NCBI GenBank assembly: GCA_964445355.1
Contig: CAYUKQ010000001.1
Location: 12,277 to 76,276 of the forward strand
DNA from: an uncultured Gammaproteobacteria bacterium
GTDB lineage: Bacteria; Patescibacteriota; Microgenomatia; CAYQLK01
Direction of reading: 5' to 3'
DNA: 64,000 nucleotides
In this document: piece after piece, positions 1 through 64,000 of the stretch
Layout: the number at the start of each line of letters is the position of its first letter
Position numbering within the stretch: position 1 is the first letter of the stretch
Notes under the pieces: generated by a model
What the model saw: the letters and a program-made list of their open reading frames with translations, nothing else
The model's database searches: none
What the model was told of the DNA's origin: nothing
Translations under genes and position numbers: made by a program

Positions 1-1429
1 AAAAGTTTCTCCCGATACAAATTCGGATAAGGTAAAACGTGCATACGACTTTGCATTTCTGGCTCACGATGGACAAAAACGTGCGTCAGGAGACCCATAT
101 ATAGTTCACCCGCTAAATGTGGCTTCAATACTAATTGACTTCAATATGTATGACACCACAGCTTTAGTTGCAGCGTTGCTACACGATACTCTCGAGGATA
201 CAGCTGTAACTCATCAAGACATTATCAAAGAATTTGGAGCTAAAGTCGATGAGCTGGTTGAGGGGGTTACTAATCTAAAATCAATCCGACTTACCTCAGA
301 TAAGGAGGAGTTTGTTGAGAATCTCAGGAAAATGTTCCTAGCTGCGTCTAATGATATTAGAGTGGCGATTATCCGTTTGGCAGATCGAACCCATAATATG
401 CAAACACTCGAATTTCTGCCTGCACACAAGCAAGAAAGAATTGCCCGAGAAACCCTTGAGGTATTCGCGCCACTTGCTGAACGGCTAGGCATTGGTGAGA
501 TGAAAGGCCTCTTAGAAGATTTAAGTTTCCCATATCTTTTCCCAGAAGAATATAAAAATACACTCAAAATCGCCACAGCAGGATTTGAAAAACTGGATAA
601 ATCATTGCTAATTGCAGAAAAAAAAATTGCTCAAACCCTCACAGAGGAAAATATTATTCACAATATTCAATCAAGAAAAAAACACATTTACTCGCTTTAT
701 CGCAAACTTAACCGAGCTGATATTTCCGGAGACATTTCCAAAATTTATGATCTTCTTGCAATGAGAATTATCGTGAAAAACGTTGAGGATTGTTACAAGG
801 TTCTTGGCCTTGTTCACAAAACATATAGACCGCTACCTGGTTATCTCAAAGACTATATTGCCAATCCTAAAAATAACGGCTATCAATCACTTCACACTGC
901 GATATTTGGTCCAGGCGGGAATATTATTGAAGTTCAAATTCGAGACGAAACAATGCACAAAGAAGCAGAGCATGGAGTGGCGTCCCATTGGCATTATTCA
1001 GAAAAAAAACATCACTCATCGAGTGATCAGATAGATGCAGGATTTGTGGCAGACGAGCGAAAGGTTGAAATTATGCGCCGACTTTCTTCTTGGCAAAATG
1101 AGGTCAAATCAAATGAGGAGTTGCTAGAAAGATTAAAAATTGATCTCTTCAGCGAGAGAATTTTTGTTTTCACCCCAGCCGGTGATGTTCAAGATTTGCC
1201 TATTGGTTCAACGCCTGTTGATTTTGCTTATTCTGTACATACTAACATTGGTAATAATTGTATTGGTGCGACAGTTAATGGTAAGCAGGTTCCTCTTAAC
1301 CACAAATTAAAAAGCCATGATGTTGTTGCTATTATTACCAGCAAAAACGATAAGATACCCAATAGAGACTGGTTGGATTTTGTTGTGACTTCACATGCTA
1401 AGTCTCAAATAAAAAAATTAAATAAATAA
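1..1429 (+). CDS. rel: (p)ppGpp synthetase/hydrolase, RelA/SpoT homolog (5' end cut by window edge; short form ending after TGS domain)
   Basis: Reading frame is open from position 1 (KVSPDTNSDKVKRAYDFAFLAHDGQKR...). HD hydrolase motif HDTLEDT, synthetase-domain motifs (YSLYRKL, DLLAMRIIV, GYQSLHTAI) and a TGS-like region (FTPAGDVQDLPIGSTPVDFAY) are present. Total about 480 aa, shorter than canonical 700+ aa RSH. Confidence 0.85.
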   Translation, partial: KVSPDTNSDKVKRAYDFAFLAHDGQKRASGDPYIVHPLNVASILIDFNMYDTTALVAALLHDTLEDTAVTHQDIIKEFGAKVDELVEGVTNLKSIRLTSDKEEFVENLRKMFLAASNDIRVAIIRLADRTHNMQTLEFLPAHKQERIARETLEVFAPLAERLGIGEMKGLLEDLSFPYLFPEEYKNTLKIATAGFEKLDKSLLIAEKKIAQTLTEENIIHNIQSRKKHIYSLYRKLNRADISGDISKIYDLLAMRIIVKNVEDCYKVLGLVHKTYRPLPGYLKDYIANPKNNGYQSLHTAIFGPGGNIIEVQIRDETMHKEAEHGVASHWHYSEKKHHSSSDQIDAGFVADERKVEIMRRLSSWQNEVKSNEELLERLKIDLFSERIFVFTPAGDVQDLPIGSTPVDFAYSVHTNIGNNCIGATVNGKQVPLNHKLKSHDVVAIITSKNDKIPNRDWLDFVVTSHAKSQIKKLNK

Positions 1430-1470
1430 GATCATTTACAATTTCTTCCACTCAAACTAGAATCACAAAT

Positions 1471-2763
1471 ATGACAATTATCGAAGCAGCAAAAAAAGTA
1501 TCAGAAAATATTACTGTTTCCGGCAGAATCATTTCTGTTCGTGACCACGGCAAAATTAGATTCCTGGATTTGCAGGATCACAGTGGAGTTATTCAGGTCA
1601 TTGTTAAAGACGATATTGAACTTGCACAACAATATACGGCCGAGATCGTCGGAGAAGTCAAATCCCGACCAGAGAATCTTATCAATCCTGAGCTCGAGAC
1701 TGGCAAAGTTGAATTATTAGCTAGTTCAATCAAAGTATTAAGCCGCGCCCAGGAATTGCCGTTCGATTTGTCTGCTCGGGACCTTGATCTAGCCATCGAC
1801 ACCTTACTTGATCATCGTCCGTTAACCCTCAGAAATTCCAAACAGCAATCAATTTTCAAAGTTCAATCTCTAATTGCCAAAACCTTTGGATCAACACTAA
1901 GTGGCCTTGGTTTCACGCAAATATTTACCCCAAAAATAGTCTCGACCTCAACCGAGGGAGGAGCTAATCTTTTTTCGTTAGATTATTTTGGCAAAAAAGC
2001 GTATCTTGCACAGAGTCCACAATTTTATAAACAAATTATGGCTGGGGTTCTTGATCGTGTTTACGAAATATCACCTGTTTTTCGAGCGGAAGAACATGAT
2101 ACCTCAAGACATATCAATGAATACACCAGTCTTGATTTTGAAATGGCTTATATTAAATCTTTTGATGAGATAATGGCAGTTGAGGAAATTTTTCTTAATA
2201 ATCTGATTACTGAACTTTCCCAAAATTGTGGCAAAATATTTAAGGATTATGAAGTTGATTTACCCAAGCTTCCCAAAAAAATTCCTGCTATTACATTAAA
2301 AGATGCACAGATATTGATAAAAAAAGAATTCGGACGGGACAATACTTCCGAACCCGATTTGGAACCCCAGGATGAAAAAGACCTAAGTGTCTATTTTCTT
2401 GAAAAACACCAATCAGATTTTGTTTTTGTCACCCATTTTCCAACAAGTAAACGGCCGTTTTATGCTTTTCCAACAGCCTCTGATCCGGAAGTAACAGATA
2501 GCTTCGACCTCATTTTTCGAGGTGTCGAAGTCACGACCGGCGGACAACGGATACATATTTATGAAGATCTAATAGAAAAAATTAAAGGTCGTAGTTTGGA
2601 TCCGAAAAATTTCGAATCTTATCTAGAGGCTTTTCGCTACGGTATGCCACCACACGGAGGTCTGGCAATTGGTCTTGAAAGGTTGACTGCAAAGTTCTTA
2701 AATTTAGACAATGTCAAAAAAGCCACACTCTTCCCGAGGGATATCAAACGGATTACTCCATAA
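1471..2763 (+). CDS. aspS: Aspartyl-tRNA synthetase, archaeal/eukaryal-type class IIb (AsnRS not fully excluded)
   Basis: 430 aa. N-terminal OB fold (GRIISVRDHGKIRFLDLQDHSGVIQV). Class II motif 2 FRAEEHDTSRHINEYTSLDFEMAY. C-terminal GLERL...FPRDIKRITP. Confidence 0.75.
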   Translation: MTIIEAAKKVSENITVSGRIISVRDHGKIRFLDLQDHSGVIQVIVKDDIELAQQYTAEIVGEVKSRPENLINPELETGKVELLASSIKVLSRAQELPFDLSARDLDLAIDTLLDHRPLTLRNSKQQSIFKVQSLIAKTFGSTLSGLGFTQIFTPKIVSTSTEGGANLFSLDYFGKKAYLAQSPQFYKQIMAGVLDRVYEISPVFRAEEHDTSRHINEYTSLDFEMAYIKSFDEIMAVEEIFLNNLITELSQNCGKIFKDYEVDLPKLPKKIPAITLKDAQILIKKEFGRDNTSEPDLEPQDEKDLSVYFLEKHQSDFVFVTHFPTSKRPFYAFPTASDPEVTDSFDLIFRGVEVTTGGQRIHIYEDLIEKIKGRSLDPKNFESYLEAFRYGMPPHGGLAIGLERLTAKFLNLDNVKKATLFPRDIKRITP

Positions 2764-3715
2764 ACGTTTTGTGTTCCTCAATCTCTTAATTCAAAGATCT
2801 CATGCCTGGTTCTTTCTGGCGTTAATTATTGTTCTGCTCATCAATTCCAAATATCCCAATTTTTATTCCGAAGGCTTGTACCAAAATCTTAAGAGTTATT
2901 CTTCGCCAAAAAATCTTGAATCAAAGTTCCTTACATCTCCTAGCTTATACCCTCAAAAAATTACTAGTTCACCACCACCGGCAACAACTGCCAAGTCACT
3001 ATTTATTGTAGATCCACTTTCAAGCGTGGTTCTCTATTCAAAAAATGAGACAAGTAAACTGCTGCCTGCGTCAACAACCAAACTAATGACCGCAGTTGTC
3101 GCCCTCGAGAATTGTAATATCGATCAGGTTGTTACAGTTAAGCGCGAAAAGGTGGACGGAACGGTTATTGGTCTCTCTGCTGGTGAACAAATCACAATCA
3201 AGGATTTACTTTCTGCAACACTTATCGCCTCAGCTAATGACGCAGCTTTCGCTTTGGCTGATAATTGTTCAGAAAATTACAATTCATTTATGTTCAGAAT
3301 GAACCAAAAAGCATCAGAGCTGAATATGAAAGACACCCATTTTTCGAATCCGGCTGGTCTTGACTCAGTCGATCTTTACTCTACATCACAAGATCTTTCA
3401 AAACTAGCTCGGGTGGCATTTCTCGAATCGCCAATTATTGAACAAATCTCAAACACTAGAACGCTCACACTTAACAATACTCTTTCCAATAAGACCTATC
3501 CGTTAACCAATCTCAACGAACTGTTATTCAGCCTGCCTGGCGTCATTGCGGGTAAAACTGGTACCACAGACGGCGCCGGTCAAAACTTGATTACTCTTAC
3601 AAACAGGCAAGATAAAGAACTCATTGTTGTTGTACTGGGATCACAAAATCGCTTTGAAGAAGCTGGATTGTTGATCGAATGGGCGTATGCTAATTTTGAT
3701 TGGGTTGAATACTAA
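2711..3715 (+). CDS. dacA: D-alanyl-D-alanine carboxypeptidase (PBP5/S11 family serine peptidase)
   Basis: SxxK active site ASTTKLMTAVVALE and downstream SAND-like ASANDAAFALA. N-terminal TM/signal segment. ORF-track start overlaps aspS by 53 nt; an in-frame GTG at 2771 just after the aspS stop is a more plausible start. Confidence 0.75.
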   Translation: MSKKPHSSRGISNGLLHKRFVFLNLLIQRSHAWFFLALIIVLLINSKYPNFYSEGLYQNLKSYSSPKNLESKFLTSPSLYPQKITSSPPPATTAKSLFIVDPLSSVVLYSKNETSKLLPASTTKLMTAVVALENCNIDQVVTVKREKVDGTVIGLSAGEQITIKDLLSATLIASANDAAFALADNCSENYNSFMFRMNQKASELNMKDTHFSNPAGLDSVDLYSTSQDLSKLARVAFLESPIIEQISNTRTLTLNNTLSNKTYPLTNLNELLFSLPGVIAGKTGTTDGAGQNLITLTNRQDKELIVVVLGSQNRFEEAGLLIEWAYANFDWVEY

Positions 3716-3784
3716 ATCTTTACCTTTTTACAAATAAATACTCTAACTCAGGGTCATACCTTAACATCCAAAAATACTCTTACT

Positions 3785-4840
3785 CTATTTCTTTTCGCTA
3801 AGCTGATCCTCTTTGATGATTGGTGAGACACCCACAAAACCATCTAAGCTGTCAAAAACCAAAACCGGCTGAAGATATTCATCATCAAAATCAGAGAGGT
3901 AATAAGCAATATAGACTTTGCGGATAAAAACTGTCCCAGAAACAACTGGCGAAGTAATAATTCGACCTTCCCCGTTCTTCAACTTGGCAAATGCCTCCTC
4001 ACTGGTGGTTAGTGGATAGAATGAACTACTGTCTGTATCGATTTGGTTGTAGCGATAATTTACTTGTGCAATTGATTCTTTTCCGCCGACACCAGTCACC
4101 AAGATTGATACCAGTCCAGATGACTCAGACTCAATTAGTGGAATTTTTTCCAGATCTTTTCTGTGAAAACTAACTTCAACATAGTTTGCTTCTGATAGTG
4201 ATAATGCTTCTTTTAATTGAGTCACCTCCACCTTAATTGGCTTTGCAATAATCTTACTGTCATCGAAGTCTTTTTTGTATAGACTATTCTGATTAAGCCA
4301 CCCTTTAGCTATTCTGATTGCTTCTTCGTTACCTGGCGGAGACACTGAAACATATTCGGGCGAAAATATTCTCTCTGATTCTATATTAAAATTTTTGCTG
4401 ACCGTGTTGTATGTCAGTACTCGACCAGTCACTTCATCGATCCATTGGTAAACATCCCCTTCAACCAGTTGAGGTTCAGAAACAAACCCCATTCTCTCTG
4501 CCGCCACTCTCGCATTTTCCAAGGCAAGAATAGCAGGTGATTGTGTAATGAATTTATACACTTTCTCGTGGGGAGGTAAAAATCCCAAGTCACCTGATAC
4601 CGTTTCTATCTGAAAGTCGAGCTTGGAAGCATCAATATTCTTGTTTGAGAGAAAATTAACCTTTGGTATTTTACCGAACTGGCTCAATACGACATTGTCA
4701 TTTTTTGCAGGAAAATATTTATTTTTGATTGATATTGCCGCGAAAATACTAATTACAGTAACAGCAATAACAATCAGTCCGATTGTTCCAAATACTCCGA
4801 TTCTTTTGACCGCAGCTGCGGTGTCAGTTAGGCTAGACAT
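3785..4840 (-). CDS. Hypothetical membrane-anchored protein (N-terminal TM helix, large extracytoplasmic domain)
   Basis: 351-aa ORF with one N-terminal hydrophobic helix (IGVFGTIGLIVIAVTVISIFAAI). No recognisable catalytic motif. Confidence 0.55.
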   Translation of the reverse strand: MSSLTDTAAAVKRIGVFGTIGLIVIAVTVISIFAAISIKNKYFPAKNDNVVLSQFGKIPKVNFLSNKNIDASKLDFQIETVSGDLGFLPPHEKVYKFITQSPAILALENARVAAERMGFVSEPQLVEGDVYQWIDEVTGRVLTYNTVSKNFNIESERIFSPEYVSVSPPGNEEAIRIAKGWLNQNSLYKKDFDDSKIIAKPIKVEVTQLKEALSLSEANYVEVSFHRKDLEKIPLIESESSGLVSILVTGVGGKESIAQVNYRYNQIDTDSSSFYPLTTSEEAFAKLKNGEGRIITSPVVSGTVFIRKVYIAYYLSDFDDEYLQPVLVFDSLDGFVGVSPIIKEDQLSEKK

Positions 4841-4926
4841 TACTTAGAAATTACTCGCAGTTAATTAATAAACGTTGTAGAATTACTCAGCTTTAGATAA
4901 AGTATATAACAATTCAATCCTAAGTT

Positions 4927-6240
4927 ATGGAAGTCAGAGTAAGAGTTGCGCCGTCACCCACAGGCACACCGCACATAGGTTTTAGCAGAACTGCAGTTTT
5001 TAACTGGTTATTTGCCAAAGCGAACAAGGGAAAATTTATTCTCCGTATCGAAGACACGGATCAGGTGCGATTGGTACCAGGCTCTGAAGAAAAAATTATC
5101 GAGGGACTTAAGTGGCTTGAAATTGAACCCGATGAAAGCCCAATTCTTGGTGGTGAATATGGCCCATATATTCAATCACAAAGACTGGATATTTATCACA
5201 AATACGCCGACGAATTACTTAGTTCAGGTAAGGCATACAAAGAAGATGGGGCTATTCGTTTCAAAACTAAGACAAACGGTGTAACTTCTTGGGAAGATCT
5301 AATTCACGGCAAAATTGAGTTTGCTAACGACACATTTGGCGATTTCGTAATTATCAAATCAGACGGGTATCCTACTTACCATTTTGCTCATGTTATTGAC
5401 GATCATTTAATGCGGATTAGTCATGTTTTTCGTGGCGATGAGTGGATATCTTCAACCCCCAAACATATTCAAATATTTGAAGCACTCGGATGGGGCAGTG
5501 AAATACCTTTTTATGTCCACCTGCCATTAATTGTCGGTCCAGATAAGGCAAAACTCAGTAAGCGTCACGGAGCTGAGTCAGCGATGATTTATCGCGACAA
5601 CGGTTACTTACCAGAAGCGATTTTTAATTTTTTAGCATTACTGGGATGGTCACCAAAAACAGATCAGGAAATATTCTCCAGAGAAGAACTAATTGCAAAA
5701 TTTGACCTAAAAGGTGTCAATCCTACGATGCCAACTTTCAATATTGATAAACTTAATTGGTACAATGGTCAGTATATTCGTGCACTTAGCGACTCAGATC
5801 TGGCTGACAGAATAATAAATGGCAATTTTATTGACACAAAAATTGTCACAAAGGATCAGATCCTCAAAATAATTCCATTGATCAAAGAAAGAATGGTGAC
5901 TTTGAAAGACTTTGAAAAATTCTCTACATTTTTCTTTGGAGAATTCGCACCCAACATTACTGAGTTATCCAAAAAACATTCCGAAAAAGAAATCACAACC
6001 ATTTTAAACGACGCGCTAAATATTTTAGATCACCAGGACACCCTTGACACTTTAAATCTTGAGGAATCATTCAGGAGCTATGTACAAAAAACGCAACAAA
6101 AACCCTCCAATGTTTTTATGGTCCTTCGCGTAGCTGTCACGGGATCCATAGCTACTCCGCCATTGTTTCAAACAATGGAAGTAATTGGAAAAGATGAGTG
6201 TATTAGTAGGATCAAACAAAACCTCTCTCAAATCAAATGA
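4927..6240 (+). CDS. gltX: Glutamyl-tRNA synthetase
   Basis: Class I HIGH-type motif (PSPTGTPHIGFSRTAVFNW) and KMSKS-like KLSKRHG. 437 aa. Confidence 0.9.
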   Translation: MEVRVRVAPSPTGTPHIGFSRTAVFNWLFAKANKGKFILRIEDTDQVRLVPGSEEKIIEGLKWLEIEPDESPILGGEYGPYIQSQRLDIYHKYADELLSSGKAYKEDGAIRFKTKTNGVTSWEDLIHGKIEFANDTFGDFVIIKSDGYPTYHFAHVIDDHLMRISHVFRGDEWISSTPKHIQIFEALGWGSEIPFYVHLPLIVGPDKAKLSKRHGAESAMIYRDNGYLPEAIFNFLALLGWSPKTDQEIFSREELIAKFDLKGVNPTMPTFNIDKLNWYNGQYIRALSDSDLADRIINGNFIDTKIVTKDQILKIIPLIKERMVTLKDFEKFSTFFFGEFAPNITELSKKHSEKEITTILNDALNILDHQDTLDTLNLEESFRSYVQKTQQKPSNVFMVLRVAVTGSIATPPLFQTMEVIGKDECISRIKQNLSQIK

Positions 6241-7028
6241 AGCCCGGACTGTTTATTTTAATTTTAATATTATCTGTAACAGCCTTGGTTTTAGCGGTAA
6301 TTCGATTTAATAATTCACAATCCCAAACATCCACATCAAACACTACTTTACTTCCATCCCCAACACCGGCTGATAATATTTTCGGTAACGAAATTGCCTT
6401 TTCCGCTAGTGATAAGTCTACAATCTCAGCAACACTATATACTCCACTTAATACTCGACCACCGTTTAAATCACTAATTTTGGTGCACGAGTTTGACTCT
6501 GATCGGTCTGATTGGTCAAGCATAATACCTATTCTTTTAGAAAGCGGTTATCGTGTTCTTGCTTATGATCTAAGAGGTATGGGTAGATCCACATCTCAAA
6601 CACCAAAAAGCTCTCAAGAGAAATACTTTGATACCTTAGTTAGTGATCTTTCTGATGGAATTGAATATCTAAGAAATTTACCTGATACTGACAAAGAACA
6701 CGTTGGGGTGATTGGGTCAAGTATTGGTGCAAACATAGTCTATATTCACTCCGGACTGGATCAAAATACTGTCTCGGCAAGCGTTGCGATTTCGCCGGTC
6801 AATACGACGAGTTTTTTGACAGGGAAAAATCTCCCAAAGTTTCGCCCCTCAAATATTTTTTTCGTAACCGACCAAAAAGACTCTATTGCTTCTCAGGATT
6901 TTTTTAGCAAATCAAGTAATCCGAAATCTATCAAAATATATCCTGACATTCAAGCTCACGGAATTGAGCTTCTCAAAGACCGTCAAAAAATTGACGATAT
7001 CTTAAGCTGGCTTAGTACTAATATTTAG
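6237..7028 (+). CDS. Alpha/beta-hydrolase fold protein (dienelactone hydrolase/S9-like), secreted or membrane-anchored
   Basis: N-terminal TM/signal segment. GxSxG nucleophile elbow GSSIGAN. HEFDSDRSDW and LAYDLRGMGRS segments typical of alpha/beta hydrolases. 4-nt overlap with gltX stop. Confidence 0.65.
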   Translation: MKPGLFILILILSVTALVLAVIRFNNSQSQTSTSNTTLLPSPTPADNIFGNEIAFSASDKSTISATLYTPLNTRPPFKSLILVHEFDSDRSDWSSIIPILLESGYRVLAYDLRGMGRSTSQTPKSSQEKYFDTLVSDLSDGIEYLRNLPDTDKEHVGVIGSSIGANIVYIHSGLDQNTVSASVAISPVNTTSFLTGKNLPKFRPSNIFFVTDQKDSIASQDFFSKSSNPKSIKIYPDIQAHGIELLKDRQKIDDILSWLSTNI

Positions 7029-8060
7029 GATATTTTTAACCACTTCACCAACATCTCTTGCAGAATTAGTTTGCATTAATGCAATTCTGGCATCAACTGC
7101 GTTGTCAAAACCTTTACAGTACCAGGCAAGGTGTTTCCTGACTGATAAAAAATTTAACTCAGGTGTTAATATTTCAAATGCCTTTGAGTGTTCGATTGCG
7201 ATATTTAATTTTTTGTCAAAAGAGAAATTCTCACCGGTAAATATTTCCGGTGTACCAAAAGCTGCTCTGCCGATCAGGACACCGTCTATTTCGTAATCAT
7301 CAATTTTTTTCAAAGCCTCTGATCTGGACTTAACATCACCATTACCAATTAGCGTCGTTGTAGTTTTATGAGCAATTTTTGCTGCTTTAGCGATTTCGTT
7401 CCAGTCAGCAGATCCGGTATACATTTGTTTCAATGTTCTTCCGTGCAAAGTTATATTGGCAGGTTCAGCCTCTAACAAGTTTTCGATCCAGGACTCGGTA
7501 ACGACACTGTCGTAACCAATTCTTGTTTTTACCGAGACCGGTAATGGCGTTTTTTTAGGCTTTATATTATTCGTTTCGACAAAGCATTTAACCCAATTAA
7601 TAATATTTTCATTAAGTCCAATTTCCGTAATACTGACTCCTCCCGCCCAGTCGGCTGCTGCTTGTTTGGTTGTGATAATAATTTCTTTAGCCACAGACGG
7701 GTTAAGTATTAACGCTGCGCCACCACCTTTTTTCGCTACATGTGGATCTGGACAGCCCATATTTATATCGATCCCGTCAAATCCCATTTCTGATAATACA
7801 AATGTAGCCTTATAAAAATCATCTGGCGTCGAGCCGAATATCTGTCCGACAACAGGTGTAGCTGTTTTGTGATACACGAAAGCATTCAATAGTTTCTCAG
7901 CCCCAGCAGCAATTCCCTCGACCGAAGTGAATTCGGTAAACAATATATCTGACTTGCCATATTTGTCCACGATATACCTAAAAGCCGCGTCTGTTACCCC
8001 ATCCATGGGCGACATTGCAATAACCGGTTTAGATAATTTATCCCAAAATCCTCTATTCAT
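7002..8060 (-). CDS. dus: tRNA-dihydrouridine synthase (Dus family, FMN-dependent)
   Basis: N-terminal MSPMDGVTDAAFRYIV. TIM-barrel Dus motifs (DINMGCP, catalytic Cys context). Confidence 0.85.
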   Translation of the reverse strand: MNRGFWDKLSKPVIAMSPMDGVTDAAFRYIVDKYGKSDILFTEFTSVEGIAAGAEKLLNAFVYHKTATPVVGQIFGSTPDDFYKATFVLSEMGFDGIDINMGCPDPHVAKKGGGAALILNPSVAKEIIITTKQAAADWAGGVSITEIGLNENIINWVKCFVETNNIKPKKTPLPVSVKTRIGYDSVVTESWIENLLEAEPANITLHGRTLKQMYTGSADWNEIAKAAKIAHKTTTTLIGNGDVKSRSEALKKIDDYEIDGVLIGRAAFGTPEIFTGENFSFDKKLNIAIEHSKAFEILTPELNFLSVRKHLAWYCKGFDNAVDARIALMQTNSARDVGEVVKNILNISTKPA

Positions 8061-8173
8061 TTTCGTAATTATATATTATAGGATTAAATAATCGTTGTAC
8101 GAACAATGCTCTAGACTAATACTCTATTAATAATAAACTCAAATAGCTTACAATAAATATCACTGCTCAAATA

Positions 8174-9829
8174 ATGGAAAACATTTTTTCACAATTGGCT
8201 GTCGCGCTCAGTTTATCTTCATTAATTGGATTCGTTGTACTAAAATTCAAACTTCCTCTCGTAGTCGCTTACCTGCTTGCGGGAGTTGTTATTTCGATCT
8301 TGAGTATAATTGACCCCGGTCATTCCCCGGCATTTGAAGCCCTGCCAGAGATCGGTATTGCCTTTGTTCTTTTTTTGATCGGTATGGAATTAGATTTAAG
8401 AGAGGTCAGGTCTCTCGGTATACCGGTTATTGTTTCAGCGGTTGGGCAGGTTTTTATTACAACCCTTGCCGGATTTGTAATTGCGACTTCTTTAGGTTTT
8501 GAACCGGGAGTAAGTCTTTACCTTGGTCTTGGGCTGGCATTTTCTTCGACGGTGGTTGTGGTTAAGATGTTACTGGAAAAGCGTGAATTAACCTCACTGC
8601 ACGGCAAACTATCGATCGGTATTTTGCTCATCGAAGACATGATTGCAATTGTTGTATTAATGCTGATTTCCGTCAGCGACTCCGCACTTGGTCTGGGACT
8701 TCAGCAGAGCCTGCCGATTCTAACTCTCATACTTAAGGCAATTGGTCTGTTTGTACTTACATTCCTTCTTTCGAGGTTTGTACTTGAGCGCATTTTTGAC
8801 GCTGTGGCAAAATCGGTTGAACTTCTTTTTCTCACAGCCATTACCTGGTGTTTTGTCTTTACTACACTTGCAGTGGTGTCGGGGTTTTCAGTCGTTATTG
8901 GTGCTTTTTTGGCAGGCGTTGCGCTGGCTTCATCGCCGTATCATTTGCAGATCCAGGGGAAAATCAAACCACTTAGAGACTTTTTCTTAACATTATTCTT
9001 TGTTTACCTTGGTTTGCAGGCCAATATTACCGATGTGTTTAATTATTGGCCAACAATTCTTATTTTTACGGTGTTCGCTTTAGTTATTAAGCCAATTATT
9101 TATATTTTTCTCCTTGGTGCTTTTGGTTTTAGAAAACACACAATGTTTCAGTCGGGCCTCAGTCTTTCTCAAATCTCTGAATTTTCTCTGGTTGTACTTC
9201 TTGTGGGAGTCCAAGCCGGTATTGCCTCACAGGAATCACTTTCCGTTATGGCAGCAGTTGCCATTCTGTCAATAATATTTTCATCAACACTAATTAGTAA
9301 TTCCAAACTGATCTACCGTCTTGTTGGCAAGTTTGTTGTTATTTTTGAGCATCATTCAAAGACGCATATTTTTGAATCTCACACCGATCAAGAGCTAGAG
9401 GATCATGTGGTTATTATCGGCGCTGATCAGGTCGGCGGTCCAGTCGTTAATTATCTTCATCGCGAAAAAATCCCCATAATCGTTCTAGATTTTAATCCTC
9501 ACATTGTTCAGGAATACCGCCAGAGAGGTGTTAATATAATTTATGGTGACGCTGGCGATCCTGAAATACTCGAAGGATTGCAGCTTAACAAATCACGGTT
9601 GATCATATCCACGGCCAATGATTTGACCGATAACGAAATGATTATTCTTGAAGCAAAAAAGAAAAAATCACAAGCAGCGATCGTCGTCAGAGCAAGCGAC
9701 AAAGAACACGCACAAATTTTAACGGAGCTCGGTGCCGATTATGTTATCCTGCCGGAACAGGTTTCCGGGGATTTTTTGCTAACACACCTTAAGACCCACT
9801 GGCCAAAAGTGAAATTTCCGAAGATTTAA
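8174..9829 (+). CDS. CPA2-family monovalent cation:proton antiporter with C-terminal RCK/TrkA-N domain (KefB-like)
   Basis: About 12 TM helices followed by a Rossmann segment VVIIGADQVGGPVVNYL. 551 aa. Confidence 0.8.
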   Translation: MENIFSQLAVALSLSSLIGFVVLKFKLPLVVAYLLAGVVISILSIIDPGHSPAFEALPEIGIAFVLFLIGMELDLREVRSLGIPVIVSAVGQVFITTLAGFVIATSLGFEPGVSLYLGLGLAFSSTVVVVKMLLEKRELTSLHGKLSIGILLIEDMIAIVVLMLISVSDSALGLGLQQSLPILTLILKAIGLFVLTFLLSRFVLERIFDAVAKSVELLFLTAITWCFVFTTLAVVSGFSVVIGAFLAGVALASSPYHLQIQGKIKPLRDFFLTLFFVYLGLQANITDVFNYWPTILIFTVFALVIKPIIYIFLLGAFGFRKHTMFQSGLSLSQISEFSLVVLLVGVQAGIASQESLSVMAAVAILSIIFSSTLISNSKLIYRLVGKFVVIFEHHSKTHIFESHTDQELEDHVVIIGADQVGGPVVNYLHREKIPIIVLDFNPHIVQEYRQRGVNIIYGDAGDPEILEGLQLNKSRLIISTANDLTDNEMIILEAKKKKSQAAIVVRASDKEHAQILTELGADYVILPEQVSGDFLLTHLKTHWPKVKFPKI

Positions 9830-9831
9830 TT

Positions 9832-10413
9832 ATGTCCAAAAAAAAACTAGCGATACTGACACTTATTTTATTTGCCTTACTGGTAGGAGCAGCATTTTAT
9901 TTCCGCCTTAAAGAAGCTCGTCTTGATATCAATGAGCCGGATTCTAATCAAAACACTGCAACGGCAACTGATCCAAGTGAAAAAGATGTCTCGGTTCAGA
10001 CATCTACCGATACAAGCGGGAAAAATATTTTTTCATCAATCGACAGTAAGCTTCAGGTGATCTATCCCGCCTCATGGCAGCTTACTAACCTACCCAGATC
10101 TAATCCCGATATTCTTCAGTCAATTACTCTTCAATCAGCAGGAATATTGGCAACCGTTGATATTTCAGAGCAGTATGACAGGATCATTGATAATTTCATT
10201 AACTGTCAGATAAATACCTGTGAAGAAAAAATTATCAACACTAAGCCGGTTATTATTGAGAATTCTCCGCAGGATACACCCAAGATTATTTCACTAACAA
10301 CTATTTTTAATCGCAAGGTCTACAGAGTCACCTTCAATATTGAAAGCGGTACCAATCAAGCGCAAAATACCCAAGCCGTTCAGGACGTAATTTCCACGAT
10401 CAAGTATTTTTAG
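9832..10413 (+). CDS. Hypothetical secreted/membrane-anchored protein
   Basis: N-terminal TM/signal (LAILTLILFALLVGAAFY). No recognisable domain. Start 3 nt after upstream stop. Confidence 0.5.
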   Translation: MSKKKLAILTLILFALLVGAAFYFRLKEARLDINEPDSNQNTATATDPSEKDVSVQTSTDTSGKNIFSSIDSKLQVIYPASWQLTNLPRSNPDILQSITLQSAGILATVDISEQYDRIIDNFINCQINTCEEKIINTKPVIIENSPQDTPKIISLTTIFNRKVYRVTFNIESGTNQAQNTQAVQDVISTIKYF

Positions 10414-10652
10414 CTGTTGATTAATAACTCCTTCTGTAACTTAGATAATGACTTAATTCTTGCTTCTTCTTTTAGTGCTTCTGACCGGCCTGCCATCCTC
10501 AATGAGTAAGCAATCCTCACAGGTCTTCTTGTTCTGGTGTATTTTGAATCAGAATTTATGGAGTTATGTTCTGATAGTCTCCGACTAAGATTGGTTGTGA
10601 TACCAGTGTATAAGCTTCCATCTGCACATCTAAGAATATAAACAAAATACAT
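10410..10652 (-). CDS. GIY-YIG domain protein (UPF0213/YazA-like small nuclease)
   Basis: MYFVYILRCADGSLYTGITTNLSRRLSEHN is a textbook GIY-YIG motif. The ORF track extends to 10763, but the internal ATG at 10652 gives the canonical about 80-aa protein and removes the overlap with the divergent gene. Confidence 0.7.
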   Translation of the reverse strand: MYFVYILRCADGSLYTGITTNLSRRLSEHNSINSDSKYTRTRRPVRIAYSLRMAGRSEALKEEARIKSLSKLQKELLINS

Positions 10653-10695
10653 TTTTCTCACCTGCGTTATTATGATGCTGATATAATTTTGCCAG

Positions 10696-11880
10696 ATGTC
10701 GCCAGAAAAAAAAGATTTCGTTTCCGAATGGGTCAAAACCCCCAGATCTGCAGAGGAATTCACTCAAAATTTTGAAAAGTCGCGTGTGGTTCATGGTCGA
10801 CCGTTAGCACACGCATACCAAAAACTCGTCGAAATTGAAGGTTTAAATAAAACCGACCTTCTTTGTCTGGGGATCGGGACCGCCAAGGTCGAAGAGATGA
10901 TGAGGCTTGATTCCGCTCGTATAACCGCGATCGAATTTAATGAGTCCTATATTGCTAAAGCCAAAACTCGTCTTCCCAGGGCGAAATTTTTACAGGGAAG
11001 AATGGAAGATTTAATTCAGTCCGTCGATCCGTCATCAATTTGCCTCAGTCAGGAATCGCTTGATTGTATTCCTCCTGCTCAACTTCCCGAGCTGGTCGGC
11101 AGGATCAAACAAAAGACCGGTAAGCTGGTTGCTATTCAGACTTACAGTCCTGATCCGGAATTTTACGGATCCTCCTGGTCTGGAGCAGATCACGCCATTG
11201 GTGGTCTGGGTCTTGAAGGTGCAACAATACAACAGCAAAAAGTTTTAGAAACCAAATTGAACAATCAAGGTGTTCAATCGACGCTAGATAACCCTCGAAG
11301 AATGCTTAGTGAATTACAAAAATATGTTGAAAATATTATTGGAGCAAGATTCAGTATCGATATTGTAGAGGCACTTGAACACATTGGTTACCCATTTACT
11401 GATCTTCCCAAAGAGGCAGGGCTTCGCAGTCTGCCAGCTCAAGCCTCGCTTTTACTCAATCACACTGAATTACAAGTTGAACACCTTAAAAACGTTTTAG
11501 GTAGACATCTAGCGAATCGCCATCGAGAGGCTGGTCTTTATATTGGTATTGACACCACTCATCGCTTCCTCCAATTGTTATTAGGAACATTTCGAATTGA
11601 TCTGTTTCAACAGCTTTTAGTCCGAGCTTGCCAAGAAGCAGGTTACTGCGACATACGCTTAAAATCTATCAATGCTTCTGAAAAAAGGACCCTAGAACCT
11701 TCTGAATTAGTTGCTCAGTTTAACCGTTCATTGGATGTAATTAAGAAAAAACCAGTTTTCCGACGGATCAGGCCTGACGATAAGTATAGTCGTGCCTTTG
11801 TTGGCTCGCCAATTATTCTCATGGAACCATCTGACAATACTTACTCAATAGCCAGAGTACCTTACTTATCGGCGGCGTGA
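10696..11880 (+). CDS. Hypothetical protein (possible Rossmann/methyltransferase-like N-terminal region)
   Basis: 394-aa ORF. Weak glycine-rich segment LLCLGIGTAKVEE. No confident domain assignment. Confidence 0.45.
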   Translation: MSPEKKDFVSEWVKTPRSAEEFTQNFEKSRVVHGRPLAHAYQKLVEIEGLNKTDLLCLGIGTAKVEEMMRLDSARITAIEFNESYIAKAKTRLPRAKFLQGRMEDLIQSVDPSSICLSQESLDCIPPAQLPELVGRIKQKTGKLVAIQTYSPDPEFYGSSWSGADHAIGGLGLEGATIQQQKVLETKLNNQGVQSTLDNPRRMLSELQKYVENIIGARFSIDIVEALEHIGYPFTDLPKEAGLRSLPAQASLLLNHTELQVEHLKNVLGRHLANRHREAGLYIGIDTTHRFLQLLLGTFRIDLFQQLLVRACQEAGYCDIRLKSINASEKRTLEPSELVAQFNRSLDVIKKKPVFRRIRPDDKYSRAFVGSPIILMEPSDNTYSIARVPYLSAA

Positions 11881-13431
11881 TTTTTTTGATACGACATCGG
11901 TACCAATTGCTTGAGTGATATTCGCATATCCATCGCTTTTGATTAATTCACTAAGTCCATAATTAATCTGCATAATTAATTGTGGGCCAACAAACACCAT
12001 TCCCGTGATCAGCTGAACTAAGCTGGCACCATTTTTTATTTTTGTATAAGCATCTTCAGCCGAAAAAACGCCTCCACATCCGACAATAATAAAACGCGTG
12101 CCGTAATTTTTGTAAGCAAGTTTAATTAGCTTATTGGAGTCATCAAACGTTGGTCTCCCGCTGAAATAACCCTGTTTGAACTTAGCTACCTCACTTTTGT
12201 CAAGCAGAGGGTGTTTTTTGTTTTTTTGTAAATTTCCAAAAATTACACCGACAGGGGAGTGTTTAGCAATAACCTTTAACATCTCCAGTGTTTCTTTCTC
12301 TGTTTTCTCGATCGGCATTTTGACAAAGACGGGTTTAGATAATTTTAAGCTGTCAATTGCAGTAAGTAATGCTGAAAGATTTTTCGATGAATAAAATTCC
12401 ACATTTCCCGACAAATTCGGACAGCTGATATTTAATTCATAATAAGCGTGTTTAACTTTTGATTTTTCTACTACGCTAAAGGCCGCAACAATATCCTCAA
12501 CACTTTGTTTTTGCGTCAATTTATCCGTGTTTGTTCTACCAATGCTAATACCAACCGGGATACCAAATACCTCACCTTTAAGTTTTTTACTAACTACTTC
12601 AACACCCTGATTCTTAAATCCTTTATTGACCATTAGTGATCTCGACTTAATCAATCGACCCAGCATCGGTCGGGGATTCCCGTCATACGCTCCATTTGTC
12701 AATGTTCCCATCGATTGGAAACCAAAACCCCAAGGTGCCAGTGACTTGCCAAGCTTAGCTTCATAGTCGAACCCCGCTGCCAGTCCAATTGGGTAATTAA
12801 AATTAAGTCCAGCGACTTTTTGTTTTAATTCCGGCAAATCGGACCTGATCAGGGAAGCAACAAGCCATCTTGAAACACTCATTCTGCCCACGCTTGCACC
12901 CAGTCCGGTCACAACTATGTGCACCATTTCTGGGTCAAAAGCAAAAAATATTCGTTTAATTACATATCGATAAGTCAGTCTGAATACATCTAAGATCAAT
13001 AATTTTCTTTCTCTTCCAAAATAAGCTTGCATGAATGCAAAAATAAAAGTCGAAACGAACGCGGAAACCATGCAATAGATACAAATCCCTTTTATGACTG
13101 CGAACTGCAGATAAACAAAATACATTGAGAATCCAAAACCTACCAAGGATTGAGCTACCGCCAACTTACCAGCTATTATTCGATATTTTGTTAAGCTAAA
13201 TAATAGCAATACTGTCAGCGCCAAGTACTGAATAATTCCCCAGACAGGCAAGGGAACTCCAAGCATTACCGAATACTGGCTTCGCAAAACTCTTCCACAA
13301 TCGACAAACAAAAAAGAACTGGTCGTGCACGGTGGCAAGGTTCCAGCAAAATGTTCATGTGCCAGATAAATTGCGTCTCCAAGCCCAAATATTGTAAGTG
13401 CCAGCAAAGTTACCAATACAAACTTCCTCAT
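11866..13431 (-). CDS. pyrD: Fusion protein: N-terminal VKOR (vitamin K epoxide reductase-like, DsbB analogue) domain + C-terminal dihydroorotate dehydrogenase (class 2, quinone-dependent, PyrD)
   Basis: N-terminus has loop cysteines (PPCTTSSFLFVDC), SxxxxGxP (SQYSVMLGVPLPVWG) and the active-site CxxC in a TM helix (KGICIYCMVSAF), as in bacterial VKOR. C-terminal part aligns by eye with E. coli PyrD (FNYPIGLAAGFDYEAK..., NKGFKNQGVE, GISIGRTN). Confidence 0.7.
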   Translation of the reverse strand: MRKFVLVTLLALTIFGLGDAIYLAHEHFAGTLPPCTTSSFLFVDCGRVLRSQYSVMLGVPLPVWGIIQYLALTVLLLFSLTKYRIIAGKLAVAQSLVGFGFSMYFVYLQFAVIKGICIYCMVSAFVSTFIFAFMQAYFGRERKLLILDVFRLTYRYVIKRIFFAFDPEMVHIVVTGLGASVGRMSVSRWLVASLIRSDLPELKQKVAGLNFNYPIGLAAGFDYEAKLGKSLAPWGFGFQSMGTLTNGAYDGNPRPMLGRLIKSRSLMVNKGFKNQGVEVVSKKLKGEVFGIPVGISIGRTNTDKLTQKQSVEDIVAAFSVVEKSKVKHAYYELNISCPNLSGNVEFYSSKNLSALLTAIDSLKLSKPVFVKMPIEKTEKETLEMLKVIAKHSPVGVIFGNLQKNKKHPLLDKSEVAKFKQGYFSGRPTFDDSNKLIKLAYKNYGTRFIIVGCGGVFSAEDAYTKIKNGASLVQLITGMVFVGPQLIMQINYGLSELIKSDGYANITQAIGTDVVSKKSRRR

Positions 13432-13533
13432 ACTTTTATCTATTTAATTTCAACAGAAAATATTCTACCAGACCACACTCAAAAACAACCTTAATAGGCA
13501 TTACGGTTACACTTTACCTGATTAAGACAAAGA

Positions 13534-14046
13534 TTATTTTACTTTTTTACTCTCTCCGATAGTCGGCTTGATCAATTTGAGATATCCGAGTAGCAGCGAA
13601 ACAACCAGCCCGACTGTTACAATTAAGAATAAGAATTTCATATTTTCTGCCCCAAAACCCCTGATCGTTCCATACAATAGTGTCAGTACACCACCCAACA
13701 GAATCCCGTCAGCAATTAGTAATATTGTTCTGAACAAAGTCAGGCTCGTTATCACCATTATTACTGCTGCGACTACTGCAATTGTCGATACATTTCGGGA
13801 GTAGTTCTGCTCTGTGGTCCTGTATTCCCTCTCGACCTTGTCAAATTCTTCTGATTGTCTCTTGTAGTCGGCACAACCCTCAGCATCCTTGAGGTCAACC
13901 GAACAATACTTCAACATCGCCGGCATCTCCGGATATTTTGGACTGGGATAAAAAGCCGCGATACCGACACCCACAAAAACCGCTAAAAATATTCCGACAA
14001 AAAAAGTATAAACAACTCTTAAGATCATAGCTGTATCTAACAGCAA
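13534..14046 (-). CDS. Hypothetical small membrane protein
   Basis: 170 aa with about 4 predicted TM helices. No known motif. Confidence 0.5.
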   Translation of the reverse strand: MLLDTAMILRVVYTFFVGIFLAVFVGVGIAAFYPSPKYPEMPAMLKYCSVDLKDAEGCADYKRQSEEFDKVEREYRTTEQNYSRNVSTIAVVAAVIMVITSLTLFRTILLIADGILLGGVLTLLYGTIRGFGAENMKFLFLIVTVGLVVSLLLGYLKLIKPTIGESKKVK

Positions 14047-14112
14047 TTATACATCCAGACATTGTTCAATAACTTTCTGAACTGACCACTTTGCAGTCAG
14101 TCAGACAATTTT

Positions 14113-14183
14113 GCTGCGGGACAGGGATTCGAACCCCAATACCACCCTCCAGAGGGGCGTGTCCTACCATTAGACGATCCCGC
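14113..14183 (-). tRNA. tRNA-Gln (anticodon CUG)
   Basis: Reverse complement folds as a tRNA: acceptor UGCGGGA/UCCCGCA (7 bp), D-arm GUC...GAC, anticodon stem CGCCC/GGGUG with loop CUCUGGA (anticodon CUG), T-loop GGUUCGAAUCC, discriminator G. D-arm layout parallels E. coli tRNA-Gln. Confidence 0.75.
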
Positions 14184-14238
14184 AAAAATTTTTTTTATAA
14201 CTTCTGTCTAATAGGAAGGTTCTGACTTTAGTCAGGTT

Positions 14239-14260
14239 CTTACCATTAGACGATCCCGCA
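14239..14260 (-). repeat. 22-bp direct repeat duplicating the 5' end (acceptor + D-arm) of tRNA-Gln, one mismatch. Possible att-site remnant or tRNA pseudogene fragment.
   Basis: cttaccattagacgatcccgca (14239-14260) versus cctaccattagacgatcccgca (14162-14183). The downstream sequence lacks a T-arm, so it is not a second complete tRNA. Confidence 0.6.
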
Positions 14261-14352
14261 TTGTGCTTAAATTTTATATTTCATCACAGGCTCGGCAATT
14301 ATACCCGAAACCACCCGTCTTTTGAATTAAGGCTATTTGAAGCTAAGGGTCC

Positions 14353-14381
14353 TTGACAATTATACTATCCTATAGTATAAT
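14353..14381 (+). promoter_or_regulatory. Consensus sigma70-like promoter TTGACA-17-TATAAT in front of the GC-rich ORF
   Basis: TTGACA at 14353-14358, 17-nt spacer, TATAAT at 14376-14381, in AT-rich sequence. SD AAGGAAGG at 14401-14408. Confidence 0.5.
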
Positions 14382-14418
14382 TACCAACAGTTCTTTAAAA
14401 AAGGAAGGTCTGAACAAG

Positions 14419-14853
14419 TTGATCGAAACCCTCAGGAAGCCGCCCCGTGCGCTCAAGATCTACTACCTCGTCCTCGCCGCCTTCTTCGCGGTCTGGGCGG
14501 GCACAATTGCCGGGCAAGCCCCGGACAGCAACACGACCGCCGGCATCATCGCCGTCTGGTTCGGCTACGCCTTCGTTCCGGTCATCGCTCTGGCGTTCGC
14601 GACCGAGTCGCGCCGACCCGTCCTCACCCAGGTCATTCTCTGCTCGAGCGGGAGTGTACTGATCCTGGCAGGGTGGGTGATCGGATACGATTCGGTCAAC
14701 GATCCAGCGCCAATGGTCTGGTACGAGCCGATCATCTTTGTCGCAATCGCGGCGTTGATGGTCTTCCCGATGATGGTCTTCACCCTCATCTACCTCGGCA
14801 TCAGCAAGCTCGCCGGCCACTTCGGCCTCATCCCTACCTTCCTCAGAGCCTAG
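14419..14853 (+). CDS. Small 4-TM membrane protein encoded by an anomalously GC-rich (about 60%) ORF. Function unknown.
   Basis: ORF track gives 14353..14853 using a TTG inside the -35 box. The in-frame TTG at 14419, 10 nt after AAGGAAGG, coincides exactly with the jump in GC content. Four hydrophobic helices. Codon usage is GC3-rich, unlike neighbours. Confidence 0.6.
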   Translation: MIETLRKPPRALKIYYLVLAAFFAVWAGTIAGQAPDSNTTAGIIAVWFGYAFVPVIALAFATESRRPVLTQVILCSSGSVLILAGWVIGYDSVNDPAPMVWYEPIIFVAIAALMVFPMMVFTLIYLGISKLAGHFGLIPTFLRA

Positions 14854-14930
14854 GCAGCCTCACCAGGAGACTGCCAAAGCTCAAAGATCGACTAGGTCGG
14901 GAGCTAAACAAGCTCCCACCTCCCGCTTCA

Positions 14931-14968
14931 GCCCCCGCTCCAAAACCAGTTGGACGGGGGCCTTTTTT
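14931..14968 (+). terminator. Rho-independent terminator after the GC-rich ORF
   Basis: gcccccg(c)tccaa-aaccag-ttggacgggggc hairpin followed by TTTTTT. Confidence 0.7.
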
Positions 14969-14989
14969 GCTAAAATACCTAAAAAACAT

Positions 14990-15499
14990 ATGTCTGCACA
15001 AAAAATTTCTCTCGACCAAGCCAAAAAAGACAAGTTGTTCTATGTCGTGGCCAACGTTGTCGTCTATCGACCTTCAGACCGACGGTGTCTGCTACTCAAA
15101 CGTTCAGACAATGAAAAGGTCCATCCCAGCAAGTACGCAGTTTGCGGAGGTAAGCTTGAATGGTCAGACCTAGATATTACTCACCCCACGAGAGTCAATG
15201 GAGAAGTGCTTGATTATCAAGACGCGCTAGAAAAACTACTCAACCGTGAAGTTTTCGAAGAGGCAGGTATTAAGATCAAACAAGAATTGAAATACATCAA
15301 TAATGTAGCCTACATTCGCCCCGACGGAATACCTGTCGTGCTACTCAAATTTGCTGCTGAATATCTGTCCGGCGAGGTGGTATTAGAAAAGGGGAGTTTT
15401 AGCGATTATATTTGGGTCAATACCCAAGAGCTTAAAGATCTGGATTGTATTAGCGGAATCAAAGAAGAAGTAATACAAACCATCGATATTTTTGCATAA
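14990..15499 (+). CDS. NUDIX-family hydrolase (non-canonical Nudix box)
   Basis: REVFEEAGI matches the REUxEExGU core of the Nudix box. 169 aa. GC content intermediate (about 45%). Confidence 0.55.
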   Translation: MSAQKISLDQAKKDKLFYVVANVVVYRPSDRRCLLLKRSDNEKVHPSKYAVCGGKLEWSDLDITHPTRVNGEVLDYQDALEKLLNREVFEEAGIKIKQELKYINNVAYIRPDGIPVVLLKFAAEYLSGEVVLEKGSFSDYIWVNTQELKDLDCISGIKEEVIQTIDIFA

Positions 15500-15645
15500 A
15501 AAACCCTCACAGCTTGTCATTTCTTGCGGGCATGTTTGTTCATCGAGATACAACTCTCATGTCGGGTTTGGTGTCGGTTGGGCAGCGAGTTTGGTAAGAA
15601 GTTTTTAACTATAGGATAAGTATCTGTCTCTGATAGAATTAAACG

Positions 15646-16218
15646 ATGACAGATTTGAATCGCTGCAAGTGGTGTCTAAGTTCAGACATTATGACGAAAT
15701 ATCACGATTTTGAGTGGGGAGTACCGCTTCACGATGATACTAAGCTTTTCGAATTCCTAGTTCTTGAGGGTGCGCAAGCTGGACTTAGTTGGAACACAAT
15801 ATTGAACAGGCGAGTAGGCTACAGAAAAGCTTTTGACAACTTCAATATTCCAAAAATCGCAAAATATACAGACACAGATTTTCAGCGACTCATTGGGGAC
15901 GCAGGGATCATTAGAAATAGACTGAAAATAAAGTCCGCAATTAATAACGCAAGTAGATTCCTTGAAGTACAACAAGAGTTCGGAAGCTTTGATCGATATA
16001 TTTGGGCTTTTACCAATTTTCAGTCCATTAATAATAAGTTCAAAAACGACTCTGATATTCCCCCATCCTCTCCCCTGTCTGACCAGATTTCAAAGGACTT
16101 AAAAAATAGGGGATTTACCTTCGTCGGAACCACGATTATTTATGCACATCTTCAAGCCACAGGCATGGTCAACGACCATCTGACTTCCTGTTTTCGTTAC
16201 GATCAGTTGATCAAATAA
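15646..16218 (+). CDS. tag: DNA-3-methyladenine glycosylase I
   Basis: CKWCLSSDIMTKYHDFEWGVPLHDDTKLFEFLVLEGAQAGLSWNTILNRR matches the Tag family signature (Zn-binding Cys/His, QAGLSW). Confidence 0.85.
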   Translation: MTDLNRCKWCLSSDIMTKYHDFEWGVPLHDDTKLFEFLVLEGAQAGLSWNTILNRRVGYRKAFDNFNIPKIAKYTDTDFQRLIGDAGIIRNRLKIKSAINNASRFLEVQQEFGSFDRYIWAFTNFQSINNKFKNDSDIPPSSPLSDQISKDLKNRGFTFVGTTIIYAHLQATGMVNDHLTSCFRYDQLIK

Positions 16219-16339
16219 AACTCAGAAAACACAATTACAAGATTGGCAAATAATTCAGCATTTCTTAAGTATTGATTCTTAATATCCACTTAAGCCGCCA
16301 TATATTTGACGGTTAACCATCTTAGATAACCAACAAAAT

Positions 16340-17200
16340 ATGTGTAGTAAGCGTAAACCGCTTAGTTTTGGATTTAGTTTCATCGAACTTATTGTCTCTA
16401 TAGGCATTTTTGGGGTATTAATTTCACTGATCATTGTCGCTGTCAATCCTGTAAGTCAATTTAAAAGAACTCGCGACGTGCAAAGAGCGTCTGATCTCAA
16501 AGCGATCCAAGTCGGGTTGGAGGCTTATAGGATAGCTAATAACTCTTACCCGTTATCCACACAAGATTTTAAAATTACCGGCACCGATTGGGGAGACAAA
16601 TGGGAGACCTATATGCAGCTTCCAGCCGACCCTTTGGAGGAATATAGTTATGCTTATGTTTCCCAGCTTGGAGACAGCTATCAAATTTATGCTCGGTTTG
16701 AAACCACTCCACCTCAGGAATTAGTCTGCACCCCAAACTGCGGACCGAACGGGCTGTACAATGCCGGTTTAGCCAGTGCAAATAGTTCACTTGCGGCAAT
16801 CATGTTCGTACCTTCACCGACACCAACCGCCACACCCACACCTACAGATCTTCCGCAAGGCAAAGTCTCGTATTTTGGAACTTCAGCAACTTACCCGAAG
16901 ATCATTCAGGTCGATTTTGATCCTCTCGATGTGCCGCTCAACCAGACACAATTACTGACTGCCAAAGTTTGGTCAGAAAATCCCGTTGAGACGGTTACGC
17001 TGCGCCTTGAATTGGATAACACGATTACCGAGACCTACCAGCTTGCCCAAACTTCAACAGTGATCATTAATGGAATATATCGCGATCTCTGGTCGATCAG
17101 TATTCCCCATACCGACAGTCATAATTCTCGGTATTCAGTGTATCTATCTGCCACAGACTCGCAAAGTAATAGTATAAATCCAGAAATAATTATCAGATAA
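16340..17200 (+). CDS. Type IV pilin-like protein (class III prepilin signal)
   Basis: G|FSFIELIVSIGIFGVLISLIIVAV has the prepilin peptidase site with Glu at +5. 286 aa with a Thr/Pro linker (PSPTPTATPTPT). Confidence 0.7.
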   Translation: MCSKRKPLSFGFSFIELIVSIGIFGVLISLIIVAVNPVSQFKRTRDVQRASDLKAIQVGLEAYRIANNSYPLSTQDFKITGTDWGDKWETYMQLPADPLEEYSYAYVSQLGDSYQIYARFETTPPQELVCTPNCGPNGLYNAGLASANSSLAAIMFVPSPTPTATPTPTDLPQGKVSYFGTSATYPKIIQVDFDPLDVPLNQTQLLTAKVWSENPVETVTLRLELDNTITETYQLAQTSTVIINGIYRDLWSISIPHTDSHNSRYSVYLSATDSQSNSINPEIIIR

Positions 17201-17202
17201 AA

Positions 17203-19317
17203 ATGTCTACCCAAAAAATCCTCACCATCAAACAATTAACCAAACACTTAACCAAAATATTGTTTGTGTTTGTCTTTTTAATGTTAGGTAGCATTGCAGT
17301 TGCAAAACTCAATTCTGTTTATGCGGTTTATAGTATTAATTCTGTAACTCCAACTTGTGTTGGAACGACTTCCTCGGTCTCGGTTAATTACAGTGTTGAC
17401 GGCCCAAACGGTGCCGCAGGCACAACAGACAATCCATACAATCAATACTCGACCATGTATGATTTTAGTCAATTCTTGTCTGGTACTTATTCCAGCACTT
17501 GGAACAAAGGCGGATTAGGATTTTCTGCCGGAGTAAGTTACACAATTCTTCTTCAGGACCGCAATTTAGGCTGGCCGTCAATGAACAAAGCATCCCAGGT
17601 GTTTACAGCCCTGAATTGTCAGACACCTCCTACTATTACCTCGCCTACCAAAACATCGTTCACCACCACCGGAGCCACACTTGGGGGAAATGTTACCTCA
17701 GCCGGCAATGGTACTTGGTCAAGCAGGGGAGTATGTGTCGGACTTTCAGCTAATCCTACGACTGGTTGTACCAGCACCAGTGGAACGACTGGAGTGTTTA
17801 CTGTCGCTGTCAGTGGTCTGAGCAGCAATACTCTCTATCACTACCGAGCCTACGCAGCCAGTTCGGCTGGCACGGTTTACACTACAGACGACACCTTTAC
17901 CACGCTCAATCCAAACACCCAACCGACCGTTGTCTCCGGGCCAACACTCAGCTATCAGAACAGTCGTTTCCGAACAGGTCCTAATACAACCTGGTCTCTT
18001 ACTTTGCGAGCTGATGATGCTGAGCAAACAGGTGCGAATGCCTTATCTTGGCAGTTACGTACAGCATCCGGCGGCGGCGGCACACTTATTACCAGCGGAA
18101 CGACGACTAGCGGCCAGACCAACAATTTCGGTAGCTTTGCCTATACACAAACAGGGGTCGTTGAAGGCAGTAATACCGTCTACTTAAGAATCTATGATGG
18201 GACCGCTTGGTCAAACGATTGGTTCAGTTGGTTGTACCGCGATACCGTCAATCCGACCAGTGCAACTTCTATTTCACACTCCCCTGCTAATGTTTCCACG
18301 GATAATAACTACACTGTGACCTTCACACCCAACGATGCTGCAAGTACTAATAGCAATGAGCTTATTGGGTATGTCTACACCGGACCCAACGGTACTGGTA
18401 CATATCTTACAGGCACGTCCGCAACCAGCGGACAATCCAAGACCACCTCAACGATTACAGATACCGCTCTGGTTCAAGGAAACAATACTCGTTATCTCAG
18501 GACCTGTGATGGGGCGAATAACTGCAGTGACACAAGTTTCACAGTTATCAAAAGTAGTACGGCTTCAATATCTTCACCGACCAAGAATTCGATCACGGTT
18601 TACGGAGCAAATCTCGGTGGTAACATCACTACTGACAATGGTAATACCATAACCGGTAGGGGTGTTTGTGTCGGAGCAAGCGCCGACCCTGCTATAGGTG
18701 GAAACTGTATAGGTACAACCGGAACTACTGGAATATTTAGCGTACTTTTTACCAATCTCACCGGCGCAACGACCTACCACTACCGTGCTTACGCTACCAA
18801 CTCCGCCGGTACGGTGTATACAACAGATGACACTTTTATAACAATCACTCCGGCCACAGGATGTACATTCCCGATCTCCGGTGATGTCTCAATCAACTCC
18901 ACCTGCAACATCCCTACCAACGGACTTACCGTATCAACAACACAGTTAAGGCTTGTTGGTTCAGACACAGGCAGTATTCAAATGCTGGCTGATATGACGG
19001 TTAATCCGGGCAGCATTCTTGTTTGGGGTCCGGGAAAACAAATTGTCCGAGCTCCTGGTGTAACAATGTTTAACGCTACCGGAACACAAATTACCCAAAA
19101 ATATATCTGCCTCTATGATCCGGATTCCGATGGTGTGCCTAATGACTACATCGTCAACACTCAAGGCGGGACCGCAGTACTGCAAGACAGCTCAAGCTGT
19201 GGAACGAACTACATTCGTCCAAACTCATTGAATGCGGCATTTTTAGAATTCAATAGTGCGGTCAAAGACCTCGCTCCAGACGATGGATTGTGTTTTGACA
19301 GTGCAACATGTAATTAG
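17203..19317 (+). CDS. Large Ser/Thr/Gly-rich cell-surface protein with two internal repeats of about 90 aa (putative adhesin)
   Basis: N-terminal signal/TM (ILFVFVFLMLGSIAVA). Repeat 1 nt 17638-17907 (TSPTKTSFTTTGATLGGNVTSAGNGTWSSRGVCVGLSANP...YHYRAYAASSAGTVYTTDDTFTTL). Repeat 2 nt 18571-18846 (SSPTKNSITVYGANLGGNITTDNGNTITGRGVCVGASADP...YHYRAYATNSAGTVYTTDDTFITI). Starts 3 nt after the pilin gene. Confidence 0.65.
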   Translation: MSTQKILTIKQLTKHLTKILFVFVFLMLGSIAVAKLNSVYAVYSINSVTPTCVGTTSSVSVNYSVDGPNGAAGTTDNPYNQYSTMYDFSQFLSGTYSSTWNKGGLGFSAGVSYTILLQDRNLGWPSMNKASQVFTALNCQTPPTITSPTKTSFTTTGATLGGNVTSAGNGTWSSRGVCVGLSANPTTGCTSTSGTTGVFTVAVSGLSSNTLYHYRAYAASSAGTVYTTDDTFTTLNPNTQPTVVSGPTLSYQNSRFRTGPNTTWSLTLRADDAEQTGANALSWQLRTASGGGGTLITSGTTTSGQTNNFGSFAYTQTGVVEGSNTVYLRIYDGTAWSNDWFSWLYRDTVNPTSATSISHSPANVSTDNNYTVTFTPNDAASTNSNELIGYVYTGPNGTGTYLTGTSATSGQSKTTSTITDTALVQGNNTRYLRTCDGANNCSDTSFTVIKSSTASISSPTKNSITVYGANLGGNITTDNGNTITGRGVCVGASADPAIGGNCIGTTGTTGIFSVLFTNLTGATTYHYRAYATNSAGTVYTTDDTFITITPATGCTFPISGDVSINSTCNIPTNGLTVSTTQLRLVGSDTGSIQMLADMTVNPGSILVWGPGKQIVRAPGVTMFNATGTQITQKYICLYDPDSDGVPNDYIVNTQGGTAVLQDSSSCGTNYIRPNSLNAAFLEFNSAVKDLAPDDGLCFDSATCN

Positions 19318-19366
19318 AAACAATCATTGACAATCCGTAGCTTTTTGCTACAATCCTATCTCAACA

Positions 19367-19618
19367 ATGAAAGACAAACCAAGGTTGTGTTTGTTAAATA
19401 TTCATAAGTCCACGGGTTCCCGAGCAGTCGCTCGGGTTTTTTTTGATCAAATTTCCCTTCAATCGCTCAAAAACAGCAAAGAGTTTGAGCCGTTTAACCC
19501 CCAGGAACTGCAGTCAATTTTGAGTCTTAATTTCCAAAACCTATCTGCCTTTAGTAGTTCCAACTCATCCAGTTGCGCAGCTTGTTCTCACAGTGGCTGT
19601 CACGGTAATTGCAGATAA
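19367..19618 (+). CDS. Putative RiPP (TOMM/LAP-type) precursor peptide A1. C-terminal core SAFSSSNSSSCAACSHSGCHGNCR. True start uncertain.
   Basis: ORF ends in a Cys/Ser-rich tail typical of azol(in)e precursor cores. Leader shares an N[SA]KEF[ED] motif with the downstream peptide. The terminator hairpin at 19419-19444 lies inside this ORF and no ATG/GTG follows it in frame (only a TTG 32 codons from the end). Start may be internal, or expression may depend on read-through. Confidence 0.4.
   Translation: MKDKPRLCLLNIHKSTGSRAVARVFFDQISLQSLKNSKEFEPFNPQELQSILSLNFQNLSAFSSSNSSSCAACSHSGCHGNCR
19419..19444 (+). terminator. Rho-independent terminator (downstream of surface-protein gene, upstream of or within the RiPP precursor region)
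   Basis: cccgagc-agtc-gctcggg perfect 7-bp stem followed by T8. Confidence 0.75.
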
Positions 19619-19645
19619 ATATTTGAAAGGAGGTGAAAATAAAAA

Positions 19646-19789
19646 GTGAACAAGACTAATAATAACGCTAAAGAATTCGACGAAGTCGTTTCTGAGGTTA
19701 AACTGTCCCAAGAAGAGATTAGTGATGCTACCAGTAGTGCATCTGCACAAGGATCATGTGGTCACACAGGTTCGAATTCAGGTAGATAA
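19646..19789 (+). CDS. Putative RiPP (TOMM/LAP-type) precursor peptide A2 (47 aa): VNKTNNNAKEFDEVVSEVKLSQEEISDATSSASAQGSCGHTGSNSGR
   Basis: Missed by the 60-aa ORF track. GTG start 8 nt after a strong SD (AAGGAGGTG). Acidic leader followed by a Ser/Thr/Cys/Gly-rich core. Lies immediately upstream of YcaO and SagB-type genes. Confidence 0.6.
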   Translation: MNKTNNNAKEFDEVVSEVKLSQEEISDATSSASAQGSCGHTGSNSGR

Positions 19790-19858
19790 AACTCCTTCTC
19801 TCATAGCTAGCTGAGTAATCAAGTGTGAGCTCACACAAATAAAAACAGGATAGTATTT

Positions 19859-21151
19859 ATGTCAAAACAAAGCTTGATCGAAAGCAACTTAGAGTTGCTA
19901 TATCAAAAATGCGTTTCTGCCCACGAAAAAACAAAATTTATATCAACCGTTCATCGGAGCTTTTTCTACAACGATGAACCCAAGCTGTATACGTTCATTT
20001 TGAACAGTAAAAACTCGTCCAAAAAATTCCGTACCAACGCCAGCGGCTCGGCCTGGGATGAAAAACTCGCTTTTATTAAAGGCTATATTGAAATGATAGA
20101 AAGATACGCACTGATCCCTTCAGATCAAGACCTCGATCATTTAGTTCTCTCGTCCGAGACTGGATTGCCTAAGGCAATAAAACTTAGCAAATTCATGAAA
20201 TTCTCACATAGCCAAATGATCGACAAGTTTTTTGCCCGAAAAGTCGCGACCGAGAATGACCCTTTATACTGGACTGAAGCTATTGATTTATGTGCCCGCA
20301 AAACCGTATATATTCCGGCTCAAACTGTTTTTTGTCCGTTCGGAAAAAAAGAAAAAATCATTCGCACGCCAATTTCAACGGGCGCATCAGCGGGTTTGGA
20401 CAAAAATTCAACAATAACCAGGGCAATTTTTGAAGTTCTTGAAAGAGACACGTTTATTTCATCCTATTTGGGTCGCCTTTCAGGTACGATAATTAAGATA
20501 AAAAACCCAAAAGGAGTGATCAAAGATTTACTGGACGAATTTAGCTTTTATTTACTCGAACCAACAATTATCAGATTGGACAACGATTATCATATTCCCG
20601 TCATACTGACAATTCTTACGGATCTGACTAAAAACAAGCCGGTCATTACCTTCGGACTCAAGTGTCATCCTGATCTGAACAGGGCGATTCAGGGTAGTTT
20701 GGAGGAATCATTTCATACTCGCGGATGGATGCGTGACGAATTGGCAAAATCCGATACTGTCTACATTAATTCACTAATCAAAAATATCGAACACACTTAC
20801 GAGCTCAAAGATCGCGGACTTATCTGGTCTCAACCTTTCGTTCTCAAAAACGTTGATTTTTGGCTTAATAACAAAAAAACATTTAATCTATCTCTCAAAG
20901 CAAGTTATCCAAAAATTCCATTAAATACTCTCCTTAAAAAGTTACAAGCAATCGGATTTGATATTTATCTCAAAGAACTAACTGATCCGGAGATCGCCAA
21001 ACTTGGTTTTTACGCCTGTAAGGTCATCATACCCCAAGCACAACCTCTTTACCTGGAAGAGGATTTTCAATATTTGGACACCAGCCGTATTGAAAAGATC
21101 GCAAAACATAAGATCACCAAGCTTAATACATTTTTACAACCCTTCCTATGA
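19859..21151 (+). CDS. YcaO-domain cyclodehydratase (SagD/TOMM D-protein-like), stand-alone
   Basis: N-terminal NASGSAWDEKLAFIKGYIEMIERYA and central PISTGASAGLDKNSTITRAIFEVLERDTF match the YcaO signatures (ASGxG...ERY and SNG-AxG...E--ERD). 430 aa. No fused E1-like domain. Confidence 0.75.
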   Translation: MSKQSLIESNLELLYQKCVSAHEKTKFISTVHRSFFYNDEPKLYTFILNSKNSSKKFRTNASGSAWDEKLAFIKGYIEMIERYALIPSDQDLDHLVLSSETGLPKAIKLSKFMKFSHSQMIDKFFARKVATENDPLYWTEAIDLCARKTVYIPAQTVFCPFGKKEKIIRTPISTGASAGLDKNSTITRAIFEVLERDTFISSYLGRLSGTIIKIKNPKGVIKDLLDEFSFYLLEPTIIRLDNDYHIPVILTILTDLTKNKPVITFGLKCHPDLNRAIQGSLEESFHTRGWMRDELAKSDTVYINSLIKNIEHTYELKDRGLIWSQPFVLKNVDFWLNNKKTFNLSLKASYPKIPLNTLLKKLQAIGFDIYLKELTDPEIAKLGFYACKVIIPQAQPLYLEEDFQYLDTSRIEKIAKHKITKLNTFLQPFL

Positions 21152-21861
21152 AAGATTATATTTCTGAGTTTTTTATCCAAACCGGGACTCAGTCCGATAA
21201 TGCACCCAAGCCTATCCCATATGATAAATGGCCGATTGCCTGGAAAACAATTCATTACAAGAACTACCCCAGATTTCCGCGTATCGGAATTACAAAATTC
21301 AAACCAGTCTCAGAGATCGAAAAAATCATTTCCAGAAGACGAAGTAATCGAAATACCAATAGGATATTATCCGCTGGCAAATTAAAGAAAATCTTGCATT
21401 TTGCAAACTATGGCGTATCAATTGATGGGCGAAGCTATCGTGCGTACCCCTCAGGGGGAGCCAGATATCCGCTGGAAATTTATCTATTTATTAATAATGT
21501 AAAAGGCCTAAAAAAGGGTCTTTATCATTATGCTTTCGAAACAAATTGCTTAGAATTACTTCAGGATAAAGACATGACAGCAGAATTAAAAGACTTGCTG
21601 GTAGATGGCTGGGTTGCCGACTCAGCTGTTTTTTTGGTCATTACCGCCGTTCCCGGCCGAAGTGCGATTAAATATGCAAACAAGTCATTAAGATATCTCT
21701 TTATTGAAGCAGGCCACTTAGGTCAAAATATATTATTGCTGGCAGAAAAATACAAAGTTAATACCTGTCCGATCGGTGGTTTTTATGAAGATAAGCTCAA
21801 TAAACTCCTTCGAATTGACAGGACCAGCGAGAAAGCAATATATTCAATTGCTATAGGTTGA
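21148..21861 (+). CDS. SagB/McbC-type FMN-dependent dehydrogenase (nitroreductase superfamily) of TOMM pathways
   Basis: RSYRAYPSGGARYPLEIYLFI matches the SagB-family R-x-Y-P-S-x-G-A-x-YP-x-E-x-Y motif. 4-nt overlap (ATGA) with the ycaO stop. Confidence 0.75.
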   Translation: MKDYISEFFIQTGTQSDNAPKPIPYDKWPIAWKTIHYKNYPRFPRIGITKFKPVSEIEKIISRRRSNRNTNRILSAGKLKKILHFANYGVSIDGRSYRAYPSGGARYPLEIYLFINNVKGLKKGLYHYAFETNCLELLQDKDMTAELKDLLVDGWVADSAVFLVITAVPGRSAIKYANKSLRYLFIEAGHLGQNILLLAEKYKVNTCPIGGFYEDKLNKLLRIDRTSEKAIYSIAIG

Positions 21862-23609
21862 TTATGAGTAATGAAAAATTAAGGCAAAATTCACCAGAAA
21901 CGAAAATGCTCGAAAAAGAACCATCAAAAGCCAGACTGACAGCAACCGATCTGAGTATTAGTGTCGGCACCAGAGACTTAATAGTTGATGGCAACTTCTC
22001 AATTGGCACATCAGAAAGACTAGCCTTGATTGGTCGTAATGGCAGCGGAAAAACTTCGCTTCTCGACTTGGTTGCCGCTGTTTCCACGGGCGATCAGCCC
22101 CCTGAATATCTCGACGTAAAGGGGGACATTTCTCTGACCCAAGCCAAGGTAGGCTATCTAAGACAAGATATTCAAGTCGCCTATGATGGTACGGTCAAGG
22201 GGTACATAGATCAGTGTGCACAAGATGTAGCTGCAGTCATCGCAAACTACGATGCTCTTACCGCTAGACTGGCTGACGGCGAGACCGGCGACGAGCTAAT
22301 GGATGAATACGGCAAGGCCTTGGATGAGATGTCGCAGCTGGACGCTTGGGACTTCCCTCGCAAAAGAGAAATGATTCTGCAAGGCCTTGGTCTGACAGCA
22401 GATTACTTGGATCGGGATATGACCGAGGTAAGCGGGGGAGAAGCGACAAAAGTATCTTTAGCGGGAATTTTGGTTGCTTCACCTAATCTAATTTTACTCG
22501 ACGAACCGACCAATAATCTCGATCCTGAGAGCGTGAAATTTTTTGAAGAATGGGTCAAAACTACACAAACTTCACTGCTGTTAGTTTCCCACGATCGGGA
22601 ATTTTTAGACGAAACTGTAACAGAAATACTTGAAATAGATGAAGATACAAAACACCTGATCAGATTCGGAGGTAACTATTCTTTTTATAAACAGAAAAAA
22701 CAAGAGATGTTTGACGCACAGATGCGGTCGTATGAAGAACAACAAAAAAAACGTAAACAACTAGAAGATTCAGCAAAGCAGCTGAAACAAGAGGCGCAAA
22801 GATTTGAAGGTATGTCCAACGATTCTTTTTATCGGGCAAAGGGGGGAGGGCTTGCAAAAAGAGCAAAATCTCAACTGGAGCGAATCGAGCGCGAGTTAAA
22901 TGACATTCCCGAGCCAGTACTCCCTAAACGGCCATCCTTTGAGGTAAAAGAACCACAAATTTCAGACGGGACAGTCATGGTGGCTCAAGATCTTTCGTAT
23001 CGTTATCCAAACAACTCCGTTGATACTTTTTCTAAGGTCAATTTTTCTATTCGTGGAGGTGAAAGGGTTGGAATTGTGGGCGCAAACGGTGCCGGTAAAA
23101 GTACACTCCTTCGAGTTTTAATCGGCAACCTTCCTTCTACAGGCGGGAAAGTAGAGCAATTCAAAGGACTCAAAGTCGGATATTTACCTCAAACAACTGA
23201 CAGGCTTAAACCTGATCAGAACATCATCGACTACATTCGCCGAAAAGCCTCTGTCTCCGTCGAAGACGCATATAAAGCGCTTTCCAGAATGCTACTTGAT
23301 GATTCGGCGCACAAATCCGTATCTGATTTTAGTTTTGGAGAGTTTCGCCGTATCGAGCTAGTAGCACTTTTTGCCTCTAATCCTGACGTATTAGTTCTTG
23401 ATGAGCCGACTAATCATTTAGATATTTATACGATCGAAACTCTTGAAGATGCGCTCACTAGATATCACGGGACGGTTATAACTGTTACACACGATGAAAG
23501 ATTCTTAAAAGATCTAAACATCGACAAAATCATTGTTGTCGGAAAAGGCGGGTTAGTCGGCATGCACAAAGTAGAAGATTCAAAAGATGTCGCTGGATAC
23601 TTTACTTAA
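21858..23609 (+). CDS. ABC-F family ATPase (two tandem NBDs, no TMD), translationally coupled to the RiPP enzymes
   Basis: Walker A GRNGSGKTSLL and GANGAGKSTLL. Signature VSGGEATKVSLA. Walker B LLDEPTNNLD / VLDEPTNHLD. Lys/Gln/Glu-rich inter-domain linker (KKQEMFDAQMRSYEEQQKKRKQLEDSAKQLKQEAQRFEG). ATGA overlap with sagB-like stop. Confidence 0.75.
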   Translation: MIMSNEKLRQNSPETKMLEKEPSKARLTATDLSISVGTRDLIVDGNFSIGTSERLALIGRNGSGKTSLLDLVAAVSTGDQPPEYLDVKGDISLTQAKVGYLRQDIQVAYDGTVKGYIDQCAQDVAAVIANYDALTARLADGETGDELMDEYGKALDEMSQLDAWDFPRKREMILQGLGLTADYLDRDMTEVSGGEATKVSLAGILVASPNLILLDEPTNNLDPESVKFFEEWVKTTQTSLLLVSHDREFLDETVTEILEIDEDTKHLIRFGGNYSFYKQKKQEMFDAQMRSYEEQQKKRKQLEDSAKQLKQEAQRFEGMSNDSFYRAKGGGLAKRAKSQLERIERELNDIPEPVLPKRPSFEVKEPQISDGTVMVAQDLSYRYPNNSVDTFSKVNFSIRGGERVGIVGANGAGKSTLLRVLIGNLPSTGGKVEQFKGLKVGYLPQTTDRLKPDQNIIDYIRRKASVSVEDAYKALSRMLLDDSAHKSVSDFSFGEFRRIELVALFASNPDVLVLDEPTNHLDIYTIETLEDALTRYHGTVITVTHDERFLKDLNIDKIIVVGKGGLVGMHKVEDSKDVAGYFT

Positions 23610-24183
23610 AATTAACGAACAGTTTCAAAAAAGTTAATAATTTTTCGTAGTTATAATAAATTAGCATCCCGTTAGCTATTATTAACCCCGGGAAGATCAA
23701 TGTTTTCTCAAACAAGCCTCCCGTCTTTGGCCGCATTGATTTTAGAGGAGGAATGCCAAATTTAACCGGAATTGGAAAAAACAGTGGAATTCCATCCCTG
23801 GTCAGCATATCCATGATCAGGTGCGAGATAAATCCGATCATGAATCCCCACCACACAATATTCATATCAACCAGAAGCACACTGTGCAGAACTTCCAGAA
23901 CCCATCTCAGTAGATAACCGGTTAGAACAAGACCAAGTACTGAATGTGTTATCAGTCTGTGCCCCCCAAGTAATGGAGAAATAAGCTTACCCAAAAAACC
24001 GCCACCCCTTAATCTGTTCCACAGCGCCCCGGTAGATTGATCGATGTCCGGAAATAATCCGCCGATAAAATTAGCCGCAAGCATTGTTATTAGTGTGGCC
24101 AGCGACATATCGATTAAGGGAAATATTACAAAATATACGCTGAGTCCGGTAAATGCTGCAAGGTCGTGTGTTCTGCCTGTCAT
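23602..24183 (-). CDS. Membrane-bound metal-dependent hydrolase-like protein (YdjM/DUF457-like)
   Basis: Multiple TM helices with His/Asp motifs (GRTHDLAAF, GHRLITHS, SHLIMDMLTRDGIP) resembling the YdjM family. Confidence 0.5.
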   Translation of the reverse strand: MTGRTHDLAAFTGLSVYFVIFPLIDMSLATLITMLAANFIGGLFPDIDQSTGALWNRLRGGGFLGKLISPLLGGHRLITHSVLGLVLTGYLLRWVLEVLHSVLLVDMNIVWWGFMIGFISHLIMDMLTRDGIPLFFPIPVKFGIPPLKSMRPKTGGLFEKTLIFPGLIIANGMLIYYNYEKLLTFLKLFVNFK

Positions 24184-24270
24184 TATTTTTAATACTACTT
24201 AATTGTATATGGTCAAACACCAAAAATAGCCCTTTATTTTTTACCCATAATTTTTATATAGTTAACTCCT

Positions 24271-24804
24271 ATGGCAAATAATGATCCATTACCAGTTGAA
24301 CCTGATTTTTCAATTACCCCATCTGCTGATTCGTTAATTCAATCAAACACCATTGCTGATACTGATCATCCAGCCCAAGCCGCCCAGCCGGTTATTTCAG
24401 ATACCGACGCTCAAACATTAATCGCTGTTGAGTCTATGCTCAAAAATGTTCTTTCAAGGCTAGAATTACTAAAAAACGAACTTAAAGAAGACGCTGACAT
24501 GTTAAAAAGCGCATTTGAGTCAGACCCGGTTTATCGTGAATTTGACGAAAACGCCAAAGCCGCAGCCAAAGACAAGCTTGCCGCCAAAAAAGAGATACTC
24601 AAAAAAACAGACGTTGCCGAACTTAATTTGAAAGTACAAAGCAAACGTTCAGAAATAAAAGAACTTAAAGAAAAGATGTCTGATTATCTGACACAGTTTC
24701 AGCAACTATCAGGTCTTAATGAAATTGAATCAAATGACGGTGAACTGTTAAAAATCGTCTACTCAGCTAGACTAATCCGTCAGAATAGTAAATTCGGCAA
24801 CTAA
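24271..24804 (+). CDS. Hypothetical protein with coiled-coil region
   Basis: 177-aa ORF. Lys/Glu-rich heptad-like segment (KDKLAAKKEILKKTDVAELNLKVQSKRSEIKELKEKM). Confidence 0.5.
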   Translation: MANNDPLPVEPDFSITPSADSLIQSNTIADTDHPAQAAQPVISDTDAQTLIAVESMLKNVLSRLELLKNELKEDADMLKSAFESDPVYREFDENAKAAAKDKLAAKKEILKKTDVAELNLKVQSKRSEIKELKEKMSDYLTQFQQLSGLNEIESNDGELLKIVYSARLIRQNSKFGN

Positions 24805-24838
24805 AACTCCTATTACTTTCACAGTTTTATTTCTGCTG

Positions 24839-25189
24839 TTAAAATTGACTCCTCAGTTTCCTAATATCAGCGATCAATATCACCACAATAGTAATAAAGA
24901 CCACAAAGGATAATGGGTTATAGTTCCAGGCCTGTTCAAAATTACCATGAAGTATCGCAGAAAGACCTCTTGTCATACCACTTGAATAGGTAACCACTCC
25001 AAACACAGATTGATAAATCGACCGAACAGGCAGGTAATACAGCTTGTCGGTCGGCAAGACTGAAAGAATCACTAGAACCAAACTAAATGCAACAAACCTT
25101 CCGCCGGGTGACGCAAGGCTTGCTGACTCTCTGACTATTTGCCAGAATTTAAAATTATGATTTTGTGTTAAGTTTTTTGCCTTCGGCAT
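24839..25189 (-). CDS. Hypothetical small membrane protein
   Basis: 116 aa with 2-3 hydrophobic helices. Confidence 0.45.
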   Translation of the reverse strand: MPKAKNLTQNHNFKFWQIVRESASLASPGGRFVAFSLVLVILSVLPTDKLYYLPVRSIYQSVFGVVTYSSGMTRGLSAILHGNFEQAWNYNPLSFVVFITIVVILIADIRKLRSQF

Positions 25190-25412
25190 CAGGTAAATTA
25201 CCTGTCACGATCAGGATGATGTCGATGATCGTCCAAACCCCGCATCCTCCCAGAGTCAAGAGTTTTAATACTCCCAGTCCAACATATCCCAGATAAAAAC
25301 GGTCAATACCGAGCCCGCCAACTAATACTGATAATAAAACAGCGACCAAAAAACTCTTGTCGCTATAAGCCTCACCTTTCGGTGCCGGCTTTGCTACTGC
25401 TTTCTTTGCCAT
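25155..25412 (-). CDS. TM2-domain membrane protein
   Basis: KSFLVAVLLSVLVGGLGIDRFYLGYVGLGVLKLLTLGGCGVWTIIDIILI matches the TM2-domain pattern (GxxGxDRFYLG...GxxWxxxD). Confidence 0.6.
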   Translation of the reverse strand: MAKKAVAKPAPKGEAYSDKSFLVAVLLSVLVGGLGIDRFYLGYVGLGVLKLLTLGGCGVWTIIDIILIVTGNLPDAEGKKLNTKS

Positions 25413-25495
25413 ATTTTTTTAATAAAACTTATAACTATCACAATTATACTCAAACAATTCGTGATTTGTGTGAAATTTGTACTAGAATAATCTTA

Positions 25496-25888
25496 ATGGG
25501 TAATCCGCGCAAAATAATTTCCAGCCATCATCCCAAGAAACACCTAAATAGTTTCAGCTATGCCTTTTTGGGACTTAAGCATGTTTTCATGCAGGAAAGA
25601 AACTTCCGTCTTCATTTGTTTATCGCTATTTGTGTCATTACATTGGGGTATTTTTACAAATTAAGCCCTGTTGAGTGGGGTGTGGTGGTTATTTCAATTG
25701 CTATTGTTCTAATATGTGAATCGATTAATACGATTATCGAAGATTTGATGGATTTTATATCTCCCGCATATTCTGAGGAGGTAAAAAATATTAAAGACCT
25801 TTCTGCCGGTTTTGTTCTTATTTCAGCGTTGTCCGCAGTCCTGGTTGGAATCGTGATCTTTGTGCCGAAAATACTCGCTTCTTTGTAA
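25496..25888 (+). CDS. dgkA: Diacylglycerol kinase (prokaryotic DgkA family)
   Basis: MGNPRKI start (ORF track begins earlier at 25382, which overlaps the convergent gene). Conserved EExNTAIE-like ESINTIIEDLMD and KDxSAG-like KDLSAGFVL segments. Confidence 0.75.
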   Translation: MGNPRKIISSHHPKKHLNSFSYAFLGLKHVFMQERNFRLHLFIAICVITLGYFYKLSPVEWGVVVISIAIVLICESINTIIEDLMDFISPAYSEEVKNIKDLSAGFVLISALSAVLVGIVIFVPKILASL

Positions 25889-26571
25889 TGAACAAATTTT
25901 TCAAAAAACTTTCAATAACCTTGGAAAAGAGCGATATATTCCATTATTTCTACTCATCAATTGGGTTAATTATCGCCATCGTTTTAATTTTGGTTTTCAG
26001 AAAAATTGCAGGCAACCTAACCGAGCCAAGGCTGGTTTATTTTGACGAAGGAATGTATCAGATTTTTCGCTTCGTAGCCTCACCCACAACTGATTTTATT
26101 GCCGAGATCGCTTCTTTTTTTGGATCGACAATTTTTATTACTCCGATACTTGTCGTTTCAGTTATTTTTTTAATCAAAAACCATTTTCGTCGCGGCGCCT
26201 TCATATTATTTTTTAGTACCGTTTCGGCGATCTTGATTAACAGTTTGTTAAAATCTGTCTTTGTTCGTCACAGACCTACAGACACCGACTACAATTTGCT
26301 TTGGCAAGATTACTCGTTTCCCTCAGGCCATAGTATGCACGCAATGGTTTTTTACACAATACTCGGATACTTAATTGTCAGGTTTGAAAAAAACCCTACT
26401 CTAAAAATCCTATACTCCTTCTTCTTTTTTATATTAATAATTTCTGTTTCCTTTTCGCGTGTAGCATTAGGGCTCCACTACTTCTCTGATGTTATCGCTG
26501 CTATGGCCATTGGCGGATTTTGGGCCATTTGGAATATTTACATAATCAAAATTATTTATCGTAACAAATGA
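25888..26571 (+). CDS. PAP2-superfamily phosphatase (undecaprenyl-diphosphatase/lipid phosphatase-like)
   Basis: KSVFVRHRP (KX6RP), PSGHS and SRVALGLHYFSDV (SRX5HX3D) motifs. Start overlaps dgkA stop. Confidence 0.8.
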   Translation: MNKFFKKLSITLEKSDIFHYFYSSIGLIIAIVLILVFRKIAGNLTEPRLVYFDEGMYQIFRFVASPTTDFIAEIASFFGSTIFITPILVVSVIFLIKNHFRRGAFILFFSTVSAILINSLLKSVFVRHRPTDTDYNLLWQDYSFPSGHSMHAMVFYTILGYLIVRFEKNPTLKILYSFFFFILIISVSFSRVALGLHYFSDVIAAMAIGGFWAIWNIYIIKIIYRNK

Positions 26572-27101
26572 ATTTTTTCAATATTTTTTCCAAACCAAGC
26601 AAACCCATTTCCAGACCGGACTTCATCTATCGGCTCAGTGGAAATTCGCTGACCAAAATTAATTTATTAACAAACACGACCCAAGGAACCTACGCTGTTA
26701 GTAATTTTGTAACTCACGCCGATAATTCAAAAAAAGAAGTCGCTAACAAGAATTCACTTAATATTATCGATCGACTCTTTGGCACCAAGAAATATCAGGA
26801 ATACGCAAAGAGCGTTAAAGGCTTCTATAACGAAGAAAAAGTCTGGAAAATACTCTCAAAAAAATACTACATACTTTTTTCTCAGGCATTAGATCACCAT
26901 GGTGTTGATATTTTGTTATCAAAGGACAATCAGAATTTTTTTGGTTTTCAAATAAAATCCTCTGATTTTTATGCCGAACATTTTCGCCAATCCCACAAAT
27001 ACCAAAATGTTCACGGCATAATCGTCGTTGGCAAAGAGCTGGACTCCAATTCAATTACATTACAAGTAAAAAAAATTATCGACAATTTTTACTTTTCTTG
27101 A
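26568..27101 (+). CDS. Hypothetical protein
   Basis: 177-aa ORF, 4-nt overlap with upstream gene. No recognised domain. Confidence 0.45.
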   Translation: MNFFNIFSKPSKPISRPDFIYRLSGNSLTKINLLTNTTQGTYAVSNFVTHADNSKKEVANKNSLNIIDRLFGTKKYQEYAKSVKGFYNEEKVWKILSKKYYILFSQALDHHGVDILLSKDNQNFFGFQIKSSDFYAEHFRQSHKYQNVHGIIVVGKELDSNSITLQVKKIIDNFYFS

Positions 27102-27144
27102 TTTCTGCTGTTTTAAGTTTTATGATTATTTCAACTAGATTTTA

Positions 27145-27741
27145 TTGATGATAACTATCACTGATACCAAAAGACTCGTACTGTCGACCGTTTTTATTCT
27201 GGCAATATTCCTAGTTAGCTGTAACAAAAATTCCTCAACTCAGACCTCGAATTCACAATCAAATTCCGATACCAATGTAATTGAAGGTCTTGCATCAGCA
27301 ATTATTTCTGGAGACAGTTTCCGATGTGAATACACTAATCAGACAGCGAATTCTAAGGGGGAATATCTAGTCAAGAATAAAAAGTTCAAACTCTTAGGTC
27401 AAGAAATTGAGGGTAAAAAAAGCACAATTATTGTTAATGATTTAGGAATGTATATGTGGTCAGAGGATCAGAACCAGGGATTTTTCTATCCAGCCAGTGC
27501 TACCTCGGGTCAAAATAAAAACTCTCAGTTTGATGATTTTATTAATCCAGAGATCGTTGATCAAAAAGAAAAAGTCAGTTGTCGAAACGCTTCGATCGAT
27601 GACTCAGAGTTTGTTCCACCAGCCAGTGTTAATTTCCAAGACTTTTCAAAATTAATGGATACTTTCTCTAACCCGGCCAGTAATCCTGATATCAACCTTC
27701 CAAACATAGATTTGAACAATCTTCCTTCAATCGATCAGTAA
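27145..27741 (+). CDS. Hypothetical lipoprotein (signal peptide + lipobox-like LVSC)
   Basis: LSTVFILAIFLVSCNKN indicates a lipoprotein signal. Remainder Ser/Asn/Gln-rich. Confidence 0.55.
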   Translation: MMITITDTKRLVLSTVFILAIFLVSCNKNSSTQTSNSQSNSDTNVIEGLASAIISGDSFRCEYTNQTANSKGEYLVKNKKFKLLGQEIEGKKSTIIVNDLGMYMWSEDQNQGFFYPASATSGQNKNSQFDDFINPEIVDQKEKVSCRNASIDDSEFVPPASVNFQDFSKLMDTFSNPASNPDINLPNIDLNNLPSIDQ

Positions 27742-27865
27742 GATCATACCTCTTAATGTATCCATACGTATTGATTCGGGGCTTTATTTGACACTCACAA
27801 TAATATTTTTTTATATTTAAAACAGTAACCAGATATATTTATAAGTCTATTAAGTATCAGTAATT

Positions 27866-28348
27866 ATGGAAAAAAGATTATTTGTTGGTAATTTACCATT
27901 TTCAATGACTGGTGATGATCTAAGATCATTATTTTCAGAGTTTGGAGAAATTGTCTCTGCGGAAGTCGTGATCAATCGAATGTCTAACCGTTCGAAAGGG
28001 TTTGGTTTTGTTGAATTTGCAACCAATCAAGAAGCTCAAAGTGCGATTGATAAGCTGCATGAGACAGAACAAGGCGGAAGAAAGATAATCGTGGCTTTTG
28101 CTAAACCAAGACCTGAAGAGTCTCAGTCGGCCAATAATAACTCCGGTGCAAGTAATCTTCCTGCATCAGATGAAACTAATTACGAACCTGCTGCTCCGGT
28201 TGTCCCTGAAGAGGTTGTTGCTGACACTGCCGCTTCAAATGAGGAATCAGTAGTAAATGCCCAGAGTGCTATCGATTTAGACACTGACCCAGATGTCCAG
28301 CACGAAGATGCACCAGCGGACGATAACCAAACGACCCAAGAGTCTTAA
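27866..28348 (+). CDS. RNA-binding protein with RRM domain and acidic C-terminal tail
   Basis: RNP2 LFVGNL and RNP1 KGFGFVEF motifs. Confidence 0.85.
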   Translation: MEKRLFVGNLPFSMTGDDLRSLFSEFGEIVSAEVVINRMSNRSKGFGFVEFATNQEAQSAIDKLHETEQGGRKIIVAFAKPRPEESQSANNNSGASNLPASDETNYEPAAPVVPEEVVADTAASNEESVVNAQSAIDLDTDPDVQHEDAPADDNQTTQES

Positions 28349-28356
28349 AAAATAGT

Positions 28357-28968
28357 TTGAACTCTAATATCAAACCAAATAGCCAGCTCAGAACTAAATT
28401 AACTAAACATCATGGTGTTTTGGTTTTTGGAGTTATATTGGTTATTATTTCGTTGATTTTGACAATCTTAACTATTCGTTCCCGCAGAGTCTCAGAGGCC
28501 GTAATAGATGACACCAGCCAGTCTCAGACCACTGATTCGACCACTCCACCCACCTCGCCAGTTCGAAAAATCAACACTAGTCTTAGTCCACTTCAGTCAA
28601 AAAACTACAATGACTATGGACTGACTTTTTCCATCCCGAATACTTGGTTTGAAAGTGAAAATACAGTTACTCCCAACCTTTATGTCTCATTCAAAAAAAC
28701 TGATGAAGCAGATATTGTCATTTCTACAGCCAAAAGCTATGTTGGTCATGGAGTCGAAGGTGAATTTGTCTCTAAAGAAAAAATCAGCGTTTCCGACTTG
28801 GAAGGGGATATTCAAATATGGGAAGAGCCACAAAAAGTACGCACAATAATCGTTAATAATTTGGAAAAAGGCGGGTTATTCTATACATTCGAAATATATA
28901 TTTATCAGAATTTTGAAACAAACGAAACAGATTTTCGCGACCTGGTCAAATCAATTAAATTCCACTGA
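28357..28968 (+). CDS. Hypothetical membrane-anchored protein
   Basis: N-terminal TM (VLVFGVILVIISLILTILTI). No recognised domain. Confidence 0.5.
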   Translation: MNSNIKPNSQLRTKLTKHHGVLVFGVILVIISLILTILTIRSRRVSEAVIDDTSQSQTTDSTTPPTSPVRKINTSLSPLQSKNYNDYGLTFSIPNTWFESENTVTPNLYVSFKKTDEADIVISTAKSYVGHGVEGEFVSKEKISVSDLEGDIQIWEEPQKVRTIIVNNLEKGGLFYTFEIYIYQNFETNETDFRDLVKSIKFH

Positions 28969-28976
28969 TAAAAAAT

Positions 28977-29204
28977 TTATCTCCGAAACACCTTTACACC
29001 CATGGCCGCAAGCAGGATCCAAACAATAATTGCAATAATCCAAAAGAAAAAAACAAAGCCAAAATTATACTTAGTAAAAAAAAGCAGAGCCGGTGTTAAA
29101 ATACCAACGATCAACAAATATAATATTAACGAATACAATTGATCGTATCGCTTTACATAAAACCACGCTTTTTCGTAAAACAGTGACCAAAAACTACTAA
29201 ACAT
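28977..29204 (-). CDS. Hypothetical small membrane protein
   Basis: 75 aa, two hydrophobic helices. Confidence 0.4.
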   Translation of the reverse strand: MFSSFWSLFYEKAWFYVKRYDQLYSLILYLLIVGILTPALLFFTKYNFGFVFFFWIIAIIVWILLAAMGVKVFRR

Positions 29205-29230
29205 ATCTCAAACTCAACTATACTTAACTC

Positions 29231-30307
29231 ATGACTTTTATTCAAAACTACAATCAGTTCCTCGGTGAGTTTAACCCTTTCTTGGAAAGATATCTCTCAA
29301 CGCTTCAAAAAACTTCCGACAGTATGCACGATAGTGCACAATTATTGATTGATATTTCCTCACAAGCAGTCAATAGTTCCGGTAAACGGCTTCGCCCGTT
29401 TCTGGTTGCTCTTGGCTATCAAATTGCTTCAAGTCAAACTGAAGTTTCGAATGAAGTTTTAAAAGCCGGGCTTATTTCTGAGATATTTCACTCATTTGCC
29501 TTGGTTCATGATGACATCATTGATCAGTCTGATACTCGTCGAGGGCAAAAAACTTCGCAAGTTCTATTCTCAGAGGAACACAAGGCCAAAAATTTTAAGG
29601 GAACTGATCAGCACTTTGGTACTTCGATGGCAATTTTAACCGGTGATCTGTTGATCGCTTATGCGACTAAGATACTTACAGATCTTAAATTTAGTCGATC
29701 GATTAAGGAAAAAGCTAGTCAGTGTTTTGCTGATATGTTTATTAACCTAATTATCGGACAGTACCAAGACGTTTATCAGTCATTTAATACCGATCGCCCG
29801 TCCAAAGAAATGATTTTATCAACATTAAGATGGAAGTCTGGCGAATATTCGATCGAATTCCCATTAAAATTTGGAGGCATACTCGGCGAGGCTGGTGATG
29901 GCTTGCTAGATTTCTATGCTAAGTTCGCTCAGCCCGTTGGAATCGCCTTTCAACTAAAAGATGATTTGCTTGGAGTTTTTGGTGATAGTACGTCAATTGG
30001 GAAATCCAATCTTTCTGATATTCGTGAGGGTAAAAATACACTATTAATTAATTATGCTCTGTCTGCTGCCAGTAATCAGCAGAAAAACACCCTTGACCAG
30101 ATCCTTGGTAATGTAAATGCTCAAGAAGAGGATCTCGAAAAGATAAAAACAATTCTCATTGAGACTGGCACAAAAAATAAAGTAGAGGAAGAGATTTCTG
30201 CAATGGTTCTTTCTGCACAAAGTTTAATAGAGCGATCCAAAATATCAAAAGATCATCAAGAAATTTTAAGCGGATTTGCAGACTTTATTATTAATCGTAA
30301 TCGTTGA
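29231..30307 (+). CDS. Polyprenyl diphosphate synthase (trans-isoprenyl diphosphate synthase; GGPP/FPP synthase-like)
   Basis: First Asp-rich motif LVHDDIIDQSDTRRG and second motif FQLKDDLLGVFGD. Confidence 0.85.
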   Translation: MTFIQNYNQFLGEFNPFLERYLSTLQKTSDSMHDSAQLLIDISSQAVNSSGKRLRPFLVALGYQIASSQTEVSNEVLKAGLISEIFHSFALVHDDIIDQSDTRRGQKTSQVLFSEEHKAKNFKGTDQHFGTSMAILTGDLLIAYATKILTDLKFSRSIKEKASQCFADMFINLIIGQYQDVYQSFNTDRPSKEMILSTLRWKSGEYSIEFPLKFGGILGEAGDGLLDFYAKFAQPVGIAFQLKDDLLGVFGDSTSIGKSNLSDIREGKNTLLINYALSAASNQQKNTLDQILGNVNAQEEDLEKIKTILIETGTKNKVEEEISAMVLSAQSLIERSKISKDHQEILSGFADFIINRNR

Positions 30308-30330
30308 AATAAGCTATAATTAACCCGAAT

Positions 30331-30549
30331 TTGATTATGAAAATTACAGAAAATAAAAAAAGAAGATTCCAAAAAACAGATATTTACTGCGCTTTCTTGC
30401 TTTTAGCAAGCGGAATAATGAATGCTTTTCCCGGCCTGTTTACGCCAATTGTTCAAAGTATTGGCCTGGGCACAATTAACCTTCAGATCATTCTAGGTGT
30501 GGTTTCTGTTGTTTTGGCACTCTATCTGCTTTTAGAAAAGAGTCGGTAA
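30331..30549 (+). CDS. Hypothetical small membrane protein
   Basis: 72 aa, two TM helices. Confidence 0.4.
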   Translation: MIMKITENKKRRFQKTDIYCAFLLLASGIMNAFPGLFTPIVQSIGLGTINLQIILGVVSVVLALYLLLEKSR

Positions 30550-30555
30550 TTTTTT

Positions 30556-30867
30556 ATGAGTACTGTTTCTAAAAAAGATGTTGAGAAAATATTAACCGAG
30601 GTTATCGATCCGGAATTAGGGATCAACATGGTCGACCTTGGCCTATTATATGATATTAAGATTTCTTCCCAAAATCACGTTGATATTACAATGACACTAA
30701 CTACGCCAGGTTGCCCTTTGGGTAGTTTTTTTCGTAAAGATATTCGTGATAGGCTAGCACAATTAGAAGGAGTAAAAAGCAGTGATGTATTGATTGTTTT
30801 TGACCCTCCTTGGGATTTTAGCCGGGTTACAGATTCTGCCAAGGCTCAATTAGGATTCGTATCCTGA
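30556..30867 (+). CDS. DUF59/MIP18-family Fe-S cluster assembly protein (SufT-like)
   Basis: VIDPELGINMVDLGLLYDI...TLTTPGCPL is characteristic of DUF59. Confidence 0.75.
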   Translation: MSTVSKKDVEKILTEVIDPELGINMVDLGLLYDIKISSQNHVDITMTLTTPGCPLGSFFRKDIRDRLAQLEGVKSSDVLIVFDPPWDFSRVTDSAKAQLGFVS

Positions 30868-30868
30868 C

Positions 30869-31336
30869 CTAATCTTGTCCTAGCTTATCGTGCCACAAAA
30901 GCATCGATATTTTCCTGTACTTATCACTGTTCTTATCTCCGTACGTCCAGTGGTGAATTTTAGGTGATTTTTCGTCCGGACTATTACTGATTGCCAATCC
31001 ATTATCCAAATAGAATCCAATATGCTTATGCTCCATGCCGTCTGGGTAGATGATACCTTCCCAGACAATCACACAACCTTCTTTCGGCTCAGTTATTTGA
31101 TACCAGCCACCAGCTTCCAAATCCCTTATTGTTCCGTCCACTGTAGCATGGCGGTCATTAATCAATTTATGTAAATACAAAATTCCTGACACAAACTGCG
31201 CACAGCTTAGGTCTCCGTCGTCCAAAATATCTTTTTTGACTCCGTCTACTTCTGCCCAAAGATTCTTAAAAATTTTACTGCCTTCTGAGTTTTTGATTGC
31301 TGTAAGGTAGCTGAGTTTGTTTAGTATTTTTATCAT
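30869..31336 (-). CDS. Hypothetical protein, possible papain-like/NlpC-P60 or CHAP-like hydrolase fold
   Basis: Candidate Cys (GDLSCAQFV) and His (EHKHIGFYL) in the order expected for a Cys-His peptidase. Weak assignment. Confidence 0.35.
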   Translation of the reverse strand: MIKILNKLSYLTAIKNSEGSKIFKNLWAEVDGVKKDILDDGDLSCAQFVSGILYLHKLINDRHATVDGTIRDLEAGGWYQITEPKEGCVIVWEGIIYPDGMEHKHIGFYLDNGLAISNSPDEKSPKIHHWTYGDKNSDKYRKISMLLWHDKLGQD

Positions 31337-31568
31337 AAAGACATTTTATCAATTAATTCGTTAACTGGATTAGTTTCCACTCAAATTTATTCAAAAAATT
31401 ATAAGATAATTCATTATTTACGCCTTATTTTTTTTCTGATTTCAGCAATTTAGACTTGTAGTGTCAAGGAATTGTATTTATAGGTTATTAATTTTCACGC
31501 AATTTTATTTTCGGGTTAATTTCGTGTATAATACTTCTAAGGCTAGAACCAATTTTAACCCTTGACAC

Positions 31569-31615
31569 TTAACATATCTTGTAAATAAACTGGTCATATA
31601 CACAAGATATTGTAT
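31569..31615 (+). promoter_or_regulatory. Two tandem NrdR-box-like palindromes upstream of nrdR-nrdJ
   Basis: Box 1 acacaagatattgtat (31600-31615) fits the NrdR box consensus acaCwAtATaTwGtgt. Box 2 ttaacatatcttgtaa (31569-31584) shares the core atatcttgt with the reverse complement of box 1. Centres are about 30 bp apart, as usual for paired NrdR boxes. A TGTATAAT extended -10 lies at 31536-31543. Confidence 0.5.
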
Positions 31616-31704
31616 ATCTTGCTGAAAATACATCGAGGTGTTTAAAGCAACTTAAAAAACAAAATAAGCTTTTTTAATCACCTTGTTTTCACGCTTACAA
31701 ACTC

Positions 31705-32190
31705 ATGAAATGTCCGTTCTGTTACTCAAGTTCCAGCAAGGTCATCGATAAAAGAGAGTCGGATGATAAAAGAACAACTAGAAGACGTCGGCAGTGTCTT
31801 AAGTGTTCCAAAAGATTCACGACTTTTGAACGTGTCGAGACCATTGACTTGCTTGTTGTCAAAAAAGACGGCCGACGAGAACACTTTGACCGAAATAAAC
31901 TCAGATCAGGTATCGTCAAAAGTTGCGAAAAAAGACCCGTACCTGCAGAGATGATCGAATCAACAGTCGACAAAATCGAAACAGAGCTTCGCAAGCTCAC
32001 TGGCAATGAGATCCACTCCAAGAAACTAGGCGATTTGGTAATGAAACACCTCAAAAAAGTCGATGAAGTTGCCTATATTCGTTTTGCTTCGGTCTACCGG
32101 CAATTTACTGATCTTAATGATTTTGAAAAAGAACTCGCGTCTTTAACCAATAATCTAAGAGCTCGTAAAGCCTCGACTACCAAGAACTAA
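31705..32190 (+). CDS. nrdR: Transcriptional repressor NrdR
   Basis: MKCPFCYSSSSKVIDKRESDDKRTTRRRRQCLKCSKRFTTFERVE: Zn ribbon plus ATP-cone, canonical NrdR. Confidence 0.9.
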   Translation: MKCPFCYSSSSKVIDKRESDDKRTTRRRRQCLKCSKRFTTFERVETIDLLVVKKDGRREHFDRNKLRSGIVKSCEKRPVPAEMIESTVDKIETELRKLTGNEIHSKKLGDLVMKHLKKVDEVAYIRFASVYRQFTDLNDFEKELASLTNNLRARKASTTKN

Positions 32191-32282
32191 AAAGCTGATT
32201 TTGTTTCCTGCTTAGGATAATTTTTCTACGCAGAACAAGTTGTGTCTATAAAAATAAAAGTCAAAAAAGAAAGGAAATCGAA

Positions 32283-34949
32283 ATGGCGTTGCCAAAATCA
32301 AAACTGAAGGTTAAGGATCTGCAAAAATTTGGTAAAGAAATACCCGCACCTCCAGCTGATCTTCCCGAGCCAGGCCTTTCAGAGAATGCTGCCTATATTG
32401 CCAAGACCAGATACGCTTTTCGTGACGAAAACGGTACTCCGATTGAAGGTCCTAAAGAAATGTTCTGGCGCGTAGCTTACAACATCGCCACCGCAGACCG
32501 TAATTACAATGGTAATTCCACCAGTAAAACCCTAGAAACCGCGCGCAAATTCTACAACATGATGGCCTCCCAAGAGTATATTCCCAACACTCCAACCATG
32601 GTTAATGCTGGTAAACCCAATCAGCAGCTTTCAGCCTGTTTCGTTTTGCCGGTTGAGGATAGTATGACTGCTATTCTCAAGACCATGAGTGATATGGCGA
32701 TGATTCACAAGAGTGGTGGCGGAACCGGATTCTCTTTCTCACGCCTCAGGCCGTACGGAGATGTCATCGGTTCGTCGCGTGGTACCACCGTTGGTCCGGT
32801 ATCGTTTATGCAAGCTTACAATGATGTAACCACCCAAATTAAACAAGGCGGTGTCAGGCGGGGAGCAAATATGGGTATCCTTCACATTACCCACCCTGAT
32901 ATTTTGAGATTTGCAGTTCACAAAGTTGATGAATTTTCTTTAACCAATTTCAATATTTCGGTCACTGTTACCGAAGATTTTATGGAGACCGTTCGTTCCG
33001 ACAGTCGCTTCATCGAAGGCGATGAAAGCCTTAATGTTGAAGAGTTAGAAGAGATCGTTTCAGAAATTAGGGCCGCACAAGCTATCAGAGATGTTGATCT
33101 GAAACTTGTTAAGGTCGAAGAGGGTGTCAAAAAACTTTACGAACTTACCAAGGCTACCCAGGAGGGTGAGGGATACGAGCTTATTAATCCGCGCACCAAT
33201 CAAGTCGCCGGCAAACTAAACGCCAAAAAAGTCTTTGACCTCATTACACGTCTTGCTTGGCAGTACGGTGATCCGGGTATGATCCTCATCGATCGGATCA
33301 ACAATTCACGCGCCAATCCCGTGCCCCGATTCGGCATGATTGAAGCAACCAATCCTTGTGGTGAACAGCCGCTCCATCCTTACGACGCGTGTACACTAGG
33401 CTCGATCAATCTTAATAAATTCCGCAAAGGCAAAACAATTGATTGGGATAGGCTAAAAGATGCGATCCATGAAAGTATTCACTTCCTGGATAATGTTTTG
33501 GATATGAATGAATATCCGCTCCCCGAGATCCATAGAACTACCAGAGCAATCAGGCGCGTAGGTTTAGGGGTGATGGGTTTTGCTGATCTGTTAGCAGGGC
33601 TCGGAATCGGTTATAACACCGATGAGGCTTTTAAAAAGGCTGAAGAGATCATGAAATTTTTCCAGGAAGAGAGTGATAATGCCTCAGAAGATCTTGCTAA
33701 GATCCGTGGCAACTTTGGTGCTTACGAAGGATCGATCTATGATGGTGTTCGCCCAATGCGCAACGGCGCAAGAACCACAATTGCTCCCACCGGTACTATC
33801 TCAATGCTGGCCGACTGTTCCAGTGGAATTGAGCCTCATTTTGCTTTAACTTATGCAAAAAATACTGTTGAAGGCAAAAGACTCTTCAATACCATTGAGG
33901 AATTTGTTAAGGCAGCCAAAAAAGAAAACATTTATTCTGACGAATTACTGGAAAAGATTCAGGACAACAAAGGTTCGGTTCAGGGGCTCAAAGAAGTGCC
34001 TGAGAGTTTGCAAAAGGTTTTTGTTGTTGCCGGGGATATTAGTCCGGAACAGCACGTCAAAATGCAGGCAGCTTTCCAGCACTATACTGACAATGCTATT
34101 AGCAAAACCATCAACTTCAATAACGACGCAACAGTAGAAGATGTGCGTAACGCTTATTGGCTAGCCTACGAACAGGGATGTAAGGGGATCACGATCTACC
34201 GCGACGGGTCACGCGACAAGCAGGTTTTGGAAACCAAAAAAGAGGATTCTTACTATGATCAATTAGCCGGTAAGAAAAAATCCGCAAACAATAGTGCTGA
34301 ACAACCGCATTTCCCGATCTTGCCGATTCGCAAACCCACGCCATCCGAAGCTTGGGGAATGCGTATCAGAAAACCTTCCGATGTCGGAAATGTTTATACA
34401 TCAGTATTCCGTAACGCCCAAAACGAACCGGTTGAAGTCTTTGTTAATATCGGAAAATCCGGCGCTTATGTTTCAGGCGCTGCAGAGGTTACGGGAAGAT
34501 TAGGGTCTCTTGCTTTGAAATACGGTGCAAGTTTGGAAGAAGTGGCTTCTGAACTGGTTGGTATCAGCTGTGGAACGCAATACGGCGTAGGCCCGAACGC
34601 AATTTATTCAGCTTTTGACGCAGTCGGTAAGTCCCTTATTGAGATTGCTACTGCCAAACAGCTTAATTTGCTTTCTCAGGATCTGATTTCTCAAGACGAA
34701 AAACCCGTTTCTGCAGACGACAATCTTTCTTCGTCCAACAGCCACACACGACCCAGCTCTGGTACGGTTGTACAAGAGTCTTTGATCAAAGAAGAGCCGT
34801 TGGCACTGGAAATTAAATCGCCTCTGGAGCACAAGGTTGTCACTCTCGATATCAACAACTCGTGTCCACAGTGTGGTAGTCCGCTCGCCTTCAAAGAAGG
34901 ATGCAAAAGCTGTATTAATCCGCTTTGCGGCTGGTCCAAATGTAGCTAA
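32283..34949 (+). CDS. nrdJ: Ribonucleoside-diphosphate reductase, class II (adenosylcobalamin-dependent), with C-terminal Zn-ribbon
   Basis: Active-site NPCGEQPL, 888 aa. C-terminal CPQCGSPLAFKEGCKSCINPLCGWSKC. Confidence 0.85.
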   Translation: MALPKSKLKVKDLQKFGKEIPAPPADLPEPGLSENAAYIAKTRYAFRDENGTPIEGPKEMFWRVAYNIATADRNYNGNSTSKTLETARKFYNMMASQEYIPNTPTMVNAGKPNQQLSACFVLPVEDSMTAILKTMSDMAMIHKSGGGTGFSFSRLRPYGDVIGSSRGTTVGPVSFMQAYNDVTTQIKQGGVRRGANMGILHITHPDILRFAVHKVDEFSLTNFNISVTVTEDFMETVRSDSRFIEGDESLNVEELEEIVSEIRAAQAIRDVDLKLVKVEEGVKKLYELTKATQEGEGYELINPRTNQVAGKLNAKKVFDLITRLAWQYGDPGMILIDRINNSRANPVPRFGMIEATNPCGEQPLHPYDACTLGSINLNKFRKGKTIDWDRLKDAIHESIHFLDNVLDMNEYPLPEIHRTTRAIRRVGLGVMGFADLLAGLGIGYNTDEAFKKAEEIMKFFQEESDNASEDLAKIRGNFGAYEGSIYDGVRPMRNGARTTIAPTGTISMLADCSSGIEPHFALTYAKNTVEGKRLFNTIEEFVKAAKKENIYSDELLEKIQDNKGSVQGLKEVPESLQKVFVVAGDISPEQHVKMQAAFQHYTDNAISKTINFNNDATVEDVRNAYWLAYEQGCKGITIYRDGSRDKQVLETKKEDSYYDQLAGKKKSANNSAEQPHFPILPIRKPTPSEAWGMRIRKPSDVGNVYTSVFRNAQNEPVEVFVNIGKSGAYVSGAAEVTGRLGSLALKYGASLEEVASELVGISCGTQYGVGPNAIYSAFDAVGKSLIEIATAKQLNLLSQDLISQDEKPVSADDNLSSSNSHTRPSSGTVVQESLIKEEPLALEIKSPLEHKVVTLDINNSCPQCGSPLAFKEGCKSCINPLCGWSKCS

Positions 34950-34966
34950 TAATTAGCCTGTAGTAT

Positions 34967-34995
34967 TTGACTTTTAGCTTCAAATCTGGTATAAT
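34967..34995 (+). promoter_or_regulatory. Consensus-like sigma70 promoter TTGACT-17-TATAAT in AT-rich DNA immediately upstream of a GC-rich ORF
   Basis: TTGACT 34967-34972, 17-nt spacer, TATAAT 34990-34995. SD GGAGG 35021-35025. TTG start 35032. Confidence 0.5.
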
Positions 34996-35031
34996 TACCC
35001 TTAAGAAAATTAACATTTCTGGAGGTTAGTT

Positions 35032-35370
35032 TTGCCTGCTCATACACTCCCAATCTATCAGGTTCAGTGTCTTTCGGGACACGTATACAACGCCGCAGTT
35101 GGTTCTCAGCTCGAGGCTGACTGCAAGCAGCGCGAGGAGGACGGCTTCATTGACGCCTTAATTCTGCCTCATGACGATTGCGAATATTGTCTCCAAATCG
35201 CAATCAAGAGCGCAATTCAAAACTACCGCGCACTTTGCGGAGATTGGGGTTGCGTTGGCGACTGTGGTGCCAAGTCTCCCGATCAATGTCGGGGAGCAGA
35301 CGACATCGATAAATATCGATCTTTGCTCACGGCCGCCGACAAGCGCAATCGTCTTCCCGAGACCGCCTAA
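35032..35370 (+). CDS. Small acidic Cys-rich protein (8 Cys), GC-rich ORF, unknown function
   Basis: 112 aa. Cys at CxxC (DDCEYC) and CGDWGCVGDCG clusters. About 60% GC versus 35-40% background. TTG start 7 nt after GGAGG. Confidence 0.55.
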   Translation: MPAHTLPIYQVQCLSGHVYNAAVGSQLEADCKQREEDGFIDALILPHDDCEYCLQIAIKSAIQNYRALCGDWGCVGDCGAKSPDQCRGADDIDKYRSLLTAADKRNRLPETA

Positions 35371-35383
35371 AAAGTTCGCACAT

Positions 35384-35420
35384 CTCCCCGCCTTAAAAAA
35401 GCGGGGAATTTTTTTTAAAA
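35384..35420 (+). terminator. Rho-independent terminator
   Basis: ccccgc-cttaaaaaa-gcgggg hairpin followed by a T-run (aattttttttt). Confidence 0.65.
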
Positions 35421-35494
35421 AATTTGACAATATTTACAAATATCCTATAATCCGAGACGGACTTTGTACCTTCACAAGGAGACAGTTTACGTCA

Positions 35495-36496
35495 ATGGCA
35501 AACACCTCAAGAGATTTGTGGGCAACTGCCCGCGCCATGGTCGAGCGACCCAAGGTCATCCTTGCGGCCGATGAATCGACCGGAACAATGGGCGACCGGC
35601 TCAGCTCGATCGGAGTGGAGAACACTCTCGAAGCCCGAACTGCATTCCGTCGCCTTCTCTTCTCAGCCCTGGGAATCGAAGGATACGTCGGGGCAACCAT
35701 CCTCTTCGAGGAAACGCTCGCCGATCCCGAACTGGTCGAACTTTTGACCAGCAAGGGTATCATTCCGGTGGTTAAGATCGACCGGGGGCTGGTCGAGTAT
35801 GGGGCTAAGGGCGAAAAGATCGTCCGCGGCTTCGACACATCGGAACTGATCCCGCGTCTCGAGCAGTACGCCAGGCAGGGTGCGAGAGCAACCAAATTCC
35901 GCAGCCTTTTCGGTATCACTGACGATGCTGATCAGCTACCGACACGCGAGTGCATCGCACTCAATGCCTTCGCTCAGGCTCAGTTTGCCAAGCTGAGCCA
36001 GGAGTTCGGCATGGTACCGATGGTCGAGCCCGAACTCGATTTCAAAGGTGCTCATGACATCCGGGTTTGCGAGGAGGCCTCGGACGAAGTGCTCGAGGCT
36101 GTTTTCGAGCAGCTCATGATCTTTGGGGTCGATCCGTCCGGCATGATCCTCAAGCCGTCAATGATCACCTCCGGCCAGAGCGCCCAGAGCCGCGCTTCAG
36201 CAAGCGAAGTTGCGACTCGGACCTTAAGCACGATGCTTCGATGGGTCCCGAATGTGATCCCAGGCATTGCTTTCTTGTCTGGCGGTCAGTCGGACGAGGA
36301 AGCCGATGAGAATTTGGCCGCCATCGCCCGGCATGGTCGCGAACAGATGTCGCCGTACAGGTTCACTGCCTCCTTCGGCCGTGGACTTCAACGCCGCGCA
36401 CTCAAAGCGTGGGGAGGCCAAGAGGCAAACACCGAAACGGCCCAGCAGGTGTTCATCGACAAGTGCCGCGAAACCAGCGAAGCTAGCGTCGCCTAA
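35495..36496 (+). CDS. fba: Fructose-bisphosphate aldolase, class I (Schiff-base type), GC-rich ORF
   Basis: ILAADESTGTMGDRL, KIDRG (Lys-containing strand), ILKPSMI and FLSGGQS motifs of class I FBA. ATG 35495 preceded by AAGGAG. The ORF-track ORF 35171..36496 begins upstream, inside the previous gene, terminator and promoter. Own near-consensus promoter TTGACA-16-TATAAT at 35424-35451. Confidence 0.75.
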   Translation: MANTSRDLWATARAMVERPKVILAADESTGTMGDRLSSIGVENTLEARTAFRRLLFSALGIEGYVGATILFEETLADPELVELLTSKGIIPVVKIDRGLVEYGAKGEKIVRGFDTSELIPRLEQYARQGARATKFRSLFGITDDADQLPTRECIALNAFAQAQFAKLSQEFGMVPMVEPELDFKGAHDIRVCEEASDEVLEAVFEQLMIFGVDPSGMILKPSMITSGQSAQSRASASEVATRTLSTMLRWVPNVIPGIAFLSGGQSDEEADENLAAIARHGREQMSPYRFTASFGRGLQRRALKAWGGQEANTETAQQVFIDKCRETSEASVA

Positions 36497-36510
36497 CACA
36501 AGTACCAGCT

Positions 36511-36548
36511 ACCCGTCCCGGATTTTATCCAGGGCGGGTTTTTTTTAT
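36511..36548 (+). terminator. Probable rho-independent terminator after fba
   Basis: Imperfect GC hairpin (acccgtcccgg...ccagggcgggt) followed by T9. Confidence 0.5.
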
Positions 36549-36635
36549 AACCAAAAATCAATCAGATTAAGAATTACACCACACGCTTACAAGCCGCACC
36601 GATTACCCAACAAAACCAAATTCATTTGAAGAACT

Positions 36636-37406
36636 CTAGTCGTTAGTTGCGTTCTGAGTTTTTGCTATCCTTTTTTTGGTCAACTCAACATGAACAAAAA
36701 CAACAATCCTCACAACAATTGCAAACACTCCAAACCCCATCGCGAATCTGCCCATAAATCGCTTAATAACCAATACACCATCCTTAGTCTCCGCCAAGTA
36801 GAAGTGAAGCAGTACAAACGCTAATGCTAAATAAGACATCGTTTGCAATAGTTTCCATTTTTTCGCCCCCATTATTTCCATTGATTTTTTATTCGAAGTA
36901 ATAGTGATCAAAAAAAGCAGTATTGTTGCGACCATACCTGCCCAAACCGGCGCGACTTTAGGGTTGCTAAAACTCAAAGCTGCCACAAAATCCCATTGAT
37001 AATATTTGTAGATAACCAAGATAAAATGTGTCAGTGCAATAAAAAATGACGAAATCCCCCAAAATTTTCGATGCACCTTAACGAAGTTAAAAAATTTGAT
37101 GTATTTTGCCAAAGGTCCGACCAGAAGTGTGATTGATAATAGTGTTATTGACCACAACCCAGTGGTTTTTATCATTTCACTGGTAGTGAATTTAAATTTG
37201 TTATAAGTTACAAAATACAACACAAAAACAGCTAACGGAATCAAAAAATGATAGAACCAAATATCAATTCTTCTTCTTGTTGTCTGGTTGTCAAAATCTG
37301 GGTGAGGCAGATGTTCCACTGGGTTAATATTCTGAATCGTTTGAGGTTGAGAGGGTAGTGACTGAGCGACCGGACTTGATTGTGACTCTACTTCCATTGA
37401 AATCAA
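36636..37406 (-). CDS. Polytopic membrane protein, possibly ferric-reductase-like TM domain (YedZ/MsrQ-like heme-binding)
   Basis: 6 TM helices with conserved His in TM segments (VHRKFWGISSFFIALTHF, LLHFYLAE). Assignment tentative. Confidence 0.45.
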   Translation of the reverse strand: MISMEVESQSSPVAQSLPSQPQTIQNINPVEHLPHPDFDNQTTRRRIDIWFYHFLIPLAVFVLYFVTYNKFKFTTSEMIKTTGLWSITLLSITLLVGPLAKYIKFFNFVKVHRKFWGISSFFIALTHFILVIYKYYQWDFVAALSFSNPKVAPVWAGMVATILLFLITITSNKKSMEIMGAKKWKLLQTMSYLALAFVLLHFYLAETKDGVLVIKRFMGRFAMGFGVFAIVVRIVVFVHVELTKKRIAKTQNATND

Positions 37407-37559
37407 ACAACTTATAAATAATTATCTAAAGTAACTTACCATAATAATTACATACTCTTCTGTTTTTTTACAATATTTCACTCAATAGTCCGAATAAAAT
37501 TGATAATTTTAATATATCTAAGCAAAGTAAGTTTATAAGTCACTGTATAATTATTCATT

Positions 37560-38198
37560 ATGAGATTTTCACTAATCGGGGTAATTTTATTAAATACTGG
37601 AATATTTTTATCTTTACTCATTTATCCAATTTTATTTACTTCGCAAAATAAGTCTTTTTATCAGTATCATTTTAATAATTTACCGCTTAACACAGGTTTT
37701 GATTATCAGACCAACCTTGAAATCTCAAACAAGATCACAAACTACCTGATTACAGGTCAAGGTTTACCTGTTGAATTAATGAGTTCTCGTGCCGTTGTTC
37801 ATATGCTTGACGTGCGGGATATTTTTTACAGAGCAATATTTTTGCCAGTTTTATTAATTATCTCAGCTATGTTTTTCTTAATTATGTCTGGGAAACAGAT
37901 TAAATACCGACACATCATACCTGCTCCACTGATAATTTTGTCATTTTTATTAACATTACTTCTTGGACAGCAAAAAGTTTTTAATTTTATATTTCTCAAA
38001 TTTCATTTACTTTTCTACACTAACGATCTGTGGATGCTTGATGACAATGATTTGCTATTAAAACTCTACCCCGAGGAATTTTTCTTTCGACTAACGTATT
38101 TTAGTGGTGCAATTACGCTATTAGTATCGTTCATTCTTCTTGCTGTTCTTATTTATAATCAAAATAAAGAAAAAAATAATGCAGTTAGAAATCGGTAA
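37560..38198 (+). CDS. Hypothetical integral membrane protein (about 4 TM). Position next to lgt suggests a possible DUF1461/Lit-like lipoprotein-processing role (speculative).
   Basis: 212 aa, hydrophobic helices at both ends. Overlaps the lgt start region. No motif-level support for function. Confidence 0.45.
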   Translation: MRFSLIGVILLNTGIFLSLLIYPILFTSQNKSFYQYHFNNLPLNTGFDYQTNLEISNKITNYLITGQGLPVELMSSRAVVHMLDVRDIFYRAIFLPVLLIISAMFFLIMSGKQIKYRHIIPAPLIILSFLLTLLLGQQKVFNFIFLKFHLLFYTNDLWMLDDNDLLLKLYPEEFFFRLTYFSGAITLLVSFILLAVLIYNQNKEKNNAVRNR

Positions 38199-38937
38199 TT
38201 TTTCAATCAGAGTATATGGGATTATTTTTGCTCTTAGTGTTTTAGTTGCATACTACACAATCCAGAAACTTTTTAAGCTTTCACAGCCGGGATTTAAAAA
38301 TATTGATAGTTTACTATTCACCGTTTTATTAACTGGTTTGTTAGGTGCGCGTCTTTATCACGTCGTTGATATTTGGCAATACTATTCTGTAAATCCTTTG
38401 GAGATCATTGCAATTTGGAATGGGGGAATTGGTATTTATGGCGGTCTAATAGGAGGATTTATTGGATTGTTTGTCTACACAAAAGTAAAAAAACTTCCGG
38501 TTTTGTCGATATTAGACATATTGACTCCCGGCGTAGCGCTCGCACAGTCTATTGGTCGATGGGGAAACTACTTTAATCAGGAGGCCTACGGATATCCGAC
38601 AAATGTTTTTTGGGCGATAAAAATCGACCCGGTCAACAGGTTGCCGGGGTTTGAGAAATATCAGTATTTCCACCCCACTTTTCTGTATGAATCCCTTTTA
38701 TTAATGCTGGCCTTTTTACTGTTGGTTTTTATTTTTAAAAAATTTTACCAATCAACTGGATTGGTTTTTGCTTCGTATCTAATTTTGTACGGTATTACTC
38801 GTTCAATAACAGAGCAATTCAGAATTGATACCTGGCAACATGATGGAGTCAAGATCGCTCAAGTGATTTCTTTGTCCTTTATCCTGGTTGGCTCATTTCT
38901 GCTTTGGCATTTCAAAAGACTCTCTATGAGTCGTTGA
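38179..38937 (+). CDS. lgt: Prolipoprotein diacylglyceryl transferase
   Basis: Lgt signature GRWGNYFNQE, Y-rich N-terminal helix, and the conserved motif order. Start taken at MQLEIG (the ORF track begins at 38140). Confidence 0.85.
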   Translation: MQLEIGNFSIRVYGIIFALSVLVAYYTIQKLFKLSQPGFKNIDSLLFTVLLTGLLGARLYHVVDIWQYYSVNPLEIIAIWNGGIGIYGGLIGGFIGLFVYTKVKKLPVLSILDILTPGVALAQSIGRWGNYFNQEAYGYPTNVFWAIKIDPVNRLPGFEKYQYFHPTFLYESLLLMLAFLLLVFIFKKFYQSTGLVFASYLILYGITRSITEQFRIDTWQHDGVKIAQVISLSFILVGSFLLWHFKRLSMSR

Positions 38938-38964
38938 CAAAATTTGGCACTCCAGTTATTATAA

Positions 38965-41403
38965 GTGCTAATTAATAACATGGCTGAAGTAACTCTTACA
39001 CAGACAAAAATTAAAATTCCGGACGAGCTGGTTGTATTACCGTTAAGGAAAGACGTCGTCTTTCCTAACTCAATAATTCCATTACTGCAATTCTCACGTC
39101 CAAAAATTAAAAAAGCAATTGATGAAGCCACGACAACTTCAGGATTGGCTATCTTTGTTGCGCAAAAAAGTGAATCTGTAGAAAATCCCGGTCCTAATGA
39201 TATTTATCAAGTTGGAACTGTTTGTGCGATCCGTCGTATTTGGAAATCCGACAATGAGTATCATACTGCCGTTGAAGGCTTGAGTAGGGTTTATCTAAAG
39301 GAGTTTATTCAAGTCGATCCTTACATGAAAGTAAGAGTTGAAGAAATACCACAATTTGCTGAAAGCGCCGAAGATGTTGACGCATTAGTGCGCAATATTC
39401 AAAACAAAATTAGAACCTATGCTGAGCTTGGTGGCCCGATTTCGATCGAAGCATCAATCTCTGCTTTTTCTAGTGAAGATCCTAATCAAATAGTTAACAT
39501 TATAACGGCCAATCTTGCTGACCTAAAAACAGGAGAGAAACAGCAAATTTTGGAAATGGTCGATATTCGTAAGCGTCTCGAAAGACTTTCAGAAATTTTA
39601 CAAAAAGAGATCAGGATTCTTGAGATCAACCAAAAAATCGATTCTGAAACTCAGGAGAGGGTTGGTAAGGTCACCAAAGAGGCGATTTTGCGAGAAAAAA
39701 TGCGTTCGATTGAAAAAGAGCTGGGAGAAGACGAAGACCAGCGTGAAATTGATGAGCTTGAGTCGCAAATAAAAAACGCGCAGATGCCTAAAGATGTTGA
39801 AAAAAAGGCCAAAAAAGAATTGGCCAGACTGGCAAAAATGTCCTCGTATAATCCAGAGTCAGCTTATATCAGAACCTATCTTGAGACTCTGATTGAAATG
39901 CCTTGGAAACCCAAAAAAACTAAGCAAATTGATATCAAAGAATCTGAACGTATACTAGAAGCTGATCACTATGGATTACCCAAAGCCAAAGAGCGCATCT
40001 TGGAGTATCTAGCAGTTAACAAATTAGTCGGGAGGATAAAAGGCCCAATACTTTGTTTTTATGGACCTCCGGGGGTTGGTAAAACCTCGATCGGTAAATC
40101 GATCGCCAAATCTCTGGGTAGAGAATTCGTTCGAATTTCATTGGGCGGTGTACACGATGAGGCTGAAATTCGAGGGCATCGAAGAACGTATGTTGGTGCA
40201 ATGCCTGGCCGGATTATCCAGGGCATTAAAAACAGCGGAAGCACAAATCCAATTTTTATGCTCGATGAGATCGACAAAATCACCTCAAATTACAGAGGGG
40301 ACCCCTCTGCAGCATTATTAGAAGCACTTGATCCGGAACAAAACAACAGTTTTTCGGATCATTATCTCGAGGTTCCATACGATCTTTCCGACGTGATGTT
40401 TATAGCGACCGCCAATCAACTAAACACAATACCGGATGCATTATTAGACAGAATGGAAGTCATTGATTTCCCTGGTTATACCGACGAGGAAAAATTCAAC
40501 ATCGCCAAAAACTTCTTACTTCCTAAACAATTAAAAAACCACGGTCTTGACTCTGGAAAAATCAAATTTGAGGACGACTCGATCAAAGAAATCATTGCAA
40601 AATATACCCGTGAAGCCGGCGTTCGCAATCTTGAAAGAGAAATTGGTACCGTATGTCGAAAGATCGCAAAATCTGTTGCAATCGGTGAGACAAAATCACT
40701 CAAAGTAACTACTAATAATTTGGAAAAATTTTTAGGGATCCCCAAATACAAACACACTCTCGCCGAAAGTCACGACGATATCGGAATTTCAACCGGATTG
40801 TCTGTTACTAACGTTGGTGGGGAGATACTATTCATTGAAGTATCAATCATTCCCGGCAAAGGTCAGCTAATTTTGACCGGACAGCTGGGCGACGTGATGA
40901 AAGAATCGGCACACGCCGCGATGTCTTATATTCGCTCTCGATGGAAAACTCTGGGGCTCAAAAAGAATTTTAATCAAGAAATTGATGTTCATATTCATGT
41001 TCCTGAGGGTGCTATGCCCAAAGAGGGGCCATCTGCAGGTACTGCGATTGCCACAGCTTTAATTTCTGCACTTACAAAAAGAAAAAGCATAAGCTCTGTG
41101 GGTATGACCGGAGAAATAACCCTCAGAGGTAGGGTTCTGCCGGTTGGCGGTGTTAAAGAAAAAGTACTAGCGGCTCATCGAGCTGGCCTCAAGACCGTAG
41201 TCTTGCCTGTGGACAACAAAAAAGATGTTGAGGAAATTGCGGTCAATGTTAAAAAGGACCTAACTTTTGTATTTGTAAAACATTTGGATGAAGTTCTTAA
41301 AGTTGCATTCTCACCTCGTCGTGGCGGTGGATCTGGCAGACAAACGAATAAAAAAATTAGCAAAAAATCTTTAGTCTCCGATACACCCAATTTAACTATT
41401 TGA
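38965..41403 (+). CDS. lon: ATP-dependent Lon protease
   Basis: Walker A GPPGVGKTS. Lon proteolytic Ser-Lys dyad region PKEGPSAGTAIATALIS...MTGEITLRGRVLPVGGVKEK. 812 aa. Confidence 0.9.
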   Translation: MLINNMAEVTLTQTKIKIPDELVVLPLRKDVVFPNSIIPLLQFSRPKIKKAIDEATTTSGLAIFVAQKSESVENPGPNDIYQVGTVCAIRRIWKSDNEYHTAVEGLSRVYLKEFIQVDPYMKVRVEEIPQFAESAEDVDALVRNIQNKIRTYAELGGPISIEASISAFSSEDPNQIVNIITANLADLKTGEKQQILEMVDIRKRLERLSEILQKEIRILEINQKIDSETQERVGKVTKEAILREKMRSIEKELGEDEDQREIDELESQIKNAQMPKDVEKKAKKELARLAKMSSYNPESAYIRTYLETLIEMPWKPKKTKQIDIKESERILEADHYGLPKAKERILEYLAVNKLVGRIKGPILCFYGPPGVGKTSIGKSIAKSLGREFVRISLGGVHDEAEIRGHRRTYVGAMPGRIIQGIKNSGSTNPIFMLDEIDKITSNYRGDPSAALLEALDPEQNNSFSDHYLEVPYDLSDVMFIATANQLNTIPDALLDRMEVIDFPGYTDEEKFNIAKNFLLPKQLKNHGLDSGKIKFEDDSIKEIIAKYTREAGVRNLEREIGTVCRKIAKSVAIGETKSLKVTTNNLEKFLGIPKYKHTLAESHDDIGISTGLSVTNVGGEILFIEVSIIPGKGQLILTGQLGDVMKESAHAAMSYIRSRWKTLGLKKNFNQEIDVHIHVPEGAMPKEGPSAGTAIATALISALTKRKSISSVGMTGEITLRGRVLPVGGVKEKVLAAHRAGLKTVVLPVDNKKDVEEIAVNVKKDLTFVFVKHLDEVLKVAFSPRRGGGSGRQTNKKISKKSLVSDTPNLTI

Positions 41404-41529
41404 TCTATCTAAGTTAGTATTGCTCCGACTTATAAGCTCTAAGAAGTTTACTTACTCAAATACATTCGCACTAAAATTGGTATCATCTTAATTAATAAGC
41501 CAACCTCTAAATACACATATACAAACACT

Positions 41530-43719
41530 ATGTCAGAGAGTAGTTTTCGGACTAATCAAATTCCAAACATGACCATGCTGGAGCTTCGTGTTCCACGAGA
41601 TTCAGAAGTTTCTTGGGAAGCTACTGTACAAATGTTGACGAATCTTAAAGGAAACTTTGGTTTTGATAAATACGCAAAACTCTTTCGCCGCCACATCCCG
41701 TCAATGTCGCTCGAAATCGCAACAATTAATCAATCAATTAAGTTTTTTGTTATCGTTCCTACCAACTTGCGATCTTTTTTCGAAAGTCAGCTAATTTCTC
41801 AATACCCTTTAGCGGTTGCGGTTGAAGCAGAGAATTATTTAACAGATTGGTTTTCTCAAGGCTACATCATGTCCGGCGAGTTGGTTTTGGGTAAGCCGGC
41901 ATATTTTCCCATCCGCACAATGAAAGATTTTGATGCATCAGTTGATCCGCTTTCCTCGGTACTTGGTGTAATGTCCAAAACACTACCTGAGGAGAAAATT
42001 CTGATCCAAATTAACTTATCTGGAGCAAGCGGTAGCTGGTCAAGTACCGCCAAGGCAATATTAAATCCGCCAAAAGTTGAGGGGCAGACCCCATCAAAAG
42101 TCACAGGGGCAAATTTTATCGAGGAAAAAATCTCACTTCCGGGATTCAATACAGGCATACGGATAGTTGTCGGCGCGCCAACTGAATCGCAGGCAAAAGG
42201 ACTTTTGGACTCCGTTGCCGGATCATTCGGAAGTTATGCAAATGGCGAAGGCAATTCTCTCCGACTTTCCAAACCCAGCAATAGAAAAAAGAAAAAATTT
42301 ATTCAAGCGATCTATGACCGTAGTGCTGATCAAATACCATCAGCACAAGTTCTGAGTACCAAAGAAGTGGCCTCTCTCTGGCATCTGCCGTCAAAAAGTC
42401 TCACTACGATCCAAAATTTATCATGGGGAACATCTGTACTTTCTGAATCACCGGAAAATCTTCCGACCGCCGAAAATATCGAGCGGGATACTATTAATTA
42501 CTTCGCTAGAACCGAACACAAAAACCAGATCAAAACATTTGGGATCAAGCATAATGACAGACGAAGACACTTCTATGTTGTCGGAAAATCCGGTACTGGT
42601 AAATCTACCTTAATTGCAAATATGGCAATTAACGATATTCGCAATCGTCAGGGGCTTGCGATCGTTGATCCGCACGGCGACCTTTGCGACATTCTTCTTG
42701 ATTACATCCCTTCATATCGCGTCAACGATGTAATCTATTTTGACCCTTCCGATCAATCTCGAACTTTTGTTATTAATCCACTTGAAGTAAAAAATGAAGC
42801 TCAAAAAGAACTGGTTGCTTCAGGTATTGTCGGAATATTTAAAAAACTCTTTGCTTTTTCCTGGGGACCCAGATTGGAGCATATCCTTCGTAACACGATT
42901 CTAACTTTAGTCAATGTACCTGACTCATCTTTTATGGATGTTCCGCGAATACTCACTGACAGGGAATTTCGTGCCGAAAAACTCAAATATATAGATGATC
43001 CTGTCTTGCTTCGTTTTTGGAGAGATGAAATTGACAATGTCCAGCCAAGACAATTGGAAGAGGCCGTCGCGCCGATTTTGAACAAAGTTGGACAGTTCTT
43101 ATCAAGCAAGACCATTAGAAATGTCGTTGGTAGGCCCAAGTCGACGATCGATATTGAAGAAGTTATGAATTCTGGAAAAATTCTTTTACTCAATTTGTCT
43201 CAGGGTTATCTTGGTGAAGACTCTGCGGCACTACTTGGTGCGATGATTATCACAAAATTTCAAATTGCAGCCATGAACAGAGTTTCGCTTAAAGAAGCTG
43301 ACAGAAAAGATTTTTTCCTTTACGTTGATGAGTTCCAGAACTTTGCAACTGAATCTTTTGCCAAAATTCTTTCAGAGGCGAGAAAATATCGTCTGTGTTT
43401 GATCATGGCCAACCAGTTCATGTCGCAAGTGCCGGAAGATATTCGCAATGCAATTTTGGGTAATGTTGGATCGCTGGTTACTTTTTTGGTCTCTGCTCAA
43501 GATGCACCCATACTTTCCAGGGAGTTCTCCGATATTTATAAAGAACCAGAGTTCACTTCGCTAGCTAATTTTCAAATCTTACTAAGACTACTTATTGATG
43601 GGCACGCATCTAGACCATTTTTTGCAAACACTCTTCCGTTACCGCGGTCAAAAACTGAGCGAAGAGAAAAAGTGCTTGAACAATCAAGAGCAAAATACAC
43701 CAGAGAAATTACGGTCTAG
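41530..43719 (+). CDS. P-loop ATPase of the TraG/TraD/VirD4 (T4SS coupling protein) / HerA-FtsK-like class
   Basis: Walker A VVGKSGTGKST followed by IVDPHGDL. Walker B FFLYVDEFQNF. 729 aa. N-terminal about 340 aa of unknown fold, with no obvious TM helices. Confidence 0.5.
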   Translation: MSESSFRTNQIPNMTMLELRVPRDSEVSWEATVQMLTNLKGNFGFDKYAKLFRRHIPSMSLEIATINQSIKFFVIVPTNLRSFFESQLISQYPLAVAVEAENYLTDWFSQGYIMSGELVLGKPAYFPIRTMKDFDASVDPLSSVLGVMSKTLPEEKILIQINLSGASGSWSSTAKAILNPPKVEGQTPSKVTGANFIEEKISLPGFNTGIRIVVGAPTESQAKGLLDSVAGSFGSYANGEGNSLRLSKPSNRKKKKFIQAIYDRSADQIPSAQVLSTKEVASLWHLPSKSLTTIQNLSWGTSVLSESPENLPTAENIERDTINYFARTEHKNQIKTFGIKHNDRRRHFYVVGKSGTGKSTLIANMAINDIRNRQGLAIVDPHGDLCDILLDYIPSYRVNDVIYFDPSDQSRTFVINPLEVKNEAQKELVASGIVGIFKKLFAFSWGPRLEHILRNTILTLVNVPDSSFMDVPRILTDREFRAEKLKYIDDPVLLRFWRDEIDNVQPRQLEEAVAPILNKVGQFLSSKTIRNVVGRPKSTIDIEEVMNSGKILLLNLSQGYLGEDSAALLGAMIITKFQIAAMNRVSLKEADRKDFFLYVDEFQNFATESFAKILSEARKYRLCLIMANQFMSQVPEDIRNAILGNVGSLVTFLVSAQDAPILSREFSDIYKEPEFTSLANFQILLRLLIDGHASRPFFANTLPLPRSKTERREKVLEQSRAKYTREITV

Positions 43720-43831
43720 ATCACTCAATAATAAATCCTATCAGAATAGTCTAATTGACAGTCATTCCAATATTGTTTATATTTGACGTAGCGACTTAAC
43801 CCTCGCGGTCACTTCTATAAACTTAAAAAAT

Positions 43832-45853
43832 ATGGAATTTTTAAAAGAACTTATCAATAATTTTTCCTTGCCCATTGCTATTTTTACCGGACTTGCAGCA
43901 CTTGCATACGGACTTTATTTAATTCGTTGGATTCTTGCTCTTCCTACCGGAAGTGAAAAAATGAACGAGATCGCAAAAGCAATTCAGATCGGTGCTAACG
44001 CTTTTATGACTAGGCAGTACACAATAATCGGAGTACTTGCTGTTGTTATTTCAATTGCAATTGGTGTACTGCTTGATATCGAAACCTCAATCGGTTTCTT
44101 GGTTGGTGCTATCGCTTCTGCAGCAGCCGGTTTTATTGGCATGTCGATTAGTGTCCGTGCAAACGTAAGAACCGCTCAAGCCGCCAGAACATCTCTAGGT
44201 AAGGCTCTGGACGTATCTTTTAAGGGGGGATCGGTTACTGGATTAATGGTTGTTGGTCTTGCAATGATATCTGTTGCTGGCTTTTATTTGGCCGTCCAGG
44301 ACGTTAAGCCGCTTGTCGGGTTAGCTTTTGGTGGAAGTCTGATCTCAGTATTTGCCAGACTTGGAGGCGGAATATTTACCAAAGGAGCAGATGTTGGCGC
44401 AGACTTAGTTGGCAAGGTCGAAGCAGGAATTCCAGAAGATGATCCGAGAAATCCGGCTGTTATCGCAGATAACGTTGGTGATAATGTAGGCGACGATGCT
44501 GGAATGGCGGCTGATCTATTTGAAACTTACGTTGTAACCGCGGTTGCGGCTATGTTCCTTGGCCATCTAACCTTTACTTCAGATACTAATGCAATTGTAT
44601 TTCCGCTCCTATTAGGCGGTGTTTCAATAATTGGTTCAATCATTGGGACACTCTTCGTCAAACTACCTAAAAACAAAAGTATCATGGGGGCTTTGTACAT
44701 GGGATTATTCAGCTCAGCAATAATTTCAGCGATTCTCTTTTATCCTGTTACTTTGTTGGCGATGGACTCAAACGGACTATTTTCTTCGCTGAATTTGTAC
44801 CTTGCTGCACTGATCGGAATTGTAGTTACCATTGGAATGGTCATCATTACCGAATTCTACACTTCAACGAAATATTCACCAGTTAAAGGTGTTGCACTTG
44901 CTTCTACTACTGGTCACGGAACCAACGTTATTGCCGGTCTTGCGTTAGGCATGAAGTCAACATTTGCTCCAATACTATTAATCGCATTAGCTATTTTTGC
45001 CAGCTTTTATCTTGCTGGATTGTATGGAATTGCAATCGCTGCAATTGCCATGCTTTCTATGAGCGGAATTGTGGTTGCAATCGATGCTTACGGTCCGATC
45101 ACTGACAATGCTGGAGGCATTGCCGAGATGTCTGCACTACCAGAAAAAGTCCGTAAAGTCACCGATGCTCTTGATGCGGTGGGTAACACGACCAAAGCGG
45201 TCACAAAAGGTTACGCGATCGCTTCGGCCGGATTGGCGTCACTTGTTCTTTTTGCTAGCTATTCACTTGAATTTGTCTCATTGGGTGTGAATGTTCAATT
45301 CTTGTTATCTGATCCAAACGTCGTGATCGGATTGTTTATTGGCGCAGCTCTGCCGTTCATTTTTTCTGCTTTTGCTATGGAGGCCGTTGGTAAGGCTGGT
45401 GGCGCAGTGGTTGTGGAAGTTCGCAGGCAATTCGCGGAAATAAAAGGCATCATGCAAGGCACAGCCAAACCTGATTACGCTAAGTGTGTGGACATAGTCA
45501 CAAAAACTGCATTAAAGGAAATGATATTTCCTGCTTTAATTCCAGTTGTAGTGCCGATCGTAATTGGAATGGTATTAGGTGTTGAAGCACTTGGTGGAGT
45601 ATTGATTGGTTCAATAATTTCAGGCTTATTCCTAGCCCTTTCTATGACTTCTGGTGGTGCAGCATGGGATAATGCTAAAAAATACATTGAAGCAGGTAAC
45701 CACGGAGGAAAAGGATCTGATGCCCACAAGGCAGCAGTTACTGGAGATACGGTTGGCGATCCTTACAAGGATACGGCTGGTCCAGCGATCAATCCAATGA
45801 TTAAAATTGTCAACATCGTTGCAATTCTAATCATTCCATTTCTTCCACTCTAA
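43832..45853 (+). CDS. hppA: Membrane-bound proton/sodium-translocating pyrophosphatase
   Basis: GADLVGKVE...[22 protein letters not shown] and DTxGDPxKD ([17 protein letters not shown]) signatures. About 15 TM helices. 673 aa. Confidence 0.9.
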
Positions 45854-45981
45854 AACCTGCTGATCCGCTAAAGACACTACTGTAAAGCCCAAGAGAAAAA
45901 TATTTTCTCACTACTTTAGAAATCACTAATATTAATATTAGTGATTAAACCAATCTATAAATTGGGTGTGGGGTGAATAAT

Positions 45982-46527
45982 TCAGTCTAAATTTTTAACT
46001 TCGTTAATTAATTCGACGTTCGATTTAAGTGCGTTAGAACTCGACATTTCCATCCCCCGATTATAAAAAGTTGCTAAGATCTTCTGTTGTGTTGTCAGAT
46101 TATTCTCTAAGTCGATAACAGGTACAGGCATATCACCTCTCGTTTTTAATTTGTTGATCGAATCCTTGATCGCCTCTAAGCTACTAATATAAGCCAATAT
46201 ATTGTTTGAAGCCGATTCTATTTTATTTTGTTCAACTAGCAAATAAGCTTCCTTAAGTCGCTTATTCGATATAACTAGCTTCCATTTAATCTTCTCAAGC
46301 TGGTTTGGCTTGAGCGCTTCTTCAAAATCTTCCTTAATTAATATTAACGGATATAGTACTGAATCCGGAAGATGTGATACAGGTGCGAACGAATCGACGA
46401 TCATTTTAACCTCGTCCGTGTTGATATCCAAATTCACCTCATAAATCGAACCCTCCATTGCGTTAGTCTGAACTGATGATAATGCAAGAAACAAAAAGGT
46501 CAAAAAAAGTTTGATAATGTTGTTCAT
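45982..46527 (-). CDS. Hypothetical secreted protein
   Basis: Signal peptide (LFLTFLFLALSSVQTNA). No known domain. Confidence 0.5.
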   Translation of the reverse strand: MNNIIKLFLTFLFLALSSVQTNAMEGSIYEVNLDINTDEVKMIVDSFAPVSHLPDSVLYPLILIKEDFEEALKPNQLEKIKWKLVISNKRLKEAYLLVEQNKIESASNNILAYISSLEAIKDSINKLKTRGDMPVPVIDLENNLTTQQKILATFYNRGMEMSSSNALKSNVELINEVKNLD

Positions 46528-46600
46528 TTGGGGAAATTCAATATCCCTCGATTATACCAAAAAAATACAAACCCATTTCGCATACCCCTAACTAAATAGT

Positions 46601-46674
46601 ACCGCCTAGGGGATTCGAACCCCTGATCTCTCGGATGAGAACCGAGTGTCCTAGACCAACTAGACCAAGGCGGC
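46601..46674 (-). tRNA. tRNA-Glu (anticodon CUC)
   Basis: Reverse complement GCCGCCUUGGUCUAGUUGGUCUAGGACACUCGGUUCUCAUCCGAGAGAUCAGGGGUUCGAAUCCCCUAGGCGGUA folds into a cloverleaf with anticodon loop UUCUCAU. Confidence 0.75.
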
Positions 46675-46827
46675 TAAGTGATTCATCTGTCGAGGTCGAA
46701 TTATATACAATTTCTTATCGATAACCAATACGTCTTCGAAGCTGATTGACAAATTTTATTTTTTAAACTATGATTCAAAGCCTAATATAAGTTTTGCCAC
46801 AGCTAAGATTAATTAATCATACAGCTA

Positions 46828-47316
46828 GTGGTTTTTTTTATTATGACAAAAGCAAAAGAAATCCTATTGACCAAAGATTTTCTCGAGAATCTTCAAAAAG
46901 AACACGCCAAACTTGTTGGTCCTGAGCGAAATCGGGTAACTGCAAGAATACAAGCCGCTAGAGAAATGGGGGATCTATCAGAAAATTCAGAATACGACGC
47001 CGCACAAGATGAGCTGTCAGCGCTTGAGGCAAAAATTACAGAGATCGAAGAAACTCTAAAACACGCCAAAGCTTTGCCTGAGCATCTGGGTGATGATCAT
47101 AAGGTGCGTGTCGGGTCAATAGTGACCGTCAAGGTAGGAAACAGTCAGCAGATTTTTAATATTGTTGCCAGTCCCCAGGCTGATCCGATGAACAATCTTT
47201 TATCTGAAGATTCCCCTGTCGGAAAATCCTTAATGGGTGCAAAAGTTGGGGACGAAGTCACTCCGCCGATACCCTCCAAGCCTGTCTACAAAATTATTTC
47301 AATTGAGTCAAAATAA
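46828..47316 (+). CDS. greA: Transcription elongation factor GreA
   Basis: LTKDFLENLQKEHAKLVGPERNRVTARIQAAREMGDLSENSEYDAAQDE coiled-coil N-domain with the conserved acidic tip. C-terminal FKBP-like domain. Confidence 0.85.
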   Translation: MVFFIMTKAKEILLTKDFLENLQKEHAKLVGPERNRVTARIQAAREMGDLSENSEYDAAQDELSALEAKITEIEETLKHAKALPEHLGDDHKVRVGSIVTVKVGNSQQIFNIVASPQADPMNNLLSEDSPVGKSLMGAKVGDEVTPPIPSKPVYKIISIESK

Positions 47317-47396
47317 ATTTGACCGCAAGTATCTCTTGATTGGTCAAGACTCATAGAATATACTCACTGCAAATAAAGACAGTTAGTATTTAATAT

Positions 47397-48860
47397 ATGG
47401 CAAGTCCACTAGCAGAATTACGAAAAATTAGATTAGAAAAATTAAATACCCTTCAATCAAAAGGTATTGACACGTTCCCTTCGTCAACAGATCGCACTCA
47501 CACTACCAAGGAAGCACTTGAATCCCTTGATAAGGATGTTGTTGTAGCAGGCAGATTATCATCTTTAAGATCACATGGAAAAATCGTTTTTGGTGACATT
47601 ACAGATCAGTCAGGACAAATTCAAATTCTCTTTAAGTCAGATTCACTTTCAAAGGACTTATTTGATCAAGTTTCGTTACTAGATATAGGTGATTTCATTG
47701 AAGCAGAAGGAATAGTGTTTGTTACAAAGGCGGGCCAAACTACTGTGGATGTAAAAAAATATAAGCTTTTAGCAAAATCACTTCTCCCAATACCCGGCGA
47801 ATACTATGGACTCAGTGATATTGAAACAAGACTCAGGAAAAGATATTTAGATATTCTGACCAATCAAGCAGTTAAAGAAATTTTTATTAAAAAAAACAAG
47901 TTTTGGTATGCAATTAGAGAATATTTAGTCAAAAATGATTTTTTAGAATTAGAAATGCCAATCTTGGAAAACGTTCCCGGTGGTGCAGAGGCAGAGCCGT
48001 TTATTACTCACCATAATGCACTTGATCGCGATTTCTATCTCAGAATCTCTCTTGAATTACCCCTAAAAAAAATGTTAGTCGCAGGTTATGAAAGAGTATT
48101 CGAAATAGGTAGAATTTTTCGAAATGAAGGAATTGATTCCGAACACCTCCAGGATTACACTCAAATGGAATTTTATTGGGCATACGCAGACTTTGATACT
48201 CTGATGGATTTTGTTACCAAAATGTATCAAGAGATTATAGAAAAGACGTTTGGAACCCTTCAATTTGAACGGAATGGTCAGATCGTTGACTGGTCCGGTG
48301 AATGGAAAAAACTTGATTACCTGGATTTATTTTTACAGCATACCGATCTCGACCTAAATACCGTTAGTGACGAACAATTATTTGATTATGCAAAACAAAA
48401 CAAAATTGTTTACGAAAAATCAGCTGGTCGAGGCAGAATAATTGATTTGATTTTTAAGAAAAAAATTCGACCCTTACCTGAAGTTTCGCTCCAGCCGGCG
48501 TTTTTAGTTAATCCGCCAATCGAAATAGAGCCGTTAGCTAAAAAAAATCCTGACAATCCCAAGACAGTTCAACGAATGCAGATAATTGCTTTTGGATCAG
48601 AATTAGGTAAAGGATTCGGAGAATTAAATGACCCGATTGATCAAAGGGGGAGATTCGAGAGCCAGATGCGCTTGAGAGAAAACGGCGACAAGGAGGCGCA
48701 AATGATCGATGAGGATTACATTGAGGCAATGGAATATGGGATGCCGCCCTCAGCCGGATTTGGCGTTTCCGAAAGGCTGTTTTCTGTGCTTATGGGGCTG
48801 CCTATCCGGGAAACTGTTATTTTTCCATTAATGAAAGATCAGAAGAATGAAACAGACTAG
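47397..48860 (+). CDS. lysS: Lysyl-tRNA synthetase (class II)
   Basis: N-terminal OB anticodon-binding domain. Motif 2 FRNEGIDSEHLQDYTQMEFYWAY. Motif 3 region GFGVSERL. Confidence 0.9.
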   Translation: MASPLAELRKIRLEKLNTLQSKGIDTFPSSTDRTHTTKEALESLDKDVVVAGRLSSLRSHGKIVFGDITDQSGQIQILFKSDSLSKDLFDQVSLLDIGDFIEAEGIVFVTKAGQTTVDVKKYKLLAKSLLPIPGEYYGLSDIETRLRKRYLDILTNQAVKEIFIKKNKFWYAIREYLVKNDFLELEMPILENVPGGAEAEPFITHHNALDRDFYLRISLELPLKKMLVAGYERVFEIGRIFRNEGIDSEHLQDYTQMEFYWAYADFDTLMDFVTKMYQEIIEKTFGTLQFERNGQIVDWSGEWKKLDYLDLFLQHTDLDLNTVSDEQLFDYAKQNKIVYEKSAGRGRIIDLIFKKKIRPLPEVSLQPAFLVNPPIEIEPLAKKNPDNPKTVQRMQIIAFGSELGKGFGELNDPIDQRGRFESQMRLRENGDKEAQMIDEDYIEAMEYGMPPSAGFGVSERLFSVLMGLPIRETVIFPLMKDQKNETD

Positions 48861-49449
48861 TCTGATTGAGATAATCAAATTTTTTCTTAGGGTTCAATGG
48901 ACCAAAGAGTTGCCAAGGCAGGGGTTTGTAACTTTAGGTTTTAAAAGAAACGAAGCAGACTCGGTTGCTGCTCATTCATTTGCTACTGCTATTCTAGCTT
49001 ATGAACTCGCCATAATTCATAATTCTGAAGGAAAAAAACCCAAAGTGGATGAAAATAAAGTACTTAAAATGGCCTTGTTTCACGATCTGGCCGAAACCAT
49101 CGTTGGAGACGTTGGTTCATTCGTAAAATATCTAGACAAGGGGAAATTTCGAGATATCGAGGACAAGGGAATGGAGATTTTAGTCGAGAACCTAATTAAT
49201 AAAAATGAGATTTTAGAACTTTACAAAGAGTATTCTGAAAGAAAAACACTTGAAGCTAGGTTTGCAAAAGCCGCTGATCACATTGATGCGATAGCCCAGA
49301 TCCAAGGTGTTCCAGCGGCCAAACATGAGTTGGAAAAAAAGACCCATGATATATTAAAAATTACCAAGTTTGACTGGCACAAAAAAGCAATAGAAATTAT
49401 TGCCTCAGGTAAAATAAAAAATATTGGTGAAATAAAAGACACTAGATGA
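48847..49449 (+). CDS. HD-domain phosphohydrolase (YfbR-like 5'-deoxynucleotidase family)
   Basis: HSFATAILAYEL...FHDLAETIVGDV contains the H...HD...D metal-binding residues. Confidence 0.7.
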   Translation: MKQTSLIEIIKFFLRVQWTKELPRQGFVTLGFKRNEADSVAAHSFATAILAYELAIIHNSEGKKPKVDENKVLKMALFHDLAETIVGDVGSFVKYLDKGKFRDIEDKGMEILVENLINKNEILELYKEYSERKTLEARFAKAADHIDAIAQIQGVPAAKHELEKKTHDILKITKFDWHKKAIEIIASGKIKNIGEIKDTR

Positions 49450-50675
49450 TAGATATTAAAAAAATCAAGCAAAACCCTTCTTGGTACCAGCAAAAATTTG
49501 ATCAAAAAGGTGTAAATATTTTAGTCAACGACCTGTTGCAAAAAGAAGCAAACAAAAATCAACTTGTCACACAAATTGAACATCTAAATCAAAGAAAAAA
49601 GTCCGCCTCAATGTCGAAATCCTACTCTCAAGAAGGTGTAGAAATTAAAGCGCGGCTAAAGTCACTTGAAGAGGAATTAAAAAAAGTTGAATTAGAGTAC
49701 TCAAAACTATTGCGCGAACTTCCCAATCCAGCTTTTGATGATGTCCCGATCGGTGGGGAAGAAAATAGTTTGGTTGTCGAGAAAAAACACACACCAATCA
49801 AGTTTGATTTTTCACCCAAAAGTCACGAGGATCTAGGCAAGACGCTGGATATTATTGATTTGGAGTCTGCAGCAAAAGTAAGTGGTTCAAGATTTTATTA
49901 TTTGAAAGGAAAAGGAGCTGATTTAGAGCTTGCTCTGCTTCGTTATGCGATCGATATCATCAAAGAGCATAATTTTGAATTAGTACTTCCACCTGTTTTA
50001 ATTACCTCCGATTCCATGAGTGGTATGGGGTATCTTGAGCATGGCGGGAGAGACGAAACATATTATCTGGAGAAAGATGATCTTTATTTGGTTGGAACTG
50101 CAGAGCAATCAATTGGTCCGATGTACAAAGACAATATACTCGACTCAACTAAGTTGCCAATCAGATATGTTGGATATTCACCGTCATTTAGAAGAGAATC
50201 GGGGAGTTACGGTAAGGATACTAAAGGGATAATTAGAGTTCATCAATTCAATAAGTTGGAAATGTTTATTTTCTGTAGACCTGAACAGTCAGTCAATGAA
50301 CACAACCTAATATTAGAAATTGAAAAGAAACTAGTAGACGGACTTGGTTTACCATACCAAATCCTTAATATTGCCTCTGGAGATTTAGGATTGCCAGCTG
50401 CAAAAAAATACGACATCGAAGTTTGGTTCCCGACTCAAGGGAGATATCGTGAGACTCATTCGACTTCTAATACCACTGATTTCCAATCCCGACGGCTCAA
50501 TATTAAATATGTTAATGAAAAAAATGAGAAAGAATATATTCACACGGTCAACGGTACGGGATTCGCTTTTGGAAGGATTATTGCGGCAATTATTGAAAAT
50601 TTTCAAACATCCGATTCAACAATACTTATTCCAGAAAAACTTCAAAAGTATACAGGTTTTAGCTCAATCGAATAG
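49446..50675 (+). CDS. serS: Seryl-tRNA synthetase
   Basis: N-terminal coiled-coil arm. Class II motif 2 FRRESGSYGKDTKGIIRVHQF. Motif 3 NGTGFAFGR. Confidence 0.9.
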   Translation: MIDIKKIKQNPSWYQQKFDQKGVNILVNDLLQKEANKNQLVTQIEHLNQRKKSASMSKSYSQEGVEIKARLKSLEEELKKVELEYSKLLRELPNPAFDDVPIGGEENSLVVEKKHTPIKFDFSPKSHEDLGKTLDIIDLESAAKVSGSRFYYLKGKGADLELALLRYAIDIIKEHNFELVLPPVLITSDSMSGMGYLEHGGRDETYYLEKDDLYLVGTAEQSIGPMYKDNILDSTKLPIRYVGYSPSFRRESGSYGKDTKGIIRVHQFNKLEMFIFCRPEQSVNEHNLILEIEKKLVDGLGLPYQILNIASGDLGLPAAKKYDIEVWFPTQGRYRETHSTSNTTDFQSRRLNIKYVNEKNEKEYIHTVNGTGFAFGRIIAAIIENFQTSDSTILIPEKLQKYTGFSSIE

Positions 50676-50749
50676 CAGTCAGTCCTTTGGACTGTTATTT
50701 TAACTACAGCTAATCTATAATATCTTTTCGTATATCAACCACAATATAT

Positions 50750-53314
50750 ATGCTTGGAAGGATAGGAAAACTATTAAATTCGAACGAAAAAGAAGTAAAA
50801 AAAATCCAGCCGATCATTTATCGGATCAATGAATTAGAAAAACAATTTCAAAAATTATCTGATTCAAAGCTTAGAAGCAAAACCCAAGAGTTCAAAAAAC
50901 GTATCAGTAACGGTCAAAGTTTGGATGATTTACTTCCAGAAGCCTTTGCGGCTGTCAGAGAAGCATCGGTACGAACCACAAAGATGCGACATTACGATGT
51001 CCAATTAATCTCAGGCGTGGTCCTGCATCAGGGCAAAATTTCTGAACAAAAAACAGGGGAGGGAAAAACACTTTCAGCAACTTTACCTTCTTATTTAAAT
51101 GCACTTACCGAAAAAGGGGTGCATGTTGTGACGGTTAATGACTATTTGGCTAAGCGTGATGCTGAATGGATGGGTCCAATTTATCAAGCCTTAGGCTTAA
51201 AGGTTGGCTACATAGTTCACGAAATTCCGCCAGGGTCAAGTATTCGTAGAGAGATGTATAGCGCCGATATAACCTATGGTACCAACAATGAATTTGGGTT
51301 TGATTATCTCAGAGATAATATGGTCTGGGATCTGAAAAACATGGTACAACGGGGTCACAATTTTGCAATTGTAGATGAGGTTGATTCTATTCTTATCGAC
51401 GAAGCAAGGACTCCACTAATAATTTCCGCACCATCAGGGGAAGCAACGGACAAATATTACACTTTTGCCAAAATTGTAAATGGTTTGGATTCTCAAACAG
51501 ACTTTGTGGTTGACGAAAAGCTAAGATCAGCCAGTTTGTCTGAAGCAGGTATTCAAAAAGTCGAAAAAATTCTCGGAATTGAGAATTTATACGAAACCAA
51601 CTTTTCTACAATTCATCATGTTGAACAAGCAATAAGTGCCAGAACTTTATTTAATAAGGATCGTGATTATGTCATCCGGGGAAACGAAGTGGTGATTGTT
51701 GATGAATTTACAGGTAGGTTAATGGAAGGACGTCGTTACTCGGAGGGTTTACATCAAGCAATTGAAGCGAAAGAAAATGTTCCAATTCAGGAGGAAAGTC
51801 GTACACTTGCCACTATTACTTTTCAAAACTATTTCAGAATGTATGAAAAACTTTCTGGTATGACCGGAACTGCTGAAACCGAAGCGGAAGAATTTTTCAA
51901 AATATATAAGCTTGAAGTTGTAGTAGTTCCACCAAACAGAATCAATATTAGAAAAGATTTTTCCGATGTTGTTTACAAAACCGCAAAAGCCAAGTTTATG
52001 GCAGTCGCTGAAGAAGTCAAAGAAATAAACAAGTCTGGAAGACCTGTCCTTATCGGCACCACATCAATTGAAAAAAATGAGCTTTTATCAGATATTCTTA
52101 AAAAAAATGGAGTTAAGCATGAAGTCCTAAATGCAAAAAATCACACTAAAGAAGCAGAAATAATTTCCCAAGCCGGTCAGAAAAAATCAGTTACTTTAGC
52201 CACTAATATTGCCGGTCGTGGTGTTGATATTAAATTGGGCAAAAGTGTAGATGGTTTGGGTGGTCTGCATATTATTGGCACTGAAAGACACGAATCGAGG
52301 AGGATCGATAATCAGTTAAGAGGTAGGGCTGGCCGACAGGGGGATCCCGGTTCCACGAGATTTTATGTATCGCTTGAGGATGACATTATGAGGTTATTTG
52401 GCGGGGAGTCAATCTCAAGAATAATGACTGCACTAAAACTTCCCGAGGACACTCCGATTGAGAACGCGATGGTTAGCAAAGCAATTGAAAATGCACAGAA
52501 AAAAGTTGAAGGTCACCATTTCGACAGTCGAAAAAGAGTTGTCGAATATGATGATGTGATAAATGTTCAAAGAGAAATTATTTACAAGAAACGTCGGCAA
52601 ATTCTTGAAGCTCAACAAGGTGATTCTAACTCAGAACAAGATTTTAAATCTGATTTTCATCAAAAACTAGAATCCTTCATTCACACTATTGTCAATAATA
52701 ATATAAATCTTTCAGAATCTCCGGATTATGAATTATTGTCAAAAGAGTTTTTTAACATTCTTCCTTTTGATCCTAACTCGCAAAAGGTCATCGCTCAAGA
52801 AATTTCAAACCTCAAAACATCCGATAAAATTTTCGATTTTTTGACAAAAATTGTAACTGATATTAATTCTGAACGGATTAAAAAATATTCACAGGAATCT
52901 GTAGATAAGGCAGAGTTAATCGTTTCACTGAGCGTAATTGATACTTTGTGGATGGAACATATTGATACGCTTGATGATCTTAGGTCTGGTGTGGGGATGC
53001 GCGCATATGCACAAAGAGATCCGTTGGTTGAGTACAAAGCAGAAGCATACAAATTATTTGAAAAATTAATTAGTGACATTGACAATGAAGTTATTAACCG
53101 AGTATTTAAGTTTCCCATAGAATCAATAGGTCAATCGGTTAATGAGCCAGAGATCGATCCGTTAACCGCTCAGGCTTCCGGTGCAATCGAGGCAACCGAT
53201 GATACAATGAAATCTCTAAAAACACCCAGTCCTTCTAAAATTGGAAGAAATGATCCTTGTCCATGTGGTAGTGGAAAAAAATATAAAAAATGTCACCTAG
53301 TTACAAAAAAATAA
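50750..53314 (+). CDS. secA: Preprotein translocase ATPase SecA (with C-terminal Zn-binding tail)
   Basis: DEAD-like motor motifs (GEGKTL, DEVDSILIDEARTPLIIS). 854 aa. C-terminal CPCGSGKKYKKCH. Confidence 0.9.
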   Translation: MLGRIGKLLNSNEKEVKKIQPIIYRINELEKQFQKLSDSKLRSKTQEFKKRISNGQSLDDLLPEAFAAVREASVRTTKMRHYDVQLISGVVLHQGKISEQKTGEGKTLSATLPSYLNALTEKGVHVVTVNDYLAKRDAEWMGPIYQALGLKVGYIVHEIPPGSSIRREMYSADITYGTNNEFGFDYLRDNMVWDLKNMVQRGHNFAIVDEVDSILIDEARTPLIISAPSGEATDKYYTFAKIVNGLDSQTDFVVDEKLRSASLSEAGIQKVEKILGIENLYETNFSTIHHVEQAISARTLFNKDRDYVIRGNEVVIVDEFTGRLMEGRRYSEGLHQAIEAKENVPIQEESRTLATITFQNYFRMYEKLSGMTGTAETEAEEFFKIYKLEVVVVPPNRINIRKDFSDVVYKTAKAKFMAVAEEVKEINKSGRPVLIGTTSIEKNELLSDILKKNGVKHEVLNAKNHTKEAEIISQAGQKKSVTLATNIAGRGVDIKLGKSVDGLGGLHIIGTERHESRRIDNQLRGRAGRQGDPGSTRFYVSLEDDIMRLFGGESISRIMTALKLPEDTPIENAMVSKAIENAQKKVEGHHFDSRKRVVEYDDVINVQREIIYKKRRQILEAQQGDSNSEQDFKSDFHQKLESFIHTIVNNNINLSESPDYELLSKEFFNILPFDPNSQKVIAQEISNLKTSDKIFDFLTKIVTDINSERIKKYSQESVDKAELIVSLSVIDTLWMEHIDTLDDLRSGVGMRAYAQRDPLVEYKAEAYKLFEKLISDIDNEVINRVFKFPIESIGQSVNEPEIDPLTAQASGAIEATDDTMKSLKTPSPSKIGRNDPCPCGSGKKYKKCHLVTKK

Positions 53315-53359
53315 ATCTATTAATTTAAGTTTTACCTTGTCAAACCGCTGCCAGATAAT

Positions 53360-54457
53360 ATGGTTTTTAAAAAAATCCTAATATCTAAATATCTGATTTT
53401 TTTGCTTTTACTCCTGATCGTATCTTTATTTCTAATAATTATCTTTAGAAGTAACTATCTCGACTTTCTAAGATCAAATCAGTCACTCAATAATTCTTTG
53501 ATCCAGTGTCAGGAAAATAAAAATTATATTAAAAACACCTCTTGTATTAAAAAGAATTTGGAATCATTAGTAATAAATTATGGTCCTTCCCACACATTAA
53601 AATTTGCCAAAGATAATAACTTACAAGTCTCTTACAACTTAAATAATAACATTGAATGTCATGATTTTGCTCATTTGCTTGGAACAATCGCTGGAGAAGT
53701 CACCAAAGATATTGGTGAATCTATAGATCGATGCGGGGAGGATTGCTCAAGTGGTTGTTATCATGGTTTTTTTGAAGGAATAAAGAAAAATCCACTGATC
53801 CCAGATTTGGATTATGAAAATATCTGTCTCAGACAGGTTGCTAAAGAGGAATTAGTTTCCGGATGTCTTCATGCTCAAGGACACTATTTTATGGAATTAA
53901 ATCAAAATATTCTCTCCGACGGTTTTAAAAAATGTCTTGCATTAAAAACAACGGACAAAAATAAAAAATCTTGTCTTTCTGGAGGATTTATGGAGGCTCA
54001 AACACTCAGAGACAATAAAATAATGACCCCATCTACTCCTAATATGCCTGCTCCGGAAGATTATTTCCAATTTTGCCAAAAATTTAGTGGTCTCGTACTT
54101 GATTATTGTTTACAGGACGGTGGCTCATACGTTTATCGATTCACCCTTAACCCTAAAATGGCGACCAATTTCTGTATTGATTATGTCAGTAAATCAAATC
54201 AAGAAGGGTGTTTATCTTCGGTTGGGGGATTTTTTCACCGTAAGAACCCAAATATTTATTTAGAATACATCTCAAAATACTGTCGTTTAGCAAAAAACGA
54301 TTTTACATTTAGTTGTTTTGCAGGCGGAGTAGAGAGTATTCATCTTGGGGGTCAAGATATTCAGCCGTTAATTACCATTTGCATCGAACAAAAAATTCTT
54401 CCAGAACAAGATTGTCAAAAACTCTTAACCATAAAAAATAACAAGACAAGCAATTAA
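53360..54457 (+). CDS. Hypothetical Cys-rich (about 20 Cys) membrane-anchored extracytoplasmic protein
   Basis: N-terminal TM (IFLLLLLIVSLFLIIIF) followed by Cys spaced throughout (e.g. DRCGEDCSSGCYHGF). Confidence 0.5.
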   Translation: MVFKKILISKYLIFLLLLLIVSLFLIIIFRSNYLDFLRSNQSLNNSLIQCQENKNYIKNTSCIKKNLESLVINYGPSHTLKFAKDNNLQVSYNLNNNIECHDFAHLLGTIAGEVTKDIGESIDRCGEDCSSGCYHGFFEGIKKNPLIPDLDYENICLRQVAKEELVSGCLHAQGHYFMELNQNILSDGFKKCLALKTTDKNKKSCLSGGFMEAQTLRDNKIMTPSTPNMPAPEDYFQFCQKFSGLVLDYCLQDGGSYVYRFTLNPKMATNFCIDYVSKSNQEGCLSSVGGFFHRKNPNIYLEYISKYCRLAKNDFTFSCFAGGVESIHLGGQDIQPLITICIEQKILPEQDCQKLLTIKNNKTSN

Positions 54458-54551
54458 TTAATGGTAAAAACTTTTAATTACAGCGATAATGATAACAAGC
54501 ATATCAAATCGCTATAAGCATATTGGAAGCATAACTAACTCATAAATATTA

Positions 54552-56627
54552 ATGTTCGCTGCCCAAAAATTTTTACCGACCAATATAAGATCGATTATTC
54601 TACTGATCGCCCTGATTCTCTTTACTTTTGCAAATATCTCTGCTCATCTTTTTATTAAAAACGCATTAACCTCAAGTCTTGATCGAGAATTGGGAAAATC
54701 TAATCGTTCTCAAGCCGAAATCGTAGCATCAAGATTTAGTTCAGAAATTGAGAAGCATTTTGACAGTTTGGCCAGCTTAGAGAACTACTATTTAAACAAT
54801 CAGTCTAGTGTTGATATTGATAATCAAAAAAATTATGCCCAAAGTTTAATTAGTTCCAAAAGCTCTTTCAATCAAATCGGATTATTGAATTCAAATCTGG
54901 AACCAGTTGTCGTTTCAGATAGTTCTATACCAGATAAGGATTTTGTAAAAGACTTTCTGACAATTCCTAACATTCAAGATTCTATAAAAGCGAACACAAT
55001 TTATAAGGAAGAGTTTGTTGGCGGGCCGCTCGAACTACCCAGTAAAAGAACACTCTTTGTTCTTTTTCATCCAATTAGTATAAGTGGCACATTTGAAGGA
55101 CTGTCGTTTGGAGTAATCGATATTAACAGATTATCACGCAATGTATTTTCATCCAGCAATGCCGAGAAATTTAACGTAGCAATTCTTGTAAATAATAATA
55201 ATCTTTTAATTTATGACGCAAGCGAAGTGCAGAAAACACATCAAATTGATATTGTTTCTGAATTTGGCAAAACAGTATTTGATTTAAAATTTTATCCAAA
55301 AAACTTTATTACAGAATCGGGGCAAATTGCCATCCAAATAGTGTATGCCTCGATCATTGCGATTCAAACACTCGCGGTTGCGATATTGTTGATCTTTATG
55401 ACACAAACTCACGAATTAGAAAAAAAGGTTTCTGAGCGCACAGCTGAGATCTTACAAAAAAACAAATTAATTACCGAAGAAGAAGAAAAAATTAAGAAAA
55501 TTATCAATAATACCCCCGTCGGAATAATGGCGATTAGGAATTCTGATAAAAAATTAATTTTTTACAATCAAAAAATTACAGATTTTTTAGGTAACGACTT
55601 AGACTCTATTACGACGCTCGACGAAGTCATCGTTTCGCTTTCACCAACTAATAAACAAGGCGAAGCATTTAATGTTCGCCTCCTCCCTTACAATCAAACA
55701 GACTTAACTAAAAAAACATCCATGACCGACGAACTAATACTACAAATTAACGGTGAGCAAAAACAAGTAAAAATGGTAGCCGTGCCAATCCGTCATGAAG
55801 ATGGACAAAATGAAACATTGGTGGTTATAACGGACTTAACTGAAGAGGCAAAACTGGCTGAAAATCTAAAAAAAGTAAACACTGAACTATTAAATATGGA
55901 TAAGCAAAAGGACGAATTTTTATCTGTCACTTCACACGAGTTAAGAACCCCAATGACAACTATAAAAGGATATGTTGATATGATTCTTAATGGTGATGCA
56001 GGTGAAATTAATTCTGAGATTAAACAGTATCTGACTGAAGTCTATAAAAGCGTGAATAGACTAACCTCACTTGTAAACAATATTCTGACCGTCTCTAGAC
56101 TTCAAAACAAAGCACTTCAATTCAACCTCAAAGCTGTAAATATTAATCAAATCATTTCCGACAATCTGGAATCTTGGAGAGTACTTGGGGGTGGAAAACC
56201 TATCGAATTTAGTTTTATTCAACCCAATACTCCACTTCCGGCAGTCATGGCAGATCCTGATAAAATCATCGAAATATTAAACAATTTTATTTCTAATGCA
56301 TTTAAATACACCGAAAAGGGCAAAGTTTCGATATTTTTGAAAAACGACGAAAATTATGTTTATGTTTCAATTCAAGATACTGGTATCGGGATAGAGAGTA
56401 ATGAAGTCGAAAAAATATTCCAAAGGTTTTACAGAATTGATAATACGAAGGCCAGAAACCAAGAAGGCACAGGATTAGGGTTGTATATTGCAAAAGATTT
56501 AGTTGAAAAAATGCACGGCAAAGTATTTGTTCATTCATCAGTCGGATCTGGGTCAACGTTTTCATTCTCATTACCAATTTTTAAAGAAGACAAGGTTCCA
56601 CTGCGTCGCGATACGCTATATCAGTAA
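54552..56627 (+). CDS. Sensor histidine kinase (periplasmic sensor domain, TM, PAS-like, HisKA, HATPase_c)
   Basis: H-box LSVTSHELRTPMTTIKGY. N/G boxes (NAFKYTEKGKV, QDTGIGIE, GTGLGLYIAK). Two TM segments flank a roughly 250-aa extracytoplasmic region. Confidence 0.85.
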   Translation: MFAAQKFLPTNIRSIILLIALILFTFANISAHLFIKNALTSSLDRELGKSNRSQAEIVASRFSSEIEKHFDSLASLENYYLNNQSSVDIDNQKNYAQSLISSKSSFNQIGLLNSNLEPVVVSDSSIPDKDFVKDFLTIPNIQDSIKANTIYKEEFVGGPLELPSKRTLFVLFHPISISGTFEGLSFGVIDINRLSRNVFSSSNAEKFNVAILVNNNNLLIYDASEVQKTHQIDIVSEFGKTVFDLKFYPKNFITESGQIAIQIVYASIIAIQTLAVAILLIFMTQTHELEKKVSERTAEILQKNKLITEEEEKIKKIINNTPVGIMAIRNSDKKLIFYNQKITDFLGNDLDSITTLDEVIVSLSPTNKQGEAFNVRLLPYNQTDLTKKTSMTDELILQINGEQKQVKMVAVPIRHEDGQNETLVVITDLTEEAKLAENLKKVNTELLNMDKQKDEFLSVTSHELRTPMTTIKGYVDMILNGDAGEINSEIKQYLTEVYKSVNRLTSLVNNILTVSRLQNKALQFNLKAVNINQIISDNLESWRVLGGGKPIEFSFIQPNTPLPAVMADPDKIIEILNNFISNAFKYTEKGKVSIFLKNDENYVYVSIQDTGIGIESNEVEKIFQRFYRIDNTKARNQEGTGLGLYIAKDLVEKMHGKVFVHSSVGSGSTFSFSLPIFKEDKVPLRRDTLYQ

Positions 56628-56680
56628 ATAAACACATTCTGGTGTTTATATGGTAGCTTTAATTACGTATAATTTAATCT

Positions 56681-57208
56681 ATGACTAACCCACCCGATCA
56701 AAGCAACCAAACTCAACCAGCAAATACTTTGATTACACCACAGCCGGTCAACACCACTCCTGTTAAAGCGGTTAACGATCAGGCTACCGTCACTGCATCT
56801 AATTCCGCTACCCTAATTCAAGATAATCAATCAGGGCAAGGTGTCAAAACCGTGAAAAATATTCTTTTGATCGAAGATGATCCTGTCATTATTCGCATGT
56901 ATAGTACGAAGCTTACAAACTCTGGCTATTTGGTCAAGGAAGCATCTAATGGTGAGGAGGCCATTAATATCCTCGGTAACTACAAACCAGACATCATCCT
57001 ACTAGATCTAATGCTTCCCAAAATCGACGGATTCGGGTTTTTACAGCAAGCCCGTGAGAAAATTACTAATGTTCCGGTTATCATATTAACTAACCTAAGT
57101 CAGGACACTGACAAATCAAGAGCCAAAGATTTGGGTGCGGTAGATTTTTTAGTCAAGGCTGATATTACTCCACAAGATGTCGTGAACACGATCCAAAAGT
57201 ACATTTAA
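56681..57208 (+). CDS. Response regulator, receiver domain only (CheY-like), with low-complexity N-terminal extension
   Basis: ILLIEDDPVII...DIILLDLMLPKIDG contains the phospho-acceptor Asp context. No output domain. Confidence 0.8.
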   Translation: MTNPPDQSNQTQPANTLITPQPVNTTPVKAVNDQATVTASNSATLIQDNQSGQGVKTVKNILLIEDDPVIIRMYSTKLTNSGYLVKEASNGEEAINILGNYKPDIILLDLMLPKIDGFGFLQQAREKITNVPVIILTNLSQDTDKSRAKDLGAVDFLVKADITPQDVVNTIQKYI

Positions 57209-57212
57209 TGCA

Positions 57213-58931
57213 ATGCTCCTGCCCAATGAAGATCTAAAAAAATCACTACTAGAATCAGGTTATGTCAACGAATCCCAATATGCTGATGCACTAAATGCGT
57301 CAAGAATGTTTAAGCAGCCGGTAATAGAAATTATTCTTTCGCGCGGGTTAATTCAAGAAGAGACGCTGGGTGAAGTTCTTTCAAAAACTTCAGGATTTCC
57401 CTTTGCTCCCTTAAAAACCAAAATTGATCCCAAAATTCTTAACATTATCCCCCCGGGGTTCGCTAACAAAAACCGTTGCATCATATTCGATATCAAAGAT
57501 AACGAATTGCAAATCGCTACATCCGATCCGGAAAATCATACAGCGTTTAATCAAATTCAGCTTAAAACCGGCAAAAGTATTAGGTTGTTTTTTACTTTGC
57601 CTTCGATTCTCAACAAGGCTATGGGTCAATACAGGCAGGATATTGCTGAAGGTTTCAAATCCGAAATTACCAAAACCGCTTCACTTGCGGCAAGCTCAGC
57701 CGGTCCCAAAATAGGAGAAAATATTAATGTTGTTAGAACTTTTGACAAAATTTTGCAATTCGCTGCAGCCAAAAATGCTTCAGATATTCACATTGTCGGC
57801 TATCAATCAAGGGTGATTATTAGGTTTAGGATCAATGGTAGACTAAAAGATATCTTAGAGCTACCAAAAAGTATCCAATCAGGTTTGATCGCCAGAATTA
57901 AAATCCTTTCTTCACTCAAGATCGATGAACACCGTGTTCCTCAAGACGGGCGATTCAGATTCGACTACTTAACAGAACAGTACTCAGTTCGTGTTTCAAT
58001 TTTACCTTTATCCACTGGGGAGGATGCAGTCCTTCGTCTACTTTCTGACTCATCCGCCCCAAAAAGCCTTGAAGAAATTGGTCTCCGGGGCAAAAATTTA
58101 GAATTAATGAAAATTGAATTAGAGAAACCTCAAGGTATGATTCTATCAACCGGACCGACCGGCTCAGGTAAAACGACCACGCTATACAATCTCTTAAAAA
58201 TTCTTAATAAAGAAGATGTAAATATTATTACGATTGAAGATCCAGTTGAGTACACGATCGATCGTGTTAATCAGATTCAGGTTAATTCGACCACTGGTCT
58301 TACATTTGCATCCGGACTAAGATCAATACTCCGTCATGATCCGGATATTATTTTGGTGGGTGAAATTAGAGATGCTGAAACTGCTGATATCGCCATTCAC
58401 TCAGCTCTAACCGGGCACTTGGTATTGTCAACGTTACACACCAACGACGCGCCCACAGCTATTCCCAGATTTGAAGATCTTGGAATTGAACCATTCTTAT
58501 TAGCATCAACATTATCAGTAATTATTGCTCAGCGACTTGTAAGAAGATTAGACCCCAACAAAATAGAAAGTTATCAGGTTCCACAGAGTATTATCGATCG
58601 TTTTAGTCAATATCTCGGTTCAGAGGCGTCAACACAATTATTAACCAAAACCAGCTTTTATAAACCAAGAGAAGATGTCGATCCGGAAGAAGTGTTTATT
58701 GGTAGAATTGCTGTATTCGAAATCCTTAAAATAACTCCTAAAATCCGTGAACTTATTCAAAACAAAGCATCGTTAGAAGAGTTAACTGCTCAAGCCAGAA
58801 TTGAAGGCTTTACTACAATGTTAGAAGATGGGATCGATAAAGCCGCCGCTGGTTTAACAACTTTAGAGGAAGTTCTTGACGCAGTATCAGAAAGCGTTGA
58901 TTATGACGATCAATCTGAAAAAAAATCATAA
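57213..58931 (+). CDS. pilB: Type IV pilus assembly / type II secretion ATPase (PilB/GspE family)
   Basis: N-terminal T2SSE_N-like domain. Walker A GPTGSGKTTT. Asp box, Walker B ILVGEIRD, His box HTNDAPTAIPR. Confidence 0.9.
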   Translation: MLLPNEDLKKSLLESGYVNESQYADALNASRMFKQPVIEIILSRGLIQEETLGEVLSKTSGFPFAPLKTKIDPKILNIIPPGFANKNRCIIFDIKDNELQIATSDPENHTAFNQIQLKTGKSIRLFFTLPSILNKAMGQYRQDIAEGFKSEITKTASLAASSAGPKIGENINVVRTFDKILQFAAAKNASDIHIVGYQSRVIIRFRINGRLKDILELPKSIQSGLIARIKILSSLKIDEHRVPQDGRFRFDYLTEQYSVRVSILPLSTGEDAVLRLLSDSSAPKSLEEIGLRGKNLELMKIELEKPQGMILSTGPTGSGKTTTLYNLLKILNKEDVNIITIEDPVEYTIDRVNQIQVNSTTGLTFASGLRSILRHDPDIILVGEIRDAETADIAIHSALTGHLVLSTLHTNDAPTAIPRFEDLGIEPFLLASTLSVIIAQRLVRRLDPNKIESYQVPQSIIDRFSQYLGSEASTQLLTKTSFYKPREDVDPEEVFIGRIAVFEILKITPKIRELIQNKASLEELTAQARIEGFTTMLEDGIDKAAAGLTTLEEVLDAVSESVDYDDQSEKKS

Positions 58932-58938
58932 ATAAAAA

Positions 58939-60018
58939 ATGAATTTCTCAATACCGCTCTTTAACCCGAATCCTATACCGACAAAAACTAAAATTGAATT
59001 TTTTCAGAATCTAGCAACCATGATTGATGCTGGCATCCCAATTGATCAAGCAATCAGATCAATTGTTGAGGATAATGAAAAATCATCAAAAAATATAGTA
59101 TTTAACACTCTTGTTAAAAACCTTGAATCCGGCAAGTCACTTAATGAGGGTATGGCGAATTTCCCAATGTACTTCAGTAGATCTGAAGTATCCGTTGTCA
59201 AAGCTGGTGAAGTTGGTGGTACACTGACCGACTCACTAAGAATTTTAGTTAGAACCCTAAAAGAACAGGAATTTATTAAAAAATCAATTAAATCCGCCAT
59301 GACATACCCAGGTATGGTCATGGGGGTGATGGCAGTGGTAAGTACAGTTCTGGTATTGTTTGTGATTCCCAGACTGGGTGAAACGTTTCTAAGATTAAAT
59401 GTCAAAATTCCATTACCGACCCAGATTCTAATACATGTATCTCTTTTTCTTCAAAAAAACCAAATACTTTCGATTCTTGGAATCATATTGATTACTGTAC
59501 TGTTGATACTATACGCTCGAAGCAATCTTGGTAGGAAATCGCTTATTTGGATTTTATCCAAAATACCTGTAACAAAACGTATTATGCTTGAAATCGATCT
59601 GGCTCGAGTTTCAACCATTTTTTCTTCTCTACTAACTTCAGGAATTCCAATTCTTGAAGTTTTAGATCTTACCAGGGAGACATTAATTTTACCCGAGGTC
59701 AAACGGAGTATTACTCAAATATCACGAGATTTAGCCTCTGGTTCTACTTTAGAAGCGGCATTCGACAAACACCGCAAAATATATCCTTCGACCTTTCGGC
59801 GGATATTGGCAACAGGAGAAAAATCAGGAACTCTGGAAACATCGATGTCGCAAGTATTTGAATATTATTCAACTTCGGTAACAGATAAGCTGAAAAACAT
59901 TTCAGTAATTATTGAGCCTGTTATTTTGATAGTGATCGCACTCGGAGTAGGTGGGTTGATTATTTCTTTTATTGGTCCAGTTTATGAACTTATCGGATCG
60001 TTAAACAAAGCAGTATGA
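58939..60018 (+). CDS. pilC: Type IV pilus / T2SS platform protein (PilC/GspF family, single-repeat form)
   Basis: GspF-domain hallmarks (MIDAGIPIDQAIRSI) and 3 TM helices. 359 aa. Confidence 0.8.
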   Translation: MNFSIPLFNPNPIPTKTKIEFFQNLATMIDAGIPIDQAIRSIVEDNEKSSKNIVFNTLVKNLESGKSLNEGMANFPMYFSRSEVSVVKAGEVGGTLTDSLRILVRTLKEQEFIKKSIKSAMTYPGMVMGVMAVVSTVLVLFVIPRLGETFLRLNVKIPLPTQILIHVSLFLQKNQILSILGIILITVLLILYARSNLGRKSLIWILSKIPVTKRIMLEIDLARVSTIFSSLLTSGIPILEVLDLTRETLILPEVKRSITQISRDLASGSTLEAAFDKHRKIYPSTFRRILATGEKSGTLETSMSQVFEYYSTSVTDKLKNISVIIEPVILIVIALGVGGLIISFIGPVYELIGSLNKAV

Positions 60019-60503
60019 TGCCTAATATAAGTAGGATTAAGACCGGATTTACACTGGTAGAGGTTGTTCTGGTTGTGACAATTTTAGGTCTTGTCGTTGT
60101 ATTTAGCTCAGTTGTATTTAGTAATCAGCAAAACCAAACTAGTTTGGAAAGCACGATACTTGAAGTGAATTCATCAATCAGAGAGGTGCAAAATAAATCC
60201 TTGTCTCAATCTCAGGATATTTCCAGTGACGAAAATTTTGGCATATATTTTTCAACTAATTCATATACTACTTTTAAGGGAAACAGCTATTCAGTCAATA
60301 ACCCAACGAATTTTACGGTTAATTTTGGATCAGGTATCATACTTTCTTCAATCAATTTTCCCAACTCACAACTTATCTTCGATCGGCTTACGGGCAAGCT
60401 AACATCCTATTCAGATTCACAAAACACAATAGTATTCTCAACATTTGATAATGCAACAAAGACACTAACAATCAATCCATATGGCGCAATTACGATTGAA
60501 TAA
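60015..60503 (+). CDS. Prepilin-type (pseudo)pilin
   Basis: G|FTLVEVVLVVTILGLVVV N-terminal methylation motif with Glu+5. Confidence 0.75.
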   Translation: MMPNISRIKTGFTLVEVVLVVTILGLVVVFSSVVFSNQQNQTSLESTILEVNSSIREVQNKSLSQSQDISSDENFGIYFSTNSYTTFKGNSYSVNNPTNFTVNFGSGIILSSINFPNSQLIFDRLTGKLTSYSDSQNTIVFSTFDNATKTLTINPYGAITIE

Positions 60504-62337
60504 AGGAATTGCCCTAATAGAATTATTAATTGCGATTGCAATATCATCGATCATTATCGGTTTAGCGATTCAAGTCATGACTCTGGTTAGGTCTACTTTT
60601 TTATCATCAAATATCCGATATACATCTAGGGATTTACTTGATAGTACTGTTGATATTATCCGATCGATCAAAGAGTCTGATTGGGATATTCTCACAATTG
60701 ACGGAGTTTATCACCCGGTGATATCCGGAGAGCAATGGACTCTTACTCCTGGCGACGAACAGATCTCGGGAACCCAGTTTAATAGATCAGTTGAAATACT
60801 CAGTGTTTGTCGAGATGAATCACTTGCTGTGGTTACATGTCCAGCGGGCACGAACGACCCAGATTCCAGGACGGTAAATATTGATATTTCCTGGACTAGC
60901 CCAATTCCAGGATCAATCAGCAGTAGTCAGTTATTAACCAGGTACGCAGGCAATGGTTTTTGGAATCAGTCCACTACGACAGATTATAATTCAGGTGAAA
61001 AAAAGAACCTTCTTACCACCACTGTCGATGATGGGGAGTTGGCACTGGAATCAAACAACGGGCCGGGGTGGTCATCATCAAGTCGGGTAGGCAACATTAA
61101 TATTACTAACTCCCAAGTTGTGAATAGTCATTATATTTACGATAGTAAGCTTTTTCTTGTCAAAGACAATGATCCTGGTGGTCAAGAACTATTAATTTAC
61201 AGTCTGTCTAATCCGGCAAGTCCAGGACTTATTTCTGCAACCGAGCTTGGTGCAAACGGCAAAAAAATTATTGTTCAAAACGGTTATGCATATGTCGCCA
61301 CATCGGATGATAGCCAAGAATTAAAAATATTTAACATTTCCGACCCAACTTCACCTTTACCAATTGGTAATCTCAACTTAAGTGGTTCAACGGATGCCAC
61401 GAATCTCGCACTTTCTGGTTCTAGACTATATCTAATTAGAGCGCTTGATGTAACCGAGAACGAATTTTACACAATAAACATATCCAACCCCGCTCTTCCA
61501 TCACTTGTCTCCTCCCAAAATTTTACCGATACCATAAGTGATATTGCTGTCGACGGAAAATATGCTTATATATCAACATACATTAATAACGCCGAAGTAA
61601 CCGTGATCGATCTTACGATAAATTATCCTACAGACAATAATATTGTTGAAGAATACGACATCAGTGGCAATGAAGATACCAGAGCAATTAATTTTCTCTA
61701 CCCTAATATTTATGTTGCTTCATCGCAAAACAAGATCTACATTCTCAACGCCCAAAACCCCCAAGCTATTTCAGAGCTTACCCAGTTTAATCTTAATAAT
61801 ATCGGCGATATCTATATAGCAGACAATAAAGCATTTTTTACAGACTTAACTTCGGGCACAGGACTCTATATTTATGATATTTCAACACCTTCATCGCCCT
61901 CAAGTGTTGGTAATCATGCTGTAGGTGCTAACGCATATACAGTTATTACAAACGGCTCATATGCTTACGTACTTAACCAATCGAACTCTCGCGAGTTAAT
62001 CGTGGTTAATGGCGGCGGTACCGCAAACGTGACATATGGAGAATTTATTTCCCAAACTTTTGATACTGGTAATGGTTTGACTACAATTCAATCAGTTTCT
62101 TGGAATGCTGACTTGCCCGTCGGTACACAAATTGAATTTCAGATCGGCGTTAACTCACTCGGTTATGCGTTTGAGTTTGTTGGCCCGGACGGGACACCGG
62201 ACACCTATTTCACCTCCACAGGTTCTTACCCACTATCATCTTCCGATGGTCAATATATTAAGGTCAAGGCCATTCTGTCTGGTGACGGAACAGCCACACC
62301 AACCATTGAAGATATTAGATTAACTTATATACAGTGA
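60481..62337 (+). CDS. Prepilin-type N-terminus fused to an LVIVD-repeat beta-propeller domain (putative tip/minor pilin adhesin)
   Basis: N-terminal KGIALIELLIAIAISSIIIGLA prepilin-like helix. At least 5 LVIVD-type repeats (NGYAYVATSDDSQELKIFNISDPTSP; SRLYLIRALDVTENEFYTINISNPALP; GKYAYISTYINNAEVTVIDLT; LYIYDISTPSSPS; SYAYVLNQSNSRELIVVNGG). 618 aa. Confidence 0.7.
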   Translation: MAQLRLNKGIALIELLIAIAISSIIIGLAIQVMTLVRSTFLSSNIRYTSRDLLDSTVDIIRSIKESDWDILTIDGVYHPVISGEQWTLTPGDEQISGTQFNRSVEILSVCRDESLAVVTCPAGTNDPDSRTVNIDISWTSPIPGSISSSQLLTRYAGNGFWNQSTTTDYNSGEKKNLLTTTVDDGELALESNNGPGWSSSSRVGNINITNSQVVNSHYIYDSKLFLVKDNDPGGQELLIYSLSNPASPGLISATELGANGKKIIVQNGYAYVATSDDSQELKIFNISDPTSPLPIGNLNLSGSTDATNLALSGSRLYLIRALDVTENEFYTINISNPALPSLVSSQNFTDTISDIAVDGKYAYISTYINNAEVTVIDLTINYPTDNNIVEEYDISGNEDTRAINFLYPNIYVASSQNKIYILNAQNPQAISELTQFNLNNIGDIYIADNKAFFTDLTSGTGLYIYDISTPSSPSSVGNHAVGANAYTVITNGSYAYVLNQSNSRELIVVNGGGTANVTYGEFISQTFDTGNGLTTIQSVSWNADLPVGTQIEFQIGVNSLGYAFEFVGPDGTPDTYFTSTGSYPLSSSDGQYIKVKAILSGDGTATPTIEDIRLTYIQ

Positions 62338-62855
62338 TGAAAAATATAATAAACAGATTACGATTTTTTAAGGTTACCAGTCGCCAAGGCACAACATTTG
62401 TCGAGGTATTGCTATACATTGCATTGCTTTCAATCGTTATTGTTTTTATAACTGACATTATTCTACAAACGCTTAACTTTATGATTGAATCTCGGAATAT
62501 CTCCTATTTAGATTCGGACGCTCGATTTATTAGCACGAAGTTAAGAAACGATCTACGAAAAGCCGATACGATTTCAGTACCTACAACAATTGGAGAGACC
62601 TCCAATAGTATTACTTTTGAATATGAGAGCGATAACTATACTTATAGCCTTAGTGATGGAATTTTACAGATCACCGATCCGAATGGCACATACCGTATTA
62701 ATTCTGACCAAACTACGGTTAGCAGTTTTTCAGTTACAAATAGGAGTTATGCTCTTGGTGCCACTACGCTCGATTTTGATATAGTCTTAAATTCCAGAAC
62801 TGTTTCAAGCAGTATAGATCAAATTAACCTTAATTTTACTGTCAATAATCGATAA
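62334..62855 (+). CDS. Prepilin-type pseudopilin
   Basis: QG|TTFVEVLLYIALLSIVIV with Glu+5. ATGA overlap with the upstream gene. Confidence 0.65.
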   Translation: MMKNIINRLRFFKVTSRQGTTFVEVLLYIALLSIVIVFITDIILQTLNFMIESRNISYLDSDARFISTKLRNDLRKADTISVPTTIGETSNSITFEYESDNYTYSLSDGILQITDPNGTYRINSDQTTVSSFSVTNRSYALGATTLDFDIVLNSRTVSSSIDQINLNFTVNNR

Positions 62856-62860
62856 ATATA

Positions 62861-63238
62861 ATGAATAACAAAAATAATCTTGGATCAGCATTACTTGCAG
62901 TTATTATTGTTTCGGCCATAGCCACGGTAATTTTTACCTCCGCGTCAACCACCTTAATTGGACAGATGCTACAGTCGCAAACATCAATTAACAGTACTAG
63001 ATCATATCTACTCACAGAATCAGGGATCGAAGAAGCGATTCTTAACCTATTACGTAATCAAAATTATGCTGGTGGAACTTTTAATTTAGACAATAATGAG
63101 ATTACAATTAACGTAAGTGGATCAAACCCAAAAACTATTACATCGACAACGGGGTTTGGTAATACTAAAAGAACAATTGAGGTTGTTGTCTCATACTCTG
63201 AGAACAATTTGTCGGTAATTTCCTGGAAAGAAATATAA
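62861..63238 (+). CDS. Pilin-like protein with N-terminal hydrophobic helix (non-canonical: no Glu+5)
   Basis: LGSALLAVIIVSAIATVIF N-terminus. Sits inside the pilus operon. Confidence 0.5.
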   Translation: MNNKNNLGSALLAVIIVSAIATVIFTSASTTLIGQMLQSQTSINSTRSYLLTESGIEEAILNLLRNQNYAGGTFNLDNNEITINVSGSNPKTITSTTGFGNTKRTIEVVVSYSENNLSVISWKEI

Positions 63239-63241
63239 TCT

Positions 63242-64000
63242 ATGTCCATACTGCCCAATAGTCAAATATCACTCCTTATCAATAAACAGAAACTGACCAT
63301 TTTTGAAAAAATTGGTGAAAACGGTAAGGTTATAGATTTTAATCAATCTAAAGAAAAAATTGTCAGTGAAATCAGCGCTGCAATCAATTCAAAACAATCT
63401 CCCAATAAACAAATTAATCTTAACCTAATTTTTGGTTCAGATTTAACCTTCATCTATTCATCAAAAAAGTCCCCGAGTGAGCTTTTTGTACTCTCTGATC
63501 AAGTTTTACCCTACACAACAGATGAAGCGGAATACTTTGTTTCACTTGGAAAAGCAGTGAATACATTATTTGCATGTCCTAATCCAGTCAAAAATCTGCT
63601 CTACGAATCACTGGGTAAGAATCTAATAATTATTAAGAATTATCCGTTAATTTTTTTATTTTCACCAAAATATTTAATTAAAATTCCTAATCAGTCCAGG
63701 TTTGTATTAACAGTCTTAGAAGTGAGTAATCAAATTTTTACAATGGTTAACTTCAAAGACGAGTTGGTGGATTTTCAAATTTATTCCAAATCAGACATTA
63801 ATTTATTGATTAATAATTTAGTTAAATATTACAATTCTGACCCTGACTTTAATATTCAAATAGATACTATCGTCGTTAACTCAGAAACTAATATTCAATT
63901 CGACAACATTCGAACTATAAGACTTACTCAAAACATTGAATCAATTGATAGTGTAATAATTTCAAATTTTCATAAGGCTAAGCACCCAACGCTGATTACA
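63242..64000 (+). CDS. Hypothetical protein, 3'-truncated by window end. Operon position suggests a pilus-assembly (PilM-like?) role.
   Basis: Open reading frame from ATG 63242 to the end of the window with no stop. N-terminal ISLLINKQKLTIFEKIG loosely resembles the PilM start. Confidence 0.5.
   Translation, partial: MSILPNSQISLLINKQKLTIFEKIGENGKVIDFNQSKEKIVSEISAAINSKQSPNKQINLNLIFGSDLTFIYSSKKSPSELFVLSDQVLPYTTDEAEYFVSLGKAVNTLFACPNPVKNLLYESLGKNLIIIKNYPLIFLFSPKYLIKIPNQSRFVLTVLEVSNQIFTMVNFKDELVDFQIYSKSDINLLINNLVKYYNSDPDFNIQIDTIVVNSETNIQFDNIRTIRLTQNIESIDSVIISNFHKAKHPTLIT

What the first reader, a model, noticed from the sequence alone, without database searches (positions are those of the whole stretch)
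19859..21861. YcaO + dehydrogenase without an E1-like/RRE-containing partner
Canonical TOMM cyclodehydratases need an E1-like C protein (Ocin-ThiF-like, with an RRE) either fused or adjacent. Here the 430-aa YcaO begins directly with the YcaO domain and no such gene is in the operon. Either the partner is encoded elsewhere, leader recognition is RRE-independent, or the ABC-F or an unrecognised region substitutes. This makes the system non-canonical.
Basis: partly seen in the sequence, partly recalled or inferred. Interest (0 to 1): 0.55.

Follow-up and report, generated by a model that had tools for sequence, protein, structure and literature searches.

The report
Azole-peptide enzyme pair lacking usual partner
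This is a small antibiotic-peptide gene cluster from an ultra-small (CPR) bacterium in which the ring-forming YcaO enzyme and its dehydrogenase work without the peptide-recognising partner protein that textbook systems need; this holds for a whole family of such clusters, so how they recognise their substrate is an open question.

Summary
Window 19859-21151 encodes a 430-aa single-domain YcaO, translationally coupled to a 237-aa SagB/McbC-type dehydrogenase (21148-21861) and an ARE-like ABC-F (to 23609). Two Cys/Ser-rich precursor genes lie just upstream. I found no E1-like, Ocin-ThiF-like or RRE/PqqD domain by HMM in the operon or in the roughly 40 window ORFs scanned (the rest were only read by eye as housekeeping genes). 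I found none by structure in either enzyme: the AlphaFold models match only YcaO and McbC folds.

The absence is a family trait. Among 77 distinct relatives, mostly from CPR bacteria and one from a DPANN archaeon, the dehydrogenase is the only constant neighbour (61 loci). The next are M16 peptidase (21) and ABC ATPases (8). None is E1-like, so the ABC-F cannot be the substitute.

Precursors across the family share a leader motif, [DN]A[KMR][EP][FM] (NAKEF in the window). This points to sequence-specific recognition by the YcaO/dehydrogenase core itself.

CPR YcaO-nitroreductase clusters were catalogued in 2020 (PMC7298704), and partner-less YcaOs are known from bottromycin. The missing partner in an azole synthetase was not discussed there and is untested. 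A partner encoded in trans is not excluded.

The parts
19327..19354 (+). Near-consensus sigma-70 promoter (TTGACA, 16 nt, TACAAT, with TG extension) for the operon
   Evidence: 11 of 12 matches. Conserved in the 84%-identical relative L001.
19367..19618 (+). Precursor candidate A1 (83 aa). Leader contains NSKEF; core is ...SSSNSSSCAACSHSGCHGNCR.
   Evidence: Against L001, the core shows mostly synonymous changes and the frame is kept. Conserved in L012 and L013.
19419..19444 (+). Intrinsic-terminator-like hairpin (CCCGAGC-AGTC-GCTCGGG plus T8) inside the A1 ORF; candidate attenuator
   Evidence: The stem is invariant and the loop varies in L012/L013. No Rfam match.
19646..19789 (+). Precursor candidate A2 (47 aa, GTG start behind AAAGGAGGTGA). 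Leader contains NAKEFDEVV; core is ...SSASAQGSCGHTGSNSGR.
   Evidence: Conserved in L001, L012 and L013. The core motif SC[GS]HTG[ST]NS is shared with precursors of the 38%-identical clade.
19859..21151 (+). YcaO cyclodehydratase (D protein), 430 aa, single domain; no fused E1-like or RRE domain
21148..21861 (+). SagB/McbC-type FMN dehydrogenase (B protein), 237 aa; start overlaps the YcaO stop
21858..23609 (+). ABC-F ATPase of the ribosomal-protection type (probable self-immunity). The likely true start is the ATG at 21864.
   Evidence: NF000355 407 bits, above its 380 cutoff. The same position is occupied in L001/L002 and, after a C39-like peptidase, in L003, L015 and L016.

Best explanation
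The locus is a minimal linear azole-containing peptide (LAP/TOMM-type) cluster from a CPR (Microgenomates-like) bacterium. It works without a C/F (E1-like, RRE-bearing) protein.

Proposed pathway (all steps inferred):
1. One promoter drives the two precursor genes A1 and A2, then YcaO, a SagB-type dehydrogenase and an ABC-F.
2. The single-domain YcaO uses ATP to cyclodehydrate Cys/Ser residues in the C-terminal cores to azolines.
3. The McbC-like FMN dehydrogenase oxidises the azolines to azoles. The overlapping stop/start suggests it is made in step with YcaO and probably complexed with it.
4. The ABC-F protects the producer's ribosome, which implies a translation-targeting product.

Leader recognition is intrinsic to the YcaO/dehydrogenase core. 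It reads a short conserved leader motif, [DN]A[KMR][EP][FM] (NAKEF and NSKEF here). The family-specific, near-invariant N-terminal D39-E40-P41 loop of the YcaO is a candidate contact, but this is speculative.

Shown here: the gene content, the folds, the absence of any RRE or E1 domain, and the family-wide conservation of the two-gene core and the leader motif.
For: Domain identities.

No partner found by HMM in the operon or in the window ORFs scanned.

No partner found by fold:
- The dehydrogenase model aligns 222 of 237 residues to McbC.

The absence is a family trait:
- Seven hand-inspected contexts show YcaO plus nitroreductase and no ThiF.
- In 77 non-redundant loci the dehydrogenase is present in 61, and in 59 it lies immediately downstream on the same strand. 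Other recurrent neighbours are M16 peptidase (21), ABC ATPases (8), APH-like kinase (6), His phosphatase (6) and HprK-like (6). None is E1-like or PqqD-like.
- The top 150 library representatives, all above 380 bits, are nearly all 400-460 aa and none carries a long N-terminal domain that could be an E1-like fusion (the one long protein, P0172, is an Amidohydro_2 fusion).

Azoline-type rather than thioamide-type:
- The best NCBIfam model is the SagD family.
- The C-terminal FPHPFL/LQPFL aligns with the PTPMPF C-terminus of TruD and LynD.
- The Glu/Arg motifs are invariant.
- Cys/Ser/Gly-rich precursors lie beside most loci (56 of 67 by a loose score that also admits some chance segments).

Leader motif: about 3.5 versus 0.04 occurrences per 1000 aa in the opposite-strand control.

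Prior literature calls such CPR clusters LAP clusters (PMC7298704).
Against: - No biochemistry exists for this family.
- In canonical systems the D protein alone is nearly inactive. The C protein both binds the leader and activates D (established knowledge on BalhCD and McbBCD).
- Only the window (64 kb) and 6-10 kb flanks of relatives were examined, so a partner encoded in trans cannot be excluded.
- SagC/McbB-like proteins are very divergent and could escape HMMs. However, no unexplained conserved neighbour exists either.
- The leader motif was defined after looking at the data.
- The YcaO scores below the SagD-family trusted cutoff, and its closest structural neighbour is a thioamide-forming archaeal YcaO.
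- The role proposed for the DEP loop has no direct support.
Confidence: 0.6

Rival explanations
1. A canonical C/F partner (E1-like with an RRE, or a small stand-alone RRE protein) exists but is encoded elsewhere in the genome and acts in trans. The enzymology would then be ordinary.
For: Only 64 kb of the genome is visible. Haloazolisin clusters have been described with a precursor and an F-like gene at a distant site (PMC4603692). Canonical D proteins depend strongly on C (established knowledge).
Against: None of 77 distinct loci has such a gene within 6 kb, although the dehydrogenase is adjacent in 61. The genomic neighbourhoods differ completely between clades, so the two-gene unit appears to move as a self-sufficient module. 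CPR genomes are small, about 1 Mb. No hit in any window ORF scanned.
Confidence: 0.2
2. The YcaO does not make azolines. It performs another partner-independent YcaO reaction (backbone thioamidation or amidine formation), and the nitroreductase-fold protein has a different role.
Against: - The dehydrogenase is SagB-type, above its NCBIfam cutoff, and structurally closest to azoline oxidases (McbC, BmdC, ThcOx).
- It is fixed immediately downstream in 59 loci.
- The precursor cores are rich in Cys/Ser/Gly, like McbA-type substrates.
- The C-terminal Pro motif aligns with cyanobactin heterocyclases and is absent from the MJ1094 alignment.
- TIGR03266 scores 72 against a cutoff of 365.
- No TfuA appears in any neighbourhood.
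Confidence: 0.1
3. The ABC-F, or another cluster-specific accessory protein, takes over the leader-binding role of the missing C protein.
For: The ABC-F is translationally linked to the dehydrogenase in the window and in two related clades.
Against: ABC ATPases occur in only 8 of 77 family loci, and several well-sampled contexts (L005, L008, L010, L011) have none. The protein is a complete, ordinary ARE-type ABC-F with no spare domain. No ABC-F is known to bind RiPP leaders (my own knowledge).
Confidence: 0.03

Closest known systems
CPR linear azole(in)e peptide clusters reported by Sharrar et al. 2020 (mBio, PMC7298704), e.g. Microgenomates_ANG_785
   Same: Same host group. The same YcaO followed by a nitroreductase-type dehydrogenase. 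An adjacent precursor of about 84 aa with a Cys/Ser-rich end. That paper reports 110 such clusters in 93 CPR genomes, 89 of them with the nitroreductase next to YcaO.
   Different: That description includes a peptidase; the window cluster has none and carries an ABC-F instead. In the passages my term search returned, the paper does not mention the missing E1-like/RRE partner, the leader motif or the ABC-F link.
Microcin B17 synthetase McbBCD (PDB 6GOS) and other canonical TOMM BCD synthetases (BalhBCD, SagBCD)
   Different: There is no McbB/SagC/BalhC-type E1-like protein with an RRE anywhere in the operon, the scanned window ORFs or the related loci. In canonical systems that protein binds the leader and activates D.
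Cyanobactin heterocyclases LynD, TruD and MusD (fused C-D)
   Different: Those enzymes are about 780 aa, and their N-terminal ~400 residues (RRE plus E1-like domains) precede the YcaO domain. The window protein corresponds only to residues ~403-775.
Partner-independent ('standalone') YcaOs: bottromycin BotC/BotCD and the Methanocaldococcus jannaschii McrA-thioamidating YcaO (PDB 6PE3)
   Different: Bottromycin uses a follower peptide, has no SagB dehydrogenase and makes one thiazoline or a macroamidine. MJ1094 thioamidates a folded protein. Here the substrate is a leader-bearing, multi-Cys/Ser peptide and the pair includes an azoline oxidase.
Ribosome-targeting LAPs klebsazolicin and phazolicin
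   Same: Linear azole peptides that inhibit the ribosome (PMC7136475). The ARE-type ABC-F in this operon predicts the same target class.
   Different: Those clusters have canonical C and D proteins and export pumps rather than an ABC-F (my own knowledge). The library search for papers combining ABC-F, YcaO and ribosome returned none that contains both 'ABC-F' and 'YcaO'.

Membership tests
Canonical TOMM/LAP azole synthetase (B-C-D) | YcaO (D) domain with the conserved ATP/Mg-binding Glu/Arg motifs | tested here: met
Canonical TOMM/LAP azole synthetase (B-C-D) | E1-like C protein or Ocin-ThiF-like F protein carrying an RRE, fused to or encoded beside the YcaO | tested here: not met
   No HMM hit in the operon, the scanned window ORFs or neighbours of relatives. 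No such fold in the YcaO or dehydrogenase models. No conserved third gene in 77 loci.
Canonical TOMM/LAP azole synthetase (B-C-D) | SagB-type FMN dehydrogenase (B) in the cluster | tested here: met
Canonical TOMM/LAP azole synthetase (B-C-D) | Adjacent precursor peptide with an N-terminal leader and a Cys/Ser/Thr-rich core | tested here: met
   A1 and A2. Analogous peptides beside most related loci.
Canonical TOMM/LAP azole synthetase (B-C-D) | Pro-rich PxPxP C-terminus of the D protein | tested here: inconclusive
   The family consensus ends FPHPFL and the window protein ends LQPFL. This aligns with the PTPMPF end of TruD and LynD, but the third Pro is missing.
NCBIfam TIGR03604 (SagD family TOMM cyclodehydratase) | Score at or above the curated cutoff (219.25 bits) | tested here: not met
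   179.9 bits. It is the best-scoring model but is below the cutoff.
Standalone YcaO of the bottromycin type | No partner protein, and substrate recognised through a C-terminal follower peptide | tested here: not met
   The partner is absent (met). However, the cores are C-terminal and the conserved motif is in an N-terminal leader. Sequence relatedness to BotC was not tested.
Thioamide-forming YcaO (TfuA-associated, or the methanogen marker) | TfuA neighbour, or a score above the TIGR03266 cutoff (365 bits) | tested here: not met
   TIGR03266 scores 71.8 bits. No TfuA appears in any inspected neighbourhood. The fold similarity to MJ1094 is at superfamily level.
CPR LAP clusters (Sharrar et al. 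2020) | CPR host; YcaO immediately followed by a nitroreductase-type gene; adjacent Cys/Ser-rich precursor | tested here: met
   Relatives are named Microgenomates, Levybacteria or Dojkabacteria. Gene order. Literature. The peptidase shown in the published example is absent from the window.
ARE-type (ribosomal protection) ABC-F | NCBIfam NF000355 at or above its cutoff; two ABC domains with an inter-domain linker | tested here: met
   407.3 bits, cutoff 380. Two PF00005 stretches plus PF12848. Resistance function is not testable here.
Any azole-forming system | Demonstrated azol(in)e formation on the peptide | not testable with these tools
   Requires expression and mass spectrometry.

The most novel reading that the evidence does not exclude
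The YcaO-SagB pair is a self-sufficient two-protein azole synthetase. It has a new leader-binding site, unrelated to RREs, on the YcaO or at the YcaO-dehydrogenase interface. The family-specific D39-E40-P41 loop may be part of that site. It reads the conserved [DN]A[KMR][EP][FM] leader motif. This would be a minimal, portable module that spread through CPR bacteria and DPANN archaea. In the window's lineage it makes a ribosome-targeting peptide countered by a dedicated ABC-F, with the operon possibly autoregulated through the terminator embedded in the first precursor gene.
Probability: 0.4. Interest if true: 0.7.

Novelty: new variant of a known kind. Interest (0 to 1): 0.5.

Why it matters
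In every biochemically studied azole-forming RiPP synthetase, an E1-like or Ocin-ThiF-like protein with an RRE both docks the leader peptide and switches on the YcaO.

A large natural family achieves leader-dependent, multi-site azole formation with only a 430-aa YcaO and a 237-aa dehydrogenase. The 150 best cluster representatives all score above 380 bits, and the metagenome scan confirmed 432 relatives. If this family is active as it stands, it would give:
- the smallest known azole-installing toolkit for peptide engineering;
- a test of whether YcaO domains carry an intrinsic, so far unrecognised leader-binding site;
- a warning that genome-mining rules requiring a C/F partner miss much of the RiPP capacity of uncultivated ultra-small prokaryotes. 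For example, PMC7136475 restricted its survey to such clusters.

The ABC-F link also offers a target-based prediction (the ribosome) for an otherwise unknowable product.

Tried and rejected
- **Hidden RRE in the dehydrogenase N-terminus.** Rejected. Residues 1-55 form a short helix plus an extended arm, and 222 of 237 residues superpose on McbC.
- **Missed ORF between 19318 and 19858.** Only the two precursor ORFs are there.
- **Second YcaO at 1471-2763 (also 430 aa).** It is aspartyl-tRNA synthetase.
- **The 177-aa coiled-coil protein at 24271-24804.** It gave weak PqqF-like and SagD hits (E 0.006 and 0.4). I judge these to be noise: the gene lies beyond a convergent gene and is absent from other clades.
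- **AlphaFold docking of the A2 precursor to YcaO.** I tried a linker fusion and the natural in-frame read-through.
- **Genome scan with the 42-sequence alignment.** Failed for lack of a conserved stretch. It was redone with sub-alignments.
- **Rfam search of the leader region.** Nothing found.
- **The Chem Rev 2017 YcaO review.** Not held in the library.
- **The 70-105 aa N-terminal extensions in a sister sub-family.** No Pfam match. They could not be modelled and are not present in the window protein.
Full report
**What is there**

The stretch 19327-23609 on the + strand reads as one operon.
- A near-consensus promoter (TTGACA, 16 nt, TACAAT) at 19327-19354.
- Two short ORFs with Ser/Cys/Gly-rich ends:
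  - A1, 19367-19618, 83 aa, ending ...SSSNSSSCAACSHSGCHGNCR.
  - A2, 19646-19789, 47 aa, with a GTG start behind AAAGGAGGTGA, ending ...SSASAQGSCGHTGSNSGR.
- A 430-aa YcaO at 19859-21151.
- A 237-aa dehydrogenase at 21148-21861, whose start overlaps the YcaO stop.
- An ABC-F running to 23609.

Domain assignments:
- YcaO: Pfam PF02624 over residues 65-394 (E 2.7e-39). The best NCBIfam model is the SagD family TIGR03604 at 179.9 bits, below its 219 cutoff.
- Dehydrogenase: SagB-type, TIGR03605 at 130.7 bits against a cutoff of 78.4.
- ABC-F: passes the ribosomal-protection-like model NF000355 (407 bits, cutoff 380).

**Is a partner hidden nearby?**

- HMM scans found none. No E1-like, ThiF, Ocin-ThiF, SagC, McbB or PqqD/RRE model hit any operon protein or either short ORF. 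None hit any of the roughly 40 window ORFs scanned with Pfam and/or NCBIfam at permissive thresholds.
- The remaining ORFs were not scanned. I read them from their translations as RelA-like, tRNA synthetases, ribonucleotide reductase, Lon, SecA, H+-PPase and type IV pilus genes. The precomputed Pfam annotation of the syntenic locus L001 covers roughly window 8.2-30.9 kb.
- An in-frame stop 31 nt upstream of the YcaO ATG rules out a longer protein.

**Is an RRE hidden inside the two enzymes?**

YcaO. An AlphaFold2 model built on 42 relatives is very confident (pLDDT 93.8, pTM 0.94).
- Residues 1-64 form two helices and three strands that continue directly into the YcaO core.
- A profile search of PDB sequences agrees. 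The cyanobactin heterocyclases match only from residue ~403 onward, after their RRE and E1-like domains.

Neither enzyme has room for, or shows, a winged-helix RRE.

**Is this a one-off or a family trait?**

The word-indexed protein search found 45 relatives. The named ones come from Microgenomates and Levybacteria.

Seven hand-inspected neighbourhoods differ completely, except that a nitroreductase-type gene always follows the YcaO, usually with overlapping stop and start. The extras were:
- an ABC-F (window clade);
- a C39-like peptidase plus an ABC-F (L003, L015, L016);
- an M16 peptidase (L010).

A profile search of 1.84 billion cluster representatives gave 150 top hits, all above 380 bits. 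Nearly all are 400-460 aa. About ten carry a 70-105 aa N-terminal extension; I scanned nine long ones with Pfam, which found nothing in the extensions. One is fused to an amidohydrolase. None is long enough at the N-terminus to hold an E1-like domain.

A metagenome scan confirmed 432 relatives and returned 80 loci. The results:

| Neighbour | Loci |
|---|---|
| SagB-type dehydrogenase | 61 (59 immediately downstream, same strand) |
| M16 peptidase | 21 |
| ABC ATPases | 8 |
| APH-like kinase | 6 |
| Histidine phosphatase | 6 |
| HprK/PEPCK-like P-loop protein | 6 |
| Unknown small proteins (two clusters) | 5 and 4 |

- Of the 77 loci, 68 have an ORF downstream of the YcaO at all.
- None of the recurrent neighbours is E1-like or PqqD-like. 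Ten unannotated neighbours scanned with NCBIfam gave nothing relevant.
- The pair also occurs in an Aenigmatarchaeota (DPANN) contig.

The absence of a C/F protein is therefore a property of the family. The ABC-F, present in a minority, cannot be the general substitute.

**What the enzymes most likely do**

Several lines point to azoline/azole formation rather than another YcaO reaction:
- The fixed SagB/McbC-type partner.
- The SagD family as the best model.
- The invariant ExxER and ExxERD motifs (E78, E81, R82; E192, R196, D197; also E283).
- A C-terminal FPHPFL (LQPFL in the window) that aligns with the PTPMPF terminus of TruD and LynD. It is missing from the MJ1094 alignment.
- Cys/Ser/Gly-rich small ORFs beside most loci. 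The count is 56 of 67 by a loose score that also admits some chance segments; many are unmistakable, such as ...GSCGGGSCGGGSCGGSCGCDGCC....

Evidence that A1 and A2 are real precursors:
- Between the window and its 84%-identical relative, the A1 core changes mostly at synonymous positions.
- The A2-type core motif SC[GS]HTG[ST]NS recurs in the clade whose YcaO is only 38% identical.

**How might the leader be recognised?**

Precursors from many clades carry a short motif upstream of the core, [DN]A[KMRQ][EPD][FMI]. Examples are SDAKEFS, RDAKPMM, KDAMPME and RDARPIV. The window has NAKEF in A2 and NSKEF in A1.
- With a fixed regular expression the motif occurs 3.5 times per 1000 residues in candidate precursors.
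- It occurs 0.04 times per 1000 in opposite-strand translations of the same regions.
- The motif was defined after seeing the data, so the enrichment is indicative only.

A conserved leader motif, with no conserved third protein, argues that the YcaO, the dehydrogenase or their complex reads it. The YcaO family has a near-invariant N-terminal D39-E40-P41 loop. It is absent from MJ1094 at the aligned position and lies outside the region that aligns with cyanobactin heterocyclases and McbD. It is a candidate contact, but that is speculation.

**Rivals**

- **A partner in trans elsewhere in the genome.** This cannot be excluded with 64 kb and 6-10 kb flanks. I give it about 0.2, because the two-gene unit sits in unrelated neighbourhoods and never brings such a gene along.
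- **A different chemistry (thioamide or amidine).** The closeness to MJ1094 suggests it. The dehydrogenase type, the precursor composition, the C-terminal motif, the absence of TfuA and the TIGR03266 score (72 against a cutoff of 365) all argue against it. About 0.1.
- **ABC-F substitution.** Effectively ruled out by the distribution.

**Comparison with what is known**

- Sharrar et al. 2020 (PMC7298704) reported a Microgenomates LAP cluster (YcaO, nitroreductase, peptidase, 84-aa precursor). They also found 110 such clusters in 93 CPR genomes, 89 with the nitroreductase next to YcaO. The cluster type is therefore already catalogued.
- In the passages my term search returned, that paper does not discuss the missing partner.
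- Reviews define the minimal LAP cluster as A plus D, "in most cases" with a C or F partner, plus B. They list bottromycin's enzymes as the "standalone YcaOs" (PMC7136475, PMC4603692).
- One major mining study explicitly excluded partner-less YcaOs (PMC7136475).
- The library search combining ABC-F, YcaO, ribosome and self-resistance returned no paper that contains both 'ABC-F' and 'YcaO'.

I therefore file this as a new variant of a known kind. It works like a TOMM azole synthetase but fails the defining C/F-partner feature. It belongs to an already noticed but uncharacterised CPR family.

**Side observations**

- A canonical intrinsic-terminator hairpin (CCCGAGC-nnnn-GCTCGGG followed by T8) lies inside the A1 reading frame, about 60 nt after the promoter. 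Its stem is invariant while the loop, and hence the encoded residue, varies among relatives. This suggests a translation-coupled attenuator for the whole operon, ABC-F included. Rfam has no match.
- The window cluster lacks the leader peptidase that most relatives have.

**Verdict**

The finding is moderately interesting (0.5). It is a widespread, minimal, partner-less azole synthetase whose mode of leader recognition is unknown. The interest is tempered by prior cataloguing of the clusters, by known precedents for partner-independent YcaOs, and by the untested possibility of a partner in trans.

Noticed in passing
window 19419-19444 (+), inside ORF 19367-19618: An intrinsic-terminator-like hairpin plus T8 is embedded in the first precursor ORF, about 60 nt after a consensus promoter. 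The stem is invariant and the loop varies in relatives (L001, L012, L013). It may be a translation-coupled attenuator controlling the precursors, the enzymes and the ABC-F. There is no Rfam match.
   Followed up: partly
window 19367-19789; loci L016, L020, L030, L034, L036, L037, L049, L051, L053, L055, L067, L070, L075: Precursor leaders across divergent family members share the motif [DN]A[KMRQ][EPD][FMI] (NAKEF and NSKEF in the window). It is roughly 90-fold enriched over opposite-strand control translations. The motif was defined post hoc.
   Followed up: partly
window 21858-23609 (+): An ARE-type ABC-F (NF000355 above its cutoff) is translationally linked to the dehydrogenase. It is also present after a C39-like peptidase in L003, L015 and L016. 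This predicts a ribosome-targeting product. No paper returned by the library search contains both 'ABC-F' and 'YcaO'.
   Followed up: partly
window 19327-23609 compared with L003, L010, L011, L015, L016 and 21 metagenome loci: The window cluster has no leader peptidase, whereas relatives carry a C39-like or an M16 peptidase directly after the dehydrogenase.
   Followed up: no
P0059, P0110, P0122, P0134, P0137, P0145, P0158, P0043 (proteins); P0172: A sister sub-family of these YcaOs has a 70-105 aa N-terminal extension with no Pfam match. That is RRE-sized, but the fold is unknown. One member is fused to an Amidohydro_2 domain, which is a separate upstream gene in L011.
   Followed up: partly
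L018 4090-5953: A YcaO plus SagB-type pair with a Ser/Gly-rich precursor sits on a contig assigned to a DPANN archaeon (Aenigmatarchaeota). The module is therefore shared between ultra-small bacteria and archaea.
   Followed up: partly
window 16340-19317 (+) and 57213-63238 (+): A pseudopilin-like gene and a 704-aa secreted repeat protein (weak FN3-like Pfam hits only) lie directly upstream of the cluster. A type IV pilus operon with further pseudopilins lies at the window's end. A pilin-like gene also precedes the YcaO in L005-L007.
   Followed up: no
window 14353-15173: A G+C-rich patch (0.46 against about 0.39) contains several long, mutually overlapping ORFs on both strands. Only the 166-aa membrane-like ORF appears conserved in relatives.
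   Followed up: no
L012, L013 (record titles): Contigs syntenic with the window at 75% YcaO identity are titled 'uncultured Gammaproteobacteria' in their records, although the gene content and relatives are CPR-like. The MAGs are probably mislabelled.
   Followed up: no

Follow-up and report, generated by a model that had tools for sequence, protein, structure and literature searches.

Organization of the RiPP locus

The 64-kb stretch of DNA analysed here (the window) carries on its forward strand a RiPP gene cluster in which two precursor peptide genes are followed by genes for a YcaO cyclodehydratase, a SagB-type FMN dehydrogenase and an ABC-F ATPase. Before the cluster lies a promoter-like site (TTGACA-16-TG-TACAAT; 19327..19354, + strand) that agrees with 11 of the 12 consensus positions and whose -10 element is of the extended type. 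Both hexamers are conserved in the homologous loci L001 and L002, and this conservation is the sole argument for a promoter, because promoter-like matches are no commoner in the region than in shuffled sequence. The first precursor (A; 19367..19618, + strand; 83 aa, ending in ...SSNSSSCAACSHSGCHGNCR) is also 83 aa long in L001 and L002, where the Cys/Ser/Gly-rich C-terminus is kept and the middle is variable. Within the 5' part of its open reading frame there is a terminator-like GC-rich hairpin followed by U8 (19419..19444, + strand), whose stem is invariant and whose loop varies in L001 and L002. This hairpin, which may act as an attenuator, was not found in the loci of group B (see below for the grouping). 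The second precursor (B; 19646..19789, + strand; 47 aa) begins with a GTG codon after AAAGGAGGTG and ends in ...SSASAQGSCGHTGSNSGR; a homologous core (...QGSCSHTGSNSSAC) occurs upstream of the YcaO gene in L035. Between precursor B and the YcaO gene is a perfect palindrome, GTGTGAGCTCACAC (19823..19836), which is unchanged in the window, L001 and L002 amid variable intergenic DNA, making it a candidate operator or RNA stem.

The YcaO protein (19859..21151, + strand; 430 aa) has a clear Pfam domain (PF02624, 2.7e-39, 135.8 bits), preceded by merely about 64 residues, and scores 180 bits against the TOMM-specific SagD-family model TIGR03604 (cut-off 219). No E1-like partner (C protein) or Ocin-ThiF-like partner was called within or beside the cluster in any of the seven genomic contexts described below. 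The dehydrogenase gene (21148..21861, + strand; 237 aa) shares its first 4 nt with the end of the YcaO gene, stop codon included, and its product passes TIGR03605 (130.7 bits, cut-off 78.4) and matches PF00881 as well. Precursors with Cys/Ser/Thr-rich cores adjoin the cluster twice in the window, and homologous cores were found in eight other loci (L001, L002, L006, L007, L018, L031, L032 and L035). Two genes further upstream, a pilin-like gene of 286 aa and one of 704 aa, were considered as members of the module and rejected, as the similar-sized neighbours in L006, L018 and L032 are non-homologous. The window contains no ABC ATPase other than the ABC-F of the cluster, and neither rplU nor rpmA was found in it.

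The ABC-F protein is encoded by an unbroken open reading frame at 21858..23609 on the + strand. The public record (P0001, 581 aa) begins the gene at the ATG at 21864 (21864..23609, + strand; 581 aa), a codon that L001, L002 and L011 have kept; the alternative TTG at 21858 would give 583 aa. The initial annotation had placed the start of this gene over the SagB stop as ATGA. However, the SagB stop is the TGA at 21859-21861 and the conserved ATG begins 2 nt past it, so the ATGA seen in the window is not the SagB/ABC-F junction; only the TTG overlaps the stop, as TTGA. In the other loci of the window's group the gap is likewise 1-2 nt, and real 4-nt ATGA overlaps occur in L006, L031 and L032. The translational coupling to the RiPP genes that had been proposed is seen as an ATGA overlap in these three homologous loci, but not in the window. 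A second promoter-like site (TTGACA-18-TATATT; 21815..21844, + strand; 11 of 12 positions) lies within the 3' end of sagB, 20 nt upstream of the ABC-F start. Four loci of the same group agree fully in its hexamers and in the final 30 nt of sagB, synonymous positions included, which makes it a candidate promoter on weak evidence.

Recurrence of the cluster in unrelated genomic contexts

The arrangement of precursor(s), YcaO, SagB and ABC-F was found in seven different genomic contexts that fall into three groups. Group A is the context of the window and is common to L001-L005, L010 and L011; the other contexts are those of L006, L007, L018, L031, L032 and L035. Complete metagenome-assembled genomes with the cluster include the assembly of the window itself, GCA_964418515.1, GCA_964430475.1 and GCA_964610125.1. 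Across all of them the order and strand of the YcaO, SagB and ABC-F genes are constant, even though identity to the window drops as low as 38% for ABC-F and 33% for YcaO, and a comparison of the flanking genes between the seven contexts revealed none in common. Variation was seen around this core: in L032 a precursor lies downstream of the ABC-F gene, and in L035 a C39-like peptidase gene stands between those for SagB and ABC-F, the latter being kept and belonging to a different subclade. The pairwise identities of YcaO, SagB and ABC-F sort the loci into the same three groups (r = 0.86-0.87), which points to co-evolution of the three proteins. The conserved core contains no exporter and no other candidate immunity gene, and no permease gene stands beside the ABC-F gene in any of the seven contexts. 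A metagenome scan with YcaO yielded one partial locus, and a single-protein scan of genome contigs with the ABC-F of the window yielded two close relatives and otherwise distant Firmicutes ABC-Fs. Overall, comparison of these loci strongly supports the ABC-F as a fixed member of the cluster in several distantly related, ultra-small (CPR) bacteria, and the earlier suspicion that it is tied to the RiPP genes and not a chance neighbour is borne out by an order and strand kept among unrelated flanks.

Family placement of the ABC-F protein

As the initial annotation had recognized, the protein is an ABC-F without a membrane domain. Pfam finds two ABC_tran domains and ABC_tran_Xtn (E 2e-45): PF00005 matches twice, as expected for tandem nucleotide-binding domains (NBDs), and PF12848 matches the interdomain linker at 2.1e-08. 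The Walker A, Q-loop, signature, Walker B Asp-Glu and H-loop residues are intact in both NBDs and invariant across 72 homologues (G57/K63, Q101, S190/G192, D213/E214 and H243 in NBD1; G406/K412, Q443, S490/G492, D513/E514 and H543 in NBD2). No transmembrane-type hydrophobic segment is present, the Kyte-Doolittle maximum over 19 residues being 1.58 and lying within an NBD core. The AlphaFold model (pLDDT 88) has tandem NBDs with a helical hairpin between them as well as the arm, and its best 25 Foldseek matches in the PDB are all ABC-Fs, the majority solved on ribosomes, although such a fold search does not tell AREs from housekeeping ABC-Fs. Three of the best four PDB matches by sequence are ribosome-associated bacterial ABC-Fs (VmlR2, YheS and Sal(B)), two of them AREs. 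By analogy with these fold matches, the protein would bind the ribosome at the E site.

Among NCBIfam models the top match is NF000355, "ribosomal protection-like ABC-F" (407 bits, cut-off 380), about 130 bits higher than the EttA and Uup models; this is a generic model and the sole ARE-type model passed. None of the named ARE subfamilies (Vga, Msr, Lsa, Sal, OptrA, CplR and the producer type) was reached, with scores of 137-277 bits against cut-offs of 680-1450. The EttA equivalog models were missed as well (NF008775, 274.5 versus 599; TIGR03719, 277 versus 806.75), and in the tree a 97% bootstrap divides the wider clade, which occurs mostly in metagenome-assembled genomes of CPR (Microgenomates-like) bacteria, from EttA, Uup, YbiT and YheS of E. 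coli. Judged by these models and the tree, the protein is not an orthologue of any of these four. This phylogenetic placement, which the initial annotation had called for, speaks against its alternative of an EttA-like factor and leaves the protein closest to a generic ARE-like model. EttA (E. coli YjjK) does share the fold, the arm subdomain and the E-site-type architecture, and is the second-best Foldseek match; it differs in its separate clade, its shorter linker and the model cut-offs that the window protein misses.

The interdomain linker

The interdomain linker, the equivalent of the PtIM/ARD (22677..22904, + strand), is predicted from the AF2 secondary structure to form two helices (aa 272-316 and 321-347) joined by the tip MSND-SFYRAKGG. 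The distance from the first H-loop to the second Walker A is 164 aa in the window protein (range 162-165 aa), compared with 140-143 aa in EttA, Uup, YbiT and YheS and 172-176 aa in Msr and Lsa. The linker of the clade exceeds that of EttA by about 20 aa, that of the window protein by about 22-24 aa, and both the alignment and the AF2 model map the extra residues onto the tip of the hairpin. The length agrees with an ARE, in contrast to the housekeeping E. coli paralogues; ARE1-5 typically have an extended linker, but linker length is unreliable as an ARE marker, since OptrA has a short one and lengths differ among unclassified housekeeping ABC-Fs (PMC6723617). The linker aligns nearly gap-free with the ARDs of Sal(B) and VmlR. 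The tip motif F-E-x-x-S-x-D/N-x-F-Y-R-A/S-K-G is conserved throughout the clade, including members without RiPP neighbours, and relatives unlinked to any cluster have the extension as well.

Relatives outside the clusters

Homologues that are 41-48% identical to the window ABC-F were found in unrelated contexts. One neighbouring subclade (45-48% identical) is located between rplU and rpmA, without RiPP genes, and carries the same linker tip as the cluster-linked proteins. A sequence comparison of the cluster-linked and rplU/rpmA-linked ABC-Fs gave no sign of functional specialization, because only 11 positions distinguish them, most of these are conservative and the linker is not enriched in them. 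The ABC-F has diverged between the window and L007 as far as SecA has (53% in each case), which fits a vertically inherited resident factor. The initial annotation had foreseen that orthology to EttA, together with conserved synteny in genomes lacking the cluster, would speak against an immunity role; synteny was found, with rplU and rpmA and in the neighbouring subclade only, but orthology to EttA was not. Near the unlinked homologues L019 and L020, small open reading frames and a SPASM radical SAM gene were considered as signs of other RiPP contexts; the small open reading frames are not precursor-like, and one resembles a tRNA-overlapping artefact.

Comparison with known systems

An ABC-F gene within an antibiotic cluster is also found in actinomycete producers (OleB, CarA, SrmB, TlrC, LmrC, VarM and Ard1), and the proteins are alike in their extended interdomain linker and two intact ATPase sites. 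Their clusters make small-molecule macrolides, lincosamides, streptogramins and nucleosides, whereas the product predicted here is a ribosomally made azole peptide of a CPR bacterium, and the window protein reaches 277 bits with the "ABCF_producer" model (cut-off 800), which places it outside the producer subfamily. The Firmicutes AREs Sal(B) (PDB 7P48) and VmlR/VmlR2 (6HA8, 8BUU) are among the best PDB sequence matches and share the arm subdomain. The linker of Sal(B) aligns to that of the window protein with two 1-residue gaps, and that of VmlR is about 6 aa longer. On the other hand, overall identity is about 25-27%, the tip sequence is another one, the Sal family model gives 263 (cut-off 725), and these AREs are stand-alone resistance genes, unlike the cluster gene of the window.

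The clusters for klebsazolicin and phazolicin resemble that of the window in having a YcaO, a dehydrogenase and a Cys/Ser/Gly-rich precursor, with core sequences that are unrelated except in composition. They encode an E1-like partner and, as their immunity route, an export pump (KlpE, PhzE), and are not known to encode an ABC-F. In contrast, the window cluster has an ABC-F and neither an E1-like partner nor a pump. Klebsazolicin and phazolicin belong to the linear azole peptides and obstruct the ribosomal exit tunnel (PMC6783444, PMC7136475), and their binding there provides a precedent for the target of such a peptide (PMC6783444). A literature search turned up no earlier case of an ABC-F within a YcaO/RiPP cluster.

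Possible role of the ABC-F in self-immunity

The explanation that we favour, at a probability of roughly 0.45, is that the ABC-F is an integral component of the LAP cluster and protects the ribosomes of the producer from the cluster's own peptide. A minimal LAP cluster would then comprise one or two precursors, the YcaO, the SagB dehydrogenase and a co-expressed ABC-F. On the model of the ARE-type ABC-Fs of actinomycete antibiotic producers, the ATP form would occupy the E site of the 70S ribosome, and the helical linker, extended by about 20 aa, would reach toward the peptidyl-transferase centre (PTC) and the upper exit tunnel, where it would dislodge the azole peptide or block its binding. 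Such protection would imply a product that inhibits translation at the PTC or in the tunnel, and the fixed place of the ABC-F in the cluster suggests that the peptide attacks the ribosome. Counted in favour are the conserved linkage, the co-evolution, the family placement, the long linker, the lack of a rival immunity gene in the core and the exit-tunnel precedent of klebsazolicin and phazolicin; counted against are the clade-wide linker tip, the few clade-specific positions, the SecA-like divergence and the unreliability of linker length. A wider and still more tentative proposal is that several Microgenomates-like CPR lineages make related short azole peptides that inhibit the ribosome at the PTC or tunnel and protect the target by an unclassified ABC-F subfamily, of which the unlinked and rplU-rpmA copies would be orphan resistance genes.

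A rather less likely explanation is that the clade is the resident rescue or translation ABC-F of the lineage, placed in the LAP operon because it is required for production and not dedicated to immunity; it might aid translation of the Gly/Ser/Cys-rich precursors, or act like LmrC as a sensor of drug-bound ribosomes that passes the signal on to cluster expression. The identical linker tip and few differences between linked and unlinked members, the neighbouring subclade within a ribosomal protein locus and the equal rates of ABC-F and SecA divergence all agree with this. LmrC, a producer ABC-F able to regulate its own cluster as well, is a precedent for the sensor variant (PMC8546547), and group A conserves a promoter-proximal terminator hairpin in the first precursor gene; yet group B is without this hairpin, and a markedly repetitive precursor occurs only in L006. 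Moreover, the gene order has been preserved between very deeply diverged loci in which every flank differs, which is unusual for housekeeping neighbours. This explanation overlaps with the favoured one, because rescue of self-poisoned ribosomes and immunity are not distinguished by these data.

That a housekeeping ABC-F sits beside the RiPP genes merely through shared ancestry, functionally unconnected, appears improbable. The 41-48% identical homologues in unrelated contexts are compatible with it, and the ABC-Fs of groups A and B form one clade with moderate (78% bootstrap) support, so that much of the linkage could stem from a single ancestral arrangement. However, the linkage spans seven contexts with unrelated flanks in which no other flanking gene is conserved, the SagB/ABC-F junctions overlap or nearly do so, the precursor of L032 is placed after the ABC-F gene, and L035 keeps its ABC-F despite the different subclade and the inserted peptidase. 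We consider it most improbable that the ABC-F, paired with a membrane protein encoded elsewhere, powers export of the peptide, as might be read from a conserved core without a transporter and from source annotations that label some relatives "macrolide transport system ATP-binding/permease protein". The canonical ABC-F architecture (tandem NBDs, helical hairpin and arm) without a transmembrane segment, the 25 best structural matches, all ABC-Fs and most of them solved on ribosomes, and the lack of an adjacent permease gene in all seven contexts argue against such an export function, and the efflux model for ABC-Fs has been dropped in the literature (PMC6723617).

Few features predict the target of an antibiotic as well as self-resistance genes do. 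If the ABC-F does protect the ribosome, its presence in a RiPP cluster would flag a whole peptide family of uncultivated bacteria as probable ribosome inhibitors, and would mean that target protection by ABC-Fs covers ribosomally made peptides as well as small molecules. No other RiPP cluster family would have preceded it in using an ABC-F as immunity gene, and a concrete function could be given to a largely CPR clade of ABC-Fs that is at present only generically annotated. With four or five genes, the cluster is small enough to be directly testable by heterologous expression. As CPR bacteria are believed to live on the surface of host cells, to which they are attached, a peptide that blocks translation and a matching immunity protein would bear on their competition with, or control of, their hosts.

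Identity of the ABC-F protein and its junction with sagB

A domain search of the product of the open reading frame at 21858..23609 (+ strand) found two ABC_tran domains and an ABC_tran_Xtn linker domain. Its top NCBIfam model was NF000355 ('ribosomal protection-like ABC-F family protein'; 407 bits versus a cut-off of 380), and it reached only 221-277 bits on the EttA, Uup, YbiT-type and YheS-type equivalog models, versus cut-offs of 599-936. In both halves, the Walker A, Q-loop, signature, Walker B Asp-Glu and H-loop motifs are invariant among 72 homologues, and the hydrophobicity of the sequence revealed no transmembrane-type segment. An AlphaFold2 model built from the family alignment (mean pLDDT 88) showed two nucleotide-binding domains; helices 120-137 and 143-158 form an arm hairpin, and helices 272-316 and 321-347 the long hairpin of the linker. 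Its best 25 Foldseek matches in the PDB were all ABC-F proteins, the majority of them solved on ribosomes. Based on these data, the ABC-F assignment is sound, and the initial annotation of an ABC-F protein without a membrane domain is borne out.

The same annotation had described an ATGA overlap between the ABC-F start and the sagB stop, which the window does not contain. The sagB-like stop is the TGA at 21859-61, and a TTG at 21858 alone overlaps it; the public record (P0001) begins the 581-aa ABC-F at the ATG at 21864, which is conserved among close relatives and sits 2 nt past that stop. A real ATGA overlap is present at this junction in three homologous loci (L006, L031 and L032). A promoter-like sequence (TTGACA-18-TATATT, 21815-21844) lies within the last 50 nt of sagB, 20 nt 5' of the ABC-F start. 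In four loci of group A (the window's own context) it is conserved in full, synonymous positions included, and it may let the ABC-F gene be expressed on its own.

A minimal azole peptide cluster in a CPR bacterium

Upstream on the same (+) strand, two small precursor ORFs with Cys/Ser/Gly-rich C-termini come first, followed by YcaO (19859..21151) and then by the gene for a SagB-type dehydrogenase (21148..21861; TIGR03605, 131 bits versus a cut-off of 78). Precursor A (19367..19618, 83 aa) ends in ...SSNSSSCAACSHSGCHGNCR, and precursor B (19646..19789), which starts at a GTG behind a strong Shine-Dalgarno sequence, in ...SSASAQGSCGHTGSNSGR; L001 and L002 have conserved counterparts of both. These genes form a minimal linear azole peptide (LAP) cluster, in which no E1-like or ThiF-like partner, exporter or protease was found, and the 64-kb window holds no other ABC ATPase. 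A YcaO lacking an E1-like or ThiF-like partner gene was seen in 7/7 contexts, and its C-terminus is a conserved LQPFL or PHFFL in the window and related loci. This YcaO appears to be a stand-alone azole-forming enzyme paired just with a short (203-248 aa) SagB.

A conserved promoter-like site (19327-19354, +) precedes precursor A, whose ORF begins ~6 nt downstream of the predicted transcription start. Inside this ORF, ~60 nt past the promoter, is a GC-rich hairpin followed by U8 (19419-19444, +); across L001 and L002 its stem is invariant and its loop varies, and it was not found in loci of group B, a second cluster-linked group. This element may act on the entire operon, including the ABC-F gene, as a translation-coupled attenuator. 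In the stretch separating precursor B from YcaO, the intergenic DNA varies around a perfect palindrome of 14 nt (GTGTGAGCTCACAC, 19823-19836) that is invariant in three genomes; it might serve as an operator, or form an RNA stem setting the precursor-to-enzyme ratio.

The remaining window DNA consists of ordinary chromosomal housekeeping genes. Since the best named relatives of the window's SecA and YcaO are from Woykebacteria, Daviesbacteria, Curtissbacteria, Levybacteria and 'Microgenomates', the source organism is, judging from these sequences, a Microgenomates-type member of the CPR (Patescibacteria). The public MAGs containing the closest relatives (L010 and L011) bear the title 'uncultured Gammaproteobacteria bacterium', which on the same grounds looks like a mislabel.

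Conserved linkage of the ABC-F gene to the cluster

Genomic contexts of ABC-F homologues were then fetched at falling identity. All eight homologues of at least 50% identity whose context was checked (P0001 to P0010) are encoded downstream of YcaO-SagB on the same strand, in six contexts: the window type (L001-L005, L010 and L011), L006, L007, L018, L031 and L032. The order recurs in L035, with a YcaO merely 38% identical and an ABC-F of another subclade. No gene was common to the flanks of different cluster contexts, which differ in every case. Each cluster locus encodes a homologous precursor with the core G-x-C-x-N-S-G-N-G-C-T-G-S-C-N-H-S-S-K; in L032 it lies downstream of the ABC-F gene, which is thus internal to the cluster. 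Moreover, the pairwise identities of YcaO, SagB and ABC-F resolve the same three groups (r = 0.86-0.87). The pattern is that of a functional operon, not chance adjacency, and the suggestion that the ABC-F gene merely adjoins the cluster is made improbable by the order kept in seven contexts with entirely different flanks.

In several precursors the core is preceded by Gly-Gly or Gly-x, which suggests double-glycine leader cleavage. L035 encodes a C39-like cysteine peptidase (ECGPAS motif, 11072-11779) between SagB and ABC-F. In L031, lasso-peptide-like genes (123-2646; a PqqD-like 103-aa protein, a 427-aa Asn_synthase homologue and a 56-aa ORF) are immediately 5' of the LAP cluster, so that two RiPP systems adjoin.

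Placement in the ABC-F family

The phylogenetic placement proposed in the initial annotation put the protein outside EttA, Uup and YbiT, whose models it also scores below cut-off. In a neighbour-joining tree including E. coli EttA, Uup, YbiT and YheS as well as Msr(A), Msr(E), OptrA, PoxtA, Lsa(E) and a Streptomyces virginiae plasmid ABC-F, it fell into a wide clade of metagenomic sequences (97% bootstrap) apart from the four E. coli paralogues; groups A and B formed one clade (78% support). NF000355 was the best model for all sampled clade members (373-407 bits, ~85-150 above the EttA and Uup models). The linker, taken as the stretch between H-loop 1 and Walker A2, spans 162-165 aa in this clade. 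It is shorter in EttA, Uup, YbiT, YheS and OptrA (140-143 aa) and in PoxtA (151 aa), and longer in Msr and Lsa (172-176 aa). The alignment and the AlphaFold2 model place the additional residues at the hairpin tip, and the interdomain linkers (ARDs) of Sal(B) and VmlR align nearly gap-free with that of the window protein in a linker-only alignment. In ARE1-5 proteins, linker extension is the feature allowing reach to the drug site (PMC6723617).

Possible roles: self-protection or resident translation factor

The best explanation, to which we give a probability of roughly 0.45, is that the ABC-F gene serves the cluster as its self-protection gene via ribosome target protection. Several observations weaken this reading. 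The tip motif F-E-x-x-S-x-D/N-x-F-Y-R-A/S-K-G is conserved clade-wide, including in members without RiPP neighbours. A neighbouring subclade (45-48% identity to the window protein) is encoded between rplU (L21) and rpmA (L27) in L008 (6461-10025), L009 and L033 (6564-9003), and further clade members in L019 and L020 occupy unrelated contexts. Only 11 positions, mostly conservative and not concentrated in the linker, distinguish the cluster-linked from the rplU/rpmA clade. Finally, the window and L007 share 53% identity in ABC-F and likewise 53% in SecA, which is compatible with a vertically inherited resident factor. In L033, the rplU-ABC-F-rpmA arrangement is direct and on one strand; the rplU/rpmA locus is absent from the window. 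In L020, the gene at 9130-10176, ~370 nt 3' of the unlinked homologue P0026, codes for a radical SAM protein of the SPASM type whose C-terminus bears a Cys cluster. It might be part of another RiPP system; no precursor was identified at this locus.

In the main rival, a less probable one, the ABC-F is the lineage's resident translation or rescue factor, kept in the operon because production requires it, either for translating the precursor or in LmrC-like signalling (PMC8546547). This and the self-protection reading overlap and are not separable by sequence alone. A position beside the cluster by pure coincidence is poorly supported, given the recurrent gene order, and we regard it as improbable; an export role is more improbable still.

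ABC-F genes are known within the biosynthetic clusters of small-molecule antibiotic producers. Our literature search, whose coverage was incomplete and whose outcome is absence of evidence, turned up no published case of a YcaO or RiPP cluster with an ABC-F, and a review that surveyed the YcaO clusters of 146,381 genomes for RiPPs targeting translation makes no mention of ABC-F (PMC7136475). If the ABC-F indeed guards the producer's ribosome by target protection, the azole peptide is predicted to block the peptidyl-transferase centre or upper tunnel, a likeness to klebsazolicin and phazolicin, which block the ribosomal tunnel (PMC6783444, PMC7136475), and the unlinked ABC-F copies would be orphan resistance genes.

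Follow-up and report, generated by a model that had tools for sequence, protein, structure and literature searches.

How did two GC-rich genes come to lie among AT-rich control regions in the DNA of an AT-rich bacterium, and does such an arrangement call for more than an acquisition of the ordinary kind? The question is raised by positions 34967 to 36548 of the window, that is, of the whole stretch of 64,000 nucleotides that was analysed (GC = 39.4%), where a small cysteine-rich protein and a class I fructose-bisphosphate aldolase (FBA) follow a ribonucleotide reductase (RNR), and where a preliminary description saw an unusual mosaic of foreign open reading frames (ORFs) under native-like control DNA. 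The features involved are the following:

31705..32190, forward strand: NrdR (Pfam match), left anchor of the syntenic block
32283..34949, forward strand: class II ribonucleotide reductase NrdJ (Pfam match), left anchor of the syntenic block
34967..34995, forward strand: promoter P1 of the Cys ORF, TTGACT-17-TATAAT with a TG extension, 11/12 consensus matches
35021..35025, forward strand: Shine-Dalgarno site (SD) GGAGG of the Cys ORF, 6 nt 5′ of the TTG start, read from the sequence
35032..35370, forward strand: small acidic protein (112 aa, eight Cys, TTG start) from a family of small Cys-rich proteins that has no name
35385..35416, forward strand: intrinsic terminator after the Cys ORF, a 7-bp G+C-rich stem and then U8
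35424..35451, forward strand: promoter P2 of the aldolase gene, a perfect TTGACA-16-TATAAT, 12/12 matches
35476..35481, forward strand: SD AAGGAG of the aldolase, within a 43-nt leader, read from the sequence
35495..36496, forward strand: class I (Schiff-base) fructose-1,6-bisphosphate aldolase, 333 aa, GC3 0.68 (PF00274, NF033379)
36511..36547, forward strand: intrinsic terminator after the aldolase gene, a hairpin and then U8
36636..37406, reverse strand: ferric-reductase-like membrane protein (PF01794), right anchor of the syntenic block

Both ORFs stand apart from their surroundings. The aldolase ORF (35495-36496) has 58.8% GC, with 0.62, 0.46 and 0.68 at the three codon positions, and the Cys ORF (35032-35370) has 53.1% with a GC3 of 0.53, so the figure of about 60% first given for both holds for the aldolase and was overstated for its neighbour; measured against the other ORFs of the window (n = 52, mean GC3 0.354, sd 0.048, maximum 0.45), they lie 6.9 sd and 3.7 sd above the mean, respectively, and the judgement that both are compositionally foreign is borne out. 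The amino acid make-up of the aldolase (Ala 12%, Arg 7.5%, Lys 3.3%) and its codon usage (ATC 89%, TTC 88%, CAG 87%) are unlike those of the native genes and like those of a GC-rich homologue, and in both ORFs base composition and codon usage are atypical in the manner of a recently acquired island. The composition steps are sharp at the ORF edges, and the control DNA is indeed AT-rich and host-like, with a spacer GC of 0.29, 0.36 and 0.41 against 0.337 for the pooled intergenic DNA of the window.

The product of the larger ORF matches Pfam PF00274 over residues 8-332 (E 4.5e-86, 289 bits, cutoff 22.2) and the NCBIfam equivalog NF033379 (FrucBisAld_I; 319.7 bits, cutoff 250), in agreement with its first naming as a class I FBA, and shares about 35-40% identity with eukaryotic class I aldolases of known structure. 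Alignment to 6rng_A brings out the catalytic motifs ILAADES, K(I/V)D (vKiDrG), TKFR, VEPE, ILKPSM, LSGGQS and SFGRGLQ, with those of the Schiff-base lysine and its partner residues present, which in the numbering of the rabbit aldolase we take to be K229 (LKPNM), D33, K107, K146, E187, S271 and R303. From its family membership, its catalytic motifs and purifying selection (dN/dS about 0.1), this would most likely be a working Schiff-base (class I) enzyme, and it would be expressed constitutively and strongly for the aldol step of glycolysis or gluconeogenesis. In a 98%-identical strain (L004) a 59-bp deletion takes out the end of the -10 box together with the aldolase SD and ATG, and therefore the enzyme may be dispensable in some strains, or the L004 assembly may be faulty.

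That class I aldolases reached the CPR by lateral transfer is already published: FBA is patchy there, class I enzymes occur in some Microgenomates, and spread by lateral transfer was inferred (Jaffe et al., 2020, PMC7304191). The enzyme of the window is like the class I FBAs reported for the CPR (PMC7304191) in its full-length family match and its catalytic Asp/Lys/Glu/Lys/Ser/Arg motifs, and unlike other class I FBAs in the CPR in that the GC-rich coding composition is kept throughout its clade. The host lineage is probably Candidatus Curtissbacteria (Microgenomates, CPR), given a CPR-like gene content and the name of one FBA cluster, which includes MBP6980038.1 (“Candidatus Curtissbacteria bacterium”); no paper combining Curtissbacteria and aldolase was found in the literature searched.

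The smaller ORF is a real gene under selection and a member of an undescribed family: it has six close homologue clusters, all eight cysteines are invariant in the orthologues, dN/dS is about 0.19, and a profile search gave 116 remote relatives. It had been presented as an acidic protein with eight Cys and without family assignment, and so it stays, since there was no match in Pfam, NCBIfam or PHROGs (in PHROGs, scores only above E 0.01), no PDB sequence with an E below 0.04, no informative structural match to its model, and no significant profile or fold match of the 112-aa protein to named Cys-rich or Zn-finger families; a metagenome scan with the Cys alignment yielded just two short loci. 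The AF2 model (pLDDT 86, pTM 0.75) lays out a core of beta-hairpin, helix and strand with C13, C31 and C50xxC53, and a loop, C69-x4-C-x3-C-x7-C86, joining two long helices. In its small size and invariant cysteines the protein is like the small Zn-ribbon or treble-clef-like Cys4 and CxxC redox proteins, and its model shares with that class the CxxC at the N-terminus of a helix and the core of beta-hairpin plus helix. Metal (Zn or Fe-S) or redox binding, taken solely from the eight invariant cysteines and the model topology, is its likely role. The family, one of small proteins with eight or four Cys and as yet without a name, comprises at least 116 clusters at 50% identity, with a confident structural model available.

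Each gene has a near-consensus promoter (11/12 matches for P1, 12/12 for P2), a strong SD and its own intrinsic terminator, just as the preliminary description had it. P1 is kept in the related loci L001, L003, L004 and L006 and has in common with the promoter at 14375 an exact 11-mer, GTATAATTACC; the Cys leader AAGAAAATTAACAyyTCnGGAGGTT is near-invariant across five loci, and the terminator after the Cys ORF, which folds at -13.2 kcal/mol (z -3.0), is kept in every aligned orthologous locus. L001, L003 and L006 all keep P2 (ATTTGACAATAnTT..AATAnCCTATAAT), along with TTCACAAGGAGA and its distance to the ATG; the terminator after the aldolase folds at -18.9 kcal/mol (z -3.9), and L001 has an equivalent hairpin and T-run 3′ of the aldolase gene. 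Both terminators were missed by a consensus terminator scanner and were confirmed by folding. Over the whole window, nine promoter sites with at least 11/12 matches were found, against 3.5 ± 2.3 in shuffles; the only two perfect ones are P2 and the promoter before a GC-rich ORF at 14.4 kb, and the three best belong to the three GC-rich ORFs. With a promoter spacing within 16-18 nt and G+C-rich hairpins followed by a U-run, the predicted signals are those of sigma-70 promoter/intrinsic terminator units and would make up two independently transcribed units. As for regulatory hairpins, folding of the two leaders was no better than in shuffles (z -0.6 and -1.4), and Rfam gave no family on the locus or on L006, the lone “mir-133” match (E 0.09) being noise.

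These signals also dissolve the apparent mosaic. The spacers of 82 nt and 124 nt are terminator, -35/-10 promoter, short leader and SD throughout, and no neutral donor-type DNA is to be expected in them, because they consist of intrinsically AT-rich, conserved functional signals; they look native because signals of host type fill them completely, and the special explanation that foreign ORFs under native control had seemed to need falls away.

The age of the arrangement is best seen in the relatives. The order NrdR-NrdJ is repeated in L001, L003, L004 and L006 (on the L016 contig the RNR gene is present by its 3′ end only), and the ferric-reductase neighbour occurs in L001, L006, L011 and L016, sometimes with one extra gene in between. 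The block NrdR-NrdJ-[Cys]-FBA-...-Ferric_reduct-Lit-LGT-Lon is found in L006 (GCA_964404855.1) and in L001/L002 (two Logan runs), and parts of it occur in L003 (GCA_964426075.1), L004, L011 and L016; the module, far from missing at the corresponding place in near relatives, is present there in L001, L003, L004, L006, L011 and L016, and the arrangement, promoters, leaders and terminator included, is seen again in at least six further independent assemblies of related organisms. In a five-way alignment P1, the Cys leader, the terminator, P2 and the aldolase leader are all conserved. The flank proteins are 84-99% identical to those of the relatives, and the identity at fourfold sites, 0.26-0.41 for most pairs, means saturation; because position, promoters, leaders and terminator match despite these saturated synonymous sites, the acquisition predates the divergence of the relatives. 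Gene content varies across relatives in two zones, one from NrdJ to the Cys ORF and one behind the FBA, where a GDSL lipase, hypothetical ORFs of 94 aa and 147 aa, PMT_2 and a carbamoyltransferase come and go.

We therefore regard as probable, taking the reading as a whole, an old foreign acquisition inherited at a fixed site, with host-type signals and a GC-rich composition in slow decay: two genes of foreign ancestry would have been gained long ago by an ancestor of the AT-rich lineage, and would then have been passed on at their place 3′ of nrdR-nrdJ. The sharp composition steps at the ORF boundaries could also be those of an assembly chimera or contamination, GC-rich reads of another organism having been joined to an AT-rich contig, but the boundaries match start and stop codons and functional signals, and the same junctions are present in assemblies of at least seven different samples and pipelines (NCBI GCA_964426075.1 and GCA_964404855.1; Logan SRR26372210, SRR26372211, SRR14932482 and DRR804573; ENA ERZ27247785), which makes misassembly hardly conceivable here. 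A recent arrival of both genes as one block out of a high-GC donor, the native promoters being captured or evolved later, would account for the strong contrast with the host in composition and codon usage, and related FBAs do exist in GC-rich bacteria; it is nonetheless very improbable, as species- to genus-level relatives that are different organisms (flanks at 84-94% amino acid identity, saturated dS) share the module together with its exact site and control signals, the best FBA outside the clade is just 48-50% identical, relatives of the Cys protein at 65% identity or more are found only at this locus, and positions 34800-36800 hold no integrase or transposase genes, flanking direct repeats (short chance matches only) or tRNA. 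The conserved junctions and signals in independent assemblies therefore rule out both misassembly and recent import, and the notion of a fresh or unusual transfer gives way before relatives that carry the same site and control signals between diverged flanks.

As to origin, a neighbour-joining tree (midpoint-rooted, without support values) places the FBAs of AT-rich genomes in one clade apart from the other bacterial FBAs; the clade is 45-54% identical to those outside it, forms its own branch and is so far found in AT-rich genomes only, whereas the nearest outside relatives checked, at 48% identity, are in genomes uniformly of 56% and 67% GC. Together with the GC-rich type of amino acid and codon usage, this tree makes the foreign origin first proposed for both genes plausible. 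A scan of GTDB genomes with the FBA protein gave a single locus at 52% identity. A viral origin was considered and rejected: IMG/VR scanned with the FBA protein and the Cys-family alignment returned nothing, 50,697 phage records searched by tblastn with two family members gave no match, and PHROGs scored only above E 0.01.

The composition could also have been reset time and again by re-import from a GC-rich reservoir, such as the GC-rich host of an episymbiotic CPR cell, and the conflict of the FBA tree with the flanks and the variable gene content around the module would fit such traffic. Against this, the FBAs at least 51% identical whose DNA was examined are all in AT-rich genomes, no copy from a GC-rich genome closer than 48% was found among 5.8 billion proteins, and the synonymous divergence between the FBAs of the window and L006 is the same as in the flanks, which is what vertical descent would give; moreover, the one detectable swap took place between the AT-rich relatives L001 and L006, and re-import appears distinctly unlikely. 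The swap itself can be followed in three comparisons: the FBAs of L001 and L006 are 87% identical with a dS of 0.59 while the flanks are saturated, L003 and L006 have flanks 96-99% identical and an FBA just 84% identical, and an insertion with a decayed P2 duplicate is common to L001 and L006 alone. By these alignments, the aldolase would have been swapped at least once between species within the lineage by recombination.

With an old acquisition as the preferred reading, the only real oddity of the locus is the failure of both genes to drift to the host base composition. In classical amelioration an atypical composition marks a recent arrival and decays at about the synonymous rate, and in the model of Lawrence and Ochman horizontally acquired, compositionally atypical genes are said to undergo this process. 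The present genes are like those of the model in their GC, GC3, codon and amino acid usage, atypical for the resident genome, and in their affinity to GC-rich bacterial FBAs, and unlike them in that the anomaly is common to diverged species at one site, with no mobility genes or flanking repeats, and in a decay about 10-fold slower than expected, as roughly estimated from a dS/2 of about 0.5 and a net loss of about 0.03 in GC3 per lineage.

The stasis is seen in every locus, where GC3 is 0.58-0.69 in the FBA and 0.53-0.61 in the Cys ORF, while that of the flanking genes (0.29-0.53) follows each genome; the values of the aldolase hold, independently of host GC3, across lineages that differ by some 1.7 synonymous substitutions per site or more, and a second FBA lineage, located elsewhere (L005, L009, L010), behaves in the same way. 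Pooled over five branches, the polarised synonymous changes in the FBA are 102 S>W and 63 W>S, a share of S>W of 0.62 where the RNR substitution spectrum would give 0.77 (p 7e-6), and per-site rates give an equilibrium GC3 of about 0.5 for the FBA against about 0.34 for the adjacent RNR, although the argument from amelioration rates is semi-quantitative, because dS is near saturation for most pairs and three-taxon parsimony polarisation is biased with distant outgroups. The GC-rich coding composition would thus be no mark of a fresh donor but a long-lived state, decaying far more slowly than neutral amelioration predicts.

The same pattern, as had been noted, extends to the island at 14.4 kb, with these features:

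14113-14184, reverse strand: tRNA-Gln beside the third cassette
about 14243-14260: duplicated 5′-end fragment of the tRNA-Gln
14353..14968, forward strand: third cassette, with promoter, SD AAGGAAGG, membrane-like ORF and terminator
14353-14381, forward strand: promoter, a perfect TTGACA-17-TATAAT
14419-14853, forward strand: membrane-like ORF, 144 aa, TTG start, GC3 0.79
14931-14968, forward strand: terminator, by folding

In L017 this cassette lies at the same site with the same signals, a GC3 of 0.81 and a protein 82% identical. The preliminary description had held that its reading would fail if such mosaics were common elsewhere; three such ORFs occur among about 57 in the window, all stable in relatives, so that this is the case in part only. 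Unlike the FBA module, the third cassette adjoins a tRNA-Gln and a duplicated tRNA fragment.

Might the GC-richness be actively maintained, by weak selection on synonymous sites (mRNA stability or structure, decoding in strongly expressed transcripts) or by GC-biased gene conversion that goes with the recombination by which the cassette passes from lineage to lineage? Several observations point that way: (i) a GC3 stationary at 0.58-0.69 over such synonymous distances; (ii) the equilibrium GC3 of the FBA, above that of the RNR; (iii) the stasis of the second FBA lineage and of the 14.4-kb cassette; (iv) the evidence of recombination for the FBA; (v) the coincidence of the three GC-rich ORFs with the three best promoters. 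Others weigh against it. Among the native genes, those behind near-consensus promoters (RRM protein, GreA, H+-PPase) show a C3 of 0.14-0.19 and a GC3 of 0.30-0.37, and therefore the GC-rich codons are not the preferred set of the host; in the unsaturated pair L003-L006 the dS of the FBA, 1.03, equals that of the flanks (0.74-1.09), and therefore the synonymous sites show no sign of strong constraint; a net S>W excess of modest size (1.6:1) persists, and parsimony bias and saturation could inflate the contrast. Active maintenance is thus possible but short of probable, and it extends the explanation by old acquisition rather than excluding it. Translational selection for host-preferred codons was rejected as a candidate, the native genes with near-consensus promoters having no bias towards C- or G-ending codons; no ribosomal protein was found among the window ORFs scanned against Pfam.

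It is a more tentative proposal, and a rather doubtful one, that AT-rich CPR genomes have a few self-contained cassettes with strong promoters, three of them in this window (aldolase, 8-Cys protein and membrane protein), and that the coding sequences of these cassettes are held in the long term at a GC-rich equilibrium distinct from that of the rest of the chromosome. If true, a gene-specific force, synonymous-site selection or biased gene conversion with cassette exchange, would override the genome-wide AT pressure, and an unusual base composition could not serve to date transfers in these organisms. Should slow amelioration be borne out by proper models, the locus would be a tractable example of a gene-specific equilibrium of base composition in bacteria.

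Compositional outliers in these organisms are, in any case, unreliable markers of recent transfer or contamination, and tools for binning or decontamination that cut away segments of deviant GC would mistakenly drop a genuine, conserved gene of central metabolism. For the CPR, the locus adds a well-supported case in which a lineage gained the aldolase step as a class I enzyme, fixed under a very strong predicted promoter.

The fine GC profile of the window, whose overall GC is 39.4%, rises to 0.51-0.54 across 35050-35350, stands at about 0.41 near 35350-35500, reaches 0.55-0.63 across 35500-36550 and then returns to 0.30-0.40. The source of this rise is a pair of plus-strand ORFs, one for a protein with eight cysteines (the Cys ORF) and one for an aldolase, each with its own control signals:

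Features at the two GC-rich ORFs
34967-34995, promoter P1, TTGACT-17-(TG)TATAAT, from the promoter scan
35032-35370, plus strand, Cys ORF, TTG start, 112 aa, 53.1% GC, third-codon-position GC (GC3) 0.53
35385-35416, Cys-ORF terminator, from folding, -13.2 kcal/mol, z -3.0, U8
35424-35451, promoter P2, perfect TTGACA-16-TATAAT, from the promoter scan
35495-36496, plus strand, aldolase ORF, ATG start, 333 aa, 58.8% GC, GC1/2/3 0.62/0.46/0.68
36511-36547, aldolase terminator, from folding, -18.9 kcal/mol, z -3.9, U8

Both terminators were found by folding; a simple terminator scan gave neither. The 52 remaining ORFs of the window have a GC3 of 0.354 +/- 0.048 (maximum 0.45), against which the aldolase lies 6.9 sd and the Cys ORF 3.7 sd away, and the three spacers have a GC of 0.29, 0.36 and 0.41, compared with 0.337 in the pooled intergenic DNA of the window. 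The preliminary description of GC-rich ORFs set in AT-rich, host-like control DNA is thus accurate in terms of GC profile, promoters, folding and spacers, although its figure of about 60% GC suits the aldolase and not the Cys ORF.

The longer ORF can be assigned by homology to the class I fructose-bisphosphate aldolases (FBA): it matches Pfam PF00274 (E 4.5e-86, residues 8-332), the NCBIfam equivalog NF033379 (319.7 bits, cutoff 250) and solved class I aldolases from plants, parasites and mammals (E 1e-65 to 1e-51), with which the motifs ILAADES, K-x-D, TKFR, VEPE, ILKPSM (with the Schiff-base Lys), LSGGQS and SFGRGLQ align. In the unsaturated pair of related loci L003 and L006, dN/dS is about 0.1 for the aldolase and about 0.19 for the Cys ORF, so that both are under purifying selection.

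The Cys protein has no match in Pfam, NCBIfam or PHROG, and its close homologue clusters (65-100% identity) number only six among 5.8 billion proteins. In its homologues all eight cysteines are invariant (C13, C31, C50, C53, C69, C74, C78 and C86), and with its profile 116 proteins, most of 60-130 aa, were found at E <= 1e-3 among 1.84 billion cluster representatives. These relatives have in common the N-terminal signature Y-x-VQC-x2-GHV-x6-GS-x-LE-x2-C-x2-R-x3-G-x-LDAL-x6-EC-x2-C, often followed by a second module, Cys-x4-C-x(n)-C-x(n)-C. The AlphaFold model obtained from the deeper alignment is confident (pLDDT 86, pTM 0.75), with strands at 10-13, 18-20 and 43-45 and helices at 26-36, 51-69 and 88-106. 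The protein is a member of a small, undescribed and unnamed family of small Cys-rich proteins, whose role we infer to be, probably, metal binding or redox chemistry. The start codon is TTG in four loci and CTG in L001, where the ORF was overlooked by gene callers. P0160 (locus L020), the one distant member looked at, has small hypothetical genes around it and adjoins neither aldolase nor ribonucleotide reductase (RNR), which argues that the Cys-aldolase pairing is specific to the lineage of the window. P0160 is the first in a row of five small hypothetical ORFs flanked by murD and a gene for an ABC transporter (L020:6001-7952), and in a genome of 53.5% GC it has 63% GC and a GC3 of 0.76, again more GC-rich than its neighbours. 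In the window, the Cys-rich C-terminal tail of the class II RNR, CPQCGSPLAFKEGCKSCINPLCGWSKCS (34850-34949), lies directly upstream of the Cys ORF, and the two could conceivably be linked in function, one for instance acting as a reductant partner.

The loci of relatives were retrieved by exact-sequence look-ups of aldolase and Cys homologues, from two NCBI MAGs (GCA_964426075.1, GCA_964404855.1), from ENA and JGI contigs and from five runs assembled in Logan. The longest of these loci have the full gene order of the window, namely RRM protein, polyprenyl synthase, FeS-assembly protein, NrdR, class II RNR, Cys ORF, aldolase, ferric-reductase-like protein, Lit, LGT, Lon, DUF87 ATPase and H+-PPase, and the shorter contigs carry partial stretches in the same order. 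Except in the near-identical strain L004, the flank proteins are 84-94% identical to those of the window and the 4-fold sites of the flanking genes are saturated (about 26-41% identity), so these are different species and not one genome copied. In a five-way nucleotide alignment P1, its leader (AAGAAAATTAACAyyTCnGGAGGTT), the Cys-ORF terminator (CCCCGC...GCGGGG, then a T-run), P2 (ATTTGACAATAnTT...CCTATAAT) and the leader and SD of the aldolase are kept block by block. A transfer from a high-GC donor, read as recent, is excluded, since site, order and control signals are common to diverged species, and so is the mis-assembly that had also been considered, because independent assemblies share gene order and control signals. 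The Cys-aldolase module is old and vertically inherited, now and then recombined, with conserved host-type control signals. In L004 (Logan SRR14932482, aldolase 98% identical), a 59-bp deletion at L004:4755-4765, equivalent to window 35448-35506, takes the last four bases of the -10, the entire leader and SD, the ATG and the first four aldolase codons, and represents either an inactivation in the strain or an assembly error.

The suggestion that the GC-rich pattern extends to an island at 14.4 kb is borne out by a third cassette:

Features of the third cassette
14353-14381, promoter
14419-14853, membrane-like ORF, TTG start, GC3 0.79
14931-14968, terminator

It is stable in L017, where the protein is 82% identical, at the same site and with the same signals, and has a GC3 of 0.81 between flanks of 0.35-0.47. 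Nearby, the 5′ end of a minus-strand tRNA-Gln(CTG) (14113-14184), CCATTAGACGATCCCGCA, is duplicated some 60 nt away, at roughly 14243-14260, within a partial tRNA-like remnant immediately upstream of the cassette, also in L017; the duplicate may be a scar left when DNA integrated at the tRNA long ago. Further along, a 704-aa ORF (17203-19317) without a Pfam match has a GC2 of 0.55 against about 0.35 elsewhere, which suggests a compositionally biased, low-complexity protein, and a YcaO-domain protein (19859-21151; PF02624, E 2.7e-39) is present in this reduced, CPR-like genome.

As for the spacers, those of 82 and 124 nt hold only a terminator hairpin with U-run, an A/T tract, the -35 and -10 hexamers and a leader of 36-43 nt with SD, all of them conserved, intrinsically AT-rich and required if the genes are to be expressed in this host. 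Promoters close to the consensus are usual here: across the window nine sites match at least 11/12 positions, where 3.5 +/- 2.3 would be expected; every one is on the coding strand, and most lie 3-55 nt upstream of genes, such as those for the RRM protein, Lon, H+-PPase and GreA. A foreign ORF under native control regions is therefore what an old, fixed acquisition would be expected to look like, and the mosaic that had been called unusual has nothing anomalous about it. Notably, the only two perfect promoters of the window both precede GC-rich ORFs, and the remaining GC-rich ORF has an 11/12 TG-extended promoter. Of the three GC-rich ORFs, two have promoters with an exact 11-mer in common, GTATAATTACC (the -10 hexamer and flanks; 14375-14385 and 34989-34999), and these two ORFs also share a TTG start and leaders of 36-37 nt.

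The next aldolase relatives are just 45-54% identical. In an NJ tree built from 61 sequences and rooted at the midpoint, a Curtissbacteria-type group (P0001-P0010 and the window) and a smaller one (P0011, P0012, P0013, P0039) form one clade apart from all other matches, and its sole organism name is ‘Candidatus Curtissbacteria bacterium’ (MBP6980038.1); the window genes for aminoacyl-tRNA synthetases, SecA, a type IV pilus ATPase and platform protein, RelA/SpoT, Lon and H+-PPase fit a CPR genome. Three loci of the second group (L005, L009, L010) share synteny, with the order DUF87 ATPase, aldolase, 5′-3′ exonuclease in L005 and L010, and their aldolases have 54-61% GC within flanks of 38-42%. 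Just outside the clade, the two relatives that were checked (48% identity) belong to genomes of uniformly 56% and 67% GC, where the aldolase has a GC like that of its neighbours. The window aldolase resembles a GC-rich homologue in amino acids (Ala 12%, Arg 7.5%, Lys 3.3%, against 6.6%, 4.2% and 7.0% in native proteins) and departs from the host in codon share (ATC 89% vs 26%, TTC 88% vs 25%, CAG 87% vs 32%, AAG 73% vs 20%). These relatives and this usage make a foreign, GC-rich ancestry plausible; the acquisition predates the split of both AT-rich groups. FBA distribution in CPR is patchy and shaped by lateral transfer, mostly class II, with class I in some, Kaiserbacteria and Woesebacteria (Jaffe et al., PMC7304191), and the present aldolase adds to this known phenomenon of laterally acquired class I FBA. 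The second aldolase lineage (51-54% identical to that of the window) has a sigma-70-like promoter separated from the start by some 200 nt of conserved leader (L005:9735-9990, L010:3240-3505, L009:1790-2010), with an invariant ACATTCGTGATGAnnGTGATGG, a short hairpin and T-run, and then CTTCCATCAC; this leader matches no Rfam family at E <= 1, is absent from the 43-nt leader of the window aldolase, and looks like a terminator/antiterminator attenuator or riboswitch-like element.

Within the lineage, kinship differs between flanks and aldolase. By flank genes, L003 and L006 are closest (96-99% aa identity), followed by the window (89-94%), with L001 as outlier (84-89%), and the Cys ORF follows this order. 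By aldolase, L001 and L006 are closest (87%, dS 0.59, 4-fold identity 0.64), L003 and L006 have just 84%, and the window has 70-73% with all three. L001 and L006 are also alone in having extra sequence, about 130 nt or longer, inserted after the Cys terminator and before P2 (L001:9795-9925, L006:10340-10700). This insertion opens with a decayed P2 duplicate, ATTTGACAAnnGCnACnAATAT, after which come some 100 conserved nt (…CGCAGGGCGTAG…AAACAAAATGGGGACCC…GTGACG…GCGAGTAACTATAA); the L006 copy has no match in Rfam. The simplest reading would be a single homologous replacement of the aldolase unit of the L001 lineage by an allele of an L006-like lineage, with a crossover between Cys ORF and aldolase. 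The region is a small plasticity zone, around which a GDSL lipase, hypothetical ORFs of 94 and 147 aa, PMT_2 and a carbamoyltransferase have been gained or lost.

Aldolase GC3 is 0.67-0.69 in L004, 0.68 in the window, 0.66 in L016, 0.62 in L003 and L006, 0.60 in L001 and 0.58 in L011, with neighbouring genes at 0.29-0.53, and across these loci it has no relation to host GC. Between the window and L006, 4-fold identity is alike in aldolase (0.41) and RNR (0.40), with about 1.7 substitutions per site since the split; over this span a two-state neutral model with a host equilibrium near 0.35 predicts that the GC3 excess should fall by about e^-1.9 per lineage, which would require an ancestral GC3 above 1, an impossibility. 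Pooled over five terminal branches, the polarised synonymous changes in the aldolase are 102 S>W and 63 W>S, a proportion of 0.62, against 0.77 predicted from the spectrum of the adjacent RNR (p 7e-6) and 0.50 under strict stationarity (p 0.003), and from the per-site rates the equilibrium GC3 is put at about 0.5 in the aldolase and about 0.34 in RNR. GC loss is thus ongoing, but about ten times slower than neutral amelioration predicts, an estimate taken from a handful of lineages with most pairs near saturation. Parsimony on three taxa is biased when the outgroups are distant; the effect to be expected is an excess of S>W changes in GC-rich genes, so that the contrast between aldolase and RNR is conservative. 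Translational selection for host-preferred codons is out, as third positions are ordinary in native genes whose promoters are near-consensus. The sole feature here that merits follow-up is that three strongly promoted cassettes are documented to have stayed GC-rich over long times within an AT-rich genome.

Follow-up and report, generated by a model that had tools for sequence, protein, structure and literature searches.

A rare family of small cysteine-rich proteins, mostly from ultra-small bacteria, with a putative Cys-His-Cys-Cys metal site

The window, by which we mean the whole 64-kb stretch of DNA that was analysed, carries a gene for a protein of 112 residues at the position given in Table 1. 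An earlier reading, made from the sequence alone (the sequence-only reading), had called this open reading frame and described its product as acidic, with eight cysteines and two cysteine-containing strings, all of which we confirm. The cysteines are residues 13, 31, 50, 53, 69, 74, 78 and 86; DDCEYC spans residues 48–53 and CGDWGCVGDCG spans residues 69–79, with C86 following. The protein contains 12 Asp, 5 Glu, 5 Lys and 6 Arg, giving a net charge of –6. Searching the 64-kb window with a hidden Markov model of the N-terminal module described below revealed no second copy of the gene.

Table 1. Features of the 112-aa gene and its product, in window coordinates.
Feature	Position	Strand	Description
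Sigma-70-type promoter	34967..34995	+	–35 TTGACT (34967–34972), 17-nt spacer with extended TG, –10 TATAAT (34990–34995); 11/12 match
Conserved 5' leader	34996..35031	+	Shine-Dalgarno GGAGG (35021–35025), 6 nt upstream of TTG
Coding sequence	35032..35370	+	112 codons, TTG start, no internal Met, 8 Cys, pI 4.8
N-terminal family module	35056..35190	+	residues 9–53 (45 residues); predicted strand-strand-helix-strand, then start of long helix; C13/H17/C50/C53 as putative CHCC metal site
Second module	35236..35289	+	C69, C74, C78 and C86 in the loop that tips the hairpin of helix 51–70 and helix 88–106
Intrinsic terminator	35385..35416	+	stem TCCCCGC (35385–35391), 9-nt loop, stem GCGGGGA (35401–35407), A, T8 (35409–35416)

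The independent promoter and terminator that had been claimed for the gene are both present. The promoter is kept in five orthologous loci despite saturated synonymous sites, and it has an ATTTGA...TCAAAT dyad symmetry that is present too in the promoter of the neighbouring gene for a class I fructose-bisphosphate aldolase (FBA), which starts at 35495 and has its own promoter (12/12 match) at 35424–35451. Within the 5' leader, AAGAAAATTAACAYTT...GGAGG is nearly invariant across orthologues. The terminator hairpin has a minimum free energy of –13.2 kcal/mol and a z-score of only –1.28 against shuffled sequences; it was absent from a scan for consensus terminators because of the length of its loop. 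Its stem and T-run are kept in the orthologous loci L004, L005, L011 and L028, while L001 has a slightly different stem. Judged by these signals, the gene is transcribed separately, from a strong promoter of its own.

Comparison with orthologues marks the frame as a real gene, far beyond a chance open frame. Public data contain six proteins with 65–100% identity to the 112-aa protein, in which all eight cysteines are invariant, and one further orthologue at 63% identity; all eight cysteines are kept in the orthologues with 63–74% identity. Third codon positions predominate among the differences, and Nei-Gojobori dN/dS is 0.08–0.19 for orthologue pairs with dS of ∼0.9 or more, at which dS is saturated; on these ratios, the gene is under purifying selection. 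A chance open frame at this position is ruled out by the conservation of orthologues, by dN/dS and by the conserved expression signals. In contrast, two frames that overlap the gene, 35171..36496 on the forward strand and 35158..35430 on the reverse strand, are best explained as chance long open frames of GC-rich DNA. In L001, L004, L005, L011 and L028, the ∼70 nt comprising promoter, leader, Shine-Dalgarno sequence and TTG (34960–35031) are better conserved than the synonymous sites of the coding sequence, and thus constraint extends past the –35 and –10 hexamers.

Upstream of the 112-aa gene lies a gene for a ribonucleotide reductase (32283–34949) with barrel, all-alpha and TSCPD domains and a cysteine-rich, zinc-ribbon-like tail, CPQCGSPLAFKEGCKSCINPLCGWSKCS; NrdR is encoded just upstream of it, at 31705..32190. 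The window and the loci L001/L010, L011, L004, L005, L028 and L029 form what we term the window clade, in which the region from the reductase to a ferric-reductase-like gene keeps its synteny as far as the contigs extend, with NrdR upstream where they include it. What lies between the reductase gene and the 112-aa gene varies: in L001 there is an ORF of 94 aa (9655–9939) and in L028 an AT-rich ORF for a membrane protein of 247 aa (550–1293, GC 0.30), neither with a match in Pfam.

No match to the 112-aa protein was found in Pfam or NCBIfam, and Pfam, NCBIfam, PHROGs and PADLOC gave no consistent match to 48 members of the family to which it belongs, returning only scattered single matches (Anti-TRAP in two members, plus a single PHROG and a single PADLOC model). 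Sequence searches of the PDB with the protein and two profiles yielded nothing credible (4jgl at E 0.16, an HA2-GFP fusion at E 3.7, and a designed repeat protein). When 1.84 billion cluster representatives were searched exhaustively with phmmer, 88 relatives came up at E ≤ 1e-3, almost all of them matching residues ∼8–55 only; these are clusters at 50% identity and include a few low-complexity false positives (P0009, P0048). Most of the 88 clusters are singletons from short metagenomic contigs, and the sole name among them is 'hypothetical protein [Candidatus Uhrbacteria bacterium]'. We found no description of the family in the published literature. A hidden Markov model of the shared module matches the 112-aa protein at 4.3e-27, and the C-x3-H...C-x2-C tetrad, Q12, G16, G38, D41 and A42 are all present; the signature of the family is a YNVQC-x-GH ... 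G-[FY]-LDAL ... ECPxC module. From these sequence comparisons, the protein is a member of a rare, undescribed family found mostly in ultra-small (CPR) bacteria.

Scanning genomes with the domain alignment gave matches in metagenome-assembled genomes (MAGs) of Uhrbacteria, Magasanikbacteria and Zambryskibacteria, and thirteen further metagenomic loci, many of them from groundwater, carry family members. Two MAG records that bear orthologues, L010 and L011 (CAYOLO010000002.1 and CAYQLK010000007.1), are titled 'uncultured Gammaproteobacteria bacterium', yet their gene content is CPR-like. Since both this gene content and the other hosts of the family point to CPR/Patescibacteria, the label is probably wrong. 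Outside the window clade, the family gene has as its neighbours ribosomal S16 and an FAD oxidase; CTP synthase; L25 and DUF3048; an F420-ligase-like gene and LytR; FolD and a serine recombinase; DnaB; NUDIX and SIMPL; RecG; or an MFS transporter. No gene neighbour was found to be conserved across lineages among the contexts compared. In one locus (L008) the member sits in a phage-like run of ∼30 small ORFs on the same strand, with PHROG matches in 3 of 10.

What the family shares is the N-terminal module. Its hidden Markov model, run on 102 fetched proteins, delimited 103 domain copies, among which C13 is conserved in 101, H17 in 98, C50 in 101 and C53 in 100; C31 is kept in 90 and replaced by Ala in 12, while Q12, G16, G38, D41 and A42 are nearly invariant. 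The consensus around the CxxC is E-C-P-x-C, with Pro in 54 of the 103 copies, and the window protein has CEYC. Cysteine counts behind the module are bimodal: of 100 proteins, 36 have none there and another 36 have four. In all 39 proteins that match the four-Cys pattern the unit begins 14 residues past the CxxC (15 in the window clade). Given this all-or-none count and fixed spacing, the four C-terminal cysteines behave as a single optional unit. The window protein is of the long form, with four cysteines in its tail and C69 lying 15 residues past C53. The metal- or redox-like character that the sequence-only reading saw in the cysteine clusters is supported. The family is acidic, with a median pI of 4.7 and a median net charge of –7 among the 86 members of 140 aa or less. 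Fused or tandem forms of the module were noted among P0032, P0075, P0023, P0063, P0072, P0008, P0014 and P0091: three proteins carry two N-terminal modules in tandem, P0032 and P0075 end in a basic tail that resembles a DNA-binding helix (AARxxGWxV...RGxxK), and a further Cys/His cluster (C-x-R-C-x-H-P ... C-x-C-P) lies at the C-terminus of P0023, P0063 and P0072. Some family proteins bear acidic extensions.

An AlphaFold2 model built on an alignment of 48 members has a pLDDT of 83.7 and a pTM of 0.72, whereas the six close orthologues by themselves gave a pLDDT of 43. The model consists of strands at residues 10–13 and 18–20, a helix at 26–36, a strand at 43–45, a helix at 51–70, the cysteine loop at 71–87 and a helix at 88–106; pLDDT is 92–95 over residues 11–60 and falls to 63–69 in the four-Cys loop, the least confident part of the model. 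C13 and H17 flank the turn of the first hairpin and C50 and C53 lie at the N-terminus of the long helix, and from these positions in the model we infer a treble-clef-type geometry for the CHCC site. The sequence-only reading had proposed structure prediction with a fold search as a check; confident as the model is, Foldseek searches with it found no significant neighbour in the PDB (best match Skp1, E 0.04, TM 0.28) or in BFVD (best E 0.15). These whole-model searches were dominated by helical hairpins, so that a match to the N-terminal module by itself could be missed. The statement that the protein has no motif that can be placed thus holds across Pfam, NCBIfam, PHROGs, PADLOC, PDB sequences and the folds of PDB and BFVD. 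The outcome that the sequence-only reading had named as refuting its proposal, a confident relationship to a widespread family such as the ferredoxins or rubredoxins, was likewise not found.

The interpretation that we tentatively favour is that of a non-enzymatic protein with two metal sites, the metal likely being zinc, that binds another macromolecule and is perhaps switched by oxidation. It would be a small, acidic, cytoplasmic protein without a signal peptide, composed of two metal-stabilised modules. In the first (residues 9–53), Cys13 and His17 on the hairpin turn and Cys50 and Cys53 at the helix N-terminus would hold the predicted zinc; in the second, formed by helices 51–70 and 88–106, the tip-loop cysteines 69, 74, 78 and 86 most likely clamp a second metal ion. 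The protein would work as a small adaptor or regulator, through binding to another macromolecule, and its zinc-thiolate sites could make it sensitive to oxidation. Because the family is acidic, binding to protein is favoured over direct contact with DNA, and the tandem-domain and tailed fusion forms are as expected of a binding module. No match to a catalytic family was found in Pfam, NCBIfam, PHROGs or PADLOC.

Were the four-Cys module or the CHCC site to bind an Fe-S cluster instead, the protein could be a WhiB-like sensor of redox state, O2 or NO, or an electron carrier, a reading that we regard as unlikely. Its attraction is that the four loop cysteines are closely spaced and conserved all or none, that the protein is small and acidic like the Wbl proteins, and that the hosts are of the CPR type, organisms reported as anaerobes in one published source (PMC5220378). 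However, the cysteine spacing, C-x4-C-x3-C-x7-C in the window protein and C-x4-C-x5–8-C-x3-C in relatives, fits neither the ferredoxin pattern CxxCxxCxxxCP nor the Wbl pattern, and no Fe-S family of Pfam or NCBIfam matched among the 48 members. Furthermore, the module is missing in about half of the family, which argues that the core function is independent of it.

Against our favoured reading of a non-enzymatic metal-site protein stands the CPxC consensus, which in this position, at the start of a helix, also typifies redox-active dithiols. C50-x-x-C53 might be such a dithiol, making the protein a redoxin-like reductant, for example of the upstream class II ribonucleotide reductase. The E-C-P-x-C stretch does lie at the N-terminus of a helix right after a strand, in the manner of the CPxC of glutaredoxins and DsbA, and in the window clade the gene directly follows those of NrdR and the reductase. 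Nevertheless, we consider this proposal distinctly unlikely: there is no thioredoxin-fold match by sequence or by structure, the window protein departs from CPxC, and C13 and H17 are conserved together with the CxxC, as in a four-ligand metal site. As for the reductase, its adjacency is absent in all other lineages, the 112-aa gene has its own promoter, and relatives have unrelated ORFs between the two genes.

The base composition of the gene raises the question of its origin. The window has a GC content of 0.39 and a mean gene GC3 of 0.37, compared with a GC and GC3 of 0.53 for the 112-aa gene and of 0.59 and 0.68, respectively, for the FBA gene. Elsewhere, in most of the low-GC hosts examined and with no aldolase nearby, the family gene ranks first or close to first in its locus by GC3 (L007, L009, L012, L013, L014/L025, L021, L022 and L024), with z-scores of +1.4 to +6.9 where computable; the elevation is absent in a GC-rich host (L006) and in the phage-like contig (L008). 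Because dS is saturated among the orthologues while their GC3 stays at 0.53–0.59, the high GC is not the scar of a fresh transfer; selection on codon usage or repeated transfer may have produced it. Exact TTGAC-N17–19-TANAAT promoters occur at only four places in the 64 kb (14353, 19327, 34967 and 35424; 1.1 expected by chance), and three of these precede genes that are GC3 outliers, namely a membrane-protein gene, the 112-aa gene and the FBA gene, two of which use TTG starts. The membrane-protein gene, of ∼144 aa (likely 14419..14853, with a TTG start after GGAAGG), is the third compositional outlier (GC 0.58, GC3 ∼0.79), is preceded by a perfect TTGACA-17-TATAAT promoter at 14353–14381, and its product has no match in Pfam.

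Such a composition would also be compatible with a mobile, phage-derived small protein, for example one for host takeover or anti-defence, that has repeatedly landed in CPR chromosomes. The differing positions of the gene among lineages, its one occurrence in a phage-like run of ORFs and the large serine recombinases found within a few kb in two loci all lend this idea something. Yet IMG/VR, scanned twice, yielded no viral copy, PHROGs and PADLOC gave just one isolated and inconsistent match each on the 48 members, and within each lineage the position is stable, with housekeeping flanks. Saturated dS with kept synteny indicates vertical inheritance in the window clade, and we judge a phage origin improbable.

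The aldolase itself clearly belongs to class I (PF00274 at 4.5e-86; NF033379 above its cut-off). Its orthologues share 61–98% identity inside the window clade and 54% or less outside it. The next relatives, at 52–54% identity, are in other CPR-like contigs and have no member of the 112-aa family within 6 kb, while the named matches, at 45–49%, come from the non-CPR lineages Gemmatimonadales, Dehalococcoidia, Gaiellaceae and Ferrovibrio. According to the published work consulted, class II FBA prevails among CPR bacteria, with class I in some lineages. Class II being typical of CPR, and given this distribution of relatives, it is plausible that the aldolase was acquired, though not recently. The FBA genes at 52–54% identity, in L030/L031 (6001–7002) and L032 (2003–2998), are GC-rich for their hosts (0.60 vs 0.44). 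Directly before the FBA gene of L030/L031 lies a gene for a DUF8128-DUF87/TrwB-like ATPase, and the window has a gene of the same type at 41530..43719.

Next to the aldolase gene, the family gene was found in 8 of 8 members seen of the window clade. The ribonucleotide reductase tails of the window and L028 are almost identical, marking close relatives, so this adjacency carries little independent weight. Both genes are GC-rich, and their codon usage is alike, enriched in C-ending codons and in AAG, GAG and CAG. The element TTTGAC-N7–10-CAAAT, an ATTTGA/TCAAAT dyad over the –35 hexamer and spacer, occurs twice in the window, at 34966–34985 and 35423–35441, that is, in the promoters of these two genes only (0.62 expected per window by chance; 16 of 100 shuffles reach two copies). 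The dyad could be a shared operator or a sign of shared promoter ancestry. A more elaborate scenario would make the family a regulator specific to CPR, with a new small fold and a zinc-thiolate oxidation switch, and in this lineage co-regulated with the acquired FBA through a shared ATTTGAC...CAAAT operator, with selection for strong expression holding the GC3 of both genes high; we give this scenario little credence.

The sequence-only reading had gone further and proposed that the gene was transferred together with the aldolase and encodes an accessory factor for it, either a metal or redox cofactor protein or a regulator. Its case is the adjacency, the similar composition and the dyad restricted to the two promoters, but the adjacency extends no wider than one syntenic clade, FBA is absent beside the family gene in ten other contexts (nine genomic and one phage-like), the sister lineages of FBA have no family gene within 6 kb, and high GC, seen as high GC3 also in family members without an aldolase nearby, is no marker of shared acquisition. 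Class I aldolases employ a Schiff-base lysine and are independent of metal cofactors. With this metal-free enzyme, and with separate transcription units divided by a terminator, an accessory role is highly improbable, and a function of the 112-aa protein tied to the neighbouring aldolase is not supported.

If the favoured interpretation, a non-enzymatic protein with two metal sites, is true, it would define a new small metal-binding domain family, built from a CHCC module of ∼45 residues and an optional four-Cys hairpin clamp. As far as the searches reached, the family is confined to CPR/Patescibacteria, most of whose lineage-specific proteins are without an assigned function. The 112-aa protein, modelled with confidence and predicted to have two metal sites, is a compact, testable target for structural and metal-binding studies. 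The analysis also corrects a tempting misreading, in that the GC-rich neighbour of an acquired enzyme need not be its accessory factor. The finding is a modest one, since an uncharacterised small cysteine-rich protein in CPR bacteria will not surprise specialists.

Several known systems invite comparison. Membership of the rubredoxins or zinc ribbons, which have two CxxC (CPxCG) knuckles on a three-stranded sheet, was rejected, as the protein has one CxxC only, its first knuckle is C-x3-H, and neither a consistent Pfam match in 48 members nor a fold match was found; 4Fe-4S ferredoxins were rejected on the absence of the CxxCxxCxxxCP motif and of any match in Pfam or NCBIfam. WhiB-like proteins resemble the family in their length of ∼100 aa, acidity and four-Cys unit, and in being chromosomal, with one member here on a phage-like contig and some with basic tails. 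They differ in cysteine spacing, in lacking any sequence match to the family, in that the four-Cys unit is optional here, and in belonging to Actinobacteria rather than CPR; with the pattern C-x(n)-C-x2-C-x5-C absent and no Pfam match, membership was rejected. Like glutaredoxins and NrdH redoxins, most members have a CPxC-like motif where a helix begins after a strand, and the window gene lies downstream of that for a ribonucleotide reductase. These redoxins are set apart by the thioredoxin fold with its CxxC on helix 1, which is not seen here, by the CEYC of the window protein, by the extra conserved Cys/His pair and by a reductase linkage that is not conserved, and we likewise rejected membership of the thioredoxin, glutaredoxin and NrdH families.

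ZAS anti-sigma factors, such as RsrA, use a Cys/His/Cys/Cys zinc redox switch. The likeness lies in a small acidic protein with a Cys-His-Cys-Cys set that includes a CxxC, in the proposed binding to a partner and in a possible oxidation switch, whereas the family lacks the H-x3-C-x2-C motif, has its His beside the first Cys and has a predicted fold with beta strands. Membership was rejected: the window protein has H47-x2-C50-x2-C53, in which H47 is not conserved in the family, and none of the contexts has a sigma factor gene next door. With treble-clef zinc fingers the family shares the character of a small, putatively metal-stabilised domain and, in the predicted model, the placing of two ligands on a hairpin turn (C13-x3-H17) and two at the N-terminus of a helix (C50-x2-C53).
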